Source of the DNA: Vulcanimicrobiota bacterium
Lineage (GTDB): Bacteria > Vulcanimicrobiota > Vulcanimicrobiia > Vulcanimicrobiales > Vulcanimicrobiaceae
Assembly: GCA_963820825.1 (NCBI GenBank)
Contig: CAWGBN010000008.1
Span: forward strand, 1 to 64,000
Length of the DNA stretch: 64,000 nt
Reading direction: 5' to 3'
The notes beneath the pieces are model-generated. The model ran no database searches, was not told where the DNA came from, and saw nothing but the letters and a program-made list of their open reading frames with translations. Positions 1 through 64,000 of the stretch are shown piece by piece. Both the position numbers and the translations under genes were made by a program. Numbering within the stretch: the first letter of the stretch is position 1; every line of letters starts with the position of its first letter.

Positions 1-27
1 ATCGCCAAGCGAGCGGAGGCGCTAGGA

Positions 28-834
28 GTGGCGACTATCCCCGAGCGATTGGCCGGCCTTAAGAAAGCCGGCTGGCGGTTTTATGTCACCGTCTGCGCGG
101 GAATTGCGGGCGGCGGACTTCTAATTCTCGCCGTCGAGCTCCTGAGCAAATTCGGCGTGATCGGCCGCACCGCTCGCGACGTCGGACTCGTTGCCGGCGG
201 CATGCTGCTCGGGCTCGTCGCCCTTCTCCTCTACGAGATCTATTACGCCGCGCCCGAGCGAGCTCGCATCGCGCAGGAGCGCGAGGCCGAGCTTCAGCGC
301 CATCAAGAAGAACGCCGCCTCGATTTCGAGCAGTACCGGACGCTGCAGTCGGAGCTACGCGAAACGCGCTCCCGAGCCTCGAGCCTAGAGGAAAAGTTGA
401 ATCTGACCGGCGCGCTCGACCGCGATCGCGTCGGCGACGCGCTCTTGCTGGGATTCTACTTTCACCGCCGCGGCGAGCGGCTGCCGTCGCCGCCGAAACA
501 GTCGATATTCAAGACGGCGGCCGAGCGGCTCAAGCTCATCGGCGGCACGGTCACCGACGTCCGGCTCGACAAAACGGCGCTGCACGACGTCCTCGAAATT
601 GCCTACGGCCCGGTCATTTCGGAGGCCTTCGATCTCGGTTACGTGCTCAGTCACCTCGGGGAAGACGGCTTTCGCGAAGATCGGCCCGAGATGCTCGGAG
701 AGCTTGAAAAGCAACTTAGAGCACTCAAGCTCGACGCACACTCCGAAATGGTTACCGCTCTCCCGGATGAGATCTCCGGCTTGTTTAGAAGACTCGCTGG
801 ACGCGTTATGTCAATCGTACGCGGCAGCCGGTAA
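28..834 (+). CDS. hypothetical membrane protein (2 N-terminal TM helices plus coiled coil)
   Basis: 268-aa ORF; GGAG before GTG; two hydrophobic segments then E/R/Q-rich helix. Confidence 0.7.
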   Translation: MATIPERLAGLKKAGWRFYVTVCAGIAGGGLLILAVELLSKFGVIGRTARDVGLVAGGMLLGLVALLLYEIYYAAPERARIAQEREAELQRHQEERRLDFEQYRTLQSELRETRSRASSLEEKLNLTGALDRDRVGDALLLGFYFHRRGERLPSPPKQSIFKTAAERLKLIGGTVTDVRLDKTALHDVLEIAYGPVISEAFDLGYVLSHLGEDGFREDRPEMLGELEKQLRALKLDAHSEMVTALPDEISGLFRRLAGRVMSIVRGSR

Positions 835-845
835 GGGACTACGTC

Positions 846-2303
846 GTGCACTTAAAGAGAGCTCTCGTAATCGTCGCGCTTCTTTTCCTTGCGGCATGCC
901 GGGGCAATGGCGGCGTAGCCGGCTCGTCGCCGGTTATGCCTTCTGCCGATTTTCGAGCGGGCCATTCGGGCTATCCCGCGAGCAAGGGGATCGATAAGAT
1001 CCAGCACGTCGTCATCGTCATTCAAGAAAACCGCAGCTTCAACAACCTCTTCATGGGCTTTCCGGGCGCGAAGACGCAGAGCTACGGAAACGACTCAAAG
1101 CATCAAAAGATCGCACTCAAGCCGCTGCCCTTGACGCTCACTTGGGATCTCGAGCACAACTCGCAGGCGTTCTATGCCGCGTGCAACGGCAAAGGCTCGA
1201 TTCCGGGAACGAACTGCCAGATGAACGGTTTCGATAAGGAGACGTGGCAGTGTAGTCATCCCGGCTTCCCGAAGTGTCCGATAAAGTATCCGCCCTATAG
1301 CTACGTCCAACGAAGCGATATCAAGCCGTACTGGTCGATGGCCGAGCAATACGTGCTCGCCGACGAGATGTATCCTTCGAACTTCGACGACAGCAGCTAT
1401 GTCTCGCACCAGTACATCATCGCGGGCCAAGCAGCCCAGGCGACGAACTATCCAGAGCTCAACTGGGGTTGTCCGGGCGGCCCCTCGGACACGGTGCCGC
1501 GGATCAAGAAAAACCCGCCGCGCGCGAATCTCTCTTCGATCACCGACTGTTTCGATTACAACAGCCTCGCCGACGAGCTCGACAACGCAAAGGTCTCTTG
1601 GGCGTTCTATGCCGGTCCCCTTGGCTCCACAGGGCCCAGCGGCAGCACGTGCGGCATTAGCGGAGACTCCAGCACAGGCGCGTACAAAGAGACCGGCATT
1701 TGGAGTTCGTATCAGGCCATCAAGCATATTTGCTACGGCCCCGATTGGGATAACGACGTTTTCAGTGGACCGCCGCGATTTCTGACGGACATCGGAAAGG
1801 GCATGCTGCGCGACGTCACCTGGATCACACCGTATTGCCGGGATTCCGATCACCCCGGGGCGTGTAACGCAAATGGCGACGGCGGTCCCTCGTGGGTCGC
1901 CTCGGTCGTCAATGCGATCGGCACGTCGCAATTCTGGAACTCCACGGCGATCTTCGTTTTTTGGGATGACAGCGGCGGCTTCTACGACGCAGAGCCCCCC
2001 GCTTACGTCGACTACGACGGCTTCGGAATACGCGTGCCGCTGATCATCATCTCGCCGTACGCGAAAAAGGGCTTGGTCACGCACGTCCACTTCGAGCACG
2101 GCAGCATTCTGAAGTTCATCGAGGATCGATTTAACCTCAATGCCTTGACCTCAGGCGGCAGCGACGCTCGTGCGACGCCGCCGGAGAAATGCTGCTTCGA
2201 CTTCTCAAAGCCCCCGCGCAAGTTTGCGCCCATCAAGTCGAAGCTCGGTATCGATTACTTCCTGCACGAATCGGTCGACCCGCAACCCGCCGACAACGGC
2301 TAA
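846..2303 (+). CDS. phosphoesterase / phospholipase C (AcpA-like) family lipoprotein
   Basis: lipobox LAAC; IQHVVIVIQENRSF, SDHP, FWDDSGGFYD, GIRVPLIIISPY motifs. Confidence 0.9.
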   Translation: MHLKRALVIVALLFLAACRGNGGVAGSSPVMPSADFRAGHSGYPASKGIDKIQHVVIVIQENRSFNNLFMGFPGAKTQSYGNDSKHQKIALKPLPLTLTWDLEHNSQAFYAACNGKGSIPGTNCQMNGFDKETWQCSHPGFPKCPIKYPPYSYVQRSDIKPYWSMAEQYVLADEMYPSNFDDSSYVSHQYIIAGQAAQATNYPELNWGCPGGPSDTVPRIKKNPPRANLSSITDCFDYNSLADELDNAKVSWAFYAGPLGSTGPSGSTCGISGDSSTGAYKETGIWSSYQAIKHICYGPDWDNDVFSGPPRFLTDIGKGMLRDVTWITPYCRDSDHPGACNANGDGGPSWVASVVNAIGTSQFWNSTAIFVFWDDSGGFYDAEPPAYVDYDGFGIRVPLIIISPYAKKGLVTHVHFEHGSILKFIEDRFNLNALTSGGSDARATPPEKCCFDFSKPPRKFAPIKSKLGIDYFLHESVDPQPADNG

Positions 2304-2307
2304 CCAG

Positions 2308-2589
2308 CTACGATTTCGCCGCGTAGGCCATGCAGTAGCCGTGCGGCGAGATCGTCCCGTCGACGATCTTGCACGTTCCGTCCGACGAAGCGTCTTGTCC
2401 GGGGATGAAAAAGTTGCAGCCGGAGCACTGCATGCCGTTGTTCGGCGACGTCTGATAGTGCATCGACGCCTGCGAAGCCTTCGATCCGTCGGCGCGAGCC
2501 TGCACCGATAGTAGTCCCGCGAGCGCGGGCAAGACGACGATGCCGCCTAGAAAGGCTCGCCGGTTCAGTGGTCCCAGTTCCTGATTCAT
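2308..2589 (-). CDS. high-potential iron-sulfur protein (HiPIP), Tat-exported
   Basis: NRRAFLGG Tat motif; CSGCNFF...GTCKIV...ISPHGYC four-Cys pattern. Confidence 0.85.
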   Translation of the reverse strand: MNQELGPLNRRAFLGGIVVLPALAGLLSVQARADGSKASQASMHYQTSPNNGMQCSGCNFFIPGQDASSDGTCKIVDGTISPHGYCMAYAAKS

Positions 2590-2675
2590 TACGCTAGCCT
2601 CCTCGGTACGTGTGGACGATCCTACCGGCGACTCGTGAAGAAAGACTGAAGCGCCGCCGGCGGGAATCGTCCATC

Positions 2676-3927
2676 ATGCGCTTCTCGTATTTTGCCGTCC
2701 GAGCGTCGGCTCTCTGCATCGCCGCCGCAGTGCTCGCTGCCTGCGCAACGAACGCGACGCCCGCAATCGCCCCCGACGGACCCTCCAGCGCCGGCCGCTT
2801 GGCCGGAGGCGAACACGTCATCTATAGTTTCACCGGCGGTAACGACGGCGGAAACGCCGCGACCGGCCTGGCGCTCGATGCCAAAGGAAATCTCTACGGC
2901 ACCACGGTCGTCGGCGGCACCGATCTGTGCGGCGTCATCTTCAAATTCAGCGCCGAAGGGCGGCAGTTCGTGGAAGGAAACGGTTCTCTTCAACTTCGAC
3001 TGTTTCGCGACCGGCAAGAATCCGCACGGCGGCGTCACCTTCGATCCGGGTGGCAATCTCGACGGCACGACGGTCAACGGCGGTTCCGGCGGCTCGTGCG
3101 GCAGCACCGGCTGCGGAGCCCTCTTTCAGCTCGGCGCGAGCGAAAAGGTGCTGCACAGCTTCAGCGCCGGCAACGACGGCTTCGGCCCCGGAGGCGGCGT
3201 CGTCTACGATAAGAGCGGCAATATCTACGGGACGACGCCCGATGGCGGAGCGCACACGCAAGGCATCGTCTACCAAGTCTCGCCTTCGGGCCACGAGCGC
3301 ATTCTTCACGCCTTCTCCGGCGGGAAGGACGGCGGCACGGGATCGCTGGGACTCTTGCTGATCGACTCTAAAGGAACGCTCTACGGCGTAACGGAGACGG
3401 GCGGTGCGTACGGTGCCGGGACCGTATTCAAGCTCGCTCACAAGAACGGCCACTGGAGATTGACCACGCTCTACGCCTTCAAGGGCGCGCCCGATGCCGC
3501 TTCACCGTATGGCGGTCTCGTCGCCGATGCGTCGGGCAACTTCTACGGCACCACCTATTACGGCGGCACGAACGGAATCGGCACCGTGTACAAACTGGTT
3601 CGTCGCGCGAAAGGCTATCGGGAGCACGTGCTCTACAGCTTCAAAGGCGGCAGCGACGGCAGCTCCTCCACAAGCACGCTGATCTTTGGAAAATCCGGCG
3701 AGCTCTACGGCACGACGTCCGCAGGCGGCAGCTCGTGCGATTGCGGCACGATCTTTACGATCGATTCAAAGACCGGAAAAGAGAGCGTGCTTCACGCCTT
3801 CGGCGGCGCTAACGACGGCGCGTACTCCTACTACGGACTAACGCAGGATTCCAGCGGAAATCTTTACGGCACGACCGTCGCCGGCGGTACCGCGAACCAG
3901 GGCGCCATTTTCGAGTACACGCCGTAG
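2676..3927 (+). CDS. GloVer-type tandem repeat (LYGTT) beta-propeller lipoprotein, frameshifted near 2947
   Basis: signal and LAAC in the 2610 frame, remaining blades in the 2692 frame; 7 xYGTT-like repeats. Confidence 0.8.
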
Positions 3928-3973
3928 ACGCGCGGCAGCCGCGCCGAAACACGGCTGCCGCACGCCCGGCACG

Positions 3974-5122
3974 TTAGCGCTCGAGCACCTGGACGTTGTT
4001 GTCGTTGTCGTCGTTGAAGTAGATCTTCGTATTCGCTGCATCGGTGCCGGTCGCAACGATTCCAAAGAGCGCTCCCGCCGGACCCTTATCGATGTTGCGC
4101 ACGTCGAGCAGCTTTCCGGCCGCGGAGATCTCAACGAGCAGGTTCTTCCCGTCGGGATCGAGCGTATTGCCGGCCACCAGGTTACCGTTGGGAAGCAGCG
4201 CGGTGCTGATCGGACCGTTGAGCGGCTTTCCAGCGAAGACGATACGCGCGTCGGATGCCGACGGGCCCGAGAACTTCATACCGTTATCCTCGGCCTTGAT
4301 GCCGTGCTGCGGAATGCTCGATACGTCCTTGAACGCCACGATCGTGTCGTTCTTGCCGTCGGCAAAGTAGAGGGTATCGAGGCCGGCGTCGTAGGCGAGG
4401 CCCGACGGGGCGAGTGCCGTTCCCGGCTTTCCGTGATTGACCGGGAACCCGGTCGCAATGACGTCGTAGGTGAACTTCGAGCCGATGTTGATGCGGACGA
4501 TGCTCCCAGTCCCGGCATTCGTTGCGTAGAAGGCCGAACCCGAGTTGTGCAGCGCGAGCACCTGGCCCCAGGGCTGGTCAAACGGCTTACCCGAAATGTT
4601 GTCGATCAGTTTGCCCGTCGGATCGATAACGGGATTGGCGTCGGCGACCATCGACGCGGCCCAGATGGTATCGTCGACGTCGAGCGCCAACGCGTCGCAT
4701 CCCTTCAACGATTTGATCGAGGAGACGTGCGTCGGCGTAGAGCCGGGTGCAGGATGCAGCGCGACGATCGATTCTCCGGTACCCTGGACGTTCGACTTTC
4801 CATTGAAGTTACAGACGACCAAGTCGCCCTTGCTAAAGTCTCCCGCCGTGACCGGCGCGATCGTCAGCCCGTATGGATTCTGTGCGCCGTTGCGCGGATC
4901 GACCGCCGACCCGATCACGACCTGTTTGCTCAGCTTCTTCAATATCGAAGCATCGGCCGAAACGCCTGAGTCCTCGTTTTGCGCTTGCGCAACGGCAGGC
5001 GCCCGACTCCCCGCAGCCGGAGTATAACCGGCACCGCGGCATCCGCTGACTAAGAGGCCGACTGCCAAAGAAACGGACGCGATCCGCACCTCGTTTGTTC
5101 GAACCGTAAACATCGAAAGCAC
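3974..5122 (-). CDS. putative NHL/beta-propeller lipoprotein
   Basis: lipobox-like VSGC; NPYGLTIAP, PSGLAYD repeats. Confidence 0.7.
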   Translation of the reverse strand: MLSMFTVRTNEVRIASVSLAVGLLVSGCRGAGYTPAAGSRAPAVAQAQNEDSGVSADASILKKLSKQVVIGSAVDPRNGAQNPYGLTIAPVTAGDFSKGDLVVCNFNGKSNVQGTGESIVALHPAPGSTPTHVSSIKSLKGCDALALDVDDTIWAASMVADANPVIDPTGKLIDNISGKPFDQPWGQVLALHNSGSAFYATNAGTGSIVRINIGSKFTYDVIATGFPVNHGKPGTALAPSGLAYDAGLDTLYFADGKNDTIVAFKDVSSIPQHGIKAEDNGMKFSGPSASDARIVFAGKPLNGPISTALLPNGNLVAGNTLDPDGKNLLVEISAAGKLLDVRNIDKGPAGALFGIVATGTDAANTKIYFNDDNDNNVQVLER

Positions 5123-5228
5123 CTCATCAAAAGTGTAGATATGAGTTTCGGCTACGGTATGTCGAGGGCGTGAAGAAACTCTGAAGGTTCGGCCTTCACA
5201 CTTTCTTCAGACGCAGGCAATATGGTGG

Positions 5229-5591
5229 TTATTCAGTTCGCTTCTTCGGCGATGCGATGTGCTCGTGTACCAGGAGCGTCGGTTCGGCGTAGGCGACCGA
5301 GAACAAACGGTTCAAGCCAACGCTGTCGAAGGCGCGCCGAATCGGGCCGCTATTCGGAAGAACGAGAAAGATATTTCGCGGATCGCCGCCGTGGCGCATA
5401 AACTCGCGGCGAAACCGTACGAGAACGCCTATGACGAACGAGTCGATGTAGGTTGCTCGGGCGAGACTGATCACGGCGCTCTTGACGAGCGCGGGATCCG
5501 GAAGCGCCCCGGAAATTTCCCCTTTCCGCGCAACGTCGAGTTCACCGTCGAGCACGGCGTACGCGTTATCTCCGAAAACGTACGGTTTCAC
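5229..5591 (-). CDS. STAS domain protein (anti-sigma factor antagonist)
   Basis: LDGELD...ISLARATYIDS...IRRAFDSVGL STAS pattern. Confidence 0.8.
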   Translation of the reverse strand: MKPYVFGDNAYAVLDGELDVARKGEISGALPDPALVKSAVISLARATYIDSFVIGVLVRFRREFMRHGGDPRNIFLVLPNSGPIRRAFDSVGLNRLFSVAYAEPTLLVHEHIASPKKRTE

Positions 5592-5718
5592 TTCATGGGC
5601 ATAATGGTATGAATCGTTTGCCGGCTGCTGCCGTGGCTTACCATACCCCCGATGGTCGTGACTAAACCTCGGCGCGGTTTTTTCTTGCTAGCTCGCTCGC
5701 TGGTGAGGCGAGCTCGAT

Positions 5719-6405
5719 TCACGTACGCGGCAGCGTCGCCAGCCCGAACAGGCTAATCGACAGCAGTATGCCGGCGATTGCAATGATGATCGCCCGCGGT
5801 CCGGCAGCGTCGAAGCGCTGACTCAACGCCGTGAGGAAGAGGACCGTCGCGAGAAGCACGGTCGTTCGCACGTAATCGTCGGCTCGCTTGCGCAGCGTGA
5901 CGCCGCCGTCAAAGTACTTTTCGGCGAAGCTCGCCAAGTGATCGGCTGCCGACGTGTTGGCGCTCTTATATTGTGGCATGAAGATCGGCCCAGGGGGCGC
6001 CTTCGCGTTGCGGATTGGATCGAGGCGCCACCAGGCCTTGAATGCGAGCGCATACTCCGGCCTAAAGCGGCGTTCGTAAAAGGCGGCGATTCGCTCGCGG
6101 TTGCCGACCTTGGCCGCTACCCAACCATTGAAGGTAACGATATCGTACAACCGGTCCTGGCCCGCGAGCGTCGCCTTAGCCTGTGAGAGCACGGTATACC
6201 GCTCGTAGAGCGCGTAATCCGTCGTCGAGGCACCCTCCCATCGCGAGGCCTGATACCCGCTCCACGCCGTCGCGACGGCAACGATTGCCAAGACGATTGC
6301 CTCGATGAATCCCAACCAGGTGTGGCGGCTCGCGGCCGATCCGCCGTGATGGCCGTGCTTGCTCAGATCGTGCGCGAGATCGACGTTCGAGTTCGCATCC
6401 GGCAC
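5719..6405 (-). CDS. hypothetical membrane protein (DUF4337-like topology)
   Basis: GTG at 6405; EAIVLAIVAVATAWSGYQAS plus two C-terminal TM helices. Confidence 0.7.
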   Translation of the reverse strand: MPDANSNVDLAHDLSKHGHHGGSAASRHTWLGFIEAIVLAIVAVATAWSGYQASRWEGASTTDYALYERYTVLSQAKATLAGQDRLYDIVTFNGWVAAKVGNRERIAAFYERRFRPEYALAFKAWWRLDPIRNAKAPPGPIFMPQYKSANTSAADHLASFAEKYFDGGVTLRKRADDYVRTTVLLATVLFLTALSQRFDAAGPRAIIIAIAGILLSISLFGLATLPRT

Positions 6406-6410
6406 GAAGC

Positions 6411-6779
6411 TTATTGACCGCTCGTGCCGACGCCGCGAATATACGTTGAGGCTTCGTTGCCTTTTTGATCCTTCACCTGAATCTGCTCGACGTCGTGTTT
6501 GTCGCAGGTGGTCCCCTGCGGCACGACGGTCCAAGCGCCGCCGGTCGTTACCGGCGATTGCACGACCCAGCATTTTCCGGCGATCGTGTCGGCGGTAAAT
6601 TGGCCGGTATATCCGTCTTCCACCGCGAGCAGCGTAAACGACGATTTGATCGGCTCCGTCGCCGGATTCCCTTGGCTCCCGTTGGGAGTCAGCCGGATTA
6701 GGTTGGGCGTGTAGTCGTTGTGCGTACACGCGGCGAGAAGGAGCGCGGCAATGGCGGCGGGGCGGATACGGCGCAGCAC
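6411..6779 (-). CDS. small hypothetical lipoprotein
   Basis: LLAAC lipobox; beta-rich 122 aa with a Cys pair. Confidence 0.75.
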   Translation of the reverse strand: MLRRIRPAAIAALLLAACTHNDYTPNLIRLTPNGSQGNPATEPIKSSFTLLAVEDGYTGQFTADTIAGKCWVVQSPVTTGGAWTVVPQGTTCDKHDVEQIQVKDQKGNEASTYIRGVGTSGQ

Positions 6780-6867
6780 GTTGGGTCGTTGGTTTGCGCC
6801 GCCGGCTTATCCTCCACAGCCGACGTTCAGCCAGGTGCGAATCGCCGGGCGCCGGTATAACCACGCG

Positions 6868-8079
6868 ATGGCGAGGACCGGCACCGATCTACGTCCGAAT
6901 CTCTTTGCAATTTTCGTCTACGCCAACGCCGGAGTCTTCTGCGACGGCTACATCTTGAGCAGCATCGGTCTAGCGCTCGTTACCCTCACGCCGTCCTTTC
7001 GTCTCGATGCGCTCGCGACGGGTTTGCTCGGTGCGGCAACGCTCTTCGGCATTCTAATCGGCGCGCCGCTCTTCGGCCATCTCACCGATCGTCACGGGCG
7101 GCGGATCTTGATGATCGCCGATCTCTGCACGTTCGTCGTCGTGGCCGTCGCTCAAATCCTCGCGACCAACGTCACCGAGCTGATTGCGCTGCGTTTCGTG
7201 CTGGGTCTCGCAATCGGGGCCGACTATCCCATCGCAACGGCGATCATCGCCGAGTTCATGCCGCCGAGGCGTCGCGGCGCGGCGCTGAGCGGGGTCGAAG
7301 CGGTATGGTTTCTGGGAGCCGCCGTCGCCTACGTCGCCGGATACGCTCTGCTCAAGACGGGGCCCGAGAGTTGGAAGTGGATTCTCGCCAGTCCGGCAAT
7401 CTTTGCCGCGATCGGGTTACTGCTGCGCGCGACCGCGCCGGAGTCGCCGATGTGGCTGGCCGCGCGCGATGCCGGCGAACTCCATCGCGTTTCGTTTACG
7501 ACGATCTTTCACTCGTCGTTTCGCGGCCCGCTCGCCTTCATTTCGGCGATGTGGCTGCTGCAAGTCGTGCCGCTCTTTGCAATCTACACTTACGCTCCGA
7601 CGGTGCTCACGCTTCTGAAGCTCGGCGATCAAGGATCGCCGGCCGGAAGCGTCGCGATCACCGCGGCCTTCGCGCTGGGAGCCGTCGCGGCGATGCCGTT
7701 GATCGAATGGTACGGCCGCCGGCCGATCTGCGTCGTGGGATTCGCCGTCGGCGCGCTTGCATTCGGCCTGCTTCCCTTCGCCGGCGGATGGGCCGTCGTC
7801 GTCGCTTTTCTTGCATACGCCGTCGCCATGGGCGCCGCGACCGTGCTCGAGCTGGTCTATCCCGCGGAGCTGTTTCCGACTTCGATTCGTGCCTCGGCAA
7901 CCGGCTTTGCGGCGGCGGTGAGCCGCATCGGCGCGTTCGCCGGAACGTTCTTGCTTCCGATCGCGCTCGCACGTTTCGGCGTCACGGCCGTAATCTTGGG
8001 TGCCTGCGCGCTCTCAGTGATCGGCTTAGCGATATCGCTGCCCTGGGCGCCGGAGACGAAGGGGAGAGTCATCGTTTAG
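6868..8079 (+). CDS. MFS transporter (sugar/aromatic acid type)
   Basis: GHLTDRHGRR motif A; AELFPTSIRASATG; about 12 TM. Confidence 0.9.
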   Translation: MARTGTDLRPNLFAIFVYANAGVFCDGYILSSIGLALVTLTPSFRLDALATGLLGAATLFGILIGAPLFGHLTDRHGRRILMIADLCTFVVVAVAQILATNVTELIALRFVLGLAIGADYPIATAIIAEFMPPRRRGAALSGVEAVWFLGAAVAYVAGYALLKTGPESWKWILASPAIFAAIGLLLRATAPESPMWLAARDAGELHRVSFTTIFHSSFRGPLAFISAMWLLQVVPLFAIYTYAPTVLTLLKLGDQGSPAGSVAITAAFALGAVAAMPLIEWYGRRPICVVGFAVGALAFGLLPFAGGWAVVVAFLAYAVAMGAATVLELVYPAELFPTSIRASATGFAAAVSRIGAFAGTFLLPIALARFGVTAVILGACALSVIGLAISLPWAPETKGRVIV

Positions 8080-8101
8080 GAAGAACGGCCCCTTCTTCAA
8101 A

Positions 8102-9703
8102 ATGTGCGATAGCGCGCGTCGTTTCTGTGCGGTTCTGGCGCTGCTGAGCGCGCTCGCCGGTTGCGCGCGGACCGGCGCCTCGAGGAGCGGACCGCCCCAC
8201 GTGCTGCGAATCGCCTATGCCGGGGACCCCGCTTCGCTCGTCCCGTTCATCGCGATCGACCAAGAGATTCTCGCGATCGATACGCTCTTCTGCCAGACCC
8301 TCGTCGGCCTCTCCGGGAATAACCGCGACATCCCGATTCTCGTCACCCGCATTCCCTCGCGCGCAAATGGCGACGTTACGCCGGACGGCAAGCAGATCAC
8401 GTATCACCTCCGCCGCGACGTTCGGTTTGCGGACGGCGTGCCGCTGACGTCTGCCGACGTCGCGTTCACCTATCGGGCGATCTTCGATCCGCGTAATCGG
8501 GCGACGTCCGTCGTTCCATACCAGCGAATCGTCTCGCTCCGCACGCCCGACGCAAACACCGTCGTGATCCGATTGCGCGCGCCGTGGAACGCTGCCGTTC
8601 GCGTGCTCTTCGCGCAGGCGGATTACGTGTATTGCATCCTTCCCAAACACGCCTTCACCGGCACCAAAGTGGTCGGATCGCCGTGGGAGAATGCGCCCTT
8701 CGGCACCGGCCCGTTCCGGGTGAAATCGTGGCTGCGCGGCGATCAGATCGTCCTCGAGCCGAATCCTTACTATCTACCTCGGCCGAAGCTCGCGCAGATC
8801 GTCCTGCGCATCGTGCCGAACCTGAACTCGAACTTCGTCGTGCTGCGTTCTGGTGCCGTCGACGTCGGCACGCTGACGCCGGAGAACGTTGCCGAGGCCG
8901 GGCGCACCTCCGGCTTGCGCATTCTACGCTTTCCTGAAAACGCAACGCGGCTGCTCTACCTCCAGACGCAAATGGGTCCGACGCGCGACGTGCGCGTGCG
9001 CCGCGCGATCGCGCAGGCGCTCGACTATTCGGCGCTCTCCGCTGCCTGGCGAAACGAGTTCCGCCCGGCTACCTCATTCCTCGCGCCGCCGATCGTCCGG
9101 TGGAAGAGCGTGACGATTCCACCGTATGCGCACGACCCGACCGCCACCGGGCGCGAACTCGGCGCCGCCGGCTGGCGGATGAGCAACGGCCTTCGATTCA
9201 AGAACGGCGCGCCGCTCGCCGGCATCATCGGCGTCAACTCCGAAGACCCGATCAACGTCCGGATTGCAACGCTGGTGCAGTCGCAGCTCGCGGCGGCCGG
9301 CATGCAGTTTTCCATCAAGGCGAATCCGGTTCGCATCTGGTTTAGCCCCGACGGTCTCTTACGCAACGGCAAAGCCGCCATTTCAGGCGAAACCTGGGTC
9401 GGCGGCAGCGACCCCGAGCAGTCGTTGAATCTTCGTTGCGTCGAGGCCGTCAGCGGCGGAGACAATCATTCATTCTACTGCTCTCCACGCTTCGAGGCGC
9501 TCTTCGACGATCAGGCGCGCACGCCGAGCCAGGCCCAACGCGACCGCGACTTCGACGAGATGCAAGTGCTCGTCCACGACGACGTTCCGATTATTCCGCT
9601 CTATTATGAAGATCGTCTAATCGGGGTCGGCAACCGCGTCTCCGGCTATCGCATCAACATGCTCTGGCTCCCGGTCAATGCCGAAGACTGGGACGCACGC
9701 TAG
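8102..9703 (+). CDS. peptide ABC transporter substrate-binding lipoprotein (family 5)
   Basis: LAGC lipobox; TYHLRRDVRFADGVPLTSADVAFT; GTGPF. Confidence 0.9.
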   Translation: MCDSARRFCAVLALLSALAGCARTGASRSGPPHVLRIAYAGDPASLVPFIAIDQEILAIDTLFCQTLVGLSGNNRDIPILVTRIPSRANGDVTPDGKQITYHLRRDVRFADGVPLTSADVAFTYRAIFDPRNRATSVVPYQRIVSLRTPDANTVVIRLRAPWNAAVRVLFAQADYVYCILPKHAFTGTKVVGSPWENAPFGTGPFRVKSWLRGDQIVLEPNPYYLPRPKLAQIVLRIVPNLNSNFVVLRSGAVDVGTLTPENVAEAGRTSGLRILRFPENATRLLYLQTQMGPTRDVRVRRAIAQALDYSALSAAWRNEFRPATSFLAPPIVRWKSVTIPPYAHDPTATGRELGAAGWRMSNGLRFKNGAPLAGIIGVNSEDPINVRIATLVQSQLAAAGMQFSIKANPVRIWFSPDGLLRNGKAAISGETWVGGSDPEQSLNLRCVEAVSGGDNHSFYCSPRFEALFDDQARTPSQAQRDRDFDEMQVLVHDDVPIIPLYYEDRLIGVGNRVSGYRINMLWLPVNAEDWDAR

Positions 9704-9714
9704 CCAATTGGCCC

Positions 9715-9850
9715 TCTTTTGACGATTGCGGCGTAATTTAACCGGAATGAGAGCCCTGCCGGGGGCAAGATCCGAGGGCATCTCTCGCCGCCGTCAAAGA
9801 CGTCAAAGTCTCGCCGTAGCGGGCAAGTCTGCTTCTTTTTTTGGAGGAAT
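9715..9850 (+). promoter_or_regulatory. candidate structured 5' leader RNA
   Basis: nested inverted repeats TTTGACG/CGTCAAA, GCGGCG/CGCCGC, GAGAGCCCT/AGGGC-TCTC; T-run directly before GGAGG. Confidence 0.4.
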
Positions 9851-9855
9851 CTACG

Positions 9856-10401
9856 ATGCGATACACTGCATTGACAATCGGGTCCATCGTCGCCGCTCTC
9901 GCCGCGCCGCTCGCGGCTGCCGCCCAGCAGCCGCCGATGTCCGACTCGGACTACATGGCCAAGGTCGCCGCCGCCGCGCCGCCGGCAGTCGTCAAAGGCG
10001 CGACGATCGTGCGGATGCAGAACGGTTCGATGAAAACGCTCCAGACGGGATCGAACGGATTCACCTGCATGCTGGTCGGTCCGTACGATTCCATGTGCGC
10101 GGACGCTAACGCCATGCTCTGGGCACAGGCCCTATTGAAGCATGCCGCTCCGCCCGACACCACCGGCTTCGTGTATATGCTCGCCGGGGATAACGGCGCC
10201 AGCAACACCGATCCCTACGCGACCGCGGCGACTGCCGATAACCACTGGGTGAAGACGGGACCGCACGTGATGATCGTCGGCTCGGCCGCAAAGTCGATGG
10301 GGTATCCGACGGCCGCCGATGCCGATCCGACCAAGCCATACGTGATGTGGGCCGACACGCCGTACGCGCATCTGATGATCCCGGTGGCGACAGCCCCGTA
10401 G
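9856..10401 (+). CDS. secreted conserved hypothetical protein
   Basis: GGAGG RBS; signal peptide; GFTC..MCAD..YMLAGD..GPHVMI..YAHLMIP. Confidence 0.8.
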   Translation: MRYTALTIGSIVAALAAPLAAAAQQPPMSDSDYMAKVAAAAPPAVVKGATIVRMQNGSMKTLQTGSNGFTCMLVGPYDSMCADANAMLWAQALLKHAAPPDTTGFVYMLAGDNGASNTDPYATAATADNHWVKTGPHVMIVGSAAKSMGYPTAADADPTKPYVMWADTPYAHLMIPVATAP

Positions 10402-10406
10402 TAACG

Positions 10407-10781
10407 CTACGATACGCCGCCGGCTAAAATAAAGATGAAGAGGCCCGCCATCGTCGCGTCGGCGCAGACCACCGCGACGGTGAGCGGGCGCTTGCGCAGC
10501 GGGCTCGTCAGGACCATCGCCCCGAGGGCCAGCTTCTCGATGATCGCAAAGAGCAGCGCCGGCACGCGGTAGTCGCTATCGTAGGCCGCGAAGACGAGCA
10601 GAGCGCCGACCAAACCGATCATCAAAAACCAGTGGCGCGCCGGGACGAGCATCGTCTTGTCGGCTGGATCGGTGCCGAGCAGTATCCGCAATAGTGCATC
10701 GGGAGCCGCCACACCGACCATAACCGAGCCGGTGAGAACTCCGGTAACCATTAAGATACCGGTGACGATGCCTTCGCTCAC
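10407..10781 (-). CDS. small hypothetical membrane protein (about 4 TM)
   Basis: four hydrophobic segments. Confidence 0.7.
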   Translation of the reverse strand: MSEGIVTGILMVTGVLTGSVMVGVAAPDALLRILLGTDPADKTMLVPARHWFLMIGLVGALLVFAAYDSDYRVPALLFAIIEKLALGAMVLTSPLRKRPLTVAVVCADATMAGLFIFILAGGVS

Positions 10782-10831
10782 GGCTCACGTATCTTCTTCG
10801 CCATCGGAGCCGTCCCCCTGGGTTCGCGCTC

Positions 10832-11848
10832 GTGGAGGACCGCGTTTCCTCGGCGATTAAGTCGATTCGATTGGATCCGGAACTGCAGGTGCCTAAGGCA
10901 CCCAGCATCGATGCCATCGAAGCGGCGCGAGTCCGTATCGCCGGCACGATCGTGCGCACCCCGCTGCTCGAGTTGCAGGGTACGAGCGGGCCGAGAATCT
11001 TCCTCAAGATGGAGAATCTGCAGCCGATCAACTCGTTCAAGCTGCGCGGAGCGGCCAACGCGGTCGCGATGCTCGATCCGAAGCAACGGGCGCTTGGCGT
11101 CTGGACGATCAGCGCAGGTAACGCCGGCCAAGGCGTCGCGTACGCGGCGCGTAAAGCCGGCGTGCCGTGCACGGTCGTCACGATCGAAACCGCGCCGGAG
11201 ACGAAGATCGCGCGCATGCGCGCGCTCGGCGCAGACGTCGTCAAAGCCTCGTTCGACGCGTGCTGGGAAGGCCTCGAGCGCCGAACCTTTCCCGGGATCG
11301 AAGGAACGTTCGTCCATCCGTTCGACGACGATCACTTCATTGCGGGCAACGCCACGGCCGGTCTTGAGATCGTCGAAGATCTGCCTGAGGTCGCGGCCGT
11401 CATCACCGCGTTGGGCGGCGGCGGATTGGTAACCGGCGTTGCCGCGGCGGTGCGCGCAAAGAAGCCGAACGTGCACATCTTCGTCGCGGAGCCCGAAACT
11501 GCGGCGCCCTACGCGCGCTCGCTGGAGCGGGGAGAGCCATCAACCTTCGAGCAGTGGCAGCCGACGTTTGTGGACGGCGCGGGCGGCAAGAGCGTCTTCC
11601 CGCGCATGTGGGAACGAATGCACGCGCTCGTAGACGGATCGATCGTCGTAACGCTCGACGAGACGCGACGCGCGATGCGCGTTCTCGCGGAGCGCTCGCG
11701 GGTGATCGCCGAAGGCGCAGGCGCGTTGCCGGTCGCCGCCGCGCTCAGCGGCAAAGCCGGCGACGGTCCGATCGTTGCGGTGATCTCCGGCGGCAACATC
11801 GATCTCGCGACCTTCTGCGAGGCGATCGCCTCAGCTTCGTCCGCTTAA
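10832..11848 (+). CDS. PLP-dependent threonine/serine dehydratase family enzyme
   Basis: LKMENLQPINSFKLRGA; SAGNAGQG; GGGGL; VISGGNID; start uncertain. Confidence 0.9.
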   Translation: MEDRVSSAIKSIRLDPELQVPKAPSIDAIEAARVRIAGTIVRTPLLELQGTSGPRIFLKMENLQPINSFKLRGAANAVAMLDPKQRALGVWTISAGNAGQGVAYAARKAGVPCTVVTIETAPETKIARMRALGADVVKASFDACWEGLERRTFPGIEGTFVHPFDDDHFIAGNATAGLEIVEDLPEVAAVITALGGGGLVTGVAAAVRAKKPNVHIFVAEPETAAPYARSLERGEPSTFEQWQPTFVDGAGGKSVFPRMWERMHALVDGSIVVTLDETRRAMRVLAERSRVIAEGAGALPVAAALSGKAGDGPIVAVISGGNIDLATFCEAIASASSA

Positions 11849-12262
11849 ATCCTCGCTCCGAGTAAGCTCGAACGCTTCGCGCAACAGCGGGAGGATCGAG
11901 CGCAGATCGGCAGGCGCGCGCAGCAGAACCACGTGCGAGACGCGCTTGCCGCTGCGCCCGACTTTGATGAACTGCGCGCCGGCGGCCTGACGGTCGAGGT
12001 GAATCACCAGCCGCAGCGTATCTCGCATCACCGTGAGATCGGCAAAGATGCGCGTCGTCCGAAAGAGGGCGTACCGGTCGCGCTTCACCACCTCGATGCG
12101 GCCGAAGACGCCCACCGCGCTCTCGAGCTTGTCGTAGAGCGCGACGAGCGCGGCCGGCCGGTCTTTGAGCAGGCTCGCCGCGTCGCCGGTGCCGCACGCG
12201 TGGCGCTGGTTGACCCGACGAAAGGTCCGCTTGCACCGCGGACATGCCCAACTCGCCGGCAC
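11831..12262 (-). CDS. DUF5655-like protein with N-terminal CxxC...HxC motif
   Basis: WACPRCKRTFRRVNQRHAC; ends LLREAFEL; GTG at 12262. Confidence 0.65.
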   Translation of the reverse strand: MPASWACPRCKRTFRRVNQRHACGTGDAASLLKDRPAALVALYDKLESAVGVFGRIEVVKRDRYALFRTTRIFADLTVMRDTLRLVIHLDRQAAGAQFIKVGRSGKRVSHVVLLRAPADLRSILPLLREAFELTRSEDLSGRS

Positions 12263-12273
12263 TCCGGTCAGAT

Positions 12274-12994
12274 CTATTTTGCGTCCTGGATCAGCTGTTG
12301 CACGTCGATCCCACGTTTCACCGGCCACAGAAGGCTCCAGACGAGCTTGAGGTTCGTCTGCGGCGAGGCGAGCGGTCGCGTAACGTATGTATAGTAGAGC
12401 AGCGAGAGCGAGATGAGCTGGTCGCCGTCTTTGAACGTTTTCGTCACTCCTCCGCCGAGCGGCACCGCCCACTTGTTCTGCGCCGCCGTCCAGTTGGCGG
12501 TGATGATCGGCGCCGACGAAAGCGCCCAGCCATTCTTGATGTTATAGTTCAGGAAAGGCTGGGTTAAAAACGAACTCACGTTGAGCCGCGACGGACCCGC
12601 GAACGACCACAGCTGCGTGAGCCGAGCGTATTCGGCGCCGGCGGTGCGGCCGAGGGTTGATTGAGAACCGGTATGATGGTCCGCGCGATCAGGGTCATGT
12701 TTTGGCCGAGCATAATCGGAACGACCGGCTGAACGTTGAGATTGTACTGCATTCGCGTGTACGGCCCGTATCCGTAGTTGAAGTTGTTCTGAAATGGGAC
12801 GACGGCGATATTGCCGACGGGGTTCTGCGAGATCTTGATGATGGCGAGCCGAATCGCCGCTGTGCCGGCGTCAACTCGGATGTGTCAAAGCCCCCGGTCT
12901 CGGATGGGGCCGGGGTCGCAGCCTGCTGCGCGGACGCACGCGGCGTCGTAATGGCCGCCAGGATGCAGATTGCGACGACGAACGTACTCTTCAC
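12274..12994 (-). pseudogene. outer-membrane transporter-like ('neuromedin U'-annotated) protein, frameshifted and internally deleted
   Basis: SQNPVGNIAVVPFQNNFNYG..LNVQPVVP then QLWSFAG..FLTQPFLNYN..SSAPIITANW..VPLGGG in different frames; breaks near 12860 and 12625. Confidence 0.7.
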
Positions 12995-13124
12995 TAGAGG
13001 TACTATATCGCGTTTCGCCCGTCCACCGCTATCACAAAACCGCAAGGTCTTCGCGCGGTAGGAAAAGCGGAGTGCGGCGCCTCGGCAGCCAATGTGGCCT
13101 CGTCGACGCGGAGGGAGGTATTTT

Positions 13125-14711
13125 ATGCGACGTCTACTTCTCGCTATTTCACTCATCCCCGCAACGCTGCTCTTCGCAGCCTGCGGCAGCGGCGTTCAGC
13201 CGCCGGGTGCCGGCACGGCCGGCGATCTTACGACTCTGCGTCGCCTGCATCGTAAGCATACGCCACCCTTCCCTCCGCCTCTGCGGCACCGCGTAACTGC
13301 CGCCGAGCGGTCGCGCGCGAAAGCGGGCGGGTGGGAGCGAGTCTCGGCGCCGGTCTCCTGGAGCAGCGGGCCGGGAACGGAGTTGCTGATGACCGACGGA
13401 ACGGTTCTGGTCCAGGATTCTTGCACGTCGAACTGGCACCGGCTGACGCCAAATCAAAACGGCAGCTACGTTTCGGGAACGTGGAGCAAGGCCGCCTCGA
13501 TGCCCTCCGGCTACAATCCGCTCTACTTCGCCTCGGCGGTGCTCCCGAACGGCTATTTGATCGTTAACGGGGGCGAGTACAACGGCTCGGGCTGCGCCGG
13601 CGCCGAGACCAATCTCGGCGCGATCTACGATCCGTTCAACGACACGTGGACGGCCCTCTCGCCGCCGGCGGGTTGGTCGAGCATCGGCGACGCTCAGAGC
13701 GTCGTGTTGGCCAACGGCACCTACATGCTCGGCAACTGCTGCTACGTCTATCAAGGGCTCTTCAATCAAGGCTCGTCGACCTGGACGCAGACCGGCCCAG
13801 GCAACGGAAAGGGCGATGTCAATAGTGAGGAAGGCTGGACGCTGCTGCGCAACGGTGACGTTCTGGCGGTAGACGTGGTGACGGCGCCATACGCTCAACT
13901 CTATAACCCGAGCGCGAACAAGTGGACCTCCGCGGGCAAACTCCCGGTCAATCTGGTTGCAGGCGACGAGATCGGACCGGCAACGCTGCGCCCGAATAAC
14001 ACGGTCTTCGTCGCCGGCGCGACCGGAGCGAACGTGGTTTACAAAGTGAATCGCGGAACCTGGACCCAGACGCAGAGCTTTCCGGTCGTCAACGGCGCGC
14101 AACTCGACGTCGCCGACGGACCGGCCGCTCTGCTCGCCAATGGCGACGTCATGATCCCCGCGAGCCCGGGGTTGTACAACGCGCCCGCTTATTATTTCGT
14201 GTTTGACGGAACCTCGCTCACGAGCATCGCGGCGCCGCCAAATGCGCCGAACGACTCAACGTATAACACGCGGCTTCTCGTGCTGCCGACGGGTCAAGTG
14301 ATGGAGACCGATGGTTCGACCGACATCGAAATTTACACCGGGCACAAGGGCGGTGCTCGCTTTGCGCCGGTCATTACATCGGTACCGTCGTCGCTCAGCG
14401 CCGGCGGCACGTTCACGCTAACGGGCACCGGCTTGAACGGCATCTCGCAGACGAGCATGTACGGCGACGATGCTCAACAGGCAACGAACTATCCACTCGT
14501 GCGCATCGTTAACGGTGCAAGCGGCAAGGTCGTTTACTGCCGCACGCACGGATTCAGCTTCATGGGTGTCGGCTCCAGTCAGAGTGTCTCGACCTCATTT
14601 GACGTACCCTCGAGCGTAGAGCCCGGCGCCGCCACCTTGGTGGTCGTCGCGAACGGCATCCCATCGGCACCTGCGGCGGTTACCGTAGAATCGTCGCGAC
14701 GCCGTCACTGA
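13125..14711 (+). CDS. kelch-like propeller lipoprotein with C-terminal Ig-like domain
   Basis: GGAGG RBS; FAAC lipobox; LYFASAVLPNG, YDPFNDTW repeats; LVVVANGIPS end. Confidence 0.8.
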   Translation: MRRLLLAISLIPATLLFAACGSGVQPPGAGTAGDLTTLRRLHRKHTPPFPPPLRHRVTAAERSRAKAGGWERVSAPVSWSSGPGTELLMTDGTVLVQDSCTSNWHRLTPNQNGSYVSGTWSKAASMPSGYNPLYFASAVLPNGYLIVNGGEYNGSGCAGAETNLGAIYDPFNDTWTALSPPAGWSSIGDAQSVVLANGTYMLGNCCYVYQGLFNQGSSTWTQTGPGNGKGDVNSEEGWTLLRNGDVLAVDVVTAPYAQLYNPSANKWTSAGKLPVNLVAGDEIGPATLRPNNTVFVAGATGANVVYKVNRGTWTQTQSFPVVNGAQLDVADGPAALLANGDVMIPASPGLYNAPAYYFVFDGTSLTSIAAPPNAPNDSTYNTRLLVLPTGQVMETDGSTDIEIYTGHKGGARFAPVITSVPSSLSAGGTFTLTGTGLNGISQTSMYGDDAQQATNYPLVRIVNGASGKVVYCRTHGFSFMGVGSSQSVSTSFDVPSSVEPGAATLVVVANGIPSAPAAVTVESSRRRH

Positions 14712-14743
14712 GCCCTGAGCCCACACTCGGGTCCTCGCTTGCG

Positions 14744-14785
14744 GACTGGAGGGATTTGTGAGAGAATCCCTTCAGTCACAAAAGC
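14744..14785. terminator. hairpin, probable intrinsic terminator
   Basis: GACTGGAGGGATT / AATCCCTTCAGTC near-perfect inverted repeat after stop 14711. Confidence 0.55.
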
Positions 14786-14983
14786 GCGATCTTTCGAGCG
14801 GTCGATAATATTGCGCCACTGAAAGATCGGTACGATTCTAAGCCTCCTTGCCTACCCGCCGAGCGGCGACACCCACCAAGCCTATCTTCGGATGAGCTCG
14901 GTCGGTTCAGTGCGTCCGCCCTCGCTCAGAACCCCGCTTTTGACCGACCCGTCACACCAAAACCGACAAAGGGAGAGCTAGTC

Positions 14984-15310
14984 ATAGCTGTTCGCAATAG
15001 AAAACAACGAAACCGCGTGCGCGTGCCCAAAGTGGCCGCGCCGCAAAATGTCAAGGAATCCCCACTTGAGGTAATCGGCAGCATCAAGCAAGTTTTCCCG
15101 AGCGCGACGTTCTCCGTCGAGCTCGATAACGGCCACGTCGTCCTCGGCCACATCGCCGGACGCCTGCGCCGGCATCGCATCCGAATTCTTCCCGGCGATC
15201 GCGTAGACTTGGAACTCTCGCCCTACGATTTAACGAAGGGCCGAATCGTCTATCGCTATCGCGCCGGCGAAGCGCGGCGAACGTCGCCGCGATCCGACCA
15301 ACCAACTTAA
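14984..15310 (+). CDS. infA: translation initiation factor IF-1 (extended paralogue); start ATA 14984 or GTG 15017
   Basis: [49 protein letters not shown]. Confidence 0.9.
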
Positions 15311-15335
15311 AATTTATTTAGGAGACCCACATAGT

Positions 15336-15641
15336 ATGTATACCGATGAAACATTGAGCTGCCTCGACTGCGGGCGTTCGTTCACATTTAGCGCAAGCGA
15401 GCAAGAGTTTTTTGCCACGCGCGGCTTCACCAACAAACCCGGACGATGCGGCGACTGCCGAGCCGCTCGCAAGGCGGCCAACGGGGGCCAACGCGGCCCG
15501 TCGTCTCGCGGCGGCGCCCGCGAGCTCTTCAAAGCAACGTGCAGTCAGTGCGGCGGCGTCGCAGAGGTTCCGTTTCAGCCGCGGACCGGCCGACCGATCT
15601 ATTGCCGCGACTGCTTCTCTTCGCAGCAGGCATATCGCTAG
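15336..15641 (+). CDS. zinc-ribbon / CxxC-x17-CxxC domain protein
   Basis: LSCLDCGRSFTFSASEQEFF..PGRCGDC; TCSQCG..VPFQPR..PIYCRDCF. Confidence 0.9.
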   Translation: MYTDETLSCLDCGRSFTFSASEQEFFATRGFTNKPGRCGDCRAARKAANGGQRGPSSRGGARELFKATCSQCGGVAEVPFQPRTGRPIYCRDCFSSQQAYR

Positions 15642-15644
15642 GAC

Positions 15645-16490
15645 GTGAGCCCGCGAGTTCGCCGCCGCCTCAACGGCCTCGGCCTGGGTGTAATCCACCT
15701 CGCGGCGCTGACGGCGTTCATCCCGGGCACGTTCGAATGGAGCGCGGTGGCCGCCGCTGCCGTCGTCCTGTACGTCACCGGCGGGCTCGGGGTCGCTCTC
15801 TGCTTCCATCGCACGATCACGCATCGCGGTTTGCGACTGCGCAAGCCGCTCGAGTACGCGCTGAGCACCCTTGGTACGCTCGCACTCCAGGGCGATCCGA
15901 TTCGCTGGGTCGTCATTCACCGCATCCATCACGCGCACTCGGACGTGGAAGGCGACCCCCACGGACGCGACCGCGGCTTTCGCTGGGCACATATCAACTG
16001 GCTCTATTGGCCAAACGATGCGCTGCCGACCAAGGGCGACCTGCAGCGGTTTGCGCCGGACTTGTATGCGGACCGCTTCTATCGAGCGCTCCCGTACGCG
16101 CAGTGGCCGCTGCACCTGGCGCTCGCCGCTCTTCTCTTCGCGCTAGGCGGCTGGAGCTGGGTAATCTGGGGGATGGCCGTTCGCCTCGTCGTCGGATACC
16201 ACGCTACGTGGCTGGTCAATAGCGCGGCGCACTCGATCGGTTACCGCAGCTACCGCACGCACGACTTATCCACGAACTGTTGGTGGGTTGCGCTTATCTC
16301 GTGGGGCGAAGGCTGGCATAACAATCACCACGCGTTTCCCTATTCGGCACGGCACGGTCTTCGCTGGTTCGAAATCGATCCTACGTGGTGGATCGTGAGG
16401 GTGCTCGCACTCTTCCGTCTTGCCGACGACATCCGGATTCCCTCGAGCGGAGCGCTCCTTCGCGTCAAAAAGGAAGCTGTTTCGGCGTAA
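15645..16490 (+). CDS. fatty acid (delta-9 type) desaturase
   Basis: His boxes HRTITH, HRIHH, GEGWHNNHH. Confidence 0.92.
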   Translation: MSPRVRRRLNGLGLGVIHLAALTAFIPGTFEWSAVAAAAVVLYVTGGLGVALCFHRTITHRGLRLRKPLEYALSTLGTLALQGDPIRWVVIHRIHHAHSDVEGDPHGRDRGFRWAHINWLYWPNDALPTKGDLQRFAPDLYADRFYRALPYAQWPLHLALAALLFALGGWSWVIWGMAVRLVVGYHATWLVNSAAHSIGYRSYRTHDLSTNCWWVALISWGEGWHNNHHAFPYSARHGLRWFEIDPTWWIVRVLALFRLADDIRIPSSGALLRVKKEAVSA

Positions 16491-16800
16491 CCCGAAAAAC
16501 GCCCGATTCGCAGATATCGATGATCTGCTGCTCGCTCAAGCGTTGAAACGTCTTGTTCCCGAACTCGAACGACTCGCCGACTCGGACCTCATCGTAGCGC
16601 GCCTGCGCACCGAAGTTCAGCGGCGGCCGCAGTTGCAGCGCCTGCTTTTTGAAGTCGACGCGATAGGCTTGGTCTTTTCCGAACAAGACGACCTCGCCGC
16701 GGCTGTTGGTGTAGCCCCCATAGACCGGCTCCGAAAGCGCCGGAGAGCTTGGCCCTTTCCCCGTGATCCGTATCGCGAGGCTAGCGATGGGGGAACTCAT
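16465..16800 (-). CDS. hypothetical protein
   Basis: ATG at 16800; globular-looking composition; follows two minus-strand genes. Confidence 0.5.
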   Translation of the reverse strand: MSSPIASLAIRITGKGPSSPALSEPVYGGYTNSRGEVVLFGKDQAYRVDFKKQALQLRPPLNFGAQARYDEVRVGESFEFGNKTFQRLSEQQIIDICESGVFRVTPKQLPF

Positions 16801-16870
16801 GAGTAAGTTGCATTTACGGATAACGCTCGAAAAGACCTTTAATCGCAAGCGAAGCCTCGCGTCTTCGGCG

Positions 16871-17164
16871 CTACGGCCAATCCCAAATGAGGCCTTCTGC
16901 CGGCGCGCCGCTGCAGCCGGATAGTCCGTAGAGAACGAGCGCGCCGCTGCCGATTGCGAAGAGCAGCAAGGCGCCGGCGACGAGATAGAGCGTCGTTCGA
17001 GCCGACGAGCGCTGCGCGCTGCGGCGCGCGGCGAAGCACACCGCCAGCGCGACCGCGATGAATACGGAAATGAGCGCCGCCAACCGCATCAGAAAGAGCG
17101 CTTTGGCGTGCGGACAATATCGCGCCGACAGATCCTGTGCGACGGAAATCTGCAGGTGATCCAT
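16871..17164 (-). CDS. small membrane protein (Cys-flanked 2-TM hairpin)
   Basis: ATG 2 nt after upstream stop; ARYC..TM..RR..TM..SGC. Confidence 0.6.
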   Translation of the reverse strand: MDHLQISVAQDLSARYCPHAKALFLMRLAALISVFIAVALAVCFAARRSAQRSSARTTLYLVAGALLLFAIGSGALVLYGLSGCSGAPAEGLIWDWP

Positions 17165-17166
17165 GG

Positions 17167-18802
<1,636 letters not shown>

Positions 18803-19019
18803 TTAAAAACTGAAGCGTCGATACGACGACGAAGACCAGAACTGTTGCGACCATCAGGCGCATACTCTTGAACGCCGCAACCGGCGGGTTTGGATCAGTC
18901 GCTACGGGTCGATCCGGCTCGGCATAGTAACGCGACTCCTAAACGGCAGTTGGCGTTTCGGCCAAAATGCACGAACGGAAGGCGCTGTCCAAGGCGCTCG
19001 CATCGAGGCTCCCGGCTGA

Positions 19020-19110
19020 CGGACGACGTCGGCTTATAGTACGGAGGAAACTGCAGGCCACTGCCCGGCTCACCGCCATATGGGTTCTTCGTGACGGCCT
19101 CGTCGGCCAT
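19020..19110 (-). pseudogene. N-terminal stub resembling GntH-like MBL-fold metallo-hydrolases
   Basis: GGAG RBS, MADEAVTKNPYGGEPGSGLQFPPYYKPT, then similarity lost; family recalled from memory. Confidence 0.4.
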
Positions 19111-19564
19111 GGATCTTCTCCGTAGTTTTCAAACCGCTAAAAGTAGCAGTTTACGCCTTAAATTTAGGCCTTTTGAAACCCCGGCTGACCGGCTTGGGTA
19201 GTACCCTGTGAGTATCAGCAAGACAGAATCGAAAGTTGAAACATTTAAATGGCTACCACCAAAATATTAGATCGGTCGCGCGCTTCCGCAGCCGTAGATG
19301 ACACGGTCAACGGCAGCGTTGATAAGAGCACGTGCGATTACGGCCTCTACGGCACCTCACGGCGAAGAGATTTCATCTTCAGTGTGCGTTAGTTCTTCGA
19401 ATCGCGAATTGGGTACTCCGACCGCGGAACGTAGGTATACTTCTCTCCGCAGATGCGGCAAACGTTCAACGGGCTTCCAAAATGCTCGTGGGGCTCGTAT
19501 ACTTTTGCGACTTTCGCACGCTTCTTGGCCGGTGCTGTAGTTTCGATGGTGTCTACTCTATCTC

Positions 19565-19614
19565 GCTCCGAGAATCCGGAGCAGCGCGCCTCCAGGCCGG
19601 AGGCGTCCTTTTCT
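19565..19614 (+). terminator. tandem hairpins with U-tract upstream of desaturase (terminator/attenuator)
   Basis: GCTCCG/CGGAGC then CGCCTCC/GGAGGCG followed by TCCTTTTCT. Confidence 0.5.
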
Positions 19615-19693
19615 ATTCGGGATTTGCAGGACGGGGACCTCGGCTCCGAAATCTCTCAGGTCGCGCCTCAATTCGCGAAGGAATCTAGACAAA

Positions 19694-20596
19694 GTGAATA
19701 GCTCGCTCTCGCACTCCCGCGGTCGCAGTAACCTAGCTACCGGTTTGGGACTTGCGCTCATCCATCTCGGCGCCTTGGCGGCGTTCATTCCCGCCCTGTT
19801 TTCGTGGAGCGCGGTCGGCGTCGCGGCGGTTTTGGTTTACGTAACCGGAGGTCTCGGAGTGACGCTCGGCTTCCACCGGCTGCTCACCCATCGCAGCCTC
19901 CAGTTGCCCAAGGGCGTCGAATATCTCCTCACCGTGCTCGGCGTGCTTGCCCTCCAAGGCGGACCGATCGACTGGGTGGCAACGCACCGTCGCCATCACA
20001 CGAACTCCGACCGAGAGGGCGATCCGCACGGCATGGACCGAGGTTTCTGGTGGGCTCACGTCGGCTGGCTCGTTTTGCCGAACCCAGCGCGCCCGACACT
20101 CGCGGAGCAGCACCGGCTCGCGGCCGACCTCGCAGCAGATCCGTTTTACCGGTTCATGGAGAAAACGGCGCTCCTGTGGCAGGTCGCGCTCGGCCTCTTG
20201 CTCTTCGCGCTCGGCGGCTGGTCGTGGGTCGTGTGGGGCATCTTCGTTCGGCTCGTCGTCACGTATCACATCACGTGGTTCGTCAACAGCGCCTCTCACT
20301 GGACCGGCTACCGCACCTTCCGCACGGGCGACCGTTCGACCAACAACTGGTGGGTGGCACTTCTCGCTTGGGGAGAGGGCTGGCACAACAATCACCACGC
20401 CTTCCCATTCTCGGCTCGGCACGGCCTGCGCTGGTTTGAACTCGATCTCACCTGGTTTACGATCCGCGCCCTACAACTCGTTGGGATCGTGCGCAGCGTC
20501 AAGCTCCCGACGATGGCGATGCTCGACCGCCTTCGCGTAATCGAACCGGCAAAGGTTCCAGTGTCGGCGGTCACCGCACCGCTGGCGGGGCGATAG
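19694..20596 (+). CDS. fatty acid (delta-9 type) desaturase, paralogue 2
   Basis: HRLLTH, HRRHH, GEGWHNNHH. Confidence 0.93.
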   Translation: MNSSLSHSRGRSNLATGLGLALIHLGALAAFIPALFSWSAVGVAAVLVYVTGGLGVTLGFHRLLTHRSLQLPKGVEYLLTVLGVLALQGGPIDWVATHRRHHTNSDREGDPHGMDRGFWWAHVGWLVLPNPARPTLAEQHRLAADLAADPFYRFMEKTALLWQVALGLLLFALGGWSWVVWGIFVRLVVTYHITWFVNSASHWTGYRTFRTGDRSTNNWWVALLAWGEGWHNNHHAFPFSARHGLRWFELDLTWFTIRALQLVGIVRSVKLPTMAMLDRLRVIEPAKVPVSAVTAPLAGR

Positions 20597-20623
20597 AATT
20601 TGAACTAAAGCACCGCGACGAGA

Positions 20624-21679
20624 CTACGGCGTCTTCTTCGTCGCCTGTGCCTCGTTTGCGCGTTGGATTGCCGGCGCGACGATCCGCAAGCCGAGCACTT
20701 GGAGAACCGCCGCGGCTGGGACCGCCAGGAAGGCGCCCCCGATGCCCAACAGTGTGCCGCCAACGACCGTCGACAGAATGATCAAGAGAAAGCTCAACTG
20801 AACCCGCTGCCCGAAGATGATCGGCGAGAGCACGTTCTGGTCGATCACCTGAACGACCGCGAAAATCGCCAGTGCGATCAGCATCTTTTCCCAGCCGCTC
20901 GTCGCTAGTACGACAAGAATAATAATCGGCCCTGATATTACCGCACCGACCATCGGGATGGCTTGGAAGATAGCGGCAATGAATCCTAAGAGCAAAGCGT
21001 ACGGGACGCCGAGCAGCCCAAGCGAAGCGCCCATGACGACGCCGACGACCGAACCGTTGATGACCATGCCCTGCACGTACGCGCTTAGCCGCGCCCCGAT
21101 GTCGGCGAAGGCGTCATGCCAATCCGAACGCGCCGCTGCAGGCATCAGGCTAAGCACGAATTGCTCGAGATCGTCGGACGAGAGCATCCATCCAACCGCG
21201 AGTAAGAAGATCAGAATCACATTGCCGATCGCCGCCGCGACGGACGCAGTACCGCCAAGGAGGTGCAGGCCGATCGCGCTTGCTGCGCCGCCGGCACTCC
21301 CGGCTAGCGCACCGGCCAATTGGCGCGCAGTTTGGTCGTTCTCAAAATGCCGCTGCACGACGGTAAGTTGGTCCTGTAGCGACTTCGCGTAACCCGGGAG
21401 CGATTGGATCAACTTTGCGAGTTCCGCTCCAATCGGTTGCACGAGCACGACGCCGATCACAACGATCGCAACCGTCACGACGACGAACGCGAGCCCGACG
21501 GCGGCCCCGTACGGCATTCGCTTGGCCATGCGATCGACGATCGGTCGAAGACCGGCGGCGAACAGCACGGCGGTAAAGAGCAGCAGCAGCGCTGAAAGCG
21601 CCCCCGAGAGGACGCACCACACAAGGAAAGTTCCCGCGGCCACCGCCGCGCCGATCAGCCATCCGCGCAAGCTAATCAT
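20624..21679 (-). CDS. AI-2E family transporter
   Basis: LRPIVD; IPMVGA; QVIDQNVLSPIIFG; GAFLAVPAAA. Confidence 0.9.
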   Translation of the reverse strand: MISLRGWLIGAAVAAGTFLVWCVLSGALSALLLLFTAVLFAAGLRPIVDRMAKRMPYGAAVGLAFVVVTVAIVVIGVVLVQPIGAELAKLIQSLPGYAKSLQDQLTVVQRHFENDQTARQLAGALAGSAGGAASAIGLHLLGGTASVAAAIGNVILIFLLAVGWMLSSDDLEQFVLSLMPAAARSDWHDAFADIGARLSAYVQGMVINGSVVGVVMGASLGLLGVPYALLLGFIAAIFQAIPMVGAVISGPIIILVVLATSGWEKMLIALAIFAVVQVIDQNVLSPIIFGQRVQLSFLLIILSTVVGGTLLGIGGAFLAVPAAAVLQVLGLRIVAPAIQRANEAQATKKTP

Positions 21680-21793
21680 CCGACTTCCTCAATGTCGCGA
21701 CTCGTTGACGGGTGACTGAAGGTCTCCTGCTCTGGTGGATATCCGACCGACAAAGCCAGAGGGCCTGATTAGCACGTAAGGAACCAAAACGCT

Positions 21794-23212
21794 ATGATCA
21801 AGCACTTATTGCTTTCGACATATGTCGCACTCGCGGTGTTCGGGCTAACGTGCAGCCCGGCTGTTGCGCAAGGAACGCTCTCTCCGGCGCAAAGCGAGAA
21901 GATCGCGAAGGACGCGTACATTTACGGGTACTCGTTAGTAACGTCAGAACTAACACGTTTGGCAACCATCAACACCGCCGAGCCGAACCCGGAGACGCTT
22001 CAGGCGCCGATGAACGACATCGTCAGCGTGCCGGCGTATCCGCCGGCGACGTACAAAGGTGTAACGGCTCCCAACGCGGACACGCTCTACACCGCCGGCT
22101 TCTTCGACCTCTCTAAGGAGCCGCTGGTCTTCTCGTACCCAAACATGGGAAAACGCTTCTTCCTCTTTCCAATGTACGACGAATGGACCGACGTGATCGG
22201 CGTTCCCGGGACGCGTACGATGGGTGATGATGCCCAGAACATTCTTCTGAGCGGGCCGAGCTGGCACGGCTCCGTCCCGCCCGGCATGCATCACGTCAAG
22301 ATGCCGACCAACGTCATGTTCATCATCGGCCGCGTCTACTGCGACGGCTCGGCCGCAGATCTTCAAGCCGTTCATGCCTTGCAGGCGCAGTTTAAGATCG
22401 TACCGCTCAGCAAGTTTGGCCAAGCATATACACGCCCCAGCGGTACGCCCGGTTCGAAATACTCGCCGAAAGATGTCGTGCGCGACGTGATTGCCTCATG
22501 GAGCACGTCTGAATACTTCAACTTCATGACCAAGGCGATGGTCGATAACCCGCCGGTTTTGCCGCGCGATGCCGCGATGGTCGCAGAGATGGCGAAGATC
22601 GGCATCGTTCGGGGGAAACCGTTCGACGCGAGTAAGCTGAACCCCGAAGCGCGCACGGCGATTGCGAGCCTGCCGAAAGAAATCGTTTCGCAGCTGGCCG
22701 TGCTCAAGAAGAGTGAAGGCACCGTCGTTAACGGCTGGCTGATTCCGGCCGCGGCGGGCAGCTACGGCGCGAACTACACCGCGCGCGCCGCCGTTTCGGC
22801 CTTCGGTTGGGGTGCAAATCTCCCTCAGGACGCGATCTATCCCTATGCTCCGGGCGGCAACGCACCGGAACTCCAAGGCGCGCACACGTACAAGGTTCAT
22901 TTTGCAAAAGGTCAGACACCGCCGGCCAAAGGCTTCTGGTCGATCACGATGTACGACGATCGATTCTATTTTTATCCCAACGCGCTCAATAAGCTAACGG
23001 TCAGCATGCGAAACCACCCGAAGTTCAATGCCGACGGATCGCTCGATCTCTATTTCTCGCACACGCAGCCCTCCGGGGTTGCCCAATCAAATTGGCTACC
23101 TGCACCCGCAGGAGAGTTTATCTTGATGATGCGGATCTATTGGCCGAACTCAAATCCGCCATCGATTCTCAACAAATCGTGGATCCCGCCGCCGCTCACA
23201 ATGACAAAGTAG
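21794..23212 (+). CDS. DUF1254/DUF1214 secreted protein
   Basis: AYIYGY, PNADTLY, DLSKEP, FWSITMYD, NWLPAP, MRIYWP. Confidence 0.92.
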   Translation: MIKHLLLSTYVALAVFGLTCSPAVAQGTLSPAQSEKIAKDAYIYGYSLVTSELTRLATINTAEPNPETLQAPMNDIVSVPAYPPATYKGVTAPNADTLYTAGFFDLSKEPLVFSYPNMGKRFFLFPMYDEWTDVIGVPGTRTMGDDAQNILLSGPSWHGSVPPGMHHVKMPTNVMFIIGRVYCDGSAADLQAVHALQAQFKIVPLSKFGQAYTRPSGTPGSKYSPKDVVRDVIASWSTSEYFNFMTKAMVDNPPVLPRDAAMVAEMAKIGIVRGKPFDASKLNPEARTAIASLPKEIVSQLAVLKKSEGTVVNGWLIPAAAGSYGANYTARAAVSAFGWGANLPQDAIYPYAPGGNAPELQGAHTYKVHFAKGQTPPAKGFWSITMYDDRFYFYPNALNKLTVSMRNHPKFNADGSLDLYFSHTQPSGVAQSNWLPAPAGEFILMMRIYWPNSNPPSILNKSWIPPPLTMTK

Positions 23213-23409
23213 CAGCGGTTTTCACTTTTTTGGATTGCCTAATGCGGGTCGTCATGGGACAATGACGCCTCGTATTGGCTCGGCAGCGTCAGTTCGATCG
23301 CGCCGGGCCTCTTCTATATTCGCCCATCATTCGCTTATCTTTTAGCGCCGCTCATGAAGGGAATCACGATGGCACAGCAACCGAAGAACGAGCAACCAGT
23401 GTGCGACGT

Positions 23410-23597
23410 TCTGCCGCATCCGGTGCCCCGTGACGATTCGTCTCGAGTTCGCGTACGACGGCGGCGGTGTCGGCAACGGCGGTACGGCGACCCTATTGGT
23501 AAACGACAAGGCAGTCGGAAAATGCCGGGTGGAGCGGACGGTGCCGGCGCGTTACTCGGCCGCCGAAACGTTCGACGTTGGAATGGACACGGGATAG
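23410..23597 (+). pseudogene. arylsulfatase C-terminal domain remnant
   Basis: VTIRLEFAYDGGGVGNGGTATLLVNDKAVGKCRVERTVPARYSAAETFDVGMDTG* read in a frame absent from the ORF track. Confidence 0.7.
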
Positions 23598-23796
23598 CGG
23601 CAAACTCAAGAGAGTCGAGATCGCGCTCGGTGCCAGCGACGTGAGCGATGAGGATAAAAAGAAGGTGGACGACATGGAACGTGCGGCTGCGGTGGCGGAG
23701 CACTAGCCCACGGCCATTCGCCCTCAGACTTTTTTCATCAATCTCACCCACACTCGGCGTATCTTCGCACTCGCACCTCGGAGGACTCAATCGATC

Positions 23797-24219
23797 ATGC
23801 GTTTTATCGAGCGGCTTTCAATCACCGTTGCCGCCACCGCCGTGGCTACTGTCCTCTCGGCCGGCCCGGCGATCGCGCAGGGCTACAGCGGCACCTGGCC
23901 GGTGACCGTGAGCAAGTCGCACCACAGTAACGGCACCTTCTGCCTAACGTTACACGACGGCGGTAGCCAAGAATGGCGTCATAGCGGCTCGGCTTCGCTC
24001 GTCATCGGCAACACGAAATACCCCTACGGCACATTCCAAGTCATCAACCGCACCCTCGTGGCGACGATCGAAGCGCAGGGCTACGGTCAGAATGCCGGCC
24101 TGGTGTTCGTCGCTTCAGCCAGCCGCGGCAACATCGGCAAGGGTGTCTTCGAAGACGTCTACGGCGGGGAAGATTTCGATTCGGGTGCGTTGACCTTCGG
24201 CACAGAGGGCGGCTGCTAG
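23797..24219 (+). CDS. secreted hypothetical protein
   Basis: GGAGG RBS; signal peptide; YSGTWPVTV..FCLTL..GGC. Confidence 0.75.
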   Translation: MRFIERLSITVAATAVATVLSAGPAIAQGYSGTWPVTVSKSHHSNGTFCLTLHDGGSQEWRHSGSASLVIGNTKYPYGTFQVINRTLVATIEAQGYGQNAGLVFVASASRGNIGKGVFEDVYGGEDFDSGALTFGTEGGC

Positions 24220-24680
24220 GTAATCGAAAGGCCGTTCGCCATCAGCGCGGCGCAGAGCGGTAGCAGCGCCAAAAGGCCGATCTCTACCCGAAGCAGGGCA
24301 CGCAGCCGGCGATACTCCGCGTCGTCTAGGAGAATCGACCCGTCGGCGCCTTTTCGCCGATTCCACCGCAGAAAGGCGACCGTCGGGATAATCGAGATCA
24401 GCGCGATCGTCACGAAGAGCGCCATCTTCACCCAGAAGATCGAGTTATGGGCGTAGTACGCCGAGCCTTTTGCGCCAAAGAATACCAGCCCCAATCCCGT
24501 GACGATCACCAGACCGGCGGCGATTCCATACCACCGGTCGATCGTTTGAATCTGCGCTATGCCGTCACGTGAGAGCGATTGCTTGAGTACGATCGCTTCA
24601 CCGGCCAAGAGACTGGCGAGCACGAAGATGCAGATAAAATGGGCGAAGTGAAGCAGTGCGTCGCGTACCATAATCGACAT
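24216..24680 (-). CDS. DUF2214 family membrane protein
   Basis: DRWYGIAAG..GAKGSAYY..FWVKMALF..SIIPT..AALMANG. Confidence 0.85.
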   Translation of the reverse strand: MSIMVRDALLHFAHFICIFVLASLLAGEAIVLKQSLSRDGIAQIQTIDRWYGIAAGLVIVTGLGLVFFGAKGSAYYAHNSIFWVKMALFVTIALISIIPTVAFLRWNRRKGADGSILLDDAEYRRLRALLRVEIGLLALLPLCAALMANGLSIT

Positions 24681-24763
24681 TGATATCTTCTCCTAAACGT
24701 CTAGCCCGCGGGCCCTCGCCTACCCAGGTAAAGGTCTCTTTAAACGCTCGGGGCAACGCTTCC

Positions 24764-25357
24764 ATGATGTCGAAGAACGGCGGCATCATCGGGGTCTCGG
24801 ATCACGGCGGTTGGGCCGTTTTCGTGACCGTGGCGCAGGACGGGACCCTCCTCGACCGTCGCCGCGCAGAACTTGTGGATGACGACCTGCCGGCGATTCC
24901 GCATCACCACGAAGCGCAACGGCTCCCATTGGACGAGGCCGTAGCTCTGGTCGAGCGCGTGCGTGCTTCGGCGGAGCGGCACGCAGCGCTCGCGTTGGAT
25001 GCTGTCGCCACGGCCGTGCCGCTGATCCGGGGCGTCGCCCTTCGTAACTGCCCCGAGCTTCCGCCGACCATTGCCGAACGACTGCACGACTACCGCGCAC
25101 GGAATGTCGCCGACTGGGTGATGTACCGCAAAGCGCTGGCGGCCGCTGCGGCCGCGCGCGGTTGGCCCGTCTACTGGTACGACTCAAAGAACGTCTTGAG
25201 CGCGGCGAGCCGGGCGCTGCGCGTCAAGGACTTCGACGCTTACTTCCTGCATATGCGGAGCGCCGTCGGGCCGCCATGGAATCAAGATCAGAAGCTCGCA
25301 ATGGCGGCGGCCATCGTCACGGCCGATCTCATTGCGCAAAACGGCCACGGGTCGTAA
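24764..25357 (+). CDS. conserved hypothetical protein
   Basis: IIGVSDHGGWAVFVT..LLDRRR..GPPWNQDQKLA. Confidence 0.7.
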   Translation: MMSKNGGIIGVSDHGGWAVFVTVAQDGTLLDRRRAELVDDDLPAIPHHHEAQRLPLDEAVALVERVRASAERHAALALDAVATAVPLIRGVALRNCPELPPTIAERLHDYRARNVADWVMYRKALAAAAAARGWPVYWYDSKNVLSAASRALRVKDFDAYFLHMRSAVGPPWNQDQKLAMAAAIVTADLIAQNGHGS

Positions 25358-25403
25358 GGCTGCCCGCTGGGATACCTTCGCGCCCCAGCGAACTAAGTCT
25401 AGG

Positions 25404-26564
25404 ATGAAGCGCTTACGGTTTGGTTACGGCGCGCTAAGCATCAGCACCGTGGCGGCACTGCTCGCAGGGTGCAGCGTCCCTCGACAATCTCCGGGTGAGA
25501 TGCAGCCGCCGATCGGCGCCCCGGGCACGACGGCGGCGCAAAGCCACATCCGCCATGCATCGTACTACCAAGTGCTGTACCGTTTCGATAAATATCCAAA
25601 CGGTGAAGAGCCGGTGGCCGGTTTGACCGTCGTCGGCGGCACGCTCTACGGCACGGCCTCCGGTGGCGGCCTACGAGGATGTCACGGGAGGGGCGGCTGC
25701 GGAACCGTGTACACCATAACCACGAATGGCGTGGAAAACTTGCTCTTCACCTTCACCACCGACGACGGGATATTTCCGAAATCGCGCTTGATCGATGTGA
25801 AAGGCACGCTGTACGGCACGACCTATCAGGGCGGCCCAGGCCGCCGAGGAACCGTTTACAGCATCGGCACGACCGGATCTGAGACGGTGCTTCATGGCTT
25901 CAGCGGCTCGCCCGACGGCGGACGCCCGGTCGCCGCCGTGATCGACGTGAAAGGCACGCTGTACGGTACGACGACGGTCGGCGGGATGAAGCACGCGGGA
26001 ACGCCCGAACCAACTGCGACGACAACGCCGCTGCCGGTGGCCAAGTGCTGTGGGGTCTTTTACAGCGTCAGTACGTCGGGCGCGGAGAGAGTATTGTACA
26101 AATTCAAAGGCGGTACCGATGGCGATAGCGCCGATGGCGGCCTGATCGACGTCAAGGGCATCCTGTATGGCACGACCTCTTTTGGTGGCGCTTCCGGATG
26201 CGGCTGTGGAACTTTTTACAGCATGACGACGGCCGGCGTCGAGAGAGTGCTGTACCGCTTTACCGGCGGCTCGGACGGAAAGTACCCGGTCGGCGACTTG
26301 ATCGATGTCGGCGGCATCCTATACGGCACGACCGTTGGAGGCGGCACGGCGTGTGGAAGCACCGGCTGCGGAACCGTTTACACCGTAACGACGAGCGGCA
26401 AGGAAAAAGTGCTGTACCGCTTTGCCGGTCGTTCCAACGGCGCGCACCCCGCTGCGGGCTTGCTCGACGTTAAGGGCACGCTCTACGGCACGACCGTGGA
26501 CGGCGGCGAGCCTCAGAATAAACAGGCCACCTGCTGCGGAACCGTCTTCGCGCTGACTCCTTAG
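25404..26564 (+). CDS. GloVer-type propeller lipoprotein (6 repeats)
   Basis: LLAGC lipobox; six LYGT repeats; ends GTVFALTP. Confidence 0.9.
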   Translation: MKRLRFGYGALSISTVAALLAGCSVPRQSPGEMQPPIGAPGTTAAQSHIRHASYYQVLYRFDKYPNGEEPVAGLTVVGGTLYGTASGGGLRGCHGRGGCGTVYTITTNGVENLLFTFTTDDGIFPKSRLIDVKGTLYGTTYQGGPGRRGTVYSIGTTGSETVLHGFSGSPDGGRPVAAVIDVKGTLYGTTTVGGMKHAGTPEPTATTTPLPVAKCCGVFYSVSTSGAERVLYKFKGGTDGDSADGGLIDVKGILYGTTSFGGASGCGCGTFYSMTTAGVERVLYRFTGGSDGKYPVGDLIDVGGILYGTTVGGGTACGSTGCGTVYTVTTSGKEKVLYRFAGRSNGAHPAAGLLDVKGTLYGTTVDGGEPQNKQATCCGTVFALTP

Positions 26565-26736
26565 CACCGCACTAGCCCCCGGCGCACGATCTTCACATTG
26601 ACGCCGCAGTTCGAGCGCGCTCTCACCGCAGGGCTCTGGCTGCTCGGGCAAAAGAGCCCTCTACATGCACGACTTCGAGCCGCACGACCCAGCTTTGGGA
26701 GAGCCGCGTCGTCAAAGTAAAGAAAATGGGGGTTGC

Positions 26737-27132
26737 ATGAAGCGCGTCACCGGAATTGGCGGAGTATTCTTCCGTTCGAAAGATCCGTCGGCGATAAGCG
26801 CCTGGTACAAAGAAAAGCTGGGCGTGCCGGTCGGCGACGACGGCTATACGATGTTTCGGTGGCACGAGGCCGACGAACCGCATCGTCCGGGTCTTACCGT
26901 ATGGGCCGCGTTTGAAGCCGACACTGAGTACTTCGGCAAGCCGACGCAGCAATGGATGGTCAACTATCGGGTCGAGAATCTCGACGCGCTGCTCGAAGAG
27001 CTGCAAAGTGCCGGCGTAGAGATCGTGCCCCACCGCGAAGAGCACGATTACGGCAAGTTTGCCTGGATCGTCGATCCGGACGGAAATCGCGTCGAACTTT
27101 GGGAGCCTCCATCCGAAGAGGCAACACCGTAA
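26737..27132 (+). CDS. VOC/glyoxalase family protein
   Basis: MKRVTGIGGVFF..NYRVENLD..GKFAWIVDPDGNRVELWEP. Confidence 0.92.
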   Translation: MKRVTGIGGVFFRSKDPSAISAWYKEKLGVPVGDDGYTMFRWHEADEPHRPGLTVWAAFEADTEYFGKPTQQWMVNYRVENLDALLEELQSAGVEIVPHREEHDYGKFAWIVDPDGNRVELWEPPSEEATP

Positions 27133-28471
27133 TCGCTCAAATCCCGCCGCGCCCCGTCGTCACGATTCGTTACGCCCTCAGCATTGGCATCGCTGCCGCA
27201 TTGCTTGCGGCATGCGGGCAGCAAGCTGCGAATCTGACTCCTCAACGGCAATCGATGATTTCGCTCTCTCCACGGATGCTCTCGGGGAACGGCATCAGGT
27301 TCTCTACAGATTTCAAGGGAACAGCAGCAGCCAACGCGACGGGGATTTTCCCCACAGCAGCCTGATCGCCGTCAAGGACAGACGTTACGGCACGACGGCC
27401 ATCGGTGGCAACCTTAACTACTCTGCTTGTGGAGCGGGGAAGTTTTTCGCCGGTTGCGGCACGGTCTTCAAAATAAGCACCTCAGGCAAGGAGCACGTGC
27501 TGTACCGATTTGCCGGCGGCAGCGACGGCTTTTTTCCGTTGACAGGTCTGCTCGCAATGAGCGGCACGCTCTACGGAACGACGACCAGTGGCGGCCGGCC
27601 TTGCAAAAAAGGGGACTACGGCACCTGCGGAACGATCTTTGCACTTAGCCTCTCGGGGCAAGAACGTGTTCTGCACGCTTTCACGGGCCCTCCGGACGGC
27701 GCTATTCCATCTGCGAGTCTTGTCGCGCTCAACGGCAACCTCTATGGCACAACGTCCAACGGCGCTTCGCTACGCGACGGCTGCGATCGTCACGGCGGAT
27801 GCGGGGTCGTTTTCCAAGTGAGCCCATCTGGGACCGAACGCGTGGTCTATGCTTTTAAAGGCGGCGCGGACGGTGCATTCCCGTCCGGTCCGCTTCTCTC
27901 GATGCACGGAACCCTCTACGGCATTACGAGCGGCGGCGAGCACTGCGGCACAGTTTTCCGGGTGAGCACGTCCGGAAGCGCGAGCGTCGTGCACATCTTT
28001 AGTGCTTCGGGCGACGGCTGCCGGCCACTGGGCGGCCTCGCCGCGATCGACGGATTCCTCTACGGCGTGACGGCGTACGATATCGGCCGACGCGATTGCG
28101 ACTGCGGCACGGTGTTTAAACTGAGCACTGCCGGAACGGAGCGCGTCATCTATAGATTCAAAGGCGGAGCAGACGGTAAGGTGCCGCTTGCGGGTCTAAT
28201 CGCGCTTAAAGGCGCGCTCTATGGTACGACGGGTTCAGGTGGTACGGGATGCGGCTCGCCACTCGGATGCGGTACCATTTTTAAAGTTACGACGTCGGGC
28301 GTCGAACAGGTGCTCTACGCTTTCCAGGGCGGCACCGACGGCGCCGACCCGCAAGCTGGACTCTATGCACTCCGGGGCACGCTTTACGGAACCACCGCGG
28401 GAGGCGGCGGTTACACCTGCGGTTATGCCGGCAGCGAGAGCTGCGGTACCGTCTTTAAGATATTGCCGTGA
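27129..28471 (+). CDS. GloVer-type propeller lipoprotein, frameshifted near 27292; start codon unclear
   Basis: signal YALSIGIAAALLAAC in the 26952 frame; 7 repeats in the 27059 frame. Confidence 0.75.
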
Positions 28472-28498
28472 TTAGGATTCGGGATTTGGTGACGGCTT

Positions 28499-28528
28499 AA
28501 AGGATCCGGCGTGCGGCCGGATCCTTTT
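28499..28528. terminator. bidirectional intrinsic terminator
   Basis: AAAGGATCCGGC-gtgcg-GCCGGATCCTTT between convergent genes. Confidence 0.85.
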
Positions 28529-28546
28529 CTCGATTAGAGAACCGAG

Positions 28547-28822
28547 TTAAGCGCGAGTTGCGGCGGTTGCGGGAAGACCCATCGATTTCGAGGGATCGAT
28601 GACAATGTATTCATTTTTGCTGGCGTGTCCCAGGTGAGTCTCGACGAGGTCCCGCACGCTGTCGACCGACGAAGCCTCCCATAAGCAGATGACGGTTGAA
28701 CGATCCTCGCCCGTCGCGGTCAGGTGCACGTTGAGGTCGGCGGGAATCTTCGGAGTAGCGCTGGCAACGGCAGCTCCGAATGCATCCGGATCGCTGACGC
28801 GATGAATGACTGCAATAAACAT
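28547..28822 (-). CDS. small hypothetical protein
   Basis: AAGGA RBS; ICLWEASSVDSVRD motif. Confidence 0.7.
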   Translation of the reverse strand: MFIAVIHRVSDPDAFGAAVASATPKIPADLNVHLTATGEDRSTVICLWEASSVDSVRDLVETHLGHASKNEYIVIDPSKSMGLPATAATRA

Positions 28823-28985
28823 AACTCATCCTTTTCGGGTGGCGAGATGCTTTTATAGCTATCGGGTGCAGTTGGGTAGTGCGATGGGTGCCGCCTTCTT
28901 AGGCGACCGCGGATGCGGTCGCACGTGAGGCGGAAGGGGCGCACGCCTCGGAGCACGGAATGCGGCGCGTTGTGAAGGAAATCTT

Positions 28986-29952
28986 GTGAAAGCTGCCGTC
29001 GTTGCCGCTCCCGACGCCATCCCGCAATACGGTGAATTCCCCGAACCCCAAGTTGGCGACGGCTACGAACTTGTAGAGCTAATCGCTGCAGGGCTCCATC
29101 CGATCGTACGATCGCTGGCAGCGGGGCAGCATTACGGAAGCACGCGGTCGTGGCCCCTCGTCCCGGGCGTCGACGTCGTCGCTCGCACTTCAGCCGGCGA
29201 TCTCATCTACACCGGTTTTGTGCGTCCCCCGCACGGCACGTTCGCGGAGCGAATGGCGGTACCCAAAAAGATGCGCGTCTCGCTGCCCTCCGGAGCCGAT
29301 CCCGTGAAGGTTGCCGGCGGATTGAATCCGGCCTTCGCCTCGTGGTTGCCGCTCACGGCGCGCGTTCGCGAGATCGGCTCGCTCGAAACGGTCTTGATTC
29401 TCGGCGTGACCGGTATGGCCGGATATCTTGCCGTGCAACACGCGCGCCTACTCGGTGCAAAACGCGTCGTCGGGGTGGGGCGCAATCCGGCACGTCTTGC
29501 GCGCGCTGCCGGGGTTGGAGCTGCGACCGTTGCGCTGAGCGGCAATCGCGAGGCCGATGCCGCGGCAATCGTCGACGCTCAAGGCGGTACGGCGCCGAGC
29601 ATCGTGCTCGACTTTCTATGGGCGTCGGCCGCCGAGACTGCCTTCGCTTCGCTCGCACGGCGCGGGCTTGAAGAGGACACCGCCGACATTGCCTACGTGC
29701 AAATTGGCGCTACGGCCGGTCCCGAGGCGGCCGTGCCGGCGGCGCTCTTACGAAGCCGCCGCATTCGCATCTCCGGCAACGGCGCGGGTTCCGCGCGAAA
29801 TTGCCGATATCATGGCCGAAATCCCCGCCTACATGCAGCTGATCGCAGACCGCAGGGTCGACATCCCGACCAAAACGGTGCCGCTTTCGTCGATCTCGGA
29901 GGCTTGGGCTGCGTCGGCAGGCGGCACCGACAGGACGGTCGTCGTTCCTTGG
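28986..29952 (+). CDS. MDR-family quinone oxidoreductase/zinc-binding dehydrogenase, frameshift near 29796
   Basis: MKAAVV..PLVPGVD..VLILGVTG; C-terminus (AEIPAYM..RTVVVP) lies in the 29557 frame. Confidence 0.75.
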
Positions 29953-30071
29953 CAATTACCCCGTGCGGAACGCAGCGGGATGGGGGTCGCGACCCCGGCC
30001 GGGAACCGCCCGGCCCCGTCGAACGTTATCATTCTAGGGCATCCAGGGGGTCCAAACGGAGTAAGCGATTC

Positions 30072-31454
30072 GTGGTTCGACTCGGTTTTCGCCGCCGTGC
30101 CTTTGGCATGGGGCTCGCAGTTCTTATTTTGGCCGGGTGTGGCGGGGAGCAGAGTGCGTCGAGCGGCGGCGCCCTGCCGCGGCAGCTATCCCCTTCCGCC
30201 CGCGGCGGCCTCGATAAGATTCAGCACGTCGTCATTATCATTCAGGAGAACCGGAGTCTTGACAATCTTTTTCAAGGGTTTCCGGGCGCCGACACGCAGT
30301 CGTACGGCCGAGACAGCTCCGGAAGAAAGATAACGCTAAAGCCGATACCGCTGGAAACCACGTGGGACGTCGCCCACAGCGCGGAAGCGTTTTTTGAGTC
30401 TTGCAACGGAACGGGTAGTTATCCCGGAACCCATTGCCGGATGAACGGCTTCAATAAGGAGTACCACGGCTGCGGTCACGGCGGCTATCCAGCCTGTCCG
30501 TTCAAGAATCCGCAGTACGCCTACGTGCCGCAAGATGAAACCAAGCTTTACTTTGAGATGGCGCAACAATATGTTTTGGCGGATCATACGTTCGCGTCGA
30601 ACTTTGATGAGAGCAGTTTCGTCGCCCATGAGTATCTGATCGCCGGTCAAGCCGGCTCCACCGTAAACTTCCCATCCACGAACGAATGGGGTTGCGAAGG
30701 AGGGCCCACCGACACAATCCCGACGGTCAACCAAGAGCGAATCATAGATTATAACGATCCCATTCGCGTGTGCTTGAATAACTTAACGCTCGGTGACGAG
30801 CTCGACTCGGCCGGCGTTTCGTGGCGATATTACACTGCGGCCACACCGCACGGAAACGGCTCGTTCTGGAGCGCGTACTCCGCGATTAAACACATCTACA
30901 ACGGTCCGGACTGGGATAAGGATGTTATCAGCCCCCAGACGGTCTTCTTCACCGATGTTACGAACGGAACGTTGGCGGCCGTAAATTGGATCACTCCCAC
31001 CTGTGAGAATTCCGACCATGCGAGCTGCGGGTCGAACACCGGGCCGGCGTGGGTAACGTCGATCGTCAACGCAATCGGTCAGTCCCGGTATTGGAATTCA
31101 ACCGCGATCTTCGTAACCTGGGACGATCCCGGCGGCTGGTACGATCACGTGGCGCCGAAGATGCTCGACTACGATGGCCTCGGTTTTCGCGTACCGCTCG
31201 TGGTGATCTCCCCTTATGCCAAGGAAGGATATGTCTCACATGCTCGCTACGAGCATGCCAGCCTTCTTCGCTTCATTGAGGATCGGTGGGGGCTGAAAAG
31301 CCTCTCAACCAGCGATGCGCGCGCCCTATCGCCGGCAAACGATTGTTTCGATTTCAACCAACCGCCGCGAACGTTTCAAGTAATCCAATCCAGCCTGGGC
31401 AAGGATTACTTCATGCATCGGCCGCTCGACCCACGCCCGCCCGACAATGAATGA
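30072..31454 (+). CDS. phosphoesterase / phospholipase C family lipoprotein, paralogue 2
   Basis: LAGC lipobox; IQHVVIIIQENRSL; WDDPGGWYDHV; GFRVPLVVISPY. Confidence 0.88.
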   Translation: MVRLGFRRRAFGMGLAVLILAGCGGEQSASSGGALPRQLSPSARGGLDKIQHVVIIIQENRSLDNLFQGFPGADTQSYGRDSSGRKITLKPIPLETTWDVAHSAEAFFESCNGTGSYPGTHCRMNGFNKEYHGCGHGGYPACPFKNPQYAYVPQDETKLYFEMAQQYVLADHTFASNFDESSFVAHEYLIAGQAGSTVNFPSTNEWGCEGGPTDTIPTVNQERIIDYNDPIRVCLNNLTLGDELDSAGVSWRYYTAATPHGNGSFWSAYSAIKHIYNGPDWDKDVISPQTVFFTDVTNGTLAAVNWITPTCENSDHASCGSNTGPAWVTSIVNAIGQSRYWNSTAIFVTWDDPGGWYDHVAPKMLDYDGLGFRVPLVVISPYAKEGYVSHARYEHASLLRFIEDRWGLKSLSTSDARALSPANDCFDFNQPPRTFQVIQSSLGKDYFMHRPLDPRPPDNE

Positions 31455-31510
31455 CCGGTTAGGCGCCGACGATCAACCGTGGAAGATCGACGACGTCCGC
31501 ATCTAAGCCG

Positions 31511-33019
31511 ATTCTTAGAGGGCTGATAGCGGCCGTTGTCATCCCGGTTGCGGCTTGCGCCCGCGTTACCGCGCCCGTCTCTTCGTTGCCCGCGTCTCAC
31601 GCCGCGAGCACCGTCGTCGATCGAAGTGCGGCTCCGTGTACGGTAAGTTACGACGGAGTGATTTGGTATCGAGTCCGGGCGGGCGATTTTCCGCCCATCG
31701 ATGTGCGCTTGGCGAAGTGCGGCTTCAACCTTTTAGGTAGAAATCTGTCTCCGGATCGCCCGCATTGGTCGATACCATCGACCGCGACGCAGACGCGCTT
31801 CGTCTTTGGCTCTCTACAGGAGGCGGACTCGATGGAGGACACGCGTAACATCGAGCGAACGGCCGCTTCGCACCGCGTGCCGGTATCTTGGATGGTGGGC
31901 GATATCCAGCACATGGCCCGTGCCGCCGAGTACAACGCGTTTCACGCTGCGAACGGCGACGATGCCCAGGCTCAGTTCTATAGCAACCTGCATGCCGCGA
32001 TGAAGGCAAAGCTTCCGTGGTACGTTCCGGCCGTCGGCATTCTAACGGCCGGCGAAGAACGCGACGTTCGGCGCGCTCTCTCATTTGGCGAGCATGCGTT
32101 CTGGGGCATTACCTGGAACAGTCGCGGTACCGACGAGACATTCGACTACGGCGCGCCATGGGGCACCTATTGCGCCGACGTTCATTCCTACAAGCGGCCG
32201 CAGCCGGATGGGGGGTGCGCGCTGCTCGCCTTTGAGTGGACGGCGCGCGATCTGACGCGCGCGTACCTTAGCGGGCGTGAAGCGGCCTTCTCTACCGACC
32301 CCGACGATCTGTTGCGGCGCGGTGGATTCTCTCCGAAGAGCGCTGCCGCGTATTCGCGAAGAATTGTCGATGCATATGCTGCGGCCGGTCAGTCCCAGCC
32401 GATCGTCATGATCGTGCAGCAGGAGGCAAGTGACGGCTCCATTGCGGCCGACGCGGCGGTCTTGAGTGCGTTGTTCGACGAGGCCGTGCGTGACGGAATG
32501 AAACTCGAAACGCTAAGTCAGGCGTCTCGAGACGCTCGCACGTTCTCTGCCGCGCCGCGTGCGGTAGCGTTTCCGTACATATTTGGAGGTAGAGAAGTTA
32601 AGTCAGACGTGCTTCACGGCGGCACGCTCTATCCGGCGACGATCGACTATCACGACTCCCGCGTCAGCATGACATTTCTTTCGGGGCACACGTTGCCGAC
32701 CCGGGTGTTCCGATACGCGGACTATCCGGTCTCGCGTTTCAATCGCCCGCTACCCGAAGTGCCGGTTCGGGAGATGCCGTTGCTTCTGCGCGCGAGCGTT
32801 AAGGACGGATGGCTGACGTTCGCGTTCGCAGCGCCCCGAGCACTGCGTTTCGGAGTGGCAATCTGGAGCGATCCGTCGCAACTGAAGATTACCGGTCCTG
32901 GGGAGATCCGCGCGGGGCGCGCGGCTACGGTCTTGGTCTTTGACCTCAAGGCCGGCACGAGCAACGTGCGCTATCGCTGTAGGGGCTGTCGCAGCTCGAC
33001 GTTTACCTATTCGCTGTAG
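31511..33019 (+). CDS. hypothetical lipoprotein (possible DUF3863/deacetylase-like fold); true start upstream of 31586
   Basis: in-frame LIAAVVIPVAAC lipobox upstream of the first canonical start; WGITWNS..GAPWGTY..SYKRP..FEWTARD. Confidence 0.6.
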   Translation: MLRGLIAAVVIPVAACARVTAPVSSLPASHAASTVVDRSAAPCTVSYDGVIWYRVRAGDFPPIDVRLAKCGFNLLGRNLSPDRPHWSIPSTATQTRFVFGSLQEADSMEDTRNIERTAASHRVPVSWMVGDIQHMARAAEYNAFHAANGDDAQAQFYSNLHAAMKAKLPWYVPAVGILTAGEERDVRRALSFGEHAFWGITWNSRGTDETFDYGAPWGTYCADVHSYKRPQPDGGCALLAFEWTARDLTRAYLSGREAAFSTDPDDLLRRGGFSPKSAAAYSRRIVDAYAAAGQSQPIVMIVQQEASDGSIAADAAVLSALFDEAVRDGMKLETLSQASRDARTFSAAPRAVAFPYIFGGREVKSDVLHGGTLYPATIDYHDSRVSMTFLSGHTLPTRVFRYADYPVSRFNRPLPEVPVREMPLLLRASVKDGWLTFAFAAPRALRFGVAIWSDPSQLKITGPGEIRAGRAATVLVFDLKAGTSNVRYRCRGCRSSTFTYSL

Positions 33020-33091
33020 GCAAGACCACCCCGCCCGCGAGCCCGCACCGCGCTAGAAGGTCTTTAATCACTGATCTAAAACTGAGTCCAG

Positions 33092-33118
33092 CGCTACCCC
33101 GCGGTGCCGTGTCAGCAT
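33092..33118. repeat. displaced copy of secA 3' end, putative att site
   Basis: 18/23 identity to 42361-42383; minus strand reads HGTAG* versus secA HGTAA*. Confidence 0.6.
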
Positions 33119-33181
33119 CCAATTATTGAACGAAATGTTGGAGAAGCACTAACATTGCGAACGTCGGAAAACGCCTTCGCC

Positions 33182-33390
33182 GTGCGCGCTTCACCCCGTA
33201 TATTTCGTGCGGTCGGCGCGCTCGCTGTCCTTTGGGTACCCAGCCTTGCGGCATCGGCGCAGTCGGCGACGCCCAGCCCTGCGCCGTCTTCGACGCCGGC
33301 ATCGGTCTGGCAACAATCCGCCGAACACGCACTTCGCGATCTTTGATCCCTGCGGCGGCCCCAAGGAACTGCTTAATAAGTTTGGCCCCA
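33182..33390 (+). pseudogene. N-terminal stub of a secreted/transporter-like protein
   Basis: signal peptide, ATPSPAPSSTP linker, then DPCGGPKELLNKFGP in another frame; truncated. Confidence 0.4.
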
Positions 33391-33733
33391 GGCGCTCCGC
33401 TACGCGATCGGCGTGGGCCTCGTGCCAAACACCCTAAAGGTATCCGCGGAAACGAATCGCTCGGATCGATCTCAGCAACCCGCTCACCGCGCTGATCGCA
33501 ACCGCGCTGTCCTGGAGCGGCCTTACGATCTGGACATTAAGCTGGTTCGTATCCATGCCTCTGCTCGGCTTTCTACTCGCACGCTTGCGGCCTGTTCGCG
33601 GAATCGCGGGGAATCACTTTTCCGGAAATGCCTAGTTTTGCAAGGAAAACCACGGCTTTCTATGTACTCTGAGCATTCGGATCAAGCATGATTAGCGATG
33701 AAATAGGTGCGAGACACAAATAGGAGGGCTCCA

Positions 33734-34822
33734 ATGAAATCCTCGAGATTGGCATCCGGCGTCTTGGGCGCCATCGCCGCCGTCGCGCTTTTGGCCGGAT
33801 GCGGCAGCGGGCTACACTCCTCGTCCTTTGCGTCGGCCGGACAAGGCTTGGCGTCCGGGGGACGCGGGCTCGGACCGATCGGGCACCACTACCTGGCGAA
33901 CTACACCTCGGTACGCGCGCCCCAAGTCAAGCCCGACCATCACAAATCGTGGGTCTCGCCGGACGTCAAGAGAGCGCCTCGTTTACTCTTCGTCTCGGAC
34001 GACTCCTCCAACGACGTGTACATCTTCACGATGCCGGCGATGCAACTCAAGGGTACGCTGACGGGCTTTAACGGGCCGCAGGGTATGTGCTCGGACAAGC
34101 AAGGCAATATCTGGGTTGTCAATACCGGCACCAAACAGGGCCTCAAGTACTCGCGCACCGGCCAATTGCTGGGCTCGGTGAGCGATCCGTCCGGAACTCC
34201 GGTGGGTTGCGCGGTCAATCCGGCCAACGGCGACCTGGCCCTCAGCGAAACCCAAGGCTCCAGCGGCGCGGGCGCCATCGAAGTCTACCACAATGGCTCG
34301 GGAAGCCCCACCAGATATAGCAACCCGTCACAGTACGAGTACTTCTTCCCGGCGTACGACACCGATGGCAATCTTTACGCCGACGGCTTCAACTACCCGA
34401 CCTTTGCCGTCATGATTTCGGAGCTGCCGTCGGGGAGCAGTGCGATGCATACCGTCAACTACAGCGGCGGAACGATTCAATTTCCGGGTGGCGTGAACTG
34501 GGATAGAGTGAAGGGCCAGCTGGTCATCAACGATCAGGAGTGCCAGGGAGTCTACGCTTCGTGCGCGTACCAGCTGACGGTATCGGGTTCGAGCGCGACG
34601 ATTGTCGGATCCACTCCGCTGAACAACTTCGACGGCACCGCCTGCGACGTCGATCAAGGCACGATCGCTCCGTTTGGCAAGTACTTCGCGGGCCCGTGCA
34701 TCACCTTCGCATACAGCGTGAGCTCAGTGGATCGTTGGGCGTATCCGTCGGGCGGTACGCCGGGTCACTACAACAACTCGTTGGTCATCGAACCGATCGG
34801 TTCGGCAATCAGCAATAAGTAG
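33734..34822 (+). CDS. NHL-type propeller lipoprotein
   Basis: AGGAGG RBS; LLAGC; SWVSPD..LLFVSD..PQGMCSD..PVGCAVNP. Confidence 0.85.
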   Translation: MKSSRLASGVLGAIAAVALLAGCGSGLHSSSFASAGQGLASGGRGLGPIGHHYLANYTSVRAPQVKPDHHKSWVSPDVKRAPRLLFVSDDSSNDVYIFTMPAMQLKGTLTGFNGPQGMCSDKQGNIWVVNTGTKQGLKYSRTGQLLGSVSDPSGTPVGCAVNPANGDLALSETQGSSGAGAIEVYHNGSGSPTRYSNPSQYEYFFPAYDTDGNLYADGFNYPTFAVMISELPSGSSAMHTVNYSGGTIQFPGGVNWDRVKGQLVINDQECQGVYASCAYQLTVSGSSATIVGSTPLNNFDGTACDVDQGTIAPFGKYFAGPCITFAYSVSSVDRWAYPSGGTPGHYNNSLVIEPIGSAISNK

Positions 34823-34844
34823 CCGCGATTGTTCGAACGCCACC

Positions 34845-34937
34845 CTATCGCTCGCGGCTTGTTCGCGCATTCGGGCCGGGGCGCAGGTGCCGCATCCGCG
34901 GCATTGGGACGCGCTTCTCCAACATGCGCACTCGTAA
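34845..34937 (+). pseudogene. HTH-tail remnant, copy B
   Basis: LSLAACSRIRAGAQVPHPRHWDALLQHAHS*; homologous to 37768-37890 with mostly synonymous differences. Confidence 0.65.
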
Positions 34938-35019
34938 GCGCTCGCTCGGCTGGGGTAGCGCTGCGGCGTATCGAATGTAATTAGTCGTCGAACTGTCGAG
35001 GCCTCGGGGAGCAAATCAA

Positions 35020-36270
35020 ATGAGGATTTTTTCTTTCAACTGCTACGCGCTAAGTGTCAGCGTCGCGGCAGTATTGGTTACCGGGTGCGCGGGATCGCAG
35101 CCAATCGGCGCGCCAAGCGCGGCGCTGCAAAGCGGCATCAGGCCTGGATCGTCATCCTACAAGGTGCTCTACGCATTCGATGGCTTTCCGAACGGGGAAC
35201 AGCCGATCGGTGGGCTACTCGACGTCGGCGGCACGCTCTACGGCGCCGCCTCCAACGGCGGCCAAAGAAACTGCCGCCCGCGGGCAAGCGGCGGCTGTGG
35301 AACCGTTTTCAGCATTACGCCGAAGGGTGCGGAAAAACTGCTCTACACCTTCACGACAAAAACCGGAGTATACCCGGAGTCGGGTTTGATCGACGTCGAC
35401 GGCACCTTGTACGGCACGACGTATGAGGGTGGTCCAACCGGCGGCGGAACCGTTTACAGCGTCAGCACGACCGGATCTGAGGCAGTACTTTATAGTTTCA
35501 AAGGTACCACGGACGGCACGTATCCTCACGCAGGCGTGATCTCCGTAAAGCATATCCTCTACGGGACCAACACGTACGGCGGCGGTCGCCACCGCGACGG
35601 AGGAACCGTTTACAGCCTCACCCTGTCAGGCGTGCATACGGTCCTGCACAGCTTCAGAGCGACGACGGACGGGCACGACCCCGAGGGCGGTTTGATCGAC
35701 GTCCACGGCATACTGTACGGAACGACGGTTTTCGTTAGCCGTGCAGCAACCTGCTGCGGAATCGTTTATAGCATGACAACGACCGGCCAGGAGACGGTGC
35801 TGTATCGTTTTGCGGGTGGCTCCGATGGGCGCGGCCCGACGGGCGATTTGCTGAACGTCAACGGCACGCTCTACGGCACGACCAGTAGCGGCGGCGGCAC
35901 GGGATGCGGAGGCAACGGCTGCGGAACAGTCTACACCATAACGCCGAGCGGCACGGAGAACGTGCTCTACAAGTTCTTAGGCGGCTCCGACGGCGCGAAT
36001 CCAGAAGCCGGTTTGATCGATGTAAACGGCACGCTTTACGGCACGACGGCCGGCGGCGGCGCGGCCTCGTGCTCCTGCGGCACCGTCTACAGCATCAGCA
36101 CCAGCGGCACGGAGACCGTGCTCCATGCGTTCACCGGCGGCACCGACGGTAAGGACCCGCGGGCGCCATTGACCGCCGTCAAGGGCACACTCTACGGCAC
36201 CACTGCATACGGCAGCGATGGATGCAAGTCCCAAGAAGGTTGTGGAACGGTCTTCGCGTTGACTCCTTAA
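35020..36270 (+). CDS. GloVer-type propeller lipoprotein (7 repeats)
   Basis: GGAG RBS; VTGC; ends GTVFALTP. Confidence 0.9.
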   Translation: MRIFSFNCYALSVSVAAVLVTGCAGSQPIGAPSAALQSGIRPGSSSYKVLYAFDGFPNGEQPIGGLLDVGGTLYGAASNGGQRNCRPRASGGCGTVFSITPKGAEKLLYTFTTKTGVYPESGLIDVDGTLYGTTYEGGPTGGGTVYSVSTTGSEAVLYSFKGTTDGTYPHAGVISVKHILYGTNTYGGGRHRDGGTVYSLTLSGVHTVLHSFRATTDGHDPEGGLIDVHGILYGTTVFVSRAATCCGIVYSMTTTGQETVLYRFAGGSDGRGPTGDLLNVNGTLYGTTSSGGGTGCGGNGCGTVYTITPSGTENVLYKFLGGSDGANPEAGLIDVNGTLYGTTAGGGAASCSCGTVYSISTSGTETVLHAFTGGTDGKDPRAPLTAVKGTLYGTTAYGSDGCKSQEGCGTVFALTP

Positions 36271-36343
36271 ATCGCGCAAGGCGCATTTGGAATTACGGCT
36301 AACCCGTTCGCGACTGCACAGCCGGTAAAAAGGAGCAAAGCTT

Positions 36344-37609
36344 GTGACACACTGGAATCTTAATCGCTACGCGTTGAGATGCGGCGTCGTCGCTGCATTG
36401 CTTGCTGGCTGCGGGGGATCGCAGCCCCCGATCGACGCGCCTGGTCTAATGGCTCAAGGTCCAGCGCTCGCGGCACGCACCAGTAGCTCGAACTACAAGG
36501 TCGTGTATAGCTTTGGCGCACCCCCGGATGGAGGCTGCCCCCTCGCCGGTCTGATCGACGTGGGCGGCACGCTCTACGGAACGACGAGCGGAGGCGGGGC
36601 ATACACTATCGATAGCAACTGCTTTTATCACACGGGTCTATTCGGAACGGTCTTCAGTATTACAACGGGCGGCAAGGAGAACGTGCTGCACAGCTTCGGC
36701 AACTATCCAGACGGGAGCGAACCTGTTGCCGGCCTAATCGACGTGCACGGCACGCTCTACGGCACGACGAGGGGAGGCGGCAGCACCGCTGGGGGCGGCG
36801 GAACCGTCTTTAGCATCACCACGAGCGGCACCGAGCACGTTCTGCACAGCTTCCTTGGCAGAAAACCTGATGGCGATAATCCCAACGCATCTCTGATCGA
36901 GCTAAAGGGTAAGCTCTACGGCACGACGAGCAATGGCGGCAAGCACGTGAACAGCGGCGGAACGTTCTTCAGCCTTACGGCGGACGGCACGGAGAAAGTG
37001 CTCCACTTTTTCGGAGGAAGCCACGGCAGGAATGTCGAGGCGGGCCTAATCGATGCCGGCGGCGCGCTCTACGGCACGGCTTATTCGGGGGGCGCTTACC
37101 ACAAGGGCGTGGTCTTTAGAATCACTCCAAGCGGCAGGGAGAAGGTGCTCCACAGCTTCGGCAACGGAACCGATGGCGCTTATCCCACCGCATCCTTGAT
37201 CGAGGTAAACGGCACGCTCTACGGCACGACAGAATTCGGTGGCGCGTACAAAGGTGGCACGGTTTTTAGCATCAGCACGAGCGGCACGGAAGAAGTGCTG
37301 CACAGCTTCGGCTACGGGACCGATGGCGCTGATCCCGCGGCATCCCTAATCGAGGTAAACGGCACGCTCTACGGCACGACCAGCGAAGGCGGGTCGTACA
37401 GGTGCGGCCGCACCACTAAGTATTTCAACTGTGGAACTGTGTTCAGCATAACGCCAAGCGGCACGGAAGAGGTGCTCCACAGCTTCAGCAAAGGAACCGA
37501 CGGCACTCATCCGGTCGCGCCCCTGATCGACTTGAAGGGCACACTGTACGGCACGACGGAATATGGCGGCGCCAACCAAAACGGAACGGTCTTCGCGTTG
37601 ACTCCATAA
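36344..37609 (+). CDS. GloVer-type propeller lipoprotein (7 repeats)
   Basis: AGGAG RBS; LLAGC; ends GTVFALTP. Confidence 0.9.
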   Translation: MTHWNLNRYALRCGVVAALLAGCGGSQPPIDAPGLMAQGPALAARTSSSNYKVVYSFGAPPDGGCPLAGLIDVGGTLYGTTSGGGAYTIDSNCFYHTGLFGTVFSITTGGKENVLHSFGNYPDGSEPVAGLIDVHGTLYGTTRGGGSTAGGGGTVFSITTSGTEHVLHSFLGRKPDGDNPNASLIELKGKLYGTTSNGGKHVNSGGTFFSLTADGTEKVLHFFGGSHGRNVEAGLIDAGGALYGTAYSGGAYHKGVVFRITPSGREKVLHSFGNGTDGAYPTASLIEVNGTLYGTTEFGGAYKGGTVFSISTSGTEEVLHSFGYGTDGADPAASLIEVNGTLYGTTSEGGSYRCGRTTKYFNCGTVFSITPSGTEEVLHSFSKGTDGTHPVAPLIDLKGTLYGTTEYGGANQNGTVFALTP

Positions 37610-37714
37610 CGCGTATTCGCAATCAGGTGGGAGCCTGTACTTGATCCGCGCCGCGTCGACAACAGGAGCAAAGCATTGACTCTTAGTCGCGCCGCAACGC
37701 TGCCGTCAACCACC

Positions 37715-37890
37715 GCGCGAGGCGAGGCGATCAGCGAAGAGTATCGCCGCAATCGCGGCTGGGCGCGTTCTCGCTTAAGGAGATCGCCAAGGTTACAGGG
37801 TTGTCGCTCGCGGCCTGCTCGCGCGTCCGTGCCGGTGCGAGGGTGCCGCATCCGCGGCACTGGCTCGCCTTGCGCGAGCTCGTACAAGGA
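37715..37890 (+). pseudogene. HTH-tail remnant, copy C
   Basis: RGEAISEEYRRNRGWAR, frame change, then FSLKEIAKVTGLSLAACSRVRAGARVPHPRHWLALRELV. Confidence 0.65.
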
Positions 37891-38001
37891 GGAGAGCTTG
37901 GACGTAATCATGGATTCAGGTTAAACCGTGCCTCTCCCAGTTTTTCGCGACTATCGTCCAGCCGGCGACGTAATAGCGCGCTTCCCAACCAAAGGATACG
38001 C

Positions 38002-38433
38002 ATGCGAAACATTTTGATCGTCTTGGTGGCCCTCGTTGTCAGCTTGGTACCCCAAGTCGGCTATGTTCACGCATCGAGCACGCCTCCCACAACGGTTACG
38101 GCCATTGACATAGCCCTGGAGCCAGATGCGACGATGCTCCAGCACGCGGCGGCACTCAACGCGCGGTTGCGACAAAGCTTTCCAAAAGGATACGCACTCA
38201 ATGCGAGTCACCGCCCGCATGTGACCATGCTCCAACGGTACGTCCGCACAGCGGACCTCCCCAGAGTGTACGCAGCAGTAGAAAAAATCATGAGCGCAAA
38301 GAGTCCAGCAAGGTGGAAGCTTCAAGCATTCAAAATCGACCATGCCGTTTGGAGCGGCCTGGCTCTCACGGTCATTCTCGCCAAACCGCCGGCGTACGGC
38401 ATGGGCCGCTACACTCTTGCGCATGGAGTATGA
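38002..38433 (+). pseudogene. truncated secreted 2H-phosphoesterase-like protein
   Basis: signal peptide; AIDIALEPD..RPHVTMLQRYV with one HxT motif; second motif missing. Confidence 0.55.
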
Positions 38434-38434
38434 A

Positions 38435-39664
38435 ATGATTGCACGTTTCCGCGGCGTTGTCATGATCGCGGTGGTCGCGGCAATGCTCGCGAATTGCGAT
38501 GGATTGCAGACGTCGGTCAGACAGCCAGGCGCGATGCCCCAAAACATCACGGCGCCGGCGGCGTCGCAGCATTTGGGATCATCCGGCTACAAAATCCTCA
38601 CGAGCTTCAGCGGCCTTAATGGCGACAAGAACCCTGCTGGGGATGTAGTCGCGATGCGTGGTAAGCTATACGGCACTACCAGCGCGGGTGGTGTGCTTGG
38701 CGCAGTCTTCAGCGTAAACCCGGCTACCGGCACCGAGAGGGTGTTGCACCATTTTCAAGGCCAACCCGATGGCGCTGCCCCCCTCGCCGGTTTGACCGCC
38801 GTCGACGGCAAGCTCTACGGCACTACCGCTAGCGGGGGTGTGTATGAGGCCGGAACCGTATTCAGCGTGACCCGAGGCGGTAAAGAAACCGTGTTGTACA
38901 GCTTCGGCGGCTACGGCTCTGATGGCGAGTTGCCTCAGGCACCCTTGATATACGTGAATAGCGAGCTGTACGGTACGACATATAATGGCACCGGTTCTGC
39001 GGGCTCTGGTACAGTCTTCAGCGTTACTTTGAATGGCCAAGAGACAGTGCTGCATCGCTTTACGAATTATCCTAGTGACGGCGCGTGGCCCTTGGCTGGG
39101 CTCACCTATGTAAACGGGCTCCTATATGGCACTACGACTGCCGGCGGAACGACGCACGGGACTCATGGCGCGGGGACCGTCTTTAGCATCACGTCAGACG
39201 GTAGAGAGAACCTAGTTTTCAGTTTTCTTGGAGACACGAATGGCTCCGACCCAATGGCAGGCTTGATCAGCGCCAACGGCGCCCTCTACGGCACGACCAC
39301 GCAAGGCGGCAAGTACCGCTGTGGTACGGTTTTCCGCATCAGCAAGAGTGGGAGTGAAAAGGTCGTCCACAACTTTCGAAATGTTCCCGATGGCTGCTTC
39401 CCATATGCTGGATTGATCGATGTAAAGGGTACGCTTTACGGGACGACCGGCCACGGCGGATCATACTACCAAGGACGCGATGGTGGCGGAACCGTGTTCA
39501 GCATCGCGCCAACCGGCAAAGAAACGGTGCTGCATAGCTTTGGCTCGGGCACAGACGGGTCTGACCCGCTAGCCGGACTCACGAACCTGCACGGCACACT
39601 TTACGGAACGACAAGTCGAGGCGGCGCTCACGGTTACGGAACAGTCTTTGCATTGACCCCATAG
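38435..39664 (+). CDS. GloVer-type propeller lipoprotein (7 repeats)
   Basis: LANC lipobox-like; ends GTVFALTP. Confidence 0.88.
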   Translation: MIARFRGVVMIAVVAAMLANCDGLQTSVRQPGAMPQNITAPAASQHLGSSGYKILTSFSGLNGDKNPAGDVVAMRGKLYGTTSAGGVLGAVFSVNPATGTERVLHHFQGQPDGAAPLAGLTAVDGKLYGTTASGGVYEAGTVFSVTRGGKETVLYSFGGYGSDGELPQAPLIYVNSELYGTTYNGTGSAGSGTVFSVTLNGQETVLHRFTNYPSDGAWPLAGLTYVNGLLYGTTTAGGTTHGTHGAGTVFSITSDGRENLVFSFLGDTNGSDPMAGLISANGALYGTTTQGGKYRCGTVFRISKSGSEKVVHNFRNVPDGCFPYAGLIDVKGTLYGTTGHGGSYYQGRDGGGTVFSIAPTGKETVLHSFGSGTDGSDPLAGLTNLHGTLYGTTSRGGAHGYGTVFALTP

Positions 39665-39858
39665 CGGACGGCTCCCCGTACGCGAAATGGGTGCTTAGCG
39701 GAGGAGAGACGCACATCGATGCATCGGCGATCACATTCCATCCCCGTGCAGCGCCAAAAGCGTTACGCCATATAGCCTTTTCGCGACGCCGCGCGATTTG
39801 CAAACGGCGCTGCAAACTTTGCACGCGGCGCGGGCGATCGAGCGCGCTACCAAAAAGC

Positions 39859-40427
39859 CTGATATGTTACCGAACGGGCCGCGTTGAACGGTTCCCTTAA
39901 CCCGAAAGGGCGGGTCGGCACATCCTAAAACGCCTTGGGCTTCGAGCTCGGAAATAAGATCGATGGCCGACCCGATGACTGCTATCCTAGGAGATCGGAC
40001 CGTATCTTAGGCCGCGTACGTCGCGAAGCCTGTATGCATCAGGGTGATCGTTCGGGATAGCTTGCCGGCGAGTGAGGTGAGCGTGGAGATCCTAGGCATC
40101 GACGTCGGAAAGCACGAGATGCACGCAGTTCTGCTGCAGGACGATCGTTCGACATCGAAAAGCGTCGCCAATTCGGCAGCCGGTTTTAAGCAGTTACAGA
40201 GCTGGCTGCGCAATCGCAAAGCCGAGAGGGTGCACGCGTGCCTCGAGGCCACCGGCGGTTGGAGCGAAGATCTGGCGCTCGCGCTGCACGAGGCCGGCCA
40301 TGTCGTCAGCCTGGTCAACCCCATGCGCATCAAAGCATTCGCCAAGAGCGAGATGCTGCGGACAAAAACCGACCGCATCGATGCAGCACTCATTGCACGG
40401 TTCTGTCGTACGCATGTGCCAGGGGGC
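39859..40427 (+). mobile_element. IS110-family element, left end and 5' part only
   Basis: CT core at 39859-60; long non-coding left end; DEDD transposase N-terminus. Confidence 0.8.
39872..40062 (+). ncRNA. IS110 bridge RNA (5' stem, target-binding loop, donor-binding loop)
   Basis: stems CGGGTCGGC/GCCGACCCG and GCTATCC/GGATAGC each enclose an internal loop and inner hairpin; guides match the left junction. Confidence 0.75.
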
Positions 40428-40430
40428 TGA
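40083..40430 (+). pseudogene. IS110 transposase, truncated after the RuvC-like domain
   Basis: GAGGTG RBS; ILGIDVGK..CLEATG..VNP..KTDRIDAALIA. Confidence 0.92.
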
Positions 40431-40920
40431 GCCCCGGAATCTAGTCCAATGGGAATTGTGGGTTTCCGGCCAAGATGGCCTGCAAAGGAGACCCGCATGC
40501 GCAAGCGACGCTACACCGAAGCGCAGATCGTCGCGATCCTTCAAGAGCTCGACGCCGGCCGATCCGCAGCTGAGCTCGCTCGCAAACACGGCGTTCACGT
40601 CAACACGCTGCGACTGTGGCGAAGCAAATACGCCGGGCTCGACATCAGCGATCTCACCCGTCTGAAAGAGCTCGAATCCGAAAACTCGCAGATGGAGCGC
40701 ATTGTCGCGCGTCAAGCCCTCGAGATCCGCGCGATGTCCGAGGTGATTCGAAAAAACGGGTGGGGCCCTCAGCGCGCAAGGAAGCGGTGAGGGCGTTAGA
40801 GGACGAGGGGATGAGCCAGCGGCAAGCGTGCCGCCTCGCGACCTGCCCCCGACCGACCGTACGATACAAACCACGCAAACGCCCCGGCGACGAGCACGTC
40901 CGCGATCGGTTGCGTTGCAT
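40428..40920 (+). mobile_element. IS3-family element fragment (orfB truncated)
   Basis: begins near TGAGCCCC; orfA; A6C slippery site 40751-57; orfB start SQRQACRL; no DDE domain. Confidence 0.8.
40497..40790 (+). CDS. IS3 transposase OrfA
   Basis: MRKRRYTEAQIVAILQE..LARKHGV..WRSKYAG..RLKELESEN. Confidence 0.9.
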   Translation: MRKRRYTEAQIVAILQELDAGRSAAELARKHGVHVNTLRLWRSKYAGLDISDLTRLKELESENSQMERIVARQALEIRAMSEVIRKNGWGPQRARKR

Positions 40921-41123
40921 GGCGTTTAACGAAAGTGGAGATCCCTTGATTTGGATAGACGAATAGTCCTTAAACCTGCGTGCCGCATGAACCAGACCGC
41001 GGTGCGTCATTTGGTGCCTATCGGGAGTCGAATCAGTTAAATGTGCGTTCAAGTGGTCTAAGCTGGTGCGATAATATAGTAGGTTTATTTGTCCGTTCAC
41101 TCAGCGAAAGGAAATCGTGATCT

Positions 41124-42137
41124 GTGCAGGCTGTTGTAACCTTGGAAGCCCGTTATATATTTGTCGACATAGTCGGTTATACGTTAAAGCGCAGTATCGA
41201 AGCTCAAGTTGATTTAATAAAGGCTCTAAATGAAATCATCATTCAGGCCTTTGAGCGAGAGGGAGTCCCACGAGAGCGCTTGATGTTTTTTCCGGTCGGT
41301 GACGGCGTGTGTTCAGCCATTCTAGGAAACGCGCCGGATCGAGCTGCTGACGATTATGATGCTCACGTCCGAGTAGCTTTGCGAATGCTGGAATTGTTGC
41401 ATGAATACAACGCGCGCACGGAAGACGCGATGCGACGTTTCTCTATTCGAGTTGGGCTAAATGATAACATAGATAATGCCGTAACTGATATTAACGGAAA
41501 CGATAATCTTGCAGGCTCGGGAATTAACGGGGCACAAAGAGTAATGAGCGCGGCCGAGGCGAGTCAGCTATTTGTAAGCAGAGCCGTTTATGATAGATTG
41601 CGTGACCGCGAGTTCTATATGAATGCATTTCGAGAGGTATCAAGCTACACGAAACACGGGGAACGGCTCACTGTTTACCAAGTCATTCTTAACGATCGCC
41701 CTGGGCTTGATGTATCGCTTCCGAGGTCTCTGCAGGCTGCGGCTGAGCCTAGGCTGCCGCGCCTCTTAGGGTACTACATGCGCGCCGCTTTACAGCACCA
41801 GGAAGAGTTGCTCGGGATGCCTGAACTTCCGGGAAACTCGTTGTGGGAAGACGCGGCGCGCATCATGTATTATATGATGGCATTAGATGAGGAGGCGCAA
41901 GAACGTAAAGGTCCATACGATCCACCAACGTTGATGCTTAGTCCTCGGGGCGACGTGACGTTTAGAGAGCGCCTAGCGTACTATCACTCGCAGGATGTGT
42001 GGATCATTCATCTGCTTGCGCGCAAGATTGAGGCGCTGACGACGTTTACGAACTGCTTTGACGGACCGCGCTTTGTATACGTGAATGAGTGTGGTAGGGA
42101 GAAGCTTCGTATGGATCACCCGGACCTAGCTCCATAG
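41124..42137 (+). CDS. class III nucleotide cyclase domain protein with unknown C-terminal domain
   Basis: IFVDIVGYT; PVGDG; IRVGL; GINGAQRVM; visibly AT-richer than flanks. Confidence 0.85.
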   Translation: MQAVVTLEARYIFVDIVGYTLKRSIEAQVDLIKALNEIIIQAFEREGVPRERLMFFPVGDGVCSAILGNAPDRAADDYDAHVRVALRMLELLHEYNARTEDAMRRFSIRVGLNDNIDNAVTDINGNDNLAGSGINGAQRVMSAAEASQLFVSRAVYDRLRDREFYMNAFREVSSYTKHGERLTVYQVILNDRPGLDVSLPRSLQAAAEPRLPRLLGYYMRAALQHQEELLGMPELPGNSLWEDAARIMYYMMALDEEAQERKGPYDPPTLMLSPRGDVTFRERLAYYHSQDVWIIHLLARKIEALTTFTNCFDGPRFVYVNECGREKLRMDHPDLAP

Positions 42138-42160
42138 CCGCGAGCAGCACAACCCGCCCA

Positions 42161-42312
42161 CGCCCGCGAGGCCGCATCGCGCTAGGCGCTTAGCGTAGCC
42201 TCGCCGCTGCGCAGCACGGCGCCGATCGCGTGCGCAATTGCGCCTCGCAGTGCCTCGCAGTCTCGCAGCTTAGGTTATCGATACTTGGCGCTTAGATCGC
42301 GCCGCAGCTTAG
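42161..42312. repeat. element-end repeats next to secA (hairpin plus tandem CTCGCAG x3, GCTTAG x4)
   Basis: 23/25 match to 33032-33056; GCCTCGCAGT at 42242 and 42252, CTCGCAG at 42262. Confidence 0.65.
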
Positions 42313-42362
42313 CCGGCCCAGCGCAGGGGGCCTCGTTTTGAAGTGGTCTAACTCCTATCCCG

Positions 42363-45023
42363 CTATGCTGCCGTGCCGTGGCACTTCTTGTATTTTTTTC
42401 CGCTGCCGCAGGGGCACATTTCGTTGCGGCCGACCTTCGGCTGTTCACGCTGCATCGGTTTGGTGGGTGACTCGTCGTCTTTGTTCGTGTGGAACTGTTG
42501 GACGCGCCGGCCGGCGCCGGGCATTGGGCCGAGGAGCTGTTCGACTTGTTGCGCCGGTAATGCGTTGCCGGCGGCAACCGGTTGCGGCACAAGTTCGCCC
42601 GAGGGAATCGGCTCGAACTGCGGCGGGGGCGGGCCACCCGGCGAGTACGGCGTGAGCTGTTGCGGCGGCGGACCGTGCTCGATGACGACGCGAAAGACGC
42701 CTTTGATCGCTTCGTCGGCGATGTTGTTCTTCAGCGACTCGAAGATCTCGAAGGCTTCCTTCTCATACTCGACGCGCGGGTCTTTTTGACCGTAGCCGCG
42801 CAGGCCGATGCCGGTCTTCAAGTGATCCATTACGTAGAGATGGTCGACCCACTGGCGATCGATGATCGGCAGCAAGAGATAGCGCTGCTCGACCACGCGC
42901 AAGATCTCCGGCGTTACTTCCTTCTCCTTGGCTTCGTATGCTTCGCGCGCTTTCTGCTGCAGCACGCGGCGAATCTCTTCGCGGTCCTTGCCGGTTAGTT
43001 CGTCGACGAAGAGGCTGCGCTTCGCGGGAAAGACCAGATCGAGCGCGTTGAGCATCTCGGGGAGGTCCCACTCCTGCGGATGGACGTTCTCGGGCGCGTT
43101 CTCCTCGAGCGCTTCGTTGACTTTTGCCTCGAGCGTCTGCGTCATGAACGTCCGCGAATCGAACGTTCCTTCGAGAATCGCACGGCGGTCGGCGTAGATG
43201 ATCGTGCGCTGTTTGTTCATCACGTCGTCGTATTCGAGCACGTGCTTGCGAATCTCGTAGTTGTGATTCTCGACCTTGCCCTGCGCGCGCTGAATCGACT
43301 TAGTCACCAAGCCCGATTCGATCGGCTGCTCGTCGGTAAAGCCGACGCGCTCCATGATGTTCGTCATCCGGTCGCCGCCGAAGAGGCGCATTACCTCGTC
43401 TTCAAGCGAAACATAGAAGCGCGACGAGCCGGGGTCGCCTTGGCGCCCCGAGCGTCCGCGTAGCTGGTTGTCGATCCGCCGCGACTCGTGGCGTTCGGTG
43501 CCGATAATGTGCAGGCCGCCGTTCTTCGCGACGCCTTCGCCGAGCTTGATGTCGGTGCCGCGCCCGGCCATGTTGGTGGCGATCGTCACCTGGGCTTCTT
43601 GGCCCGCGTCCTTGATGATCTCGGCTTCTTGTTCGTGATACTTCGCGTTGAGCACGTTGCACTCGACGCCCTTGCGCCGCAGCATCGTCGCGAGCAGCTC
43701 GCTCTTCTCGATCGAACGCGTGCCGACGAGCACCGGCCGGCCCTTTTTGTGCTCGTCGATGATCTCGTCGACCACCGCATCGAACTTCGCCTTCTCGCTC
43801 TTGTAGACGATGTCGGAGTTGTCTTTGCGGACCATCGGCATGTTCGTCGGTACGACGACGACGTCGAGGCCGTAGATGTCGCGGAACTCTCGCTCCTCGG
43901 TCTTCGCCGTACCGGTCATGCCGGCGAGATGATCGTAGAGCCGGAAGAGATTCTGAAAGGTAATCGTCGCCAGCGTCTGGTCCTCACCGCGGACCTTGAT
44001 ACCTTCCTTCGCTTCAATTGCCTGGTGGATGCCGTCGGAGTAGCGCCGACCGTACATCAGGCGCCCGGTGAACTCATCGACGATGATCACCTCGCCATCC
44101 TTGACGATATACTGCTGGTCGCGATGGAAGAGGTTCCAGGCCTTGAGCGCCGCGTTGAGCTGATGCGTCAGCTCGATGTTGCGCTGCTCGTAAAGATTCT
44201 GGATGCCGAGCATCTTCTCGACGTGGGCGACGCCGGTTTCGGTGATTGGAACCGCGTGCGCCTTCTCGTCGACGGTGTAATCCTCGCCCTTCTTTAGCCG
44301 CGGCAGAATCTGCGCGAACTTGTCGTAGAGCTCGCCCGACTCTTGCGAGGGTCCGCTGATGATCAGCGGCGTGCGCGCCTCGTCGACCAGAATCGAGTCG
44401 ACTTCGTCGACGAGCGCGAAGTAGAGCTCGCGTTGGACGAGGTCTTCGACTTGCCAGGCCATGTTGTCGCGCAGATAGTCGAAGCCCACCTCGTTGTTCG
44501 TAACGTAGGTCACGTCGGCGTTGTAGGCGTCGCGGCGCTGCGCCGAATCGAGTCCGTGCTGAATGATGCCGACCTTCAAACCGAGGAACTCATAGATCGG
44601 GCCCATCCACTCGGCGTCGCGGCGGGCGAGGTAATCGTTCACCGTAACGACGTGAACGCCGCGTCTTTCGAGCGCGCGCGCGTAAACGGGAAGCGTCGCG
44701 ACGAGGGTCTTGCCTTCGCCGGTCTTCATCTCGGCGATGCGCCCCTCGTAAAGCACTTGACCGCCCATGATCTGGACGTCGAAATGACGCATCCCGACGG
44801 TGCGCACGCCGGCTTCGCGGACGACCGCAAAGACCTCGGGCAGCATATCGTCGAGCGCCTCGCCCTGCTCGAGCCGGCCGCGAAACTCGGCGGTCTTCGC
44901 TTGCAGCTCGGCGTCGGAGAGCGCCTTGATCGATGCTTCGAATTCGTTGACGGCCCGCGCAGTGCGCCGCAGACGTGCGACTTCCCGCTCGTTACCGTCG
45001 ATGATGCTTTTAATGAACGACAT
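42363..45023 (-). CDS. secA: preprotein translocase ATPase SecA
   Basis: [42 protein letters not shown]. Confidence 0.99.
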
Positions 45024-45029
45024 GGACCC

Positions 45030-46235
45030 TTACGGCACGAGGCCGATTCCCGTTACCGCTCCTGGAGACGTGTAGAACGACGTCGGAGGCTGGTTGCCGC
45101 TTACCGTCGTCGCGTAGACGAGGATCACGCCGCCGCCACCCGCGGTGGAGTCGGCAACGTAGATAATCCCGTTGGCGTTGACCTTGATGTCGGTCGGCGC
45201 GTTGAGCATCGTCTTGCATCCGCGGATCGTGCGAATCGGCTTGGTGAATGGAATCTTCTTATTATACGGCGGGAAGACGAGTATCGCGGGGCCGCTGGTC
45301 GAGCCGCAGCTCGCCTTCGAGCGTCCCTGATCTACGATGTAAATGTACCCCAGCGTGTCGACCGCGACGCTGAATGGCGAGACGACGCCGTTCTTGGCCG
45401 TAATCGCAAAGCGGGGATAGATGTTAATCGGCGTCGGCGTCGGCGACGGCGTCGGCGAGGGACTCGGCGATCCGCTTGGCGTGGCCGATGGGGTCGGCGT
45501 CGGCGAGGGCGTTGCGGTTGGCTTCGGCGTCGGCGACGGCGTCGGCAGAAGGAACTGTTCGACCGTCGCGCCGGCGATGTTCGCAACGTAGATGTGGCCC
45601 TGCTTGTCGACGCTCACGCCGCCGGGTACCTTCAGATCCGTCTTCGGTCCGGCGATCGACTGAAACGACGTCGTGCTGCCCGAGGCAAAGAGCAGGATTT
45701 GGTTGGGATAGACGGCGGTCGGGATATTATCCGCGACCACCATGATCCGCGGAACCGGAGTCGACGAACTCGAGGGACGCGGTGAGGGTCCTTTCGGGGT
45801 GAAGGCGATACCGCGCGGGCGCCCCGATATGGCCGCCGAGGTCAGCGGTATGACGTTACCGGTGGCCAGCGCTTCATACTCGATGAGCAACGCCCGACCG
45901 GTGCTCGGGTTGTAGTTGGTCACCCAGAGGTTCTGCACCCGATCGAAGGCGAGGTACTGCGGACCGTCGAGGCCGGTATTCGAGCCGCCGATATTATAGG
46001 AAGGCCCGCCGCTCTTGACGTTCGAGTAGATGCTGATCGCGTTCTGGTTACTATTGGTCGCATAGAGCGTCTTCGACGGGAAGTTCGGCCCGACGTCGAC
46101 CCCCGACGTTTGTCCGAGGCTGCTGCAGGCAACGATCGCGCTGGTCATGACCAGCGCGAGGAAGATAACGCTGCCCTTGCGCCTCGCGCAGGCGCTCAGG
46201 AATTCTCTCACCCTCAAGCTATCAAACAATGGCAC
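45030..46235 (-). CDS. NHL-repeat lipoprotein with Pro/Thr linker
   Basis: IVAC lipobox; PTPSPTP tract; NHL-like repeats. Confidence 0.75.
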
Positions 46236-46408
46236 TGCGAAGCGGTTCCCCCAGTCGCCCGAGTTTCCTGGCCGACCGCACGGTGAGCAAGGAACCAGAT
46301 GGCGGCTGCGATCAGCAGGAAGATTACCACCGAGACCACGATCCGCCGCGTGCGGCGGCGCTCGTAGGCAGGGCGGCTCGACTCGGTATCGATGATCTGA
46401 CGCGGCAT
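46214..46408 (-). CDS. small single-TM protein
   Basis: basic stretch then one TM; co-oriented within the operon. Confidence 0.55.
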
Positions 46409-46422
46409 ATTCTAAGGAACCT

Positions 46423-47244
46423 CTAAACCGCCCGGCGCAGCGGATGGTTGAGCTCGCCGGTCTGTACGAGCTTGAGCAGTTCGCCGACGGTGACGAACCG
46501 GTACCCGGCGGCTCGGAAACGCGCCACCACGTGGGGCAGGGCCTCGATCGTCGCCAGCTTCCCGCTATGCAGCAGCACGATCTCCGGCGCCGTCGCGTGC
46601 TCGAGCAGGTGATTCTCGAGCTGCGGAACGGTGACCGTTCTCCAATCGCCGCTGTCGTCGGTCCACAGCACCACGGAGTAACCGAGACTCTGCGCTACCT
46701 CCAGCGTGCGCTCCGTGTAGCGTCCGTGCGGCGGCCGCATGAGCGTGTGCACCGCGGGATCGTGGGTCAGTGGCCAGAGCGCTTCGGCGCCTTCGAGAAT
46801 CTCCCGGCGCACTGCGGCGTTCGTCTCTTCGTCGAGGTTCGGATGCGTGTAGGTGTGATCGGCAATCTCATTGCCGTCGCGTTCGATGCGCTGCGTGAGC
46901 TCGGGCCACTCCTGCGCGTCCTTCCCGATCAAGAAGAACGTCGCCGGCACTTGGAGATCGTGCAGCATGTCGAGCAGCATCGGCGTGAAGACCGGATAGG
47001 GACCGTCATCGAAGGTGAGCGCGATCAGCCGCGGCCGGTTCGAACGGTCTCCGGTTGAGAACTCGTGCGTCAGCCGATAGATCCGGGGAGCCGGTGCGCC
47101 GGAGAATTCCAAATGTACGTTTGTCTGCGGCGTAACGATCGCCGGCGTGAGATTGCTCTGACGCTCGAATTCGTGCCAGCCCCCGTAGATCGCACCGGCG
47201 AGCACGATCGCAACCACGAGCTTCACGTTACGATTTCTTTGCAA
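46423..47244 (-). CDS. polysaccharide deacetylase (NodB)
   Basis: [24 protein letters not shown]. Confidence 0.93.
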
Positions 47245-48563
47245 AATCGCTGCCGACGATGACCGTCACGTCGCTGGCCGGCGTTGCGGTTGCAACCGGT
47301 GAGGCACTCGAGGCCGTATCCGGCACGACGGTCACGTCGTGCAATCCCGCCGGCAGGGCCTCGCGGACGCGCGCACCCGCGAACGTTACGTTCGAGTGCT
47401 CGTGGATCTCGGTTGCGGTGTAGTCGGAACGCTCCGCATCGCCGACTTGCCCGATCGTGAATCCCGCATGGGCGAGCCGATCCGCGAGCCGGCGCGCAGC
47501 CCCCGTCACGCCGCTGCCGTTCTCAACGTCGACGCGCAGCGTCGATGGCGGGATCGCCGCGAGCGCCAAAGCGTCGGGCGATGAAAGTTGCGTGGGCTGC
47601 GGCGTCAGCATCGTCGCCACGAGATGCGCGCGCGCGCCGGTATCGGGTACGAGCGAGTCGCCGTAGCCGGGAAGATCGATATCGCCGGTGTAGGGGACTT
47701 GGTTGCTCACGATCGCGGCGGGGGTGATTCCTTGAAAGAACGTGGCCAGCGAGAGCAGCTCCGAATCGGAAAAGTCGGTCTGCACGTTCCGGCGGAATAC
47801 TGCCAGCAGGTCGCCCAGATGCAGGAGCGTGTTGATCCGGTCGCCTTTGAGCTTGTCGGCGAGCGCGCGCAGCACTTGCTGCTGGCGCTTGATCCGGCAT
47901 GGATCGCTGCACCAGTCGTGGCGAAAACGCATGTACGCGACGGCCTCCTCTCCGCTGAGATGCTGCATGCCTTCCTTCAGATGGATGTGCAGGTGCCCCC
48001 AGGTGTCGTCGTAATCGAGCTCGCCGCCCTTGCAGCCGGTCTTGAAATTGCAGGCAATCCGAGGTCTTGACGTCGACGTTCACGCCGCCGATTGCAGCGA
48101 TGAACTCCTTGGTTGCGTCGATGCGCAGGATGACGTACTTGTCGAAACCGGGAATTCCGAGAAACTCGGCGATGACGTTCTTTGCCTCCGCCACGCCGCC
48201 GTCGGCTTGAGCCTGATTGATCTTCGCTTGCGCGCCGTTGGGCATCGTTGCGATCATGTCGCGCGGAATCGAGAGTTGGTAGATCCGCTTGTTCGCAAAG
48301 TCGAGATTGACCGCCCAGATCACGTCGCTGCGCGAGTTCTTCGAATACTCTTCGTCGCTGGCGGTATAGTCGTAATCGAGTCCCTCGACAAGCACGAGCA
48401 AGTTCGCTTTACCGAAGACCTGCTGCGGCGTCGGGACGAATACTTGGGCGATCTGGCCGATCGCGCTCACGGGATTGCGCCGCTCGATAATCGCGTAGCC
48501 CGCAGCCGCCGCCGCGACGCCGAGCACGATGACCGCGGCGACCAGCGCGATGCGCTTACTCAT
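47228..48563 (-). CDS. LCP family protein with LytR C-terminal domain, frameshift near 48045
   Basis: RSDVI..SIPRD..KINQA; YMRFRH..RIKRQQ; VENGSGVTGAA. Confidence 0.85.
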
Positions 48564-49933
48564 ACGATGCAAGGCTCCAGCGAAACGGCTCGGCCGAAGA
48601 AATCGAATGGCCCATGGCCGTCGAGCCGCACGTCAGAAAACTCGCCCACGCGCGCTACACCGGTGAAGTACACGCCCCCATCGACCCCCGGCGCTTCCCC
48701 TTCGGAACGTCCGAACCATGCCCGCGTTGCGCCTAGGGCACGGCGCAGCGGGTCGCGCTCGCCGAGCCGTCGCGATTCCTCAACGAGGACGCGCACCGTG
48801 TGGCCGCAACGGCGGGCGCGCGCCGTCTCCGAGGCTACGCGCTGCGCTTCGCGCAGGCGAATCAGCCGCTCGCGCCGGCGGCGCACGCTTACGCGCTCCG
48901 GGAGTTCGGCGGCGGGCGTGCCCTCCTCGGCGCTGTATTCGAAGAAACCGACCCGATCGAGCTGCGCGCGACCGATCCAATCCTCCAAATATGCGACATG
49001 CTCGTCTCGCTCGCCCGGAAATCCGACGATGAAGGTCGAGCGCATCGTGATGCCGGGAACGCGCGAGCGGAACTCGTCGATGATTTCGAGATAGCGCTCG
49101 CCGTTGCCGGGGCGGCGCATCGCGCGCAAGACTTCGGGGTGCGCGTGCTGCAGGGGCATGTCCATGTACTTGCAGACTTTCGGAAGCCGCGCGATCGTTT
49201 CGACGAGTTCCCGGTCGACCGTCGCGGGATATAGGTAGAGCAGCCGAATCCATTCGAGCTCCTCGACCTCATGCAGCTGCTCGAGCAACTGCGCGAGACC
49301 GCCGCGCCGTATGCCCCGGTCGCGTCCCCACATCGACGTATCCTGCGCGATCAGAATCAGCTCTTTGGCGCCGCCGGCGACAAGCGCGCGCGCTTCGGCG
49401 AGAATCGATTCGCTGCCGCGGCTGCGAAACGGCCCGCGCAGCGCCGGAATGATGCAGAACGTGCACGGATGATCGCAGCCTTCGGCTACTTTGAGATAGG
49501 CCGTCGCCCGCGGCGTGGTAACGAGCCGCGGCAAGAAGTCGTGCTCCGGCTCCGCTTCAAAATCGAGGCGTACCGGCCGGCGTCCGGCCTCGACCTCGTC
49601 GAGCAGCTCGGCGATTCCGGCGTACGCACCGGTTCCGACGATGCCGTCGATCTCCGGCACGAGGCTCTGGAGCTGCTCGCCGTATCGCTGCGCCAAGCAG
49701 CCGGCGACGACGAGCTGCTGGCCGCGCCGCTTCTGCGCGGCGTGCTCGAGGATGACGTGCGTCGACTCTTCTTTAGCGGGATCGATGAACGCGCACGTGT
49801 TGATCACGACGGTGTCGGCGCTGGCCGCATCGCTCTCGAGCCGCCAACCGGCGGCGCCGAGCTTGGCGATCATCACTTCGGTATCGACCAGATTCTTCGC
49901 GCAGCCGAGGCTGACGAACGCGACGCTTCGCAC
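48560..49933 (-). CDS. rimO: ribosomal protein S12 methylthiotransferase
   Basis: SLGCAKNLVDTE; INTCAFI; EGCDHPCTFC; APGVDG. Confidence 0.95.
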   Translation of the reverse strand: MRSVAFVSLGCAKNLVDTEVMIAKLGAAGWRLESDAASADTVVINTCAFIDPAKEESTHVILEHAAQKRRGQQLVVAGCLAQRYGEQLQSLVPEIDGIVGTGAYAGIAELLDEVEAGRRPVRLDFEAEPEHDFLPRLVTTPRATAYLKVAEGCDHPCTFCIIPALRGPFRSRGSESILAEARALVAGGAKELILIAQDTSMWGRDRGIRRGGLAQLLEQLHEVEELEWIRLLYLYPATVDRELVETIARLPKVCKYMDMPLQHAHPEVLRAMRRPGNGERYLEIIDEFRSRVPGITMRSTFIVGFPGERDEHVAYLEDWIGRAQLDRVGFFEYSAEEGTPAAELPERVSVRRRRERLIRLREAQRVASETARARRCGHTVRVLVEESRRLGERDPLRRALGATRAWFGRSEGEAPGVDGGVYFTGVARVGEFSDVRLDGHGPFDFFGRAVSLEPCIV

Positions 49934-49943
49934 GATTCCTTCG

Positions 49944-50435
49944 CTAACGATAGTTGACGAACTGCAGCGGCAGTTCGAACTCCATCGAGCGCAGCGCGTT
50001 GATGACCTTCTGCAAGTCGTCCTTGTTCTTGCCGGAGACGCGGAGTTGCTCGTCTTGATACTGCGCGGTGACCTTGAGCTTGAGCTCCTTGATGCGCGCC
50101 TGCAAGGCTTTGCTCTGATCTTTGCCGATGCCACTGCGAAGCGTGATGACCTGCCGCACGGTGCTGCCGGCGGCCGGCTCGACCTCGCCGAACTGGAAGG
50201 CCTTGATGTCGATCCCGCGCCGCACGGCTTTGCTCTGCAGGATGTCGACGACGTTGCGCATCTTGAGCTCGTCGTCGGAGATCAGCGTGATCTTCTTCCC
50301 GTCGGACTCGATGTTCGTCTTACTATGTTTGAAATCGAAACGGTTCTCGATCTCTTTGCGCGCCTGATTGAGCGCATTGTCGAGTTCTTGCTGATCGACG
50401 CGCGAAACGACGTCGAACGAGGATTCGCTCGCCAC
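49944..50435 (-). CDS. yajQ: YajQ family c-di-GMP/nucleotide-binding protein
   Basis: SFDVVS..ENRFDFK..RVSGKNKDDLQ..LQFVNYR. Confidence 0.95.
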   Translation of the reverse strand: MASESSFDVVSRVDQQELDNALNQARKEIENRFDFKHSKTNIESDGKKITLISDDELKMRNVVDILQSKAVRRGIDIKAFQFGEVEPAAGSTVRQVITLRSGIGKDQSKALQARIKELKLKVTAQYQDEQLRVSGKNKDDLQKVINALRSMEFELPLQFVNYR

Positions 50436-50456
50436 TAGACTCTTACCGTGCTCCTC

Positions 50457-51185
50457 TCAAAGGGTGAAGGCGTGCTCGACGACGTCGCCTGCCTTACCGA
50501 GCTTTCCGACGTCTTTGCCGTCGACGTAGATCTCCACCCCGCCGGCATTGCCGATGCGCACCAACGCGTTCTTTCCGTGAAACGTCTTCGACGTTCCGGC
50601 CGGGAACGTACCCTCCATGCTAACATTGCCGTCAACGGTGACCCTGAGCCACGACGGTGCCGAGAGTACCAGGGCAAGAGACCTCGGGCCGCCCGGCCCG
50701 ACCGGGGTCGGCGTCGGTGCAGCCGGAGACGGGGTCGCGCTCGCCGAGGCCGCGCTCGGGGGCGACGAGGCGGCGCTCGCGGTGACCGCCGGGCGGCGCA
50801 TCGTCAGCTCGTTGTAGACGACGAACGCGATCAGGAGCACTGCAACGACCGCCGCGACCCAAATTAGCACCGGACCGCGCCGGCCGCCTTCCTCGGCGCG
50901 CGAGGCATCGTCGCGGGCCGGAAGCGCCTGCGCCGAACCGGCGGGCTGCGTCCGATTGAATGCCGCGACCGCCTCTTCGGGATCGAGCCCGACGAAGCGT
51001 GCATACGTACGAATGAAGCCGCGGATATAGACCGGCGCGCCGACCGTGCTCCAATTCTCTTCCTCGATGGCCGCCAGATAGACCGACCGAATCCGAATCT
51101 GCTCCGCCACGTCCGATATGGCGAGCCCGCGGGCCTCGCGGGCGGCGCGAAACCGCTCACCCAACGCATCAGAGGCTCCCGGCAT
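50457..51185 (-). CDS. rodZ: RodZ-like HTH/DUF4115 protein
   Basis: N-terminal HTH, YIRGFIRTYA, TM, IGNAGGV. Confidence 0.85.
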   Translation of the reverse strand: MPGASDALGERFRAAREARGLAISDVAEQIRIRSVYLAAIEEENWSTVGAPVYIRGFIRTYARFVGLDPEEAVAAFNRTQPAGSAQALPARDDASRAEEGGRRGPVLIWVAAVVAVLLIAFVVYNELTMRRPAVTASAASSPPSAASASATPSPAAPTPTPVGPGGPRSLALVLSAPSWLRVTVDGNVSMEGTFPAGTSKTFHGKNALVRIGNAGGVEIYVDGKDVGKLGKAGDVVEHAFTL

Positions 51186-51235
51186 TTGGACTTTGAGTTA
51201 GCCCCGCCCTAGTGTTATCCTGTTCTTTAAGTCCG

Positions 51236-52315
51236 ATGCGAAAAGAGCGTGTAATCGCCGCAATGAGCGGCGGCGTGGATTCTGCGGTTGCGGCCGGTCT
51301 CTTGGTGGAGAGCGGCTACGACGTCGTCGGCATCACGATGAAAATGTACGCGCCCTCGCGGCCCGCGCATGCCAAGAGCTGCTGCGGCAGCGACGACTTC
51401 GACGACGCGCGTGGGACCGCAGCGGCGCTGGGAATTCCGCATTACGTGCTCGATTTCGAGCAGACGTTCCGCCGCAACGTCATCGATCGCTTCGTCAGCG
51501 AGTACGCGAGCGGCCGGACGCCGAACCCGTGCGTCGCGTGCAACAACTTCGTCAAGCTCGGAACGCTCGCGCAGTACGCCGACCGGCTAGGGGCGCGCTG
51601 CGTGGCGACCGGCCACTATGCGCGCATCGAGCGGCGCGACGACGGCCCCCATCTCTTCCGCAACGAATACGCCAAAGACCAAGCCTACGCGCTCGCGCAG
51701 CTGACGCCGGACCAGCTCGAACGGCTCTTGCTGCCGTTGGGTGAGTTCGACAAGACGGCGACGCGGGCGCACGCGCGACGCATGGCGCTTCCCGTTCACG
51801 ATAAAACCGAATCGCAAGACATTTGCTTCGTCGAAGGCGGCGATTACCGGACGGTGCTCGGACGCCTGCGTCCTGAGATCAACGCCGCGGGCGATGTCGT
51901 CGCGTCGAGCGGCGAGAAGATCGGCGAGCACGCGGGCATCGCCAACTACACCGTCGGCCAGCGAGCGCGCCTTCCCGCAAGCAGCGACGGCGCACGTTAC
52001 GTCACCCGCATCGACGCAACGACGAACACGATCGTCATCGGACGCGAAGACGAGCTGCTCTGCCGCGAACTCGAAGCCGACGAGATCAACCTCATTCGCC
52101 CCGAGCGTTTTTCCGGCGAAGCGACGCCGGTACGCGCGATGGTACGTTACCGTTCCGCCCCCGCTTTGGCGCTCGCTACGGTGCTCGGCGGCGGCCTGCT
52201 TCGTTTACGCTTTGAAGAGCCCCAGCGCGCCGTCACGCCGGGTCAGCTCGTCGCTCTGCTCGATCCGATCGGCGAAGAGGTCCTCGGCGCCGCCACAATC
52301 GCTAACGCCCGTTAG
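51236..52315 (+). CDS. mnmA: tRNA 2-thiouridylase
   Basis: [36 protein letters not shown]. Confidence 0.97.
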
Positions 52316-53400
52316 CCGGCGGTGGCGAGGGCCATTTCGGGGCGCAGATTCCAATACGTGTCGCGAATGACGGGCTTGAATCCGGCGCCGATGATGATGT
52401 TCTCGATATCGCGGCGCGTCGCTTCGTTGGTACTTCCGGCGTCGTGAACGACCTGTTCTTCGATGATCGTGCCGCCCATGTCGTCGCAGCCGTAGAAGAG
52501 GGCGAGCTGCCCCATCTTCAGCCCGGGCGTGAGCCACGATGCCTGCAGGTGCGGGAAGTTGTCGAGATAGAGCCGCGAGATCGCGAGCACCCGAAGATAC
52601 TCTAAGCCAGTCGACTCTTTGCCGCGCAGCGGCGTCTTGAACGGAACGTAGTACCACGGAATAAAGGCCGTGAAGCCGCCGGTCTCGTCTTGCAGTTCGC
52701 GCAGCACGTGCAGGTGCTCGATGCGCTCGGCCGGCGTCTCGATCGATCCGAACATCATCGTCGCGGTCGTCGGCATCCCGAGCAACTGCGCCTCGCGCAT
52801 GACGCCGAGCCATTCGTGCGGTTTGACCTTGCGCGCCGAGATGCGCTTGCGCACTCGCTCGACCAGAATCTCCGCGCCCGCGCCGGGCAACGATTTCATC
52901 CCGGCATCCTTCAGCCGCGCGAGCACGTCGCGGGTCGAGATGCCTTCCACGTGGGCGAGGCCGACGATCTCCGAAACGGAGAGCGAGTGTATGTCGGCCT
53001 GAGGATACTCGCTGCCGACTCGCTGGAAGAGCGTTTCGAACCAATCGATCCCGAGCTCCGGGTTCACGCCGCCTTGAATCATGATCTGCGTCGCACCCTG
53101 GTCGACCGCGTAGCGCACGCGCTCGAGCACCCGGTCGTGCGACATCGTATAGCCTTCTTTGTGCTGCTCGGGCCGGAAGAACGCGCAGAACGTGCAGTGG
53201 ACGTTGCAGACGTTGGTATAGTTGATCGTCGTATCGATGACGTAGGTGACGACGTCGCGCGGGTGCATTGCCAAGCGGCGCGCGTGCGCCGCCGCGCCCA
53301 GGTCGTGGATGTCGGCTTCGTTGTAGAGCCGCACGCCCTCGTCGAAATCGAGGCGGCCGCCCGTAGCGGCGCGGTCGAGCAGATCAGCTAGCGACGGCAC
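52312..53400 (-). CDS. mqnC: cyclic dehypoxanthine futalosine synthase
   Basis: [32 protein letters not shown]. Confidence 0.9.
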
Positions 53401-54217
53401 CGACGCTCTCCGGAAATGCGGGCAGCTCCGCAATCGCGCCGATCGCGAGCAGCTCGCGGCAGAAGCTCTCGAGCCCGTTCTGGGCGGCAACGTGAAGCAT
53501 GAAGTTCAACTTGCCGTAGTAAGTTTCGTAGAATCCCGGCGGCCGCGCAATTACTCGCTGCGCGAGCGCGACGACCTCGGCGCCATGCGAGCGCGACCAG
53601 GTGTACGCATCGGTCAGCGCGTGCATGCAATCGCGCACCTCACGCGGGTGTCGCTCGTAGGCTTCGCGACGCGCTGCCCACACGGCAAAGACCGTCTGCT
53701 CTCCGGTCCATTCGTGCCAGAGGCGTCCGAGATCGTAGACGTTCTCGGCCGGAAAGCGCTCGATTGCGTCGATCGCGGAGTCGCCGATGAGCAGCGTCGG
53801 ATCGCCGTTCGACGCGCGCTCGAACGGGTGCGCCTCGTCGATATACTTAGGGCGGATACCGTAGCGCCGTTCGAGGATGACGCGCAGCAAGTTGCGCCCG
53901 CTCGCCGATTCTTCGGTGACGAAGATCGAGCGGCCGTCGAGAAGCGACGGCGCGACGTCCGAGACGAGCACGACCGATACCACTTCGTCGCGCGCGCCGA
54001 TGCAGAGATCCGGCAGCAGAACGAGCTCGCGCGCGTTCGCCGCCCACGTGAAGGCACTGATCGGGCTCAAATCGAGCTCGCCGCACAGCAGCATCGCGTT
54101 GAGCCGCGCCGGCGTGTCGGCGTGGAGGGTGCCCGGATACGCGATCGCACCGGCATCGAACGCAGCGTAGATCGGCAAGTCGTTGGTGTACTTGATCCTT
54201 CCGCAACGCAAGGTCAT
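53384..54217 (-). CDS. mqnA: chorismate dehydratase
   Basis: GRIKYTNDLP; IGARDEVVSV; LLIGD; DLGRLW..VFAVWA. Confidence 0.88.
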   Translation of the reverse strand: MTLRCGRIKYTNDLPIYAAFDAGAIAYPGTLHADTPARLNAMLLCGELDLSPISAFTWAANARELVLLPDLCIGARDEVVSVVLVSDVAPSLLDGRSIFVTEESASGRNLLRVILERRYGIRPKYIDEAHPFERASNGDPTLLIGDSAIDAIERFPAENVYDLGRLWHEWTGEQTVFAVWAARREAYERHPREVRDCMHALTDAYTWSRSHGAEVVALAQRVIARPPGFYETYYGKLNFMLHVAAQNGLESFCRELLAIGAIAELPAFPESVGAVAS

Positions 54218-54229
54218 TGGCGAGTCACT

Positions 54230-54252
54230 CTTCGACACGCTCAGGATGACAC
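54230..54252. repeat. REP/MITE-like half element
   Basis: CTTCGAC..CGCTCAGGATGACAC; last 15 nt identical to 63061-63075. Confidence 0.6.
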
Positions 54253-55404
54253 AGAGGCGAACGCCGGCTCCGCCTTGGCTGAGGGTGGCGGCGTCCAGTC
54301 GTAGGGGAATTCGTCGTAGGTCGAGTTGCGGCGGACGGGCACGTAGCCGGCCTCTTCGATCAAGCGCCGAAACTCGCGATCGTCGACGTACTGCCCGGAC
54401 TGCGTTCCCGCCGAATGGTAGATCATCTCTTCGTCGGTCGAGCCGTGCGTGCCGTCCATGTCGTCGGCCCCGAAGTGGAGCGCAACTTGGCAGACTTTCA
54501 GCCCTTGGATCATCCAGTAGGCTTTGACGTGGTCGAAGTTGTTGCAGCATCAAGCGCGCGACGGCGAAGGTTCGCAGGTCGTCGAGTCCGGTCGTCCAGC
54601 CGCAGTACGAGAGCTCGTTGCCGTCGGGATGAAACGCGAGCGGAATGAACGCGTTGAATCCGGGCGAGCGCTCCTGCGATTCGCGCAGCCGGATCAGGTG
54701 GTCGACGCGATCTTCGAGCGACTCGATGTGCCCGTAGAGCATCGTGGCGTTGCTGGCGACGCCTTGGCGGTGCAGCTCCTCGTGAATCGCCAGCCAGTTA
54801 TCGCGCTCGAGACCTTGTTCGGGCAGATCTTCGCGCGCGTGTCCTCGGCGAAGAATCTCGGCCGCGCCGCCGTTGACGTTGTCGAGCCCGGCTTCGCTAA
54901 GCGCAGTGACGATCTCCGGAAACGACAGCCGGTGACGCTTGGCCATATACTCGATCTCGGCCGCGGTGAAGAGCGAGAGCTGCACGTGCGGCAAGCGCTT
55001 CCTTGAAGCGGCGCATCAGCGGCAGCCAATAGTCGAGCGAAAGCTGACGTGGGTCGTGGCCGCCGACGATGTGGATCTGATTGAAGTTCGTCCCGGTCTC
55101 GACGGCCTTGGCGAAGACCTGATCGGCCGTCATCCGAAAGACGCGCTGCGGCTCCTTGAACTCGTCGGCTGCGAACGAGCAGAACGTGCAGCCCGCAAAG
55201 CATACGTTGGTCGAGTTGATGTAGCGATTGAGAACGTAGAAGACTTTTGGCCGCTCTTGCGTTCCTTGACTCGTTGCGCGCCATGCGCCCGAGCCCGTGG
55301 ATGTCGGGGTGCGGTAGAGCGTCAGACCGTCGTCGAACGAAAGCGGAATGCCGCGATCGAGTCTTTCGCTCGATTTCGAGGAGCGCCGGGTCGGCATAGG
55401 TCAT
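54241..55404 (-). CDS. mqnE: aminofutalosine synthase (multiple frameshifts)
   Basis: INSTNVCFAGCTFCSF; GGAAEI; SNATMLYGHIE; FIPLAFHP; GADDMDGT across several frames. Confidence 0.85.
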
Positions 55405-55430
55405 GTCGCCCTATTCTACGCGCGTCGCCG

Positions 55431-56082
55431 CGGCCGCCGCAAAGACCCTGAACCGGCAGGACGACGGCGACAGAAATCAGCCGCGACGAGCGCGGCCGAG
55501 CAGCGCGCCGCCGACGAGGTCGGTCAGAATAGTGCGCGCCGAGCGCTAGGCGCGACCAGCAGATCGCGACCGCGAAGACCACGAGCAGCAACGCCCCGCG
55601 GCGATCGTCCGCAGCGCGCTGCGGCAACTCCGAGGCGTAGAGCAGTCGCGGCCCAGAGGCCGTAGAAGCCCGACCGCGATCGCTGCGTGCGAGCTCGGAT
55701 ACGAAAATGTGAGCTTCGTGCTTGACGACCCAATCGAGCCGGACGCGGCCGTGCAGAAATAGTGTTGGAAGAAGTCGGCTCCGCGCCAGCAGATCAAGCA
55801 GCATGACGATGCTCAACAGATGCGCACGCGCCACGCCCGCAGGACGCGCCACGCAACCACGAGCAGCACGACGGCAGATCGGCAGCAAGACACGTCGGAT
55901 AGCACGATCCACGTCAGCCACCACGCAATCGGCGCGCCTGATTGACCCAGTAGCGCTGCTCCCAACGCGAGCGAACGCGGCAGGCTCGCCGCTGCCGCGT
56001 CACCATCCTAGCCCAGCGCGAAGAAGAGACGCGAACGCGATCGTCCGGCGCAACCAGGCTCGCGATCGACGATCCGCGTCAC
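55431..56082 (-). CDS. PAP2-family phosphatase (heavily frameshifted; ends approximate)
   Basis: [19 protein letters not shown]. Confidence 0.7.
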
Positions 56083-58311
56083 GTACTCGCCGCTCGCGAA
56101 AAGGTCTTGCTGCGCGCCCTCGATCCTTACCCAGGCGCGAGCGCCATCATCTCGAGCTCCGCCGAGCCCGACGACGATCTTGCGCGGCTTCGTTCCTTCG
56201 TGCGGTCCCACGACCTTGAACTCTTCGAGCTGCTTCATCAAGCGCACCGCGCGCGGATGGCCGATCGAGAACTGCGACTGCAGCTGCGCGGTCGATGCGT
56301 AGTTCGTTTCGATGATGAACTTCGCGGCATCGTAGCAGAGCGGATCGACGCGTCTTGCCCGTCTCGTCGTCGTCGATCGGCACGACCTCGACGTCGAGCA
56401 GGTTGTCCGGACGCGCCTGGCGCGCCCAGAACTCGACGAGCCGGCCGACCTCCGACGCCGGTAATCAGCGCGCCTTGGGCGCGCACCGGCTTCGGCGCGT
56501 CGATGGGGAGATAGAGCATGTCGCCGCGCCCGAGCAGACGCTCGGCGCCGTTCATGTCGAGCATCACCCGCGAATCGGCCTGCGAGCTCACCGCAAACGC
56601 AATGCGCGAGGGCATGTTCGCTTTGATCAAGCCCGGTGATGACGTCGACCGACGGCCGCTGCGTCGCGACGACCAGGTGAATGCCGGTCGCGCGCGCGAG
56701 CTGCGCCAGGCGCATGATCGTCGTTTCGACCTTCGCCGGCGCGACCAGCATGAGGTCGGCGAGCTCGTCGATGACGATCACGACGTAGGGTAGACGCTTC
56801 GTCGGGATACTTCGCGTTGTACTCTTCGATCTTGCGCACGCCGGCTTTCGCAAAGCGCTCGTAGCGCGCATCCATCTCCTTGGTCATCTCGAAGAGCGCG
56901 CCGGCGGCGAGCCGCGGATCGGTGATCACCTCTTTGATGAGGTGCGGGATGCCGTTGAAGACGGTCAGCTCGACGCGCTTGGGATCGATCATCAGCATCT
57001 GCACTTGATCGGGCGTCGCGCGTCACGAGCAGCGACGCGATGATCGTGTTGAGGCAGACCGATTTGCCGGCGCCGGTCGCGCCGGCGACCAGCAGGTGCG
57101 GCATCTTGCAGAGGTCGCCGAAGACCGGCCGGCCGGTGATGTCTTTGCCGAGCGCCATCCACAGCGGCGGTATCTGACCGCGGTTGGGAATCGCGTCGAG
57201 GATTTCGCGAATCGCGACGACCGCGACGGTTGGGTTCGGAATCTCGATGCCGACCGCGGACTTTCCGGGAATCGGCGCTTCGATGCGCACGCTGGTCGCG
57301 GCCAGCGCCAGCGCGAGGTCGTCGGCCAGCGAGGCGATCTCGCGAAATCTTGACGCCGCGCTCGGGACTGAAGCTCGTAGCGCGTGATCGACGGACCGCG
57401 CTCGATGTGCACGACCTTCGCGCCGACGCCGAAACTCGCGAGCGTATCTTCGAGCACGTGCGCGCGATTCGATTCGTCGACCGACCTGCGCCGGCGGCGG
57501 GTCGAAAATCGAAAGATCGGGCAGCCGATAGGGCGCGTGCCGACGTCGTCTTCGGTTCGGTTCGCACTTCCGGCGTAACGCGCGACCGGTTCGCGCCGCG
57601 GAGCGACCGGCATCAGCGCACTTCGATCCGGAAACGGCGCAGGCGGCGTGCTCGAGTTCGACCTCGATCTTCGACGCCTCGATCGTCTCGACGGCGGTCC
57701 GGCCGGAGCGATCGGCTTCATCCGGCAGCGCAAAGGCTTCGCGCAGCGAGCCGTGGCCTTCCGGCAAGCTCAACGCGTCAGTGCGGCATCTTCGGCATGC
57801 GCAGCGGCCGCGATCCTCGAAGAAAACGATCGACGCGTCCGATGAGCTGCTTCAGACTCGCGTTGGTCAGCCAGAGCGTGAGCGAGAGCGGCGCGACCGA
57901 CGAGCACGATCCAGGCGCCGACGATTGCCGACCAGCGCGTGCAAGCGCCCACCAAATGGTGCGCGCCGACGGCGCCGCCGCGCGCCGAGCGCCGCCCGCG
58001 CCGAACATCGCGTGACGATCAGAAAAGTAGGCGACCGCGGTGCTTCCGAGCCCGCGATCATGCGCGGCACGTTGACTTCAAGAAGACGATCGCGCCGAGC
58101 AGGCGCGACGAGCACCGGGAAAAGCGGCGCCATGCCTCCAAAGAGATGGCGCAGCTCTGCCAGCGGTCCAGCGCGCCGACGGCTACCGGCGATGATGCGG
58201 AATCGCAAGCGAGACGCCGCTACAGAAGACGGCGAGTGCCAACGCGGCGATCCCGACGATCTCGAGGTTGATCCTGTTCTCGCCGTCGCCCTGCCGGCGT
58301 GCGCGTGCCAT
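56079..58311 (-). CDS. ftsK: DNA translocase FtsK (heavily frameshifted; ends approximate)
   Basis: [54 protein letters not shown]. Confidence 0.9.
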
Positions 58312-58348
58312 GGAATCTACCGCTTCGTCGTCACTACGGGAGTTCATT

Positions 58349-59433
58349 TTGACGTACGCCGACCCTCGTCGTCCTCGAGGGCGATCAGACCGGACAGGAG
58401 TTGCTGCTCGAAGCGCTGCGCGTGCTCGACCGTTCGGTGATCGACTTCGAGCTCGACGTTCGAGCAGCTACGACCTTTCGCTTGCGAATCGCCGCGCGAA
58501 ACGCAAAACCACGTCGTGCTCGACGCCGCCGAAGCGATCACGCCAGCACGGCATCGGCCTCAAAGCCGCAACGATCACGCCCGAAGCGAAAGGACGACGT
58601 CGGCTCGCCCAACCGCATTCTTCGCGAACGCGATCGACGCGAAGCGTCATCGTGCGAACCGGCCGCAGGCTGCCGCGCGTGCGTCCCGTCGCCGGCATCC
58701 ACGCTCCGATCTCGGTCGTGCGCATGGCCGTCGGCGATGCGTACGGCGCCAAGGAATGGCGCGAGGGCGAAGGCGTCGACGAAGTCGCGCTACCGCACCG
58801 AAACGATCTCGCGCGGCGTCTGCCGCGACGTCGCCGAGTACGCGTTCGCCCATGCCAAGAAAAGGCGGCGCGATCGTCTTCGGCGGCCCGAAGTATACGG
58901 TGAGCCCGGTGTACGAAGGCATGCTCAAGGAAGAGATGGATGCCGCCGCCGCGCGCCATCCTGACGTCGACTACGATCCGCAGCTCATCGATGCGACCTA
59001 CGCCCTGCTGCTCTCGGCCGCCGGGCGACAACGCCGCTGGTGATTCCCGCGCTCAATCGCGACGGCGACTGCCTCTCCGACTTGGTCATGCAGCTCTTCG
59101 GCTCGGTCGCCGGCGCCGAATCGATCGTCCTTGCCTTCACGGCGACAACTCGGGACGCGGTGGAGAGTTTGACGCCGATCGTCGGTCATGGCCGAGGCGC
59201 CGCACGGCACCGCCCCGCGCCTCGCCGGCAAGAACGTCGCCAATCCGCTGGCGATGATCCTTGCCGCCGCTGCCGTTCTTTCGTACATCGACGATCCGCG
59301 CGCCGCCAACGCTTCGCGCGCTATCTACGAAGCGGCCATCGAGGCGATTCAAGATGGCATCGCCACCGCCGATCTCGGCGGCCACGCACGACCACGGAGT
59401 TCACCGACGCGGTCATCGAAAGCGTTCGGCTAG
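58349..59433 (+). CDS. isocitrate/isopropylmalate dehydrogenase family (frameshifted)
   Basis: EGDQTGQELL; GLKAATITP; NRDGDCLSDL; AEAPHGTAP..NVANPLAMI. Confidence 0.85.
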
Positions 59434-59536
59434 GGCAGTCCGCCGTCTGTAGCTCCAACCCGCCGACGCGTTCTTCAAGCCGATCGAAACGATAGCCGAC
59501 TTGCTGGAATCTGTCTTCGACGCGGTGTCGGCGCCA

Positions 59537-61238
59537 TTAGACTTCCATGACGACGGGGATGACGATCGGGCGGCGTTTCGTCCGCGCGTAGACGGCACTG
59601 GCTAGGCCGCTGCGAATGTGTTCCTTGACGGTGTTGACGTCGCGCAGCCCGTCGACCGAGATTTCTTGGATCGTCTACGCAACTCGGCGCGCAGTTCGTC
59701 GAGCACGCCGTCGGCTTCGGGAAGTAGAAGACGCCCTTGAGATGAGATCGGGACCGGCGGTGACGCGCGCCTCTTCGCTGTCGATCGCGACGACGACCAC
59801 CATGATGCCGTCGTTCGAAAGCGCCTTGCGATCGCGCAGCACCGCCTCGCCGACGTCGCCGACGCCGGAGCCGTCGACGAAGACGTGGCCGCCGTACGTC
59901 TTGCCGATCTTGTCGCCGATACTCGGCCGTAAACTGCAGCACGTCGCCGTTCTCCAAGACGAAGACGTTGCCGCTCTCGACGCCGGTCTCGCACGGCGAG
60001 TCGCCCGTGCTGCGTCGAGCATCCGGTACTCTCCGTGAACCGGCACGAAGAACTCCGGACGCATCGAGTTGAGCATCAGCAGCAGCTCCTCTTGCGACCC
60101 GTGTCCGGAGACGTGCGATCGTCCGTCGGTACCGTGAATGACGGTCGCGCCGAGCTTCGCGAGGTTGTTGACGGTCTTGTACACGCTCTTCTCGTTGCCG
60201 GGAATCGGCGTCGCGCTGATGACGACCGTATCTCCGGGAACGATGCGAAACTTCGCATGGTCGCGCACCGACATGCGCGCGAGTCCGCTCATCGGCTCGC
60301 CTTGCGATCCGGTCGTCACCACGAGCGATCTGCTCGGGCGGATAGTTGTCGATGTCTTCGATCTTCACTACGGTCTCCGGCGGAATGCGCAGATGCTCCA
60401 GCTCGCTGGCGAAGTGGACGACGTTGCGCATCGAGCGGCCCAGGAACGCGATCTTGCGGCCGAAGCGCACGGCGTGGTCGACGGCCTGCTGAATGCGCGG
60501 AACGTTCGAGGCAAACGACGCGATGACGATCCGGCCTTTGGCGTGAGAGAAAGATCGAGGTGAAGGCTTCGCCCACGATGCGCTCCGAGAGCGTGTGGCC
60601 GGGCGCGCTCGGCGTTGGTCGAGTCCGAGAGCATGCAGAGCACGCCCTCGTCGCCGATCCGCGCGATGCCGCGCGAAGTCGGCCGGGCGTCCGTCGATCG
60701 GCGTCTGATCGAACTTGAAGTCGCCGGTGTGAAAGATCGTACCGACCGGCGTGCGCAGAGCCAGCGCGCAGGCACCCGCCACCGAGTGGTTGACGTGTAC
60801 GAACTCGGCCTCGATCGCTGCCGTAGCGCACGCGGTTGCCCGGCTGCACCTGCGTGAACTCAGTCTCGCCGAGACGCTGATCGCGCGATTTCGCCTTGAT
60901 GAGCGCGAGCGACAGCGGCGTGCCGACGATCGGTGTCTGCGGAAACTCGCGCAGGAAGTAGGGAATGCCTCCGATGTGATCCTCGTGACCGTGCGTTACG
61001 AGTAGAGCTCGCAGCTTTGGCGGCACGTTCGCGGACGTAGGTGAAATCGTTGATGACGATGTCGACGCCGTACATCTCGTCGTCGGGAAACATGAGCCCG
61101 CAGTCGACGACGACCATGTCCTCGTTGGTCTCGATCACGGTCATGTTGCGACCGATCTCGCCGCAGCCGCCGAGCGGGACGACGCGAACGTAGGGTACCT
61201 CGGGCGGAGGCCGGGACGGTCAGGGTGTCGGTGCTCAC
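59537..61238 (-). CDS. rnj: ribonuclease J (frameshifted)
   Basis: THGHEDHIG; HTGDFKFD; SDSTNAE; TGSQGEP; HVSGH; PVHGE. Confidence 0.92.
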
Positions 61239-61309
61239 GACCGGGTCCTTTTGCCCAATGCCCTTGCTCCCCCGCGCCTTCGTCGTGAATTGCATCGCGG
61301 AGGTTGCCT

Positions 61310-61630
61310 ATGACAATCGTCGCCTTACTCTCGCTGCTGCTCGTTGCAGCCCCGGCCGGGACTCCTGCGGCGGCCTCGAGCCGGCTGGCTCCCACCGCAT
61401 CGCCGGCGCTCTCGCCCGACGAGCTCTTCTCCCGGCGCGCGCTGCGCCGCGCCCGACTCCTCATTCAGATGCGCGTCTTCCAGCTGCGCGACGAGCAGCT
61501 CGAGTGCATCCGGGAGGCGCTGCGGCGACGGCTGCCCGATGCGCTCTGGCGCGAGCTGCCCTCACCCTCCCGAGGAACGCCGAACCTGGCCGCGGCGGTC
61601 TCCCGGTGCACGGAGATCTTGCAACTCTAG
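61310..61630 (+). CDS. small secreted hypothetical protein (possible indels)
   Basis: GGAGG RBS; signal-peptide-like N-terminus. Confidence 0.5.
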   Translation: MTIVALLSLLLVAAPAGTPAAASSRLAPTASPALSPDELFSRRALRRARLLIQMRVFQLRDEQLECIREALRRRLPDALWRELPSPSRGTPNLAAAVSRCTEILQL

Positions 61631-61767
61631 CTCAAGCAAGCGCCCTGACGGGCCGCTCGCGGTTCCCGGGCGACCAAAAAATGACAAGTTCGTGAGCACC
61701 TGCGACTTTTTGCCGTTCATCAAGTAGATGACTGGCAGAGAACACTCTGCGCCTACGGAATAACTTG

Positions 61768-63030
61768 ATGGTGAAGAATCGCATATTGCCTACGCTTATT
61801 GTCGGCCTCGTCGGGGCCGTCGTTGGAAGCTTTCTCATGATGCTCTACGCGACCGGTCACTTCGGCGGAGCGACCGGACCCGATCGCACGCCGCCGGCGC
61901 TCGCTGCCGTGCCGCTCAGCGGCGTCAGCGACCAAGATCGCATCGTGAGCGCGGTCAAGCGGACCAAGTCGTCCGTCGTCGCGATCACGGAGCAGGTGAA
62001 CGGACAGCAGGTCATCCCCGCCGATCCGTTCTTTCAACAATTTTTCGGCGGTCAAGGCCCAGGCATCGTTCAGCCGTATCGAGGCGAGGCCTCGGGCTCG
62101 GGTTTCGTGATCGACGGCCAAGGCGACATCGTCACGAACGCGCACGTTCTCCAGCCGCCCTCCGGCGGTAAGGTGACGAAGCTGACGGTCGTCTTTGCCA
62201 ACGGCGATCACGTGCCGGCGCACGTTGTCGCGTACAATCTCGCGGCCGACGTCGGTTTGCTGCGCGTCGACCACTACTCGAAGCTGCCGCCGCCGCTCGA
62301 GCTCGCCGATTCGAACAAACTCGAGCAGGGGCAGTGGGCGATCGCAATCGGCGAACCGCTTCAGCTCCAGCAGACCGTTACCGTCGGCGTCGTCTCGGCA
62401 TTCAATCGCTCCGAGCCGATTCCAACCGAGAACGGCGGCGAAATCGACTTCAAGGGTCTGCTGCAAACCTCGGCGCCGATCAATCCCGGCAACTCGGGTG
62501 GTCCGTTGCTCGACATCGACGGCCAGGTGATCGGGATGAACCAATCGACCGTCAAGTCGGCGTACGCGCAAGGCATCGGATTCGCGATCCCGTCGAACAC
62601 GGTTCGCAACGTCGTCGCCTCGCTGCAGCGTAACCCCGGCGCGCACCAGGGAACCGATACCGGCTTCCTCGGCATTTACATGGCGAACCTTACGGCCGGC
62701 GTCAAGAACCAGATCGGCTACAACGGCAGCTCCGGCGTCGCGGTCCAGCAGGTCTTCTCCGGCTCCCCGGCCGACCAGGCCGGCATCGCGCCGGGTGACG
62801 TCATCCTGCAGGCCGACGGCAAGGACTTCGGTAGCATCAAGGACCTCCACGACTACATCGCCTCGAAGAAGCCGGGCGACACGATCCGGCTCAACGTCTG
62901 GTCGGGAGGCATGAAGAAGTTCGTCGCCATCAAACTCGGCGAGACCCCGGCCGAACAGCCCGTCTCGGCCGAGCAGCAGCCGCAGCAGGGCCAGCAGCAG
63001 CAGCCGCCCGACGACCAACAGCAACCCTAG
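61768..63030 (+). CDS. htrA: HtrA/DegP-family serine protease with PDZ domain
   Basis: GSGFVI; TNAHV; INPGNSGGPL; C-terminal PDZ. Confidence 0.93.
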   Translation: MVKNRILPTLIVGLVGAVVGSFLMMLYATGHFGGATGPDRTPPALAAVPLSGVSDQDRIVSAVKRTKSSVVAITEQVNGQQVIPADPFFQQFFGGQGPGIVQPYRGEASGSGFVIDGQGDIVTNAHVLQPPSGGKVTKLTVVFANGDHVPAHVVAYNLAADVGLLRVDHYSKLPPPLELADSNKLEQGQWAIAIGEPLQLQQTVTVGVVSAFNRSEPIPTENGGEIDFKGLLQTSAPINPGNSGGPLLDIDGQVIGMNQSTVKSAYAQGIGFAIPSNTVRNVVASLQRNPGAHQGTDTGFLGIYMANLTAGVKNQIGYNGSSGVAVQQVFSGSPADQAGIAPGDVILQADGKDFGSIKDLHDYIASKKPGDTIRLNVWSGGMKKFVAIKLGETPAEQPVSAEQQPQQGQQQQPPDDQQQP

Positions 63031-63102
63031 TCGTCCTTCGACTTCGCCGCTGCGCGGCTTCGCTCAGGATGACACGTCGAGATGACACGCCGAGGATGAC
63101 AC
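63031..63102. repeat. REP/MITE-like element with GATGACAC x3
   Basis: CTTCGAC..CGCTCAGGATGACAC; GATGACAC again at 63081 and 63095. Confidence 0.6.
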
Positions 63103-63313
63103 AACGAGAGGGTCCACCTGCAACCATGGGGACCCTTTCCTTGTTGTAAATAGCGAAACAACTGTTGCCGCGTATCGAGTATGATGATGCGGTATCCCCT
63201 ATCCGATTTGCCGTAAGCGGCAAGGCGTCGCCGGAGGTCCGGCGCTCGGGCTTTCACCTCGGCCCGGCGCGCCCCCGGCACTAGCTGGTCCAGTGCAGGT
63301 CGGAAAATCTTAA

Positions 63314-64000
<687 letters not shown>

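Follow-up and report, generated by a model that had tools for sequence, protein, structure and literature searches.

The 3′ end of secA as a very probable preferred target of casposons in an Eremiobacterota genus, with a probable worn-down casposon array behind the gene in one genome

The window analyzed here, a stretch of 64,000 nucleotides from a 2.98-Mb assembly (G000), carries a secA gene on its minus strand and, beyond the stop codon of that gene, an interval of variable content that ends at a conserved host gene. The relatives used for comparison belong mostly to its own genus of soil bacteria, labelled Ca. Cybelea (Eremiobacterota). Every genome compared is metagenome-assembled, so repeats are possibly misassembled, and counts across the genus take in related genomes and are hence non-independent. 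Genus-wide searches covered 41 genomes and comparisons of casposase loci covered 65 loci. The profile of the terminal inverted repeat (TIR) used with nhmmer was built on 21 copies, and casposase relics in the window were detected by tblastn with the casposase of one relative, G034, as query. From secA outward, the features are as follows.

42363..45023, minus strand: secA, 886 aa (Pfam SecA_DEAD, SecA_PP_bind, P-loop_SecA, SecA_SW and SEC-C)
42376..42398, minus strand: SEC-C codons (TGCCAYGG and upstream) that adjoin the duplicated segment on its upstream side, presumed to serve as 'leader' in the casposon target
42362..42375, minus strand: 14-nt target segment, the final three full secA codons, the stop and 1 nt, in the register of G034
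42316..42361, minus strand: casposon terminal inverted repeat, outer part, starting GGGATAGGAG (nhmmer TIR profile)
42141..42315, minus strand: subterminal region of the casposon end, with short repeats of the CTGCGAG type and, at 42158-42185, an inner motif of 28 nt
41124..42137, plus strand: adenylate/guanylate-cyclase-like gene (PF00211 at 3.2e-08)
40194..40874, minus strand: open reading frame with no Pfam, NCBIfam or PADLOC match
38342..39664, plus strand: GloVer tandem-repeat protein gene (TIGR03803 at 1.1e-76)
37579..37890, plus strand: casposase (Cas1+HTH) relic, C-terminal part, aa 422-534 (tblastn 45% over 115 aa, E 1.5e-16)
36344..37609, plus strand: GloVer tandem-repeat protein gene (TIGR03803 at 2.2e-81)
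35020..36270, plus strand: GloVer tandem-repeat protein gene (TIGR03803 at 1.8e-59)
34812..34919, plus strand: second casposase relic, aa 493-529 (tblastn 70% over 37 aa, E 5e-10)
33707..34822, plus strand: NHL-repeat beta-propeller protein gene (weak NHL/SGL Pfam matches)
33092..33114, minus strand: secA-end-like copy, 10/14 in the duplicated segment and 7/8 in the adjoining upstream codons (left repeat of an earlier note on this DNA)
33029..33056, minus strand: another occurrence of the 28-nt motif found inside the casposon end, matching 42158-42185 at 25/28 (repeat family D13)
31586..33019, plus strand: conserved host gene at the left edge of the variable stretch (orthologues in 9 genus genomes, 80-87% identical)

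The SecA protein is 88-93% identical to its same-genus orthologues and ends in the SEC-C zinc motif, with the final residues KKCHGTAA*. The sequence TGCCA[CT]GG precedes the last secA codons in G000 and in all 11 genus relatives shown. At the other boundary, DNA homology extending from the 31586 gene ends at 33018-33030 among genus orthologues, and the content between this gene and secA differs among relatives. The orthologue lies 55-58 kb from secA in G034 and G047, with order and orientation unchanged, and homology of the window to these two genomes breaks at 33018-33025 and at 42326-42348.

The sequence immediately downstream of secA matches the TIR profile at 42362-42316 (E 2.8e-14 genome-wide, 54.2 bits, model positions 1-47). 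This 47-nt match starts 1 nt past the secA stop and is the sole full-length copy in G000; the same sequence borders Cas1-bearing elements in two relatives, G015 and G034. Of 17 genus genomes, 10 have TIR-like sequence directly past the secA stop (HMM E<0.01), as does none of three order-level relatives; the profile matched weakly after secA in 2 of the 17 and gave no match there in 5. A partner TIR sought at 33115 is absent, and other TIR matches in the window are no better than E 1.6. The subterminal region is matched in 36/41 genus genomes and has another copy in G000 at C8:407996-408085; its CTGCGAG repeats are comparable to the 139-nt perfect TIR of the first G034 element, which likewise bears CTGCGAG.

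Complete elements, which the earlier note had proposed to look for in regions downstream of secA, were found in the relatives, with an integrase of the Cas1 type. They measure 15-18 kb, and their architecture of TIRs, a solo Cas1+HTH integrase and a 14-nt target duplication each was seen directly, together with a putative PolB-type polymerase. The first G034 casposon (714709-729811, 15.1 kb) lies directly behind secA; its 139-nt TIR is perfect, and its 14-nt duplication reproduces the secA end exactly. The casposase it encodes, 534 aa long, contains a Cas1 domain (PF01867 at 1.4e-33) and a weak C-terminal HTH, and it matches PDB entry 6opm_A (deposited name Cas1) at 1.6e-13, which we take to be the M. 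mazei casposase. At least four elements are directly seen in tandem behind secA in this genome, and a 14-nt copy of the gene's end (three codons, the stop and one further base) separates each from the next. Further junctions of a reverse-complemented TIR, 14 nt and a TIR, at 714.7, 704.58 and 701.78 kb, delimit elements of ~10, 2.8 and 1.7 kb; the element nearest secA is intact and the second retains just a Cas1 fragment. The duplication that flanks the first casposon and separates the tandem elements, AGCCGCAGCCTAAG, has the register of 42362..42375 in the window. In G015 (C13 120573-138204), an element of 17.6 kb, bounded by this TIR in inverted orientation, splits a comM/Mg-chelatase gene. 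Its TIRs are near-identical over the first ~40 nt, with similarity fading by ~50 nt, its 14-nt duplication is 13/14 identical, and its genes include an HNH gene and, in two frames, Cas1 (PF01867 at 1.1e-23 and 3.6e-08). Matching 13-14 nt duplication pairs also occur in L131, L145, L154 and L144; in L165 the two target-like flanks are inverted rather than direct. Cas1 is present in 28 of the 41 genus genomes, in six of them 3-12 kb behind secA, and the secA 3′ end is contained in 17 of the 65 casposase loci.

A host terminator or 3′ UTR motif, resembled or captured by casposons, would also account for a sequence that follows secA in most of the genus and in which an A-rich stretch gives way to a G+C-rich run. 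Against it, an Rfam search of 30000-46000 gave no match, and the same sequence forms exact inverted pairs of up to 139 nt around elements with Cas1, a putative PolB and 14-nt duplications, one of them in comM, far from secA. The TIR is also seen as outward-facing pairs 13-15 nt apart. We therefore regard a host origin as highly improbable.

A search for Cas2 (PF09827), which was positive in 6 control genomes, found it in none of four genomes (G000, G034, G015 and G047), and no repeat array was found in L117. The polymerase of these elements is represented in the first G034 casposon by a 1027-aa gene, which we tentatively assign to family B DNA polymerases from its sequence. Two G000 homologues score above the PF03175 (DNA_pol_B_2) cut-off (26.4 and 27.9 bits vs 25.8); over the family, 2/7 members pass it, one matches weakly and four have no match. 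The G034 protein itself has no Pfam match and no PDB sequence match, and its AlphaFold model is unusable (pLDDT 33). It contains YAMEDTDSM (DTDS motif), the ESM Atlas clusters closest to it are those of polymerases, and Exo and Pol motifs can be picked out by eye in the family consensus.

In the window the casposon gene content is defective: no intact casposase or PolB gene is present, and what is seen directly are one TIR and two C-terminal casposase relics, hence at least two decayed units. The DNA of the second relic is 83% identical to that of the first at 37804-37868 (repeat family D9); C-terminal-only relics recur at other secA loci. Each relic is followed by a GloVer gene, the same layout as in intact secA-proximal casposons of relatives. 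Homologues of the GloVer gene at 38342..39664 occur in 37/65 casposase loci, against 14% of same-size G000 windows, and those of the NHL gene in 41/65 against a background of 19%; GloVer genes are a typical casposon neighbour or cargo in the genus. The cyclase-like gene, which sits in a low-GC patch (about 0.50 vs 0.60) and has no PADLOC match, and the reading frame at 40194 have no homologue among the 65 casposase loci; some DNA in the interval may thus be unrelated to casposons. The latter frame has weak matches downstream of secA in G018 and G034.

At the outer end of the interval, the repeat reported by the earlier note was borne out when read directly and recomputed: 33092-33114 matches 42361-42383 at 18/23 positions in direct orientation, including one identical 8-nt block, GTGCCGTG, and its minus strand encodes HGTAG* as that note had said, vs HGTAA* in secA. 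When the 23-mer was compared with both strands of the whole assembly, this copy was, secA aside, the sole match of at least 18/23, and 26 matches reached exactly 17/23. A look-elsewhere control took 1615 long-ORF 3′ ends and gave a direct match of at least 18/23 within ±15 kb for 58 of them (3.6%), so about two such pairs are expected by chance per 64-kb window. The copy of the 28-nt inner motif at 33029-33056 lies 36 nt to its left, collinear and in the order and orientation found at secA, and is one of just three good copies in the genome. By a rough estimate, the coincidence of the two has a chance of ~1e-4, and the second collinear block raises the 33092 match above chance. An alignment of the sequence following the copy with that following secA scored 52.3; shuffles gave 28±4.8 with a maximum of 44, and 0/500 reached 52.3. 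The similarity extends 8 nt past the 14-nt duplication and does not represent a simple target duplication. Stand-alone junctions of a secA end and a TIR, similar to the 33092 copy, were found in six other records. Probably, the copy marks an older target/casposon junction, now decayed, and represents a secA end that has been displaced.

These data also bear on an alternative in which a solo casposon end of ~220 nt adjoins secA, the rest of 33.1-42.1 kb is fast-evolving chromosome with surface-protein paralogues, and the 33092 match is due to chance. It would accommodate the rate of the look-elsewhere control, the genome-wide frequency of GloVer and NHL genes, the missing second TIR, and the absence of the cyclase-like gene and the 40194 frame from casposase loci. 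It is at odds with two casposase relics inside the interval, each preceding a GloVer gene as in the intact elements, and with a casposon-end motif correctly placed beside the 33092 copy, and we consider it unlikely.

The earlier note had explained the repeat differently, by a single ~9.3-kb island that a lambda-type tyrosine recombinase integrated at GTGCCGT in secA, with attL at 33092-33114 and attR at 42361-42383, and that supplied new last codons and then lost its integrase. Beyond the direct repeat with its identical block and secA-like ending, this proposal drew on inverted arms, which do exist (ATGCTGCC at 42365-42372 and GTCAGCAT at 33111-33118, 7/8 complementary), and it is compatible with the variable content between the 31586 gene and secA. 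Elements at this site in relatives carry instead a Cas1-family integrase, long TIRs and 14-nt duplications, and the sequence adjoining secA in the window is a casposon TIR. As an att core, the 18/23 match offers no more than 8 identical nt; the 7-bp 'core' considered as a recombination site lies partly in the duplicated 14 nt and partly in the secA codons upstream of them, and we read the arms as a coincidence. The breakpoints of homology to G034 and G047 lie off GTGCCGT. No integrase-family Pfam match was found in 13 open reading frames of the region or 22 flanking ones; that a tyrosine integrase is missing thus stands, while the broader statement that no integrase is left does not, in view of the two Cas1 integrase gene relics. 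One TIR, no partner at 33115 and two relics do not fit a single element, nor does a replaced C-terminus fit an HG[TA]AA* ending kept in 11/11 same-genus relatives examined. The AA* ending and ~40 nt past the stop occur genus-wide and are therefore nothing special to an island in the window. Finally, inspection by eye of the 180 nt past the stop of 31586 orthologues revealed no secA-end copy in nine close ones (78-93% identity, C-terminal part) or in two more distant ones (47-49%). Such an island has very little probability; the hotspot that the note placed at the secA end persists as a site of recurrent insertion, by Cas1-type rather than lambda-type elements.

Taken together, the observations make it very likely that the secA 3′ end is the preferred target of a casposon family in this genus and that the window holds a worn-down casposon array. 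They support the last secA codons as a recurrent insertion point, the DNA left of secA as mobile-element DNA and the survival of the secA frame on insertion. In this reading the gene end would be duplicated rather than replaced. Site-specific integration catalyzed by the casposase is suggested by the architecture of the elements and the repeated use of one register, and we infer a leader requirement and a polarity in which the youngest element is nearest secA. The casposase would bind the TIR ends of the element and a two-part target, composed of the SEC-C codons (TGCCAYGG and upstream) as 'leader' and the next 14 nt; these codons are presumably recognized by analogy with the leader requirement of archaeal casposases (PMC9939771). 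Staggered joins on both sides of the 14 nt, followed by gap repair, would duplicate them. The copy adjoining secA would stay in frame, leaving SecA unaltered, and would keep the leader and so remain a live target. New elements would enter at secA and displace older ones outward, generating a tandem array in which decay rises with distance. The window would be a late state of such an array, with an intact TIR and subterminal region at the secA stop (42141-42361), cargo-type genes and two casposase C-terminal relics farther out, and then, at 33029-33114, a decayed junction in which a segment resembling the secA end is accompanied by the casposon-end inner motif.

Lambda-type islands in tRNA, tmRNA or gene 3′ ends resemble this arrangement in leaving the gene intact and a displaced copy of its end at the far side of the insert. 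They differ in that the elements here have no tyrosine integrase, no identical core and long inverted repeats as ends, and in that the duplication would arise from staggered joining and repair and not from an attP-borne gene end. Like Tn7 at attTn7 (glmS), the elements appear to recognize an essential conserved gene by its 3′ end, spare it and pile up at one site. Tn7 employs TnsABC+D rather than Cas1, makes a 5-bp duplication, vs 14 nt here, and inserts downstream of the stop, unlike the present duplication, which takes in the last codons. A comparison of casposons with Tn7 at attTn7 is drawn in PMC4046053.

Casposons are described as having TIRs, target duplications with a median of 15 nt and a target made of a leader and the duplicated segment; they occupy the 3′ ends of aEF-2 and tRNA genes, leaving the genes unaltered, and some form tandem arrays with a common duplication (PMC4046053, PMC9939771, PMC4779613). 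The aEF-2 end is used by thaumarchaeal family 1 and tRNA ends by euryarchaeal family 2, as in A. boonei and M. mazei (PMC4046053, PMC9939771). As described there, archaeal casposons share with the elements here a Cas1-type integrase without Cas2 or CRISPR, a PolB-type polymerase (putative in our case), TIRs, a duplication of ~14-15 nt and a two-part target (its leader likewise presumptive here) overlapping the last bases of a conserved gene that is left intact. Unlike them, the present elements reside in an Eremiobacterota bacterium and target secA (SEC-C codons and stop), their TIRs are long, one element having a perfect one of 139 nt, their neighbors are often GloVer/NHL surface-type genes, and a sister set that shares the TIR interrupts comM in mid-gene, damaging its target. 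The Methanosarcina arrays described by Krupovic et al. 2016 (PMC4779613) likewise reuse one site, with elements separated by the shared duplication alone, one copy often inactivated, and related elements at a second locus with a near-identical duplication; those arrays contain two elements, compared with at least four in a row in G034, whereas here debris is found genus-wide and the window retains relics alone. Bacterial family 3 casposons (AceAut-C1, NitAL212-C1 and HenMar-C1; PMC4046053, PMC4779613) resemble the present ones, by gene content, in their bacterial host, Cas1 with HTH, PolB (putative here) and an HNH gene, as in the G015 element. The bacterial casposons known in 2016 are described as all intergenic (PMC4779613), unlike those reported here, which either extend over the end of a coding gene or split one.

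Casposons are rare elements, known mostly from archaea, that attract interest as the probable forebears of the CRISPR adaptation machinery. In this case a whole bacterial genus, labelled Candidatus Cybelea, carries them in quantity, and they appear to home to the last codons of the essential gene secA, with a sister set homing to comM. In the relative G034, a terminal inverted repeat (TIR) directly after secA (729811) and its inverted counterpart (714709) bound an element of 15.1 kb. The TIR is perfect over 139 nt, and both flanks consist of the same 14 nt, AGCCGCAGCCTAAG, which comprise the final three codons of secA, its stop codon, and one further base. The element encodes a 534-aa Cas1-type integrase, or casposase (PF01867 at 1.4e-33), whose C-terminus bears a weak HTH. 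Every PDB match of this protein was deposited under the name Cas1, among them 6opm_A, which we take to be the M. mazei casposase. A second protein, a putative PolB-type polymerase of 1027 aa, has a DTDS motif and homologues in the window's own genome, G000, that score above the DNA_pol_B_2 cut-off, a cut-off reached by just two of the seven members of its family. The 1027-aa protein itself has no Pfam match and no PDB match by single sequence or six-sequence profile, and its predicted structure, with a mean pLDDT of 33, is too poor to be of use. Three further junctions of the form reversed TIR, 14 nt, TIR follow behind this element and delimit elements measuring about 10, 2.8, and 1.7 kb. The second element of the array retains a Cas1 fragment only; in this one array the element closest to secA is the best preserved. 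Cas2 was found in none of the four genomes tested, and the G034 element holds no repeat array.

A 17.6-kb casposon in the relative G015 (C13:120573-138204, loci L112/L113) has two facing TIR copies and is flanked by 14-nt direct repeats identical at 13 of 14 positions. It contains a Cas1 gene in two overlapping frames and an HNH gene, and interrupts a Mg-chelatase/comM gene mid-gene, after ...EEGTVTI, dividing it into an N-terminal and a C-terminal part. The comM insertion breaks its target gene, whereas insertion at the secA site does not. The relative G040 was also considered as a comM insertion, a reading we rejected: its contig C3 (L114/L115) instead holds a comM-like fragment of about 50 nt followed by a TIR, three times in one orientation, with tips at 642801, 632005, and 629973. 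At least two of these copies share about 200 nt of non-coding sequence upstream, where there is no intact comM, and the triple fragment is not accounted for by simple target duplication.

Passages of three papers describe casposons with TIRs and target duplications of median length 15 nt, a target composed of a leader and the duplicated segment, insertion at the 3' ends of aEF-2 or tRNA genes that leaves the genes undamaged, and tandem arrays with a common duplication (PMC4046053, PMC9939771, PMC4779613). The elements of this genus agree with these published hallmarks in their TIRs, duplications of 13-14 nt, presumed leader plus segment, position at gene 3' ends, and tandem arrays, and on sequence features the Cas1-bearing TIR elements are classed here as putative casposons. 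The secA-end system is of a known kind; new are the host phylum, which is uncultured and poorly known, secA and comM as targets, and how abundant and how long the arrays are. A survey of 2016 describes all bacterial casposons then known as intergenic (PMC4779613), in contrast to those of this genus, which lie at the secA and comM coding genes. A search of open-access papers and preprints found no report joining "casposon" with "secA" or with "Eremiobacter". The arrays are stacked proximal to the presumed leader (the SEC-C codons of secA upstream of the 14-nt duplicated segment), much like CRISPR spacers, and the SEC-C codons together with the 14 nt offer a bacterial target, defined at the sequence level, on which the reading of leader and repeat by a Cas1 enzyme could be studied.

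Cas1 was found in 28 of 41 genomes of the genus; in G034, G047, G017, G008, G013, and G006 its distance behind secA is 3-12 kb. All genomes are metagenome-assembled, and related genomes are not independent counts; none of the conclusions draws on G030, an unpublished genome. A casposase scan of species-representative genomes yielded 65 loci, titled Eremiobacterota, Ca. Cybelea, or Vulcanimicrobiota metagenome-assembled genomes with one exception labelled delta proteobacterium. The secA 3' end falls within 17 of the 65, where the casposase is mostly convergent with secA and 0.8-5 kb away; many of these 17 hold C-terminal casposase relics only. Directly after the secA stop, a TIR profile matched in 10 of 17 genus genomes (E<0.01), weakly in two, and in five not at all; it matched in none of three order-level relatives. 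Matching duplication pairs of 13-14 nt occur at loci L131, L145, L154, and L144, and at L165 the two flanks are inverted, at odds with a duplication.

Segments resembling the secA end also stand directly before a TIR at six junctions:

L121, 16446: stand-alone secA-end-like segment before a TIR
L131, 14479: likewise
L135, 14145: likewise
L154, 15289: likewise
L162, 4702: likewise
L111 (G004:C218): likewise

The clearly common block is about 35 nt long, with weaker similarity extending possibly to about 45 nt; the segment takes in both the presumed leader and the duplicated portion, and all copies use one distinctive codon spelling, ...AATACAAGAAATGCC.... Nothing common was detected in the 4 kb upstream of the five junctions at casposase loci (10 of 10 pairs; G004:C218 was outside this comparison). 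Two of the segments, at L131 and L154, head complete casposons with matching duplications. One speculative reading, which we consider rather improbable, is that casposons of this genus take a portable landing site along as they spread. If this were true, a detached leader and duplicated unit seeding arrays away from secA would be a natural halfway form between casposon sites anchored in a gene and leader-repeat units that stand free; such a transition has been postulated in explaining how CRISPR arrays arose.

The window holds what appears to be a degraded version of the arrangement behind secA:

42363-45023, minus strand: secA, 886 aa, full SecA domain set and SEC-C motif, ending ...KKCHGTAA-stop
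42141-42365: dispersed repeat, 225 nt, between a cyclase-like gene and secA
37579-37890: relic matched by the G034 casposase (tblastn), aa 422-534, E 1.5e-16
34812-34919: relic matched by the G034 casposase (tblastn), aa 493-529, E 5e-10
33092-33114, minus strand: secA-end-like repeat, HGTAG-stop

A second copy of the dispersed repeat lies at C8:407996-408200 in G000, and matches occur in 36 of the 41 genus genomes. Its outer 45 nt or so open with GGGATAGGAG, one base past the secA stop. The same end sequence is found downstream of secA stop codons, behind a coding stretch resembling comM, and in outward-facing inverted pairs with 13-15 nt between them. The subterminal casposon end, in the window (42190-42300) and in relatives, contains several copies of short CTGCGAG-type motifs, which also occur within the 139-nt TIR of G034 and may be protein-binding repeats.

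The 33092-33114 repeat was the starting point of the earlier note, and it is real, matching 42361-42383 at 18 of 23 positions. A chance origin was tenable on a control in which 58 of 1615 long-ORF 3' ends had a direct match of the same quality no more than 15 kb away; the 23-mer alone is within chance expectation for a reader of a 64-kb window. In the 2.98-Mb G000 assembly no other match besides secA reaches 18/23, with 26 at 17/23. Chance was dropped once the 28-nt inner motif of the casposon end had been located 36 nt away, with 25/28 positions matching; because this motif has the same order and orientation as at secA, we take the 33092 copy to be homologous. A simple duplication of 14 nt does not describe the copy: its 14-nt part matches secA at 10/14, and the 8 nt upstream match at 7/8. 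The TIR profile has no match at E<=1000 in 32950-33250, the stretch after the copy, where a decayed TIR is discerned by eye only. The copy may be a decayed member of the stand-alone secA-end class or the relic of a rearranged junction. Among self-matches of the secA end in relatives, two at 18/23 in G034 are tandem-array junctions, and one at 19/23 in G047, within unrelated sequence, was dismissed as chance.

The earlier note had proposed that a 9.3-kb element integrated into secA by lambda-type recombination across GTGCCGT. Its inverted arms, when joined and recomputed, are indeed complementary at 7/8, but they have no role in the casposon reading, and the supposed 7-bp core straddles the border between leader and duplication. 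Between G000 and both G034 and G047, DNA homology continues across secA and ends 15-37 nt past its stop codon (42326-42348); on the opposite side it ends at 33018-33025, the stop codon of a conserved gene (31586-33019). No secA-end copy was seen by eye in the 180 nt after the stop of nine close orthologues of this gene or of two more distant relatives. Because the relatives' breakpoints lie elsewhere and their 31586 orthologues are followed by no such copy within that stretch, a clean 9.3-kb insertion broken at GTGCCGT is not upheld. Gene 31586-33019 and secA are 9.3 kb apart in G000, whereas in G034 and G047 the gap is 55-58 kb, with order and orientation kept; genes of the interval have paralogues there that are just 25-50% identical, and the left part of the window (12-31.6 kb) is scattered in relatives. 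The region behind secA is where conserved synteny gives way to scrambled gene order in these genomes, and recurrent casposon insertion there would explain this. The secA end itself reads HG[TA]AA-stop in 11 of 11 same-genus relatives and HGAGQAA-stop in two order-level relatives. There is no island-wide GC shift, low GC being confined to the cyclase gene; no tRNA or tmRNA was found in the window, and Rfam (E<=1) gave nothing for 30000-46000. In none of the 24 sequencing runs listed did the share of sampled words of 41800-42800 exceed 0.07.

In our reading, the stretch 33.1-42.36 kb comprises two or more decayed casposon units lying behind an end that has stayed intact. There is no second TIR in the window. 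A GloVer-repeat gene follows each casposase relic, a layout shared with intact secA-proximal elements of relatives. GloVer homologues occur at 37-38 of the 65 casposase loci versus 14% of equal-size G000 windows, and NHL homologues at 41 of 65 versus 19%, an enrichment that is rough only, as the loci come from related genomes and have unequal lengths. The low-GC cyclase-like gene and ORF 40194 have no counterpart in the 65 loci, and PADLOC returned no match for the cyclase-like protein, the ORFs 40194-40874, 40654-41100, and 40007-40504, or the 31586 protein. The practical result for the window itself is modest, since what it holds is just debris.

GC dips to about 0.50 at 41000-42000, over the cyclase-like gene, which has a Guanylate_cyc domain and a C-terminus of about 160 aa with no assigned domain, and may have been recently acquired. 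Elsewhere in G000, C8:379619-384997 and C8:405250-408260 (L185, L186) form a second casposon graveyard, with Cas1 and PolB fragments, an 87% identical relic of the casposase C-terminus, another subterminal-region copy, and two TIRs that face outward on either side of a 14-nt target-like spacer. Two contig ends, C2:407276-411734 (end) and C9:4-3658 (start; L183, L184), both run into PolB-bearing casposon parts, with 57% and 44% identity to the polymerase of G034, that also carry two small conserved ORFs. The G000 assembly seems to break in casposons, so intact but unassembled elements may be present.

In the rest of the window, 28986-31454 is a single 822-aa frame with an ADH_zinc_N part and a phosphoesterase/phospholipase-C-like part; the former has its own 86% orthologue elsewhere in G034, and the frame probably represents two genes or a recent fusion. 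The LytR_cpsA_psr gene (47228-48572) and the FtsK gene (56008-57773) each appear to be split over overlapping ORFs with their domain halves in separate frames, splits that may be frameshifts or assembly indel errors.

Follow-up and report, generated by a model that had tools for sequence, protein, structure and literature searches.

Three short coding remnants in the 64,000-nt stretch of Vulcanimicrobiota DNA analysed here (the window) are likely to be the 3′ ends of casposase genes, left behind by casposons that targeted secA and carried surface-lipoprotein genes, the only part of them still intact here, and the array in which they lie is likely to consist of merged or decayed casposons. The casposase concerned would be a Cas1-family integrase with a C-terminal zinc ribbon and an HTH tail. 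Casposons are self-synthesizing transposons encoding Cas1 and PolB and are thought to be ancestral to the CRISPR adaptation machinery. The features of the array and its surroundings are listed below by position in the window.

33443..33610, forward strand: copy 1, a putative and strongly degraded trace of the C-terminal HTH tail of a casposase (Cas1) (profile E = 0.035, marginal).
33707..34822, forward strand: NHL/beta-propeller lipoprotein gene (cargo), likely start at 33734 (lipobox ..LLAGC; weak NHL/SGL Pfam matches).
34803..34937, forward strand: copy 2, the probable final ~35–40 codons of a casposase gene, without a start codon (profile E = 1.9e-15; tblastn).
35020..36270, forward strand: GloVer-repeat lipoprotein gene 1 (cargo; TIGR03803 E = 1.8e-59, 7 repeats).
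36344..37609, forward strand: GloVer-repeat lipoprotein gene 2 (cargo; TIGR03803 E = 2.2e-81).
37649..37893, forward strand: copy 3, probably ~100 of the last 120 casposase codons, in two frames with a deletion of ~64 nt between them (profile; blastn).
38002..38433, forward strand: gene for an exported protein of no assigned family (cargo; signal peptide in the translation).
38435..39664, forward strand: GloVer-repeat lipoprotein gene 3 (cargo; TIGR03803 E = 6e-77).
39750..39870, unstranded: probable remnant of a casposon right terminal inverted repeat, inner part, with the outer tip decayed (repeat alignment).
40044..40790, forward strand: IS fragments between the remnant and secA, comprising an IS110-family transposase N-terminus (PF01548, E = 2.2e-21) and an IS3-type OrfA (PF01527, E = 1.1e-20).
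42140..42366, reverse strand: post-secA sequence, ~40 bp of attachment-like DNA similar to the repeat tip and then a genus-specific repeat, R1 (comparison across genomes).
42363..45023, reverse strand: secA (Pfam SecA domains, E = 3.2e-127), the 3′ end of which is the integration target in relatives.

A preliminary description of the window had reported three decayed copies of the tail, and the peptides it gave were reproduced for all three: TLAACSRNRG, the core peptide of copy 1, is encoded at 33581–33610, 34845–34937 translates to LSLAACSRIRAGAQVPHPRHWDALLQHAHS followed by a stop codon (copy 2), and 37768–37890 translates to FSLKEIAKVTGLSLAACSRVRAGARVPHPRHWLAL... (copy 3). When a tail profile built on 50 family members was run against the window's complete six-frame translation (2212 pieces), copy 2 and the main piece of copy 3 (profile positions 69–117) were recovered at E = 1.9e-15 and 3e-23, while copy 1, at rank 4 of the 2212 pieces, was plausible but marginal because its E-value of 0.035 compares with 0.25 for the next piece. 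A second piece of copy 3, upstream and in another frame, matched profile positions 17–57 (E = 2.2e-4), which gives this copy its extent of ~37649–37893 and its deletion, and blastn against the cas1 of genome G113 likewise returned two segments. By tblastn, copy 2 aligned to residues 498–537 of P0124, a 545-aa relative that is 77% identical to a fourth copy in the window's own genome (G000:C8:405325-405453), and the stretch running from the copy 2 tail into the beginning of the following gene is collinear with G113:C5, where an intact cas1 has a lipoprotein gene downstream. Of 26 aligned codons, 13 differ between copies 2 and 3 (8 synonymous, 5 nonsynonymous; 19 nucleotide differences in total), in keeping with the earlier statement that their differences are mostly synonymous. 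The window copies are ~24% apart in nucleotides and each is nearer to copies in other loci or genomes, and they therefore represent separate lineages. None of the three has a usable start codon, a consensus scan of the tails found no sigma-70-like promoter, and profiles for Cas1 and the polymerase matched nothing in the window other than the tails, so that both the Cas1 core and the polymerase are missing. The tails probably do nothing now.

The likeness to the C-terminal HTH of solo or casposase-like Cas1 proteins, proposed in the preliminary description, was borne out. A library search returned 1277 relatives of the tail at E ≤ 0.001, and all 12 relatives that were scanned (414–614 aa) carry a Cas1 domain upstream of the tail (PF01867, E = 1e-33 to 1e-41) and end in a zinc ribbon and the HTH tail. 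In the Cas1 alignment the four zinc-ribbon cysteines are at least 90% conserved and residues E236, H254, D266 and E269 of P0124 are invariant, which we take to be the Cas1 E/H/D/E catalytic pattern. Around the cas1 loci of relatives, no Cas2 was found among the ORFs scanned. The best match to a solved structure was 6OPM (E = 3.7e-18), the casposase of Methanosarcina mazei, whose HTH is described as essential for its integration (PMC6977970). The full-length relatives are not ordinary stand-alone HTH regulators of the XRE type: the long ones are Cas1 proteins, and it is with the C-terminal part of Cas1 that the small ORFs align.

The preliminary description had pointed to the neighbourhoods of full-length relatives, and these contain a family-B-like polymerase gene as well as the secA target and GloVer or NHL cargo. 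Among the best 80 of 195 relatives, cas1 was adjoined by the polymerase gene in 60 loci from several phyla. The neighbour is 1000–1165 aa long and contains alignment stretches that are presumably the family-B ExoI-III, A, B, C and KxY motifs. Thirteen of its 14 PDB profile matches were family-B polymerases (best E = 6e-4, weak), TIGR00592 matched weakly (E = 9e-4), and a Foldseek search with a poor model (mean pLDDT 43) returned Pol alpha/Pol II and DEDD exonucleases at the top (best E = 2.6e-3); no Pfam match was found at E ≤ 1e-4. All of these scores are weak, and the motifs and matches together suggest that the neighbour is probably a family-B polymerase of very divergent sequence. Between cas1 and polB lies a conserved small protein that is HTH-like, and no HNH gene was found in the relatives' elements by Pfam, NCBIfam or PADLOC.

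The cas1 and polymerase pair lies within 12–18 kb elements bounded by ~200-bp terminal inverted repeats, which were found at both ends of element A in G113:C5 and element E in G113:C3, as well as at the junctions with secA in G092 and G032; further right ends were identified in L065, L066, L070, L073 and L129. On either side of element A (12.8 kb) stands the 12-bp direct repeat GCCGCCGCATAG, identical to the last 12 nt of secA in G113, and this is the one element with a clean target-site duplication, the tips being lost at two tandem junctions. The tips of inverted repeats lie directly against the stop codon of secA in G113:C3 (where three elements in tandem end at secA), G092, G032, L065 and L073, and Cas1 or tail remnants occur downstream of the secA 3′ end in G000, G010, G113, G092, G032 and G097, as well as in L065, L068 and L073. 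The elements in relatives are casposons, and in the window's bacterial family, where the motif is indeed linked to secA, their insertion point is the stop codon of that gene, and tandem insertions are frequent. The 195 relatives were confirmed in species-representative genomes of hosts that include Eremiobacterota, Acidobacteriota, Chloroflexota, Actinomycetota and Gemmatimonadota, among them two cultured Tunturiibacter strains.

Cargo of the kind seen in the window also occurs inside these elements. In L063, L066, L070 and L129, GloVer or NHL genes occupy the interval from an intact cas1 to the right repeat, which in L070 and L129 begins ~45–100 bp after a GloVer gene, and homologues of the window's NHL lipoprotein gene were found downstream of an intact cas1 in L066 and L090. 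The best relative of GloVer gene 1 among the loci compared is a GloVer gene within a G113:C3 element, and GloVer gene 2 is 57% identical to the G113:C3 GloVer gene sited between cas1 and the inverted repeat. In the window, each tail copy lies 70–125 bp 5′ of a gene whose product bears a signal peptide or lipobox, confirming that the copies sit just upstream of exported-protein genes; three cargo genes encode GloVer-repeat proteins (TIGR03803 E = 1.8e-59 to 2.2e-81), and the sole Pfam match of the 38002..38433 product is a sub-threshold one to the 2′,5′ RNA ligase family (E = 0.0014). At other loci, intact elements also have tail-plus-cargo units within their right arm, an extra tail fragment lies 0.2–1 kb downstream of an intact cas1 in L061, L062, L083 and L098/L101, and in L083 the stub of a lipoprotein signal peptide is fused to a tail. 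A hand count over 94 matches gave ~44 cas1 remnants that are 5′-truncated tails or C-terminal parts and ~2 that are internal and N-terminal only. Polymerase remnants were found neither in the window array nor in that of G010:C45.

The remnant at 39750–39870 aligned with five element ends in the orientation of a right end; over 83 nt it is 84% identical to the repeat of G113:C5, the sole such match in the window. It lies ~2.5 kb from secA, beyond the IS fragments and a cyclase-like gene, and the window's secA is itself followed directly by the attachment-like sequence, whose ~40 bp are conserved behind the stop codon of secA in 9 of 11 genomes that were compared; copies of R1 are present in the G113 loci. 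The local history at this secA is not simple. A repeat search of the window found no inverted-repeat remnants between the three tail units. The preliminary proposal that cas1-bearing elements integrated here repeatedly, each leaving a surface-protein gene, is supported by the element anatomy in relatives, the secA target and the cargo inside the repeats. Given the missing repeats, and the tail-plus-cargo units in the right arms of intact elements, the three units may nevertheless not stem from three separate insertions here, and may have reached this position as a preformed array.

The source elements would have comprised a left repeat, outward-facing cargo, a gene for a divergent family-B polymerase, small genes, cas1, further outward-facing cargo and a right repeat, and would have inserted exactly at the secA stop codon with duplication of its last 12 bases, stacking there in tandem. 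In the window's genus, GloVer and NHL lipoprotein genes are carried in the arm downstream of cas1. Loss of the polymerase and of the catalytic part of Cas1 would then have left three units of tail followed by lipoprotein gene, closed by the right-repeat remnant. We infer that casposons lying side by side, or arriving one after another, were merged by deletions that removed inner repeats and redundant cores and kept the cargo, so that each tail would mark the left boundary of what had been a right arm. The bias of cas1 remnants towards 3′ tails is not accounted for by random deletion alone.

This bias is what an active role for the tail-coding segment would draw on, either as a recombination or docking site by which cassettes of tail plus gene were stacked site-directedly in the right arm, in the manner of an integron, or as a module for building cargo, in which the 3′ end of cas1 is a preferred joining point or expressed HTH-only proteins bind the inverted repeats and block casposition. 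Arrays of tail, cargo and tail recur in the window, G010:C45, G113:C5, L061, L062, L083 and L098, conservation always stops within the last few cas1 codons with the copies diverging beyond, and both tail arrays lack polymerase remnants. Against a docking site, however, the 5′ breakpoints are scattered over P0124 residues ~238–521, no shared motif was seen at the left edges, synonymous sites within the tails vary freely (8 changes in 26 codons), and a cargo gene in L083 is cut through, as expected of untargeted deletion. We consider the docking site unlikely and give the cargo-building module a similarly low probability; if the latter were true, casposons would be a cargo-accreting platform that has driven GloVer surface proteins to spread among Eremiobacterota. 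With the 3′ end of cas1 as joining point, the stacked cassettes would include lipoproteins, restriction enzymes and components of type VI secretion.

It is less probable still that the peptides derive from a decayed stand-alone HTH regulator of ~118–120 aa sharing a domain with Cas1, or from domesticated tail proteins such as casposition inhibitors. Small proteins matching the tail are numerous (531 of 46–147 aa at E ≤ 0.01, many of them 118–120 aa) and some are named HTH regulators by their sources, but they align to P0124 residues ~425–545, the Cas1 C-terminus, and their first residue corresponds to an L, I, A or M position just after the zinc ribbon of the full-length proteins (for example, in the C..C-M-P-K-A stretch of a G113:C5 fragment), so that gene callers would begin there in any fragment reaching that far. 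The missing start codons of the window copies and the frameshift in copy 3 argue in the same direction. Local segmental duplication of a single tail-plus-lipoprotein unit, with no mobile element involved, would explain why all units face the same way and why the GloVer genes are paralogous, but it appears very improbable given the divergence of the copies and their closer matches elsewhere, the different cargo of each unit (NHL; two GloVer; an uncharacterised gene and GloVer) and the closure of the array by a casposon inverted-repeat remnant.

As casposon remnants, the tails would derive from elements that resemble the published descriptions of family 3 (bacterial) casposons in their bacterial hosts, solo Cas1 with a (here probable) family-B polymerase, terminal inverted repeats, target-site duplication and variable cargo (PMC4046053), and AceAut-C1 likewise has zinc-binding and HTH domains both fused C-terminally to Cas1 (PMC4046053). 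Compared with those descriptions, the polymerase here is too divergent for Pfam, an HNH gene was not detected, and the hosts are those named above. The bacterial casposons described in 2016 were ‘a handful’, all in intergenic regions (PMC4779613), whereas the duplication here covers the last 12 nt of secA. The thaumarchaeal family 1 casposons at the aEF-2 3′ end are similarly site-specific at the 3′-distal end of a conserved essential protein-coding gene that is left intact, but differ in their archaeal hosts, protein-primed polymerase and target (PMC4046053), and their casposase is described as having no HTH domain (PMC8464041). Target reuse, tandem arrays, inactive copies and remnants losing their repeats are also described for the tandem or deteriorating casposons of Methanosarcina and M. 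psychrophilus and for Tn7 islands at glmS; the casposon remnants described there are solo inverted repeats, and ordered arrays of casposase 3′ tail followed by cargo are not among them (PMC4046053, PMC4779613). Integron cassette arrays share same-direction accessory genes, a short conserved element before each and, in intact relatives, an adjacent integrase-type gene; here, in contrast, neither a tyrosine recombinase nor an attC-like site is present, breakpoints vary and the conserved element is a gene fragment. An integron-like cassette system was rejected, the tail start points being variable with no shared boundary motif seen.

A literature search outside subscription journals found no paper joining casposons with secA or with Eremiobacterota, and the two papers joining casposons with Acidobacteria report no such elements. 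In the 2016 census, few bacteria were known to have casposons (PMC4779613). The motif points to a large bacterial group, with 195 relatives confirmed, one branch of which has a precise target, the secA stop codon, and surface-lipoprotein genes as cargo. This would connect a selfish integrase with the way cell-surface repertoires turn over in a phylum about which little is known, and would provide a new site-specific Cas1-type integrase for study, for which the two cultured Tunturiibacter hosts could act as laboratory models.

Relatives of the tail motif numbered 531 small proteins in a length-limited search, many of them 118-120 aa long and mostly from Candidatus Cybelea, and 1277 proteins at E ≤ 0.001 once the length limit was lifted. 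Among the best 150 of these 1277, twelve were 414-614 aa long, and all twelve carried a Cas1 domain N-terminal to the motif. In P0124, a 545-aa full-length relative with 77% identity to a tail copy near 405 kb on contig C8 of the window's genome, the Cas1 domain is followed by a C-x2-C ... C-x2-C ribbon and then by the tail. The small open reading frames align with P0124 residues ~425-545, and their first residue falls at the position of an L, I, A or M in the full-length proteins; they are therefore products of gene calling on 5′-truncated cas1 genes. Across an alignment of 14 long proteins, E236, H254, D266 and E269 (P0124 numbering), which we take to be the Cas1 catalytic pattern, were invariant, and the four Cys of the ribbon were at least 90% conserved. 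P0124 had a match in 33 of the 121 genomes of the window's bacterial family, a tally that includes the window's own genome and the unpublished genome G051. The best solved-structure match of the Cas1 relatives was 6OPM (E 3.7e-18), the Methanosarcina mazei casposase, whose HTH domain is described as required for integration (PMC6977970).

Re-translation returned the three peptides of the window where the preliminary description had placed them, each followed 70-125 bp later by a gene whose product has a signal peptide or lipobox, and so just upstream of exported-protein genes as it had held. Its remark that copies 2 and 3 differ mostly synonymously also stands (13 of 26 codons different, 8 of the 13 synonymous). 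The observation as a whole is confirmed, and its interpretation, that cas1-bearing elements integrated here repeatedly and left surface-protein genes behind as their cores decayed, is supported in its main lines. The tails are arranged as follows:

~33443-33610: tail copy 1, followed by an NHL gene
~34803-34937: tail copy 2, followed by two GloVer genes
~37649-37893: tail copy 3, followed by an unknown exported protein and a GloVer gene
39750-39870: the one repeat remnant, in right-end orientation
then, in order: IS fragments, a cyclase-like gene and an attachment-like sequence
42366-45023: secA

When a tail profile of 50 family members was searched against all 2212 six-frame pieces of the window, copy 3 was recovered at E 3e-23 with a second piece in a different frame at E 2.2e-4, and it is because of these two pieces that the copy is given its full span and a break by a ~64 nt deletion. 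Copy 2 (E 1.9e-15) retains only the last 35-40 codons, while copy 1 was marginal at E 0.035, the next piece scoring 0.25. A fourth copy lies elsewhere in the genome (C8:405325-405453). Searches of the tail peptides against Pfam and NCBIfam gave sub-threshold HTH matches only, and full-length Cas1 and polymerase profiles found nothing in the window beyond the two strong tails. Nucleotide divergence between the window copies is ~24%, each being nearer to copies elsewhere, and they stem from separate casposon lineages. The further a copy lies from the repeat remnant and from secA, the more decayed it is; the window feature itself is a decayed remnant.

The composition of the intact elements is visible in G113, a genome of the window's genus that has cas1 at full length three times alongside many fragments. 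Comparing G113 with itself delimited a conserved core of ~7.8 kb, in which a gene for a protein of 1000-1165 aa and two small genes are divergent from cas1. The large protein, matched in 19 of the 121 family genomes (again including the window's own genome and G051), was unrecognised by Pfam. Its alignment contains the stretches D-T-E-T, F-N-x2-Y-D, Y-D-V-x-K-T, K-x3-N/x-S-G-x-Y-G, Y-C-D-T-D-S and K-x-Y, presumably the family-B polymerase motifs; 13 of its 14 PDB profile matches were family-B polymerases (best E 6e-4), and TIGR00592 matched weakly. Its predicted structure was poor (mean pLDDT 42.9), and Foldseek with this model (pLDDT ~43) ranked Pol alpha, Pol II and DEDD exonucleases highest, none at E ≤ 0.001. 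Together, the sequence and the model point to a divergent family-B polymerase. PADLOC reported Cas1 and nothing further. A wider scan confirmed 195 long-Cas1 relatives, and in 60 of the best 80 the polymerase adjoins cas1; the hosts of these 80 include Eremiobacterota, Acidobacteriota (two Tunturiibacter chromosomes among them), Chloroflexota, Actinomycetota, Gemmatimonadota and others. We read these cas1-polymerase elements as casposons. The polymerase at L046:7095-10589 and its relatives have a C-terminal HTH-like stretch similar in pattern to the casposase tail, and both outward-facing terminal genes therefore end in a similar DNA-binding module.

The elements are repeatedly found beside secA. 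In the window's genome (G000), G113, G092, G032 and G097, cas1 genes or fragments occur no more than a few kb downstream of the secA 3′ end, and in G010 up to ~23 kb away; three further loci share the arrangement. None was present there in G009 and G042, and contig ends allow no call in G071, G044 and G060. Scanning one element for inverted repeats gave no terminal ones, but when the DNA past the secA stop was compared between loci, a ~200-bp terminal sequence emerged that abuts the stop codon in G113:C3, G092, G032, L065 and L073. In G113:C5 this sequence bounds a 12.8-kb element in inverted orientation, flanked by a 12-bp direct repeat, GCCGCCGCATAG, that is the end of secA in G113. Three tandem elements occupy G113:C3, the last touching secA, and at the two inner junctions the head-to-head repeat tips are deleted. 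The repeat remnant of the window begins ~85 bp past the last GloVer gene, a placement after a GloVer gene also seen in L070 and L129. A tRNA target was rejected, as no tRNA gene occurs in the window or in nine related loci. Archaeal casposons, as described in PMC4046053 and PMC4779613, likewise insert at the 3′ end of conserved genes, form tandem arrays and have decaying neighbours, whereas the bacterial casposons of the 2016 census, by the account in PMC4779613, were all intergenic.

Other sequences also lie between the array and secA or close by. Between the casposon remnant and secA, IS debris at 40044-40790 consists of an IS110-family transposase N-terminal fragment with an IS3-type OrfA directly after it, and Rfam returned no family at E ≤ 1 in 33000-42500. 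Beyond secA and the attachment-like sequence that follows it lies R1 (42140-42366), a genus-specific repeat with many CTGCGAGGC-like units. A 28-bp stretch of R1 is found again at 33029-33056, just left of the tail array, and in G113:C5 an IS110-family transposase gene has R1 copies on either side. R1 may belong to the native DNA, form the end of another element or serve as an IS (IS110) target. To the left, an 822-aa open frame (28986-31454) contains both a zinc-type dehydrogenase domain and a phosphoesterase-family domain and may be two genes or a fusion.

Cargo links the remnant to intact elements. Three of the genes after the window tails encode GloVer-repeat proteins, and in L063, L066, L070 and L129 the stretch from an intact cas1 to the right repeat holds GloVer or NHL lipoprotein genes, which in G113 adjoin the polymerase; the cargo of other arms is Mrr, type I restriction genes, Hcp or PAAR. 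Window copy 2 and the start of the next gene are collinear with an intact cas1 and its lipoprotein gene in G113:C5. The window's genome has 148 GloVer repeat matches in ~32 gene loci (our own grouping), of which ~7 lie <10 kb from a casposon marker, at three separate places, so the family is carried by casposons but not by them alone. Three more GloVer-like lipoprotein genes in the window (2692-3927, 25332-26561 and 27059-28468) have no detectable tail before them. GAACGTTC-like palindromes occur 40-60 bp before the start codons of several tail-following cargo genes (L042 ~11330, L043 ~16090, L047 ~13640, window ~35000) and might act as an operator or belong to an ECF-type promoter. A scan limited to consensus promoters found none of sigma-70-like type in the tails, with no excess of terminators, and a cargo promoter inside the tail is possible.

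The simplest account of the array, which we infer from these loci, is that casposons would accumulate at a single site and deletions would then take out inner repeats and redundant cores and fuse right arms, leaving a cas1 3′ stub before each former right arm. It is supported by the loss of repeat tips at tandem junctions, by extra tail fragments after an intact cas1 (L061, L062, L083 and L098/L101) and by the fusion in L083 of a tail to a lipoprotein signal-peptide stub. Deletion leaves unexplained a strong survival bias towards cas1 tails: in a hand count of 94 cas1 match rows from the window's family, ~31 were tail-only, ~13 were longer C-terminal parts and ~2 were internal N-terminal-only pieces, and neither tail array (the window's or that of G010:C45) contains polymerase remnants. 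The tail is better conserved and thus easier to detect, but this cannot account for the whole bias. A directed joining process that builds the array, or a function for HTH-only tail products, is an unlikely reading.

Related loci lie beyond the window. The same genome carries a divergent polymerase gene that appears intact (G000:C2:407504-410281; an open frame of 1017 aa with 35% identity to the G113 polymerase), with a GloVer gene ~3 kb downstream and no cas1 found nearby with PF01867; the region 403819-410281 is probably a casposon left arm. At G000:C8:379343-384225, ~21-26 kb from the fourth tail copy, is a decayed casposon of another subfamily, with a cas1 pseudogene (three stop codons) and a polymerase fragment. 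A second tail array, in a different genus (L047/L048; G010:C45:171-192 kb), has seven tails or cas1 fragments and adjoins secA; the cargo there is of another kind (Hcp, PAAR, DUF4760 and a chromate transporter), and the 8.7 kb nearest secA lie between copies of a 36-bp attachment-like repeat.

Two cultured Tunturiibacter strains (Acidobacteriota; L107 and L137) also carry the cas1-polymerase pair in their complete chromosomes and are possible laboratory models. The value of the window remnant is that it leads to a widespread group of bacterial casposons whose target and type of cargo are both new.

Follow-up and report, generated by a model that had tools for sequence, protein, structure and literature searches.

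The 64,000-nucleotide stretch analysed here (contig CAWGBN010000008.1, hereafter the window) holds, in front of an incomplete recombinase gene, a segment that an original prediction, made without database searches, took for an intact IS110 bridge RNA whose guides predict the element's own insertion junction. Is this segment what it was taken for, and could it still be put to work? With regard to the first question, positions 39859-40422 are very probably the left part of an IS621-like insertion sequence of the IS110 family. Every string on which the prediction rested was found in its place, including the junction AAAAAGC-CT-GATAT at 39852-65, and the anatomy of the locus is given in Table 1.

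Table 1. Features of the element, its insertion target and its 3' neighbour (window positions unless a locus is named).
Feature	Position	Strand	Basis
Left flank, part of a conserved intergenic 'two-hairpin' module that is the insertion target	39754..39858	+	shared flanks
Degenerate first hairpin of the module	39754-39783	+
Left target half AAAAAGC	39852-39858	+
CT core dinucleotide, left junction	39859..39860	+	homology with elements of other genomes starts here
Non-coding left end encoding the bridge RNA	39861..40082	+	left-end alignment; conserved columns
TATGTT, candidate -10 half of a junction-only promoter	39863-39868	+
5' stem-loop, GGGCCG (39876-81) with CGGTTCCC (39889-96)	within 39876..39910	+	fold; covariation
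Small CCC-GAAA-GGG hairpin	39901-39910	+
Target-binding loop	39911..39974	+	fold, alignment, guide-flank covariation
Target loop, outer stem CGGGTCGGC / GCCGACCCG	39911-19 / 39966-74	+
Target loop, inner stem CATC with GATG	39921-24 / 39962-65	+
Left target guide (LTG) AAAACGCCT = AAAACGC-CT	39927-35	+
Target loop, cap hairpin	39936-50	+
Right target guide (RTG) AAATAAG	39952-58	+
Handshake guide AT (AU in RNA) after the RTG	39959-60	+
Donor-binding loop	39981..40061	+	alignment, covariation, termini
Donor loop, outer stem GCTATCC / GGATAGC	39981-87 / 40055-61	+
Donor loop, inner stem GATCG with TGATC	39993-97 / 40045-49	+
Left donor guide (LDG) ACCGTATCT = ACCGTAT-CT	39999-40007	+
Donor loop, cap hairpin	40008-32	+
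Right donor guide (RDG) TAT-GC-ATCAG	40033-42 (GCATCAG at 40036-42)	+
Handshake guide GG after the RDG	40043-44	+
DEDD recombinase, N-terminal fragment, ~113 codons, GTG start at 40083	40083..40422	+	PF01548
IS3-family element fragment, orfA with HTH_Tnp_1	40420..40924	+	PF01527, E = 1.1e-20
Module loci	window 39754-39858; L094-L101 ~1500-1650; copy B flank L002:2065-2190(-)

The boundaries of the element were established from its relatives. Searching 200 genomes of the same family, and then genome and metagenome collections, yielded 92 loci, and related Candidatus Eremiobacterota genomes and MAGs, as well as metagenomes, contained full-length relatives of 1,203 bp. One of them, L004, served as the complete reference (1,203 bp from the CT core to ...ACACCGTATCT, with a 319-aa ORF); it aligns end to end with many loci of other genomes and metagenomes. 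The full-length relatives fix the ends of the element as CT/GATATG on the left and ACACCGTATCT on the right. In the alignment, the left boundary CTGATATG is present in 39 of 44 left-end sequences, the sequence 5' of CT/GATATG being unrelated between loci, and the right terminus CCGTA[TC]CT in 49 of 57 right-end sequences, similarity stopping beyond it. Other copies thus have the same termini, as the original prediction supposed, and since the flanks turn unrelated at CT/GATATG, the left junction at 39859/39861 is the element's true end. Two sequences, L058 and L011, have AAGATATG in place of CTGATATG at the aligned left boundary and a second GGCAGATATGTTGAGA word ~40 nt upstream; their left boundaries may be rearranged or tandem ends.

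A longer left end was nevertheless considered, beginning ~105 nt further upstream, near 39754, in which case AAAAAGC-CT-GATAT would be internal. The copy in the window (copy A) and the only other copy in the assembled genome (copy B) are indeed 82% identical over ~77 nt upstream of the CT. However, elements elsewhere lose all similarity exactly at CT/GATATG, and the shared stretch of ~105 nt, common to copy B and to the left flanks of L060, L048, L051, L041 and L039, occurs free of any insertion sequence in 16 of the 200 family genomes, in 1 to 5 copies each, where it ends in the unoccupied site AAAAnnC-CT-TATTTTAC. It is therefore not part of the element. The boundary alignment and the unoccupied sites of the relatives refute the longer left end, which keeps next to no probability.

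The truncated gene that follows the left end matches PF01548 (E = 2.2e-21) over profile positions 1-107 of 155. It keeps the RuvC-like part and lacks the Tnp domain with the catalytic serine, the PF01548 part alone being present because the gene is cut. Full-length relatives carry both PF01548 and PF02371, on a 319-aa ORF that starts 226 nt after the core. By phmmer, the L004-type recombinase matches the IS621 transposase 8wt6 (E = 1.3e-75, residues 3-316), and the aligned GID, EATG, KTDxxDA and YESGS motifs, which contain the DEDD residues and the catalytic serine, agree with those of 8wt6. The ISCro4 transposase (PDB 9t56) is a second solved homologue (E = 1.1e-73, residues 3-316), a match at the protein level alone. 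The other IS110-family genes of the genome are 27-28% identical to the bridge-type recombinase. Three of these distant genes lie in 429-aa frames (G000:C2:344160-344717, C5:232834-233391 and C6:622699-623256) and a fourth in a 270-aa frame (C6:628442-628861), each ~1-5 kb from an IS3-family copy or an IS3-like match.

Does the non-coding left end form the two loops of a bridge RNA? Folded as a single sequence, positions 39860-40085 form the target-loop stem in the MFE structure as well as in the centroid, which also has the GCTATCC/GGATAGC stem, so the folding check proposed with the prediction recovered both named loop stems. Inside the target stem, the same fold has the CATC/GATG stem, followed by a large internal loop that a small hairpin closes off. 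Taken alone, the folding energy does not differ significantly from that of shuffles (z = -1.43; 16 of 200 were as good). RNAalifold, applied to an alignment of 41 left ends from which L007, the locus of an unpublished genome, was left out, gave both loops with their inner stems and caps, with compensatory changes in 9 of 32 pairs. In a hand-drawn structure of 47 pairs, 85.5% of the cells were paired, as against at most 46.5% when the 3' partners were slid, the former value being an underestimate because helix 8 was drawn one column out of the correct register, which is that of RNAalifold (two pairs 0% paired). Two-sided changes affected 14 of the 47 pairs, a number reached by 1 of 500 shuffles. 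The weakest helix is the 5' stem-loop (helix 1), which has two-sided changes in 4 of its 6 pairs but 71% of its cells paired. On these family-wide comparisons, the loops and their stems are real. Of the 131 alignment columns conserved to at least 90% in 40 relatives, the left end of the window copy departs from none; the description of the bridge RNA as intact therefore stands for its sequence, and for that only.

A scan of positions 39500-41200 against Rfam 15, with E values up to 10, returned only the unrelated sR084 (E = 0.79); Rfam 15 may hold no bridge-RNA model. This result and the weak single-sequence z-score speak for another reading, in which the left end is a mere structured 5' leader of the transposase mRNA, serving for example in translational control, and its matches to the flanks are due to chance in A-rich DNA. 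The two strands of the first internal loop, 5' and 3', proved to be the hypervariable segments of the alignment; those of the second are almost invariant. Guides were read by the rules described for IS621: the LTG has the sequence of the top strand at the left target, the RTG is complementary, in reverse, to the right target, and both pairings include the core (PMC11208160). Right ends that lack a recognisable terminus (L056, L059, L083 and L063) and left flanks that are cut off or lack the CT (L038, L058 and L011) were dropped from the pair counts. The RTG matched the right flank at a mean of 4.23 of 5 positions in 30 unique pairs, versus 2.51 after permutation, and the LTG matched the left flank at 4.70 of 7 positions in 40 unique pairs, versus 2.86; none of 10,000 permutations reached the observed mean on either side, counts that overstate independence because the sequences are related. 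Taking one representative per distinct guide, and omitting L007, gave 4.00 versus 2.29 for 18 RTGs and 4.52 versus 2.68 for 29 LTGs (0 of 10,000 each). Covariation of the guides with the flanking targets, on which the original prediction had made itself depend, is thus present on both sides.

Individual loci illustrate the agreement. The right flank predicted by the RTG is the one found in L054 (CT-AAGCG), L011 (CT-TTTCAAC), L006 (CT-TGTGTA) and L041 (CT-TATTC). The right junction predicted from the window's guides, ACCGTAT-CT-TATTT, is seen in L004 and in L042. The latter carries exactly the two target guides of the window copy and reads ACCGTAT-CT-TATTTC on the right, but on the left its flank agrees with the LTG at no more than 3 of 7 positions. 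Matching on the left is looser in general, with at least 6 of 7 positions in 14 of 41 cognate pairs versus 83 of 1,640 (5.1%) non-cognate pairs, and the register of the LTG is ambiguous by one base in some subfamilies. The window copy, readable on its left side only, has the junction AAAAAGC-CT-GATAT, in which the LTG matches at 6 of 7 positions plus the core, and a match of at least 6 of 7 to AAAACGC immediately 5' of a CT occurs at 322 of the 293,752 CT dinucleotides of the genome (0.11%). The junction had been described as target-left with one mismatch, CT core and donor-right, and this description is borne out. The fraction of non-cognate pairs that also reach 6 of 7 speaks for a leader with chance matches; against such a leader, the two variable strands of the first loop follow the flanks, left and right, over many independent insertions. 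Some left target guides end in CC or CA; core mismatches in the guides may be tolerated or useful.

The second loop was compared with the element's own ends. On the right, the full-length relatives end in the very word of the LDG, ACCGTATCT; the right end of the window copy itself is lost. The left half of the donor, ACCGTAT-CT, is also nearly the same word as that of the IS621 donor. On the other side, the left-end start CTGATAT(G) is paired by the RDG TAT-GC-ATCAG in two blocks, CTGAT and AT(G), with a bulge of 2 nt between them; a discontiguous nine-on-seven pairing of the right donor guide is reported for IS621 (PMC11208160). The predicted donor ACCGTAT-CT-GAT was accordingly right in its left half, which equals the terminus of the relatives, but too short in its right half, where the RDG pairs beyond GAT and discontiguously. 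The core of the LDG is not CT in 16 of 44 relatives (CG in 9, CA in 6 and TT in 1). Among these 16, the right end finishes in CT in 12 and in CG in L083, and L059 and L067 have no readable terminus. That two conserved loop segments equal the element's own ends is a further point against a mere mRNA leader, as is the close homology of the recombinase to that of IS621, whose mechanism is solved. The leader reading is therefore regarded as very improbable, and the left end is treated below as a bridge RNA gene.

Two further features of IS621 were looked for in this gene. In the handshake rule described for IS621, donor positions 6-7 pair with the dinucleotide that follows the RTG, and target positions 6-7 with the one that follows the RDG (PMC11208158). 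In the window, AT at the first of these places is complementary to positions 6-7 of the donor left half (AT), and GG at the second is complementary to the CC that ends most left flanks; at the window junction (GC-CT), only one base of GG pairs. The second feature is a promoter that exists only once the two ends are joined. When the ends were joined by script, 47 of the 49 right ends that could be recognised contributed a TTGAC-type hexamer at a spacing of 17 nt from a TATGTT with TGn in front of it. In the other 2, which are of the L004 type, the script took a second hexamer, TTGAAC; on inspection they too have TTGACA at 17 nt. At the level of motifs, this agrees with the prediction that an IS621-type promoter forms only on circularisation, and a sigma-70 promoter would be re-formed across the joined right and left ends of a circle.

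What is the natural target of these guides? The element sits at the right end of a conserved intergenic module made of two A/T-armed hairpins (of the AAAAAGCCTTAT...ATAAGGCTTTTT type) that flank a TTTTGCAAACG...TGCAAAGTTTGCACG core. The module starts with a hairpin similar to that at the insertion site and uninterrupted, and conserved sequence (GAGGGG..CCC..TATGCCC) lies further downstream of it. Eight of the nine unoccupied loci examined have the site AAAAnnC-CT-TATTTTAC-AGGCTTTTT at the right end of the module. Six of the nine read CT-TATTT after an AAAA/GAAA-rich left half, which is in line with the predicted target AAAACGC-CT-TATTT; the three others are one with GATTT, one whose core is CC and one without the hairpin. 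The insertion point is the boundary between 5' arm and loop of the A/T-armed hairpin; of 4 unoccupied sites folded as RNA, 3 form it. The target hairpin is not called a terminator here because a simple terminator scan did not flag it in L095. A search of Rfam with four unoccupied module loci returned nothing credible. In some genomes, copies of the module lie ~15 kb apart on one contig. Read by eye, three other insertions (L004, L036 and L046) are a few bases downstream of tRNA-like 3' ends, and L030 adjoins one.

The second question, whether the copy in the window can still work, concerns its 3' side. Homology to full-length IS110 copies stops at 40422. Four other IS3 copies of the genome, 97-99% identical (C2:91.9 kb, C5:234.5 kb, C6:627.1 kb and C9:6.8 kb), match the window from starting points between 40419 and 40428, three of the four from 40419-40422, and the IS3 copy in the window is itself cut at ~40924, after ~500 bp. 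The right end, already given as lost in the prediction, has therefore gone through an IS3-family insertion near 40422 and a later deletion. The assembly consists of 9 contigs and is 85% complete. Within it, a right end was sought by a pattern with up to 2 changes, by its tail with up to 1 change and by blastn with the last 330 nt of the reference; none was found, the only matches being to the interior of copy B and to one unrelated tail-like word on C7. The pattern AAAAnnC-CT-TATTT had no match in the assembled genome, an intact cognate recombinase was likewise absent from this 85%-complete assembly, and a scan of 39400-40500 found no sigma-70-like promoter. Copy B (G000:C8:408280-409363, minus strand, 89% identical) is 3'-truncated: its ORF has 284 aa, and its homology to full-length copies stops near L002 position 999. 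It reads HESWS where relatives read YESGS, a G-to-W change, and deviates at 4 of the 131 conserved columns, including one base in each donor guide. The window copy is thus stranded, a bridge RNA gene of intact sequence left with neither junction promoter, cognate recombinase nor right end, and it can no longer move by itself.

The pathway that best explains the anatomy of the locus, its boundaries, the guide-flank and stem covariation, the homology of the recombinase and the state of decay takes its transcription, RNA-protein binding and chemistry from IS621 by analogy. An active copy would excise as a circle, whose joined ends would create a sigma-70 promoter (TTGACA from the right end, a 17-nt spacer and TGnTATGTT from the left end) and drive transcription of a bridge RNA of ~190 nt. 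The target-binding loop would pair with AAAACGC-CT on the bottom strand and CT-TATTT on the top strand of the hairpin in the intergenic module, and the donor-binding loop with the element's own ACCGTAT-CT / CT-GATAT junction; a tetramer of the DEDD/Ser recombinase would then exchange strands at the CT core. The window copy would have been inserted by this bridge-RNA route, leaving the left junction AAAAAGC-CT-GATAT. Later, an IS3-family element would have cut its recombinase gene, and the rest, right end included, would have been deleted.

An RNA gene that has kept all 131 conserved columns next to a destroyed recombinase gene raises another possibility, namely that transcription of the orphaned bridge RNA continues, through read-through or an unrecognised promoter, and that the RNA works in trans, either with a sibling recombinase from an unassembled copy or as a decoy or immunity factor for the target module. 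The IS621 bridge RNA does act in trans, as described in PMC11208160, and with a genome that is 85% complete an intact sibling copy is possible. RNA libraries are also relevant here. No public run contained half or more of the words of the stretch. Contigs of four metatranscriptome runs gave 8 pieces, all from relatives and possibly carried over as DNA. Three of these pieces, from three runs (X16 record 3, X18 record 7 and X19 record 8), cover the bridge-RNA region of close relatives and are 85-99% like the window. Another, X16 record 1, is an unoccupied module in an RNA-library contig, and in one piece a left flank of its own adjoins position 39859. A right-end/left-end junction, a transcript start or a strand is shown by none of the 8 pieces, which speak neither for nor against transcription of the locus in the window.

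Against action in trans stand the lack of a sigma-70-like promoter around the locus, the truncation and G-to-W change of the only other copy, the absence of a right end and of an AAAAnnC-CT-TATTT site from the assembled genome, and the distance of the other IS110-family genes, only 28% identical. Moreover, the 113 recombinase codons that survive are also stop-free, so a recent disruption explains the intactness of the RNA gene equally well and selection need not be invoked. An RNA still made and acting in trans is therefore unlikely. The stronger claim, that the gene outlived its recombinase because it is still used, being transcribed from the chromosome and acting in trans to guide a sibling recombinase or to mask the target module as a form of immunity, is distinctly unlikely. 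The preferred reading remains that of a stranded left end.

How does the element compare with known systems? As in IS621 of E. coli, the left end encodes the RNA, and the gene for a DEDD+Tnp recombinase follows downstream. Shared too are a 5' stem-loop, a pair of stem-loops that contain internal loops, the 7+2 and 2+5 guide layout with a CT core, discontiguous RDG pairing, handshake guides of 2 nt behind both RTG and RDG, and the division of the promoter between the two ends (as described in PMC11208160 and PMC11208158). The parallel with the IS621 layout drawn in the original prediction is thereby upheld; judged by sequence, every feature of an IS621-type bridge RNA is present. The differences are that the host lineage here is Eremiobacterota, that part of the family, including the window copy, carries an additional hairpin, CCC-GAAA-GGG, which separates the 5' stem-loop from the target loop, and that the window copy is truncated. 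IS621 targets a REP element, whereas the target here is an A/T-armed hairpin in a low-copy intergenic module. IS1111-type seekRNA elements also use RNA-guided DEDD recombinases of the same superfamily, but their guide RNA lies downstream of the transposase gene, and here it lies upstream of the recombinase gene, as in the IS110 group. For ISPpu10, an IS110 element of Pseudomonas putida, all insertions are reported to lie in copies of one conserved intergenic stem-loop sequence, the stem-loop being a GC-rich 5' extension that was shown experimentally to gate recognition (10.64898/2026.03.19.712850). The target described here resembles that account in being part of a hairpin in a conserved intergenic module and differs from it in its A/T arms, in an insertion point at the stem-loop boundary, and in that the hairpin is known from sequence and folds.

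Bridge RNAs and their covariation with targets over many IS110 orthologues have been published (PMC11208160), as has the stem-loop target of ISPpu10, so what is added here is a new member of a known family type, in a dead copy. A full-text literature search for 'Eremiobacter' together with 'IS110' returned no paper. With this result, the direct reading of a bridge RNA from raw sequence is confirmed for an uncultured phylum. Its value lies less in the window locus than in the series of re-programmed guides and the defined natural target: in a natural series of ~40 related elements, the target guides are rewritten in step with the insertion sites, against a constant background of donor guides, handshake guides and split promoter. 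The series can serve for comparing how far mismatches are tolerated, and it supplies IS621-like orthologues whose natural target is known. For the genome's own biology the locus is of little import, a relic that marks a region repeatedly hit by mobile elements.

The surroundings of the relic have two further features. On its 5' side, 36344-37609 and 38342-39664 encode secreted-looking proteins of 421 and 440 aa with repeated G(T/K)LYGTT...GGTVFS units, the one of the two that was searched having no credible match in Pfam. On its 3' side, directly after the pile of truncated insertion sequences, positions 41000-42137 form a patch of lower G+C content (0.47-0.51, versus ~0.58-0.63 around it) that may be acquired DNA and that contains an ORF of 337 aa, in which an adenylate/guanylate cyclase domain (PF00211, E = 3.2e-8) is recognised and the C-terminal half is unassigned.
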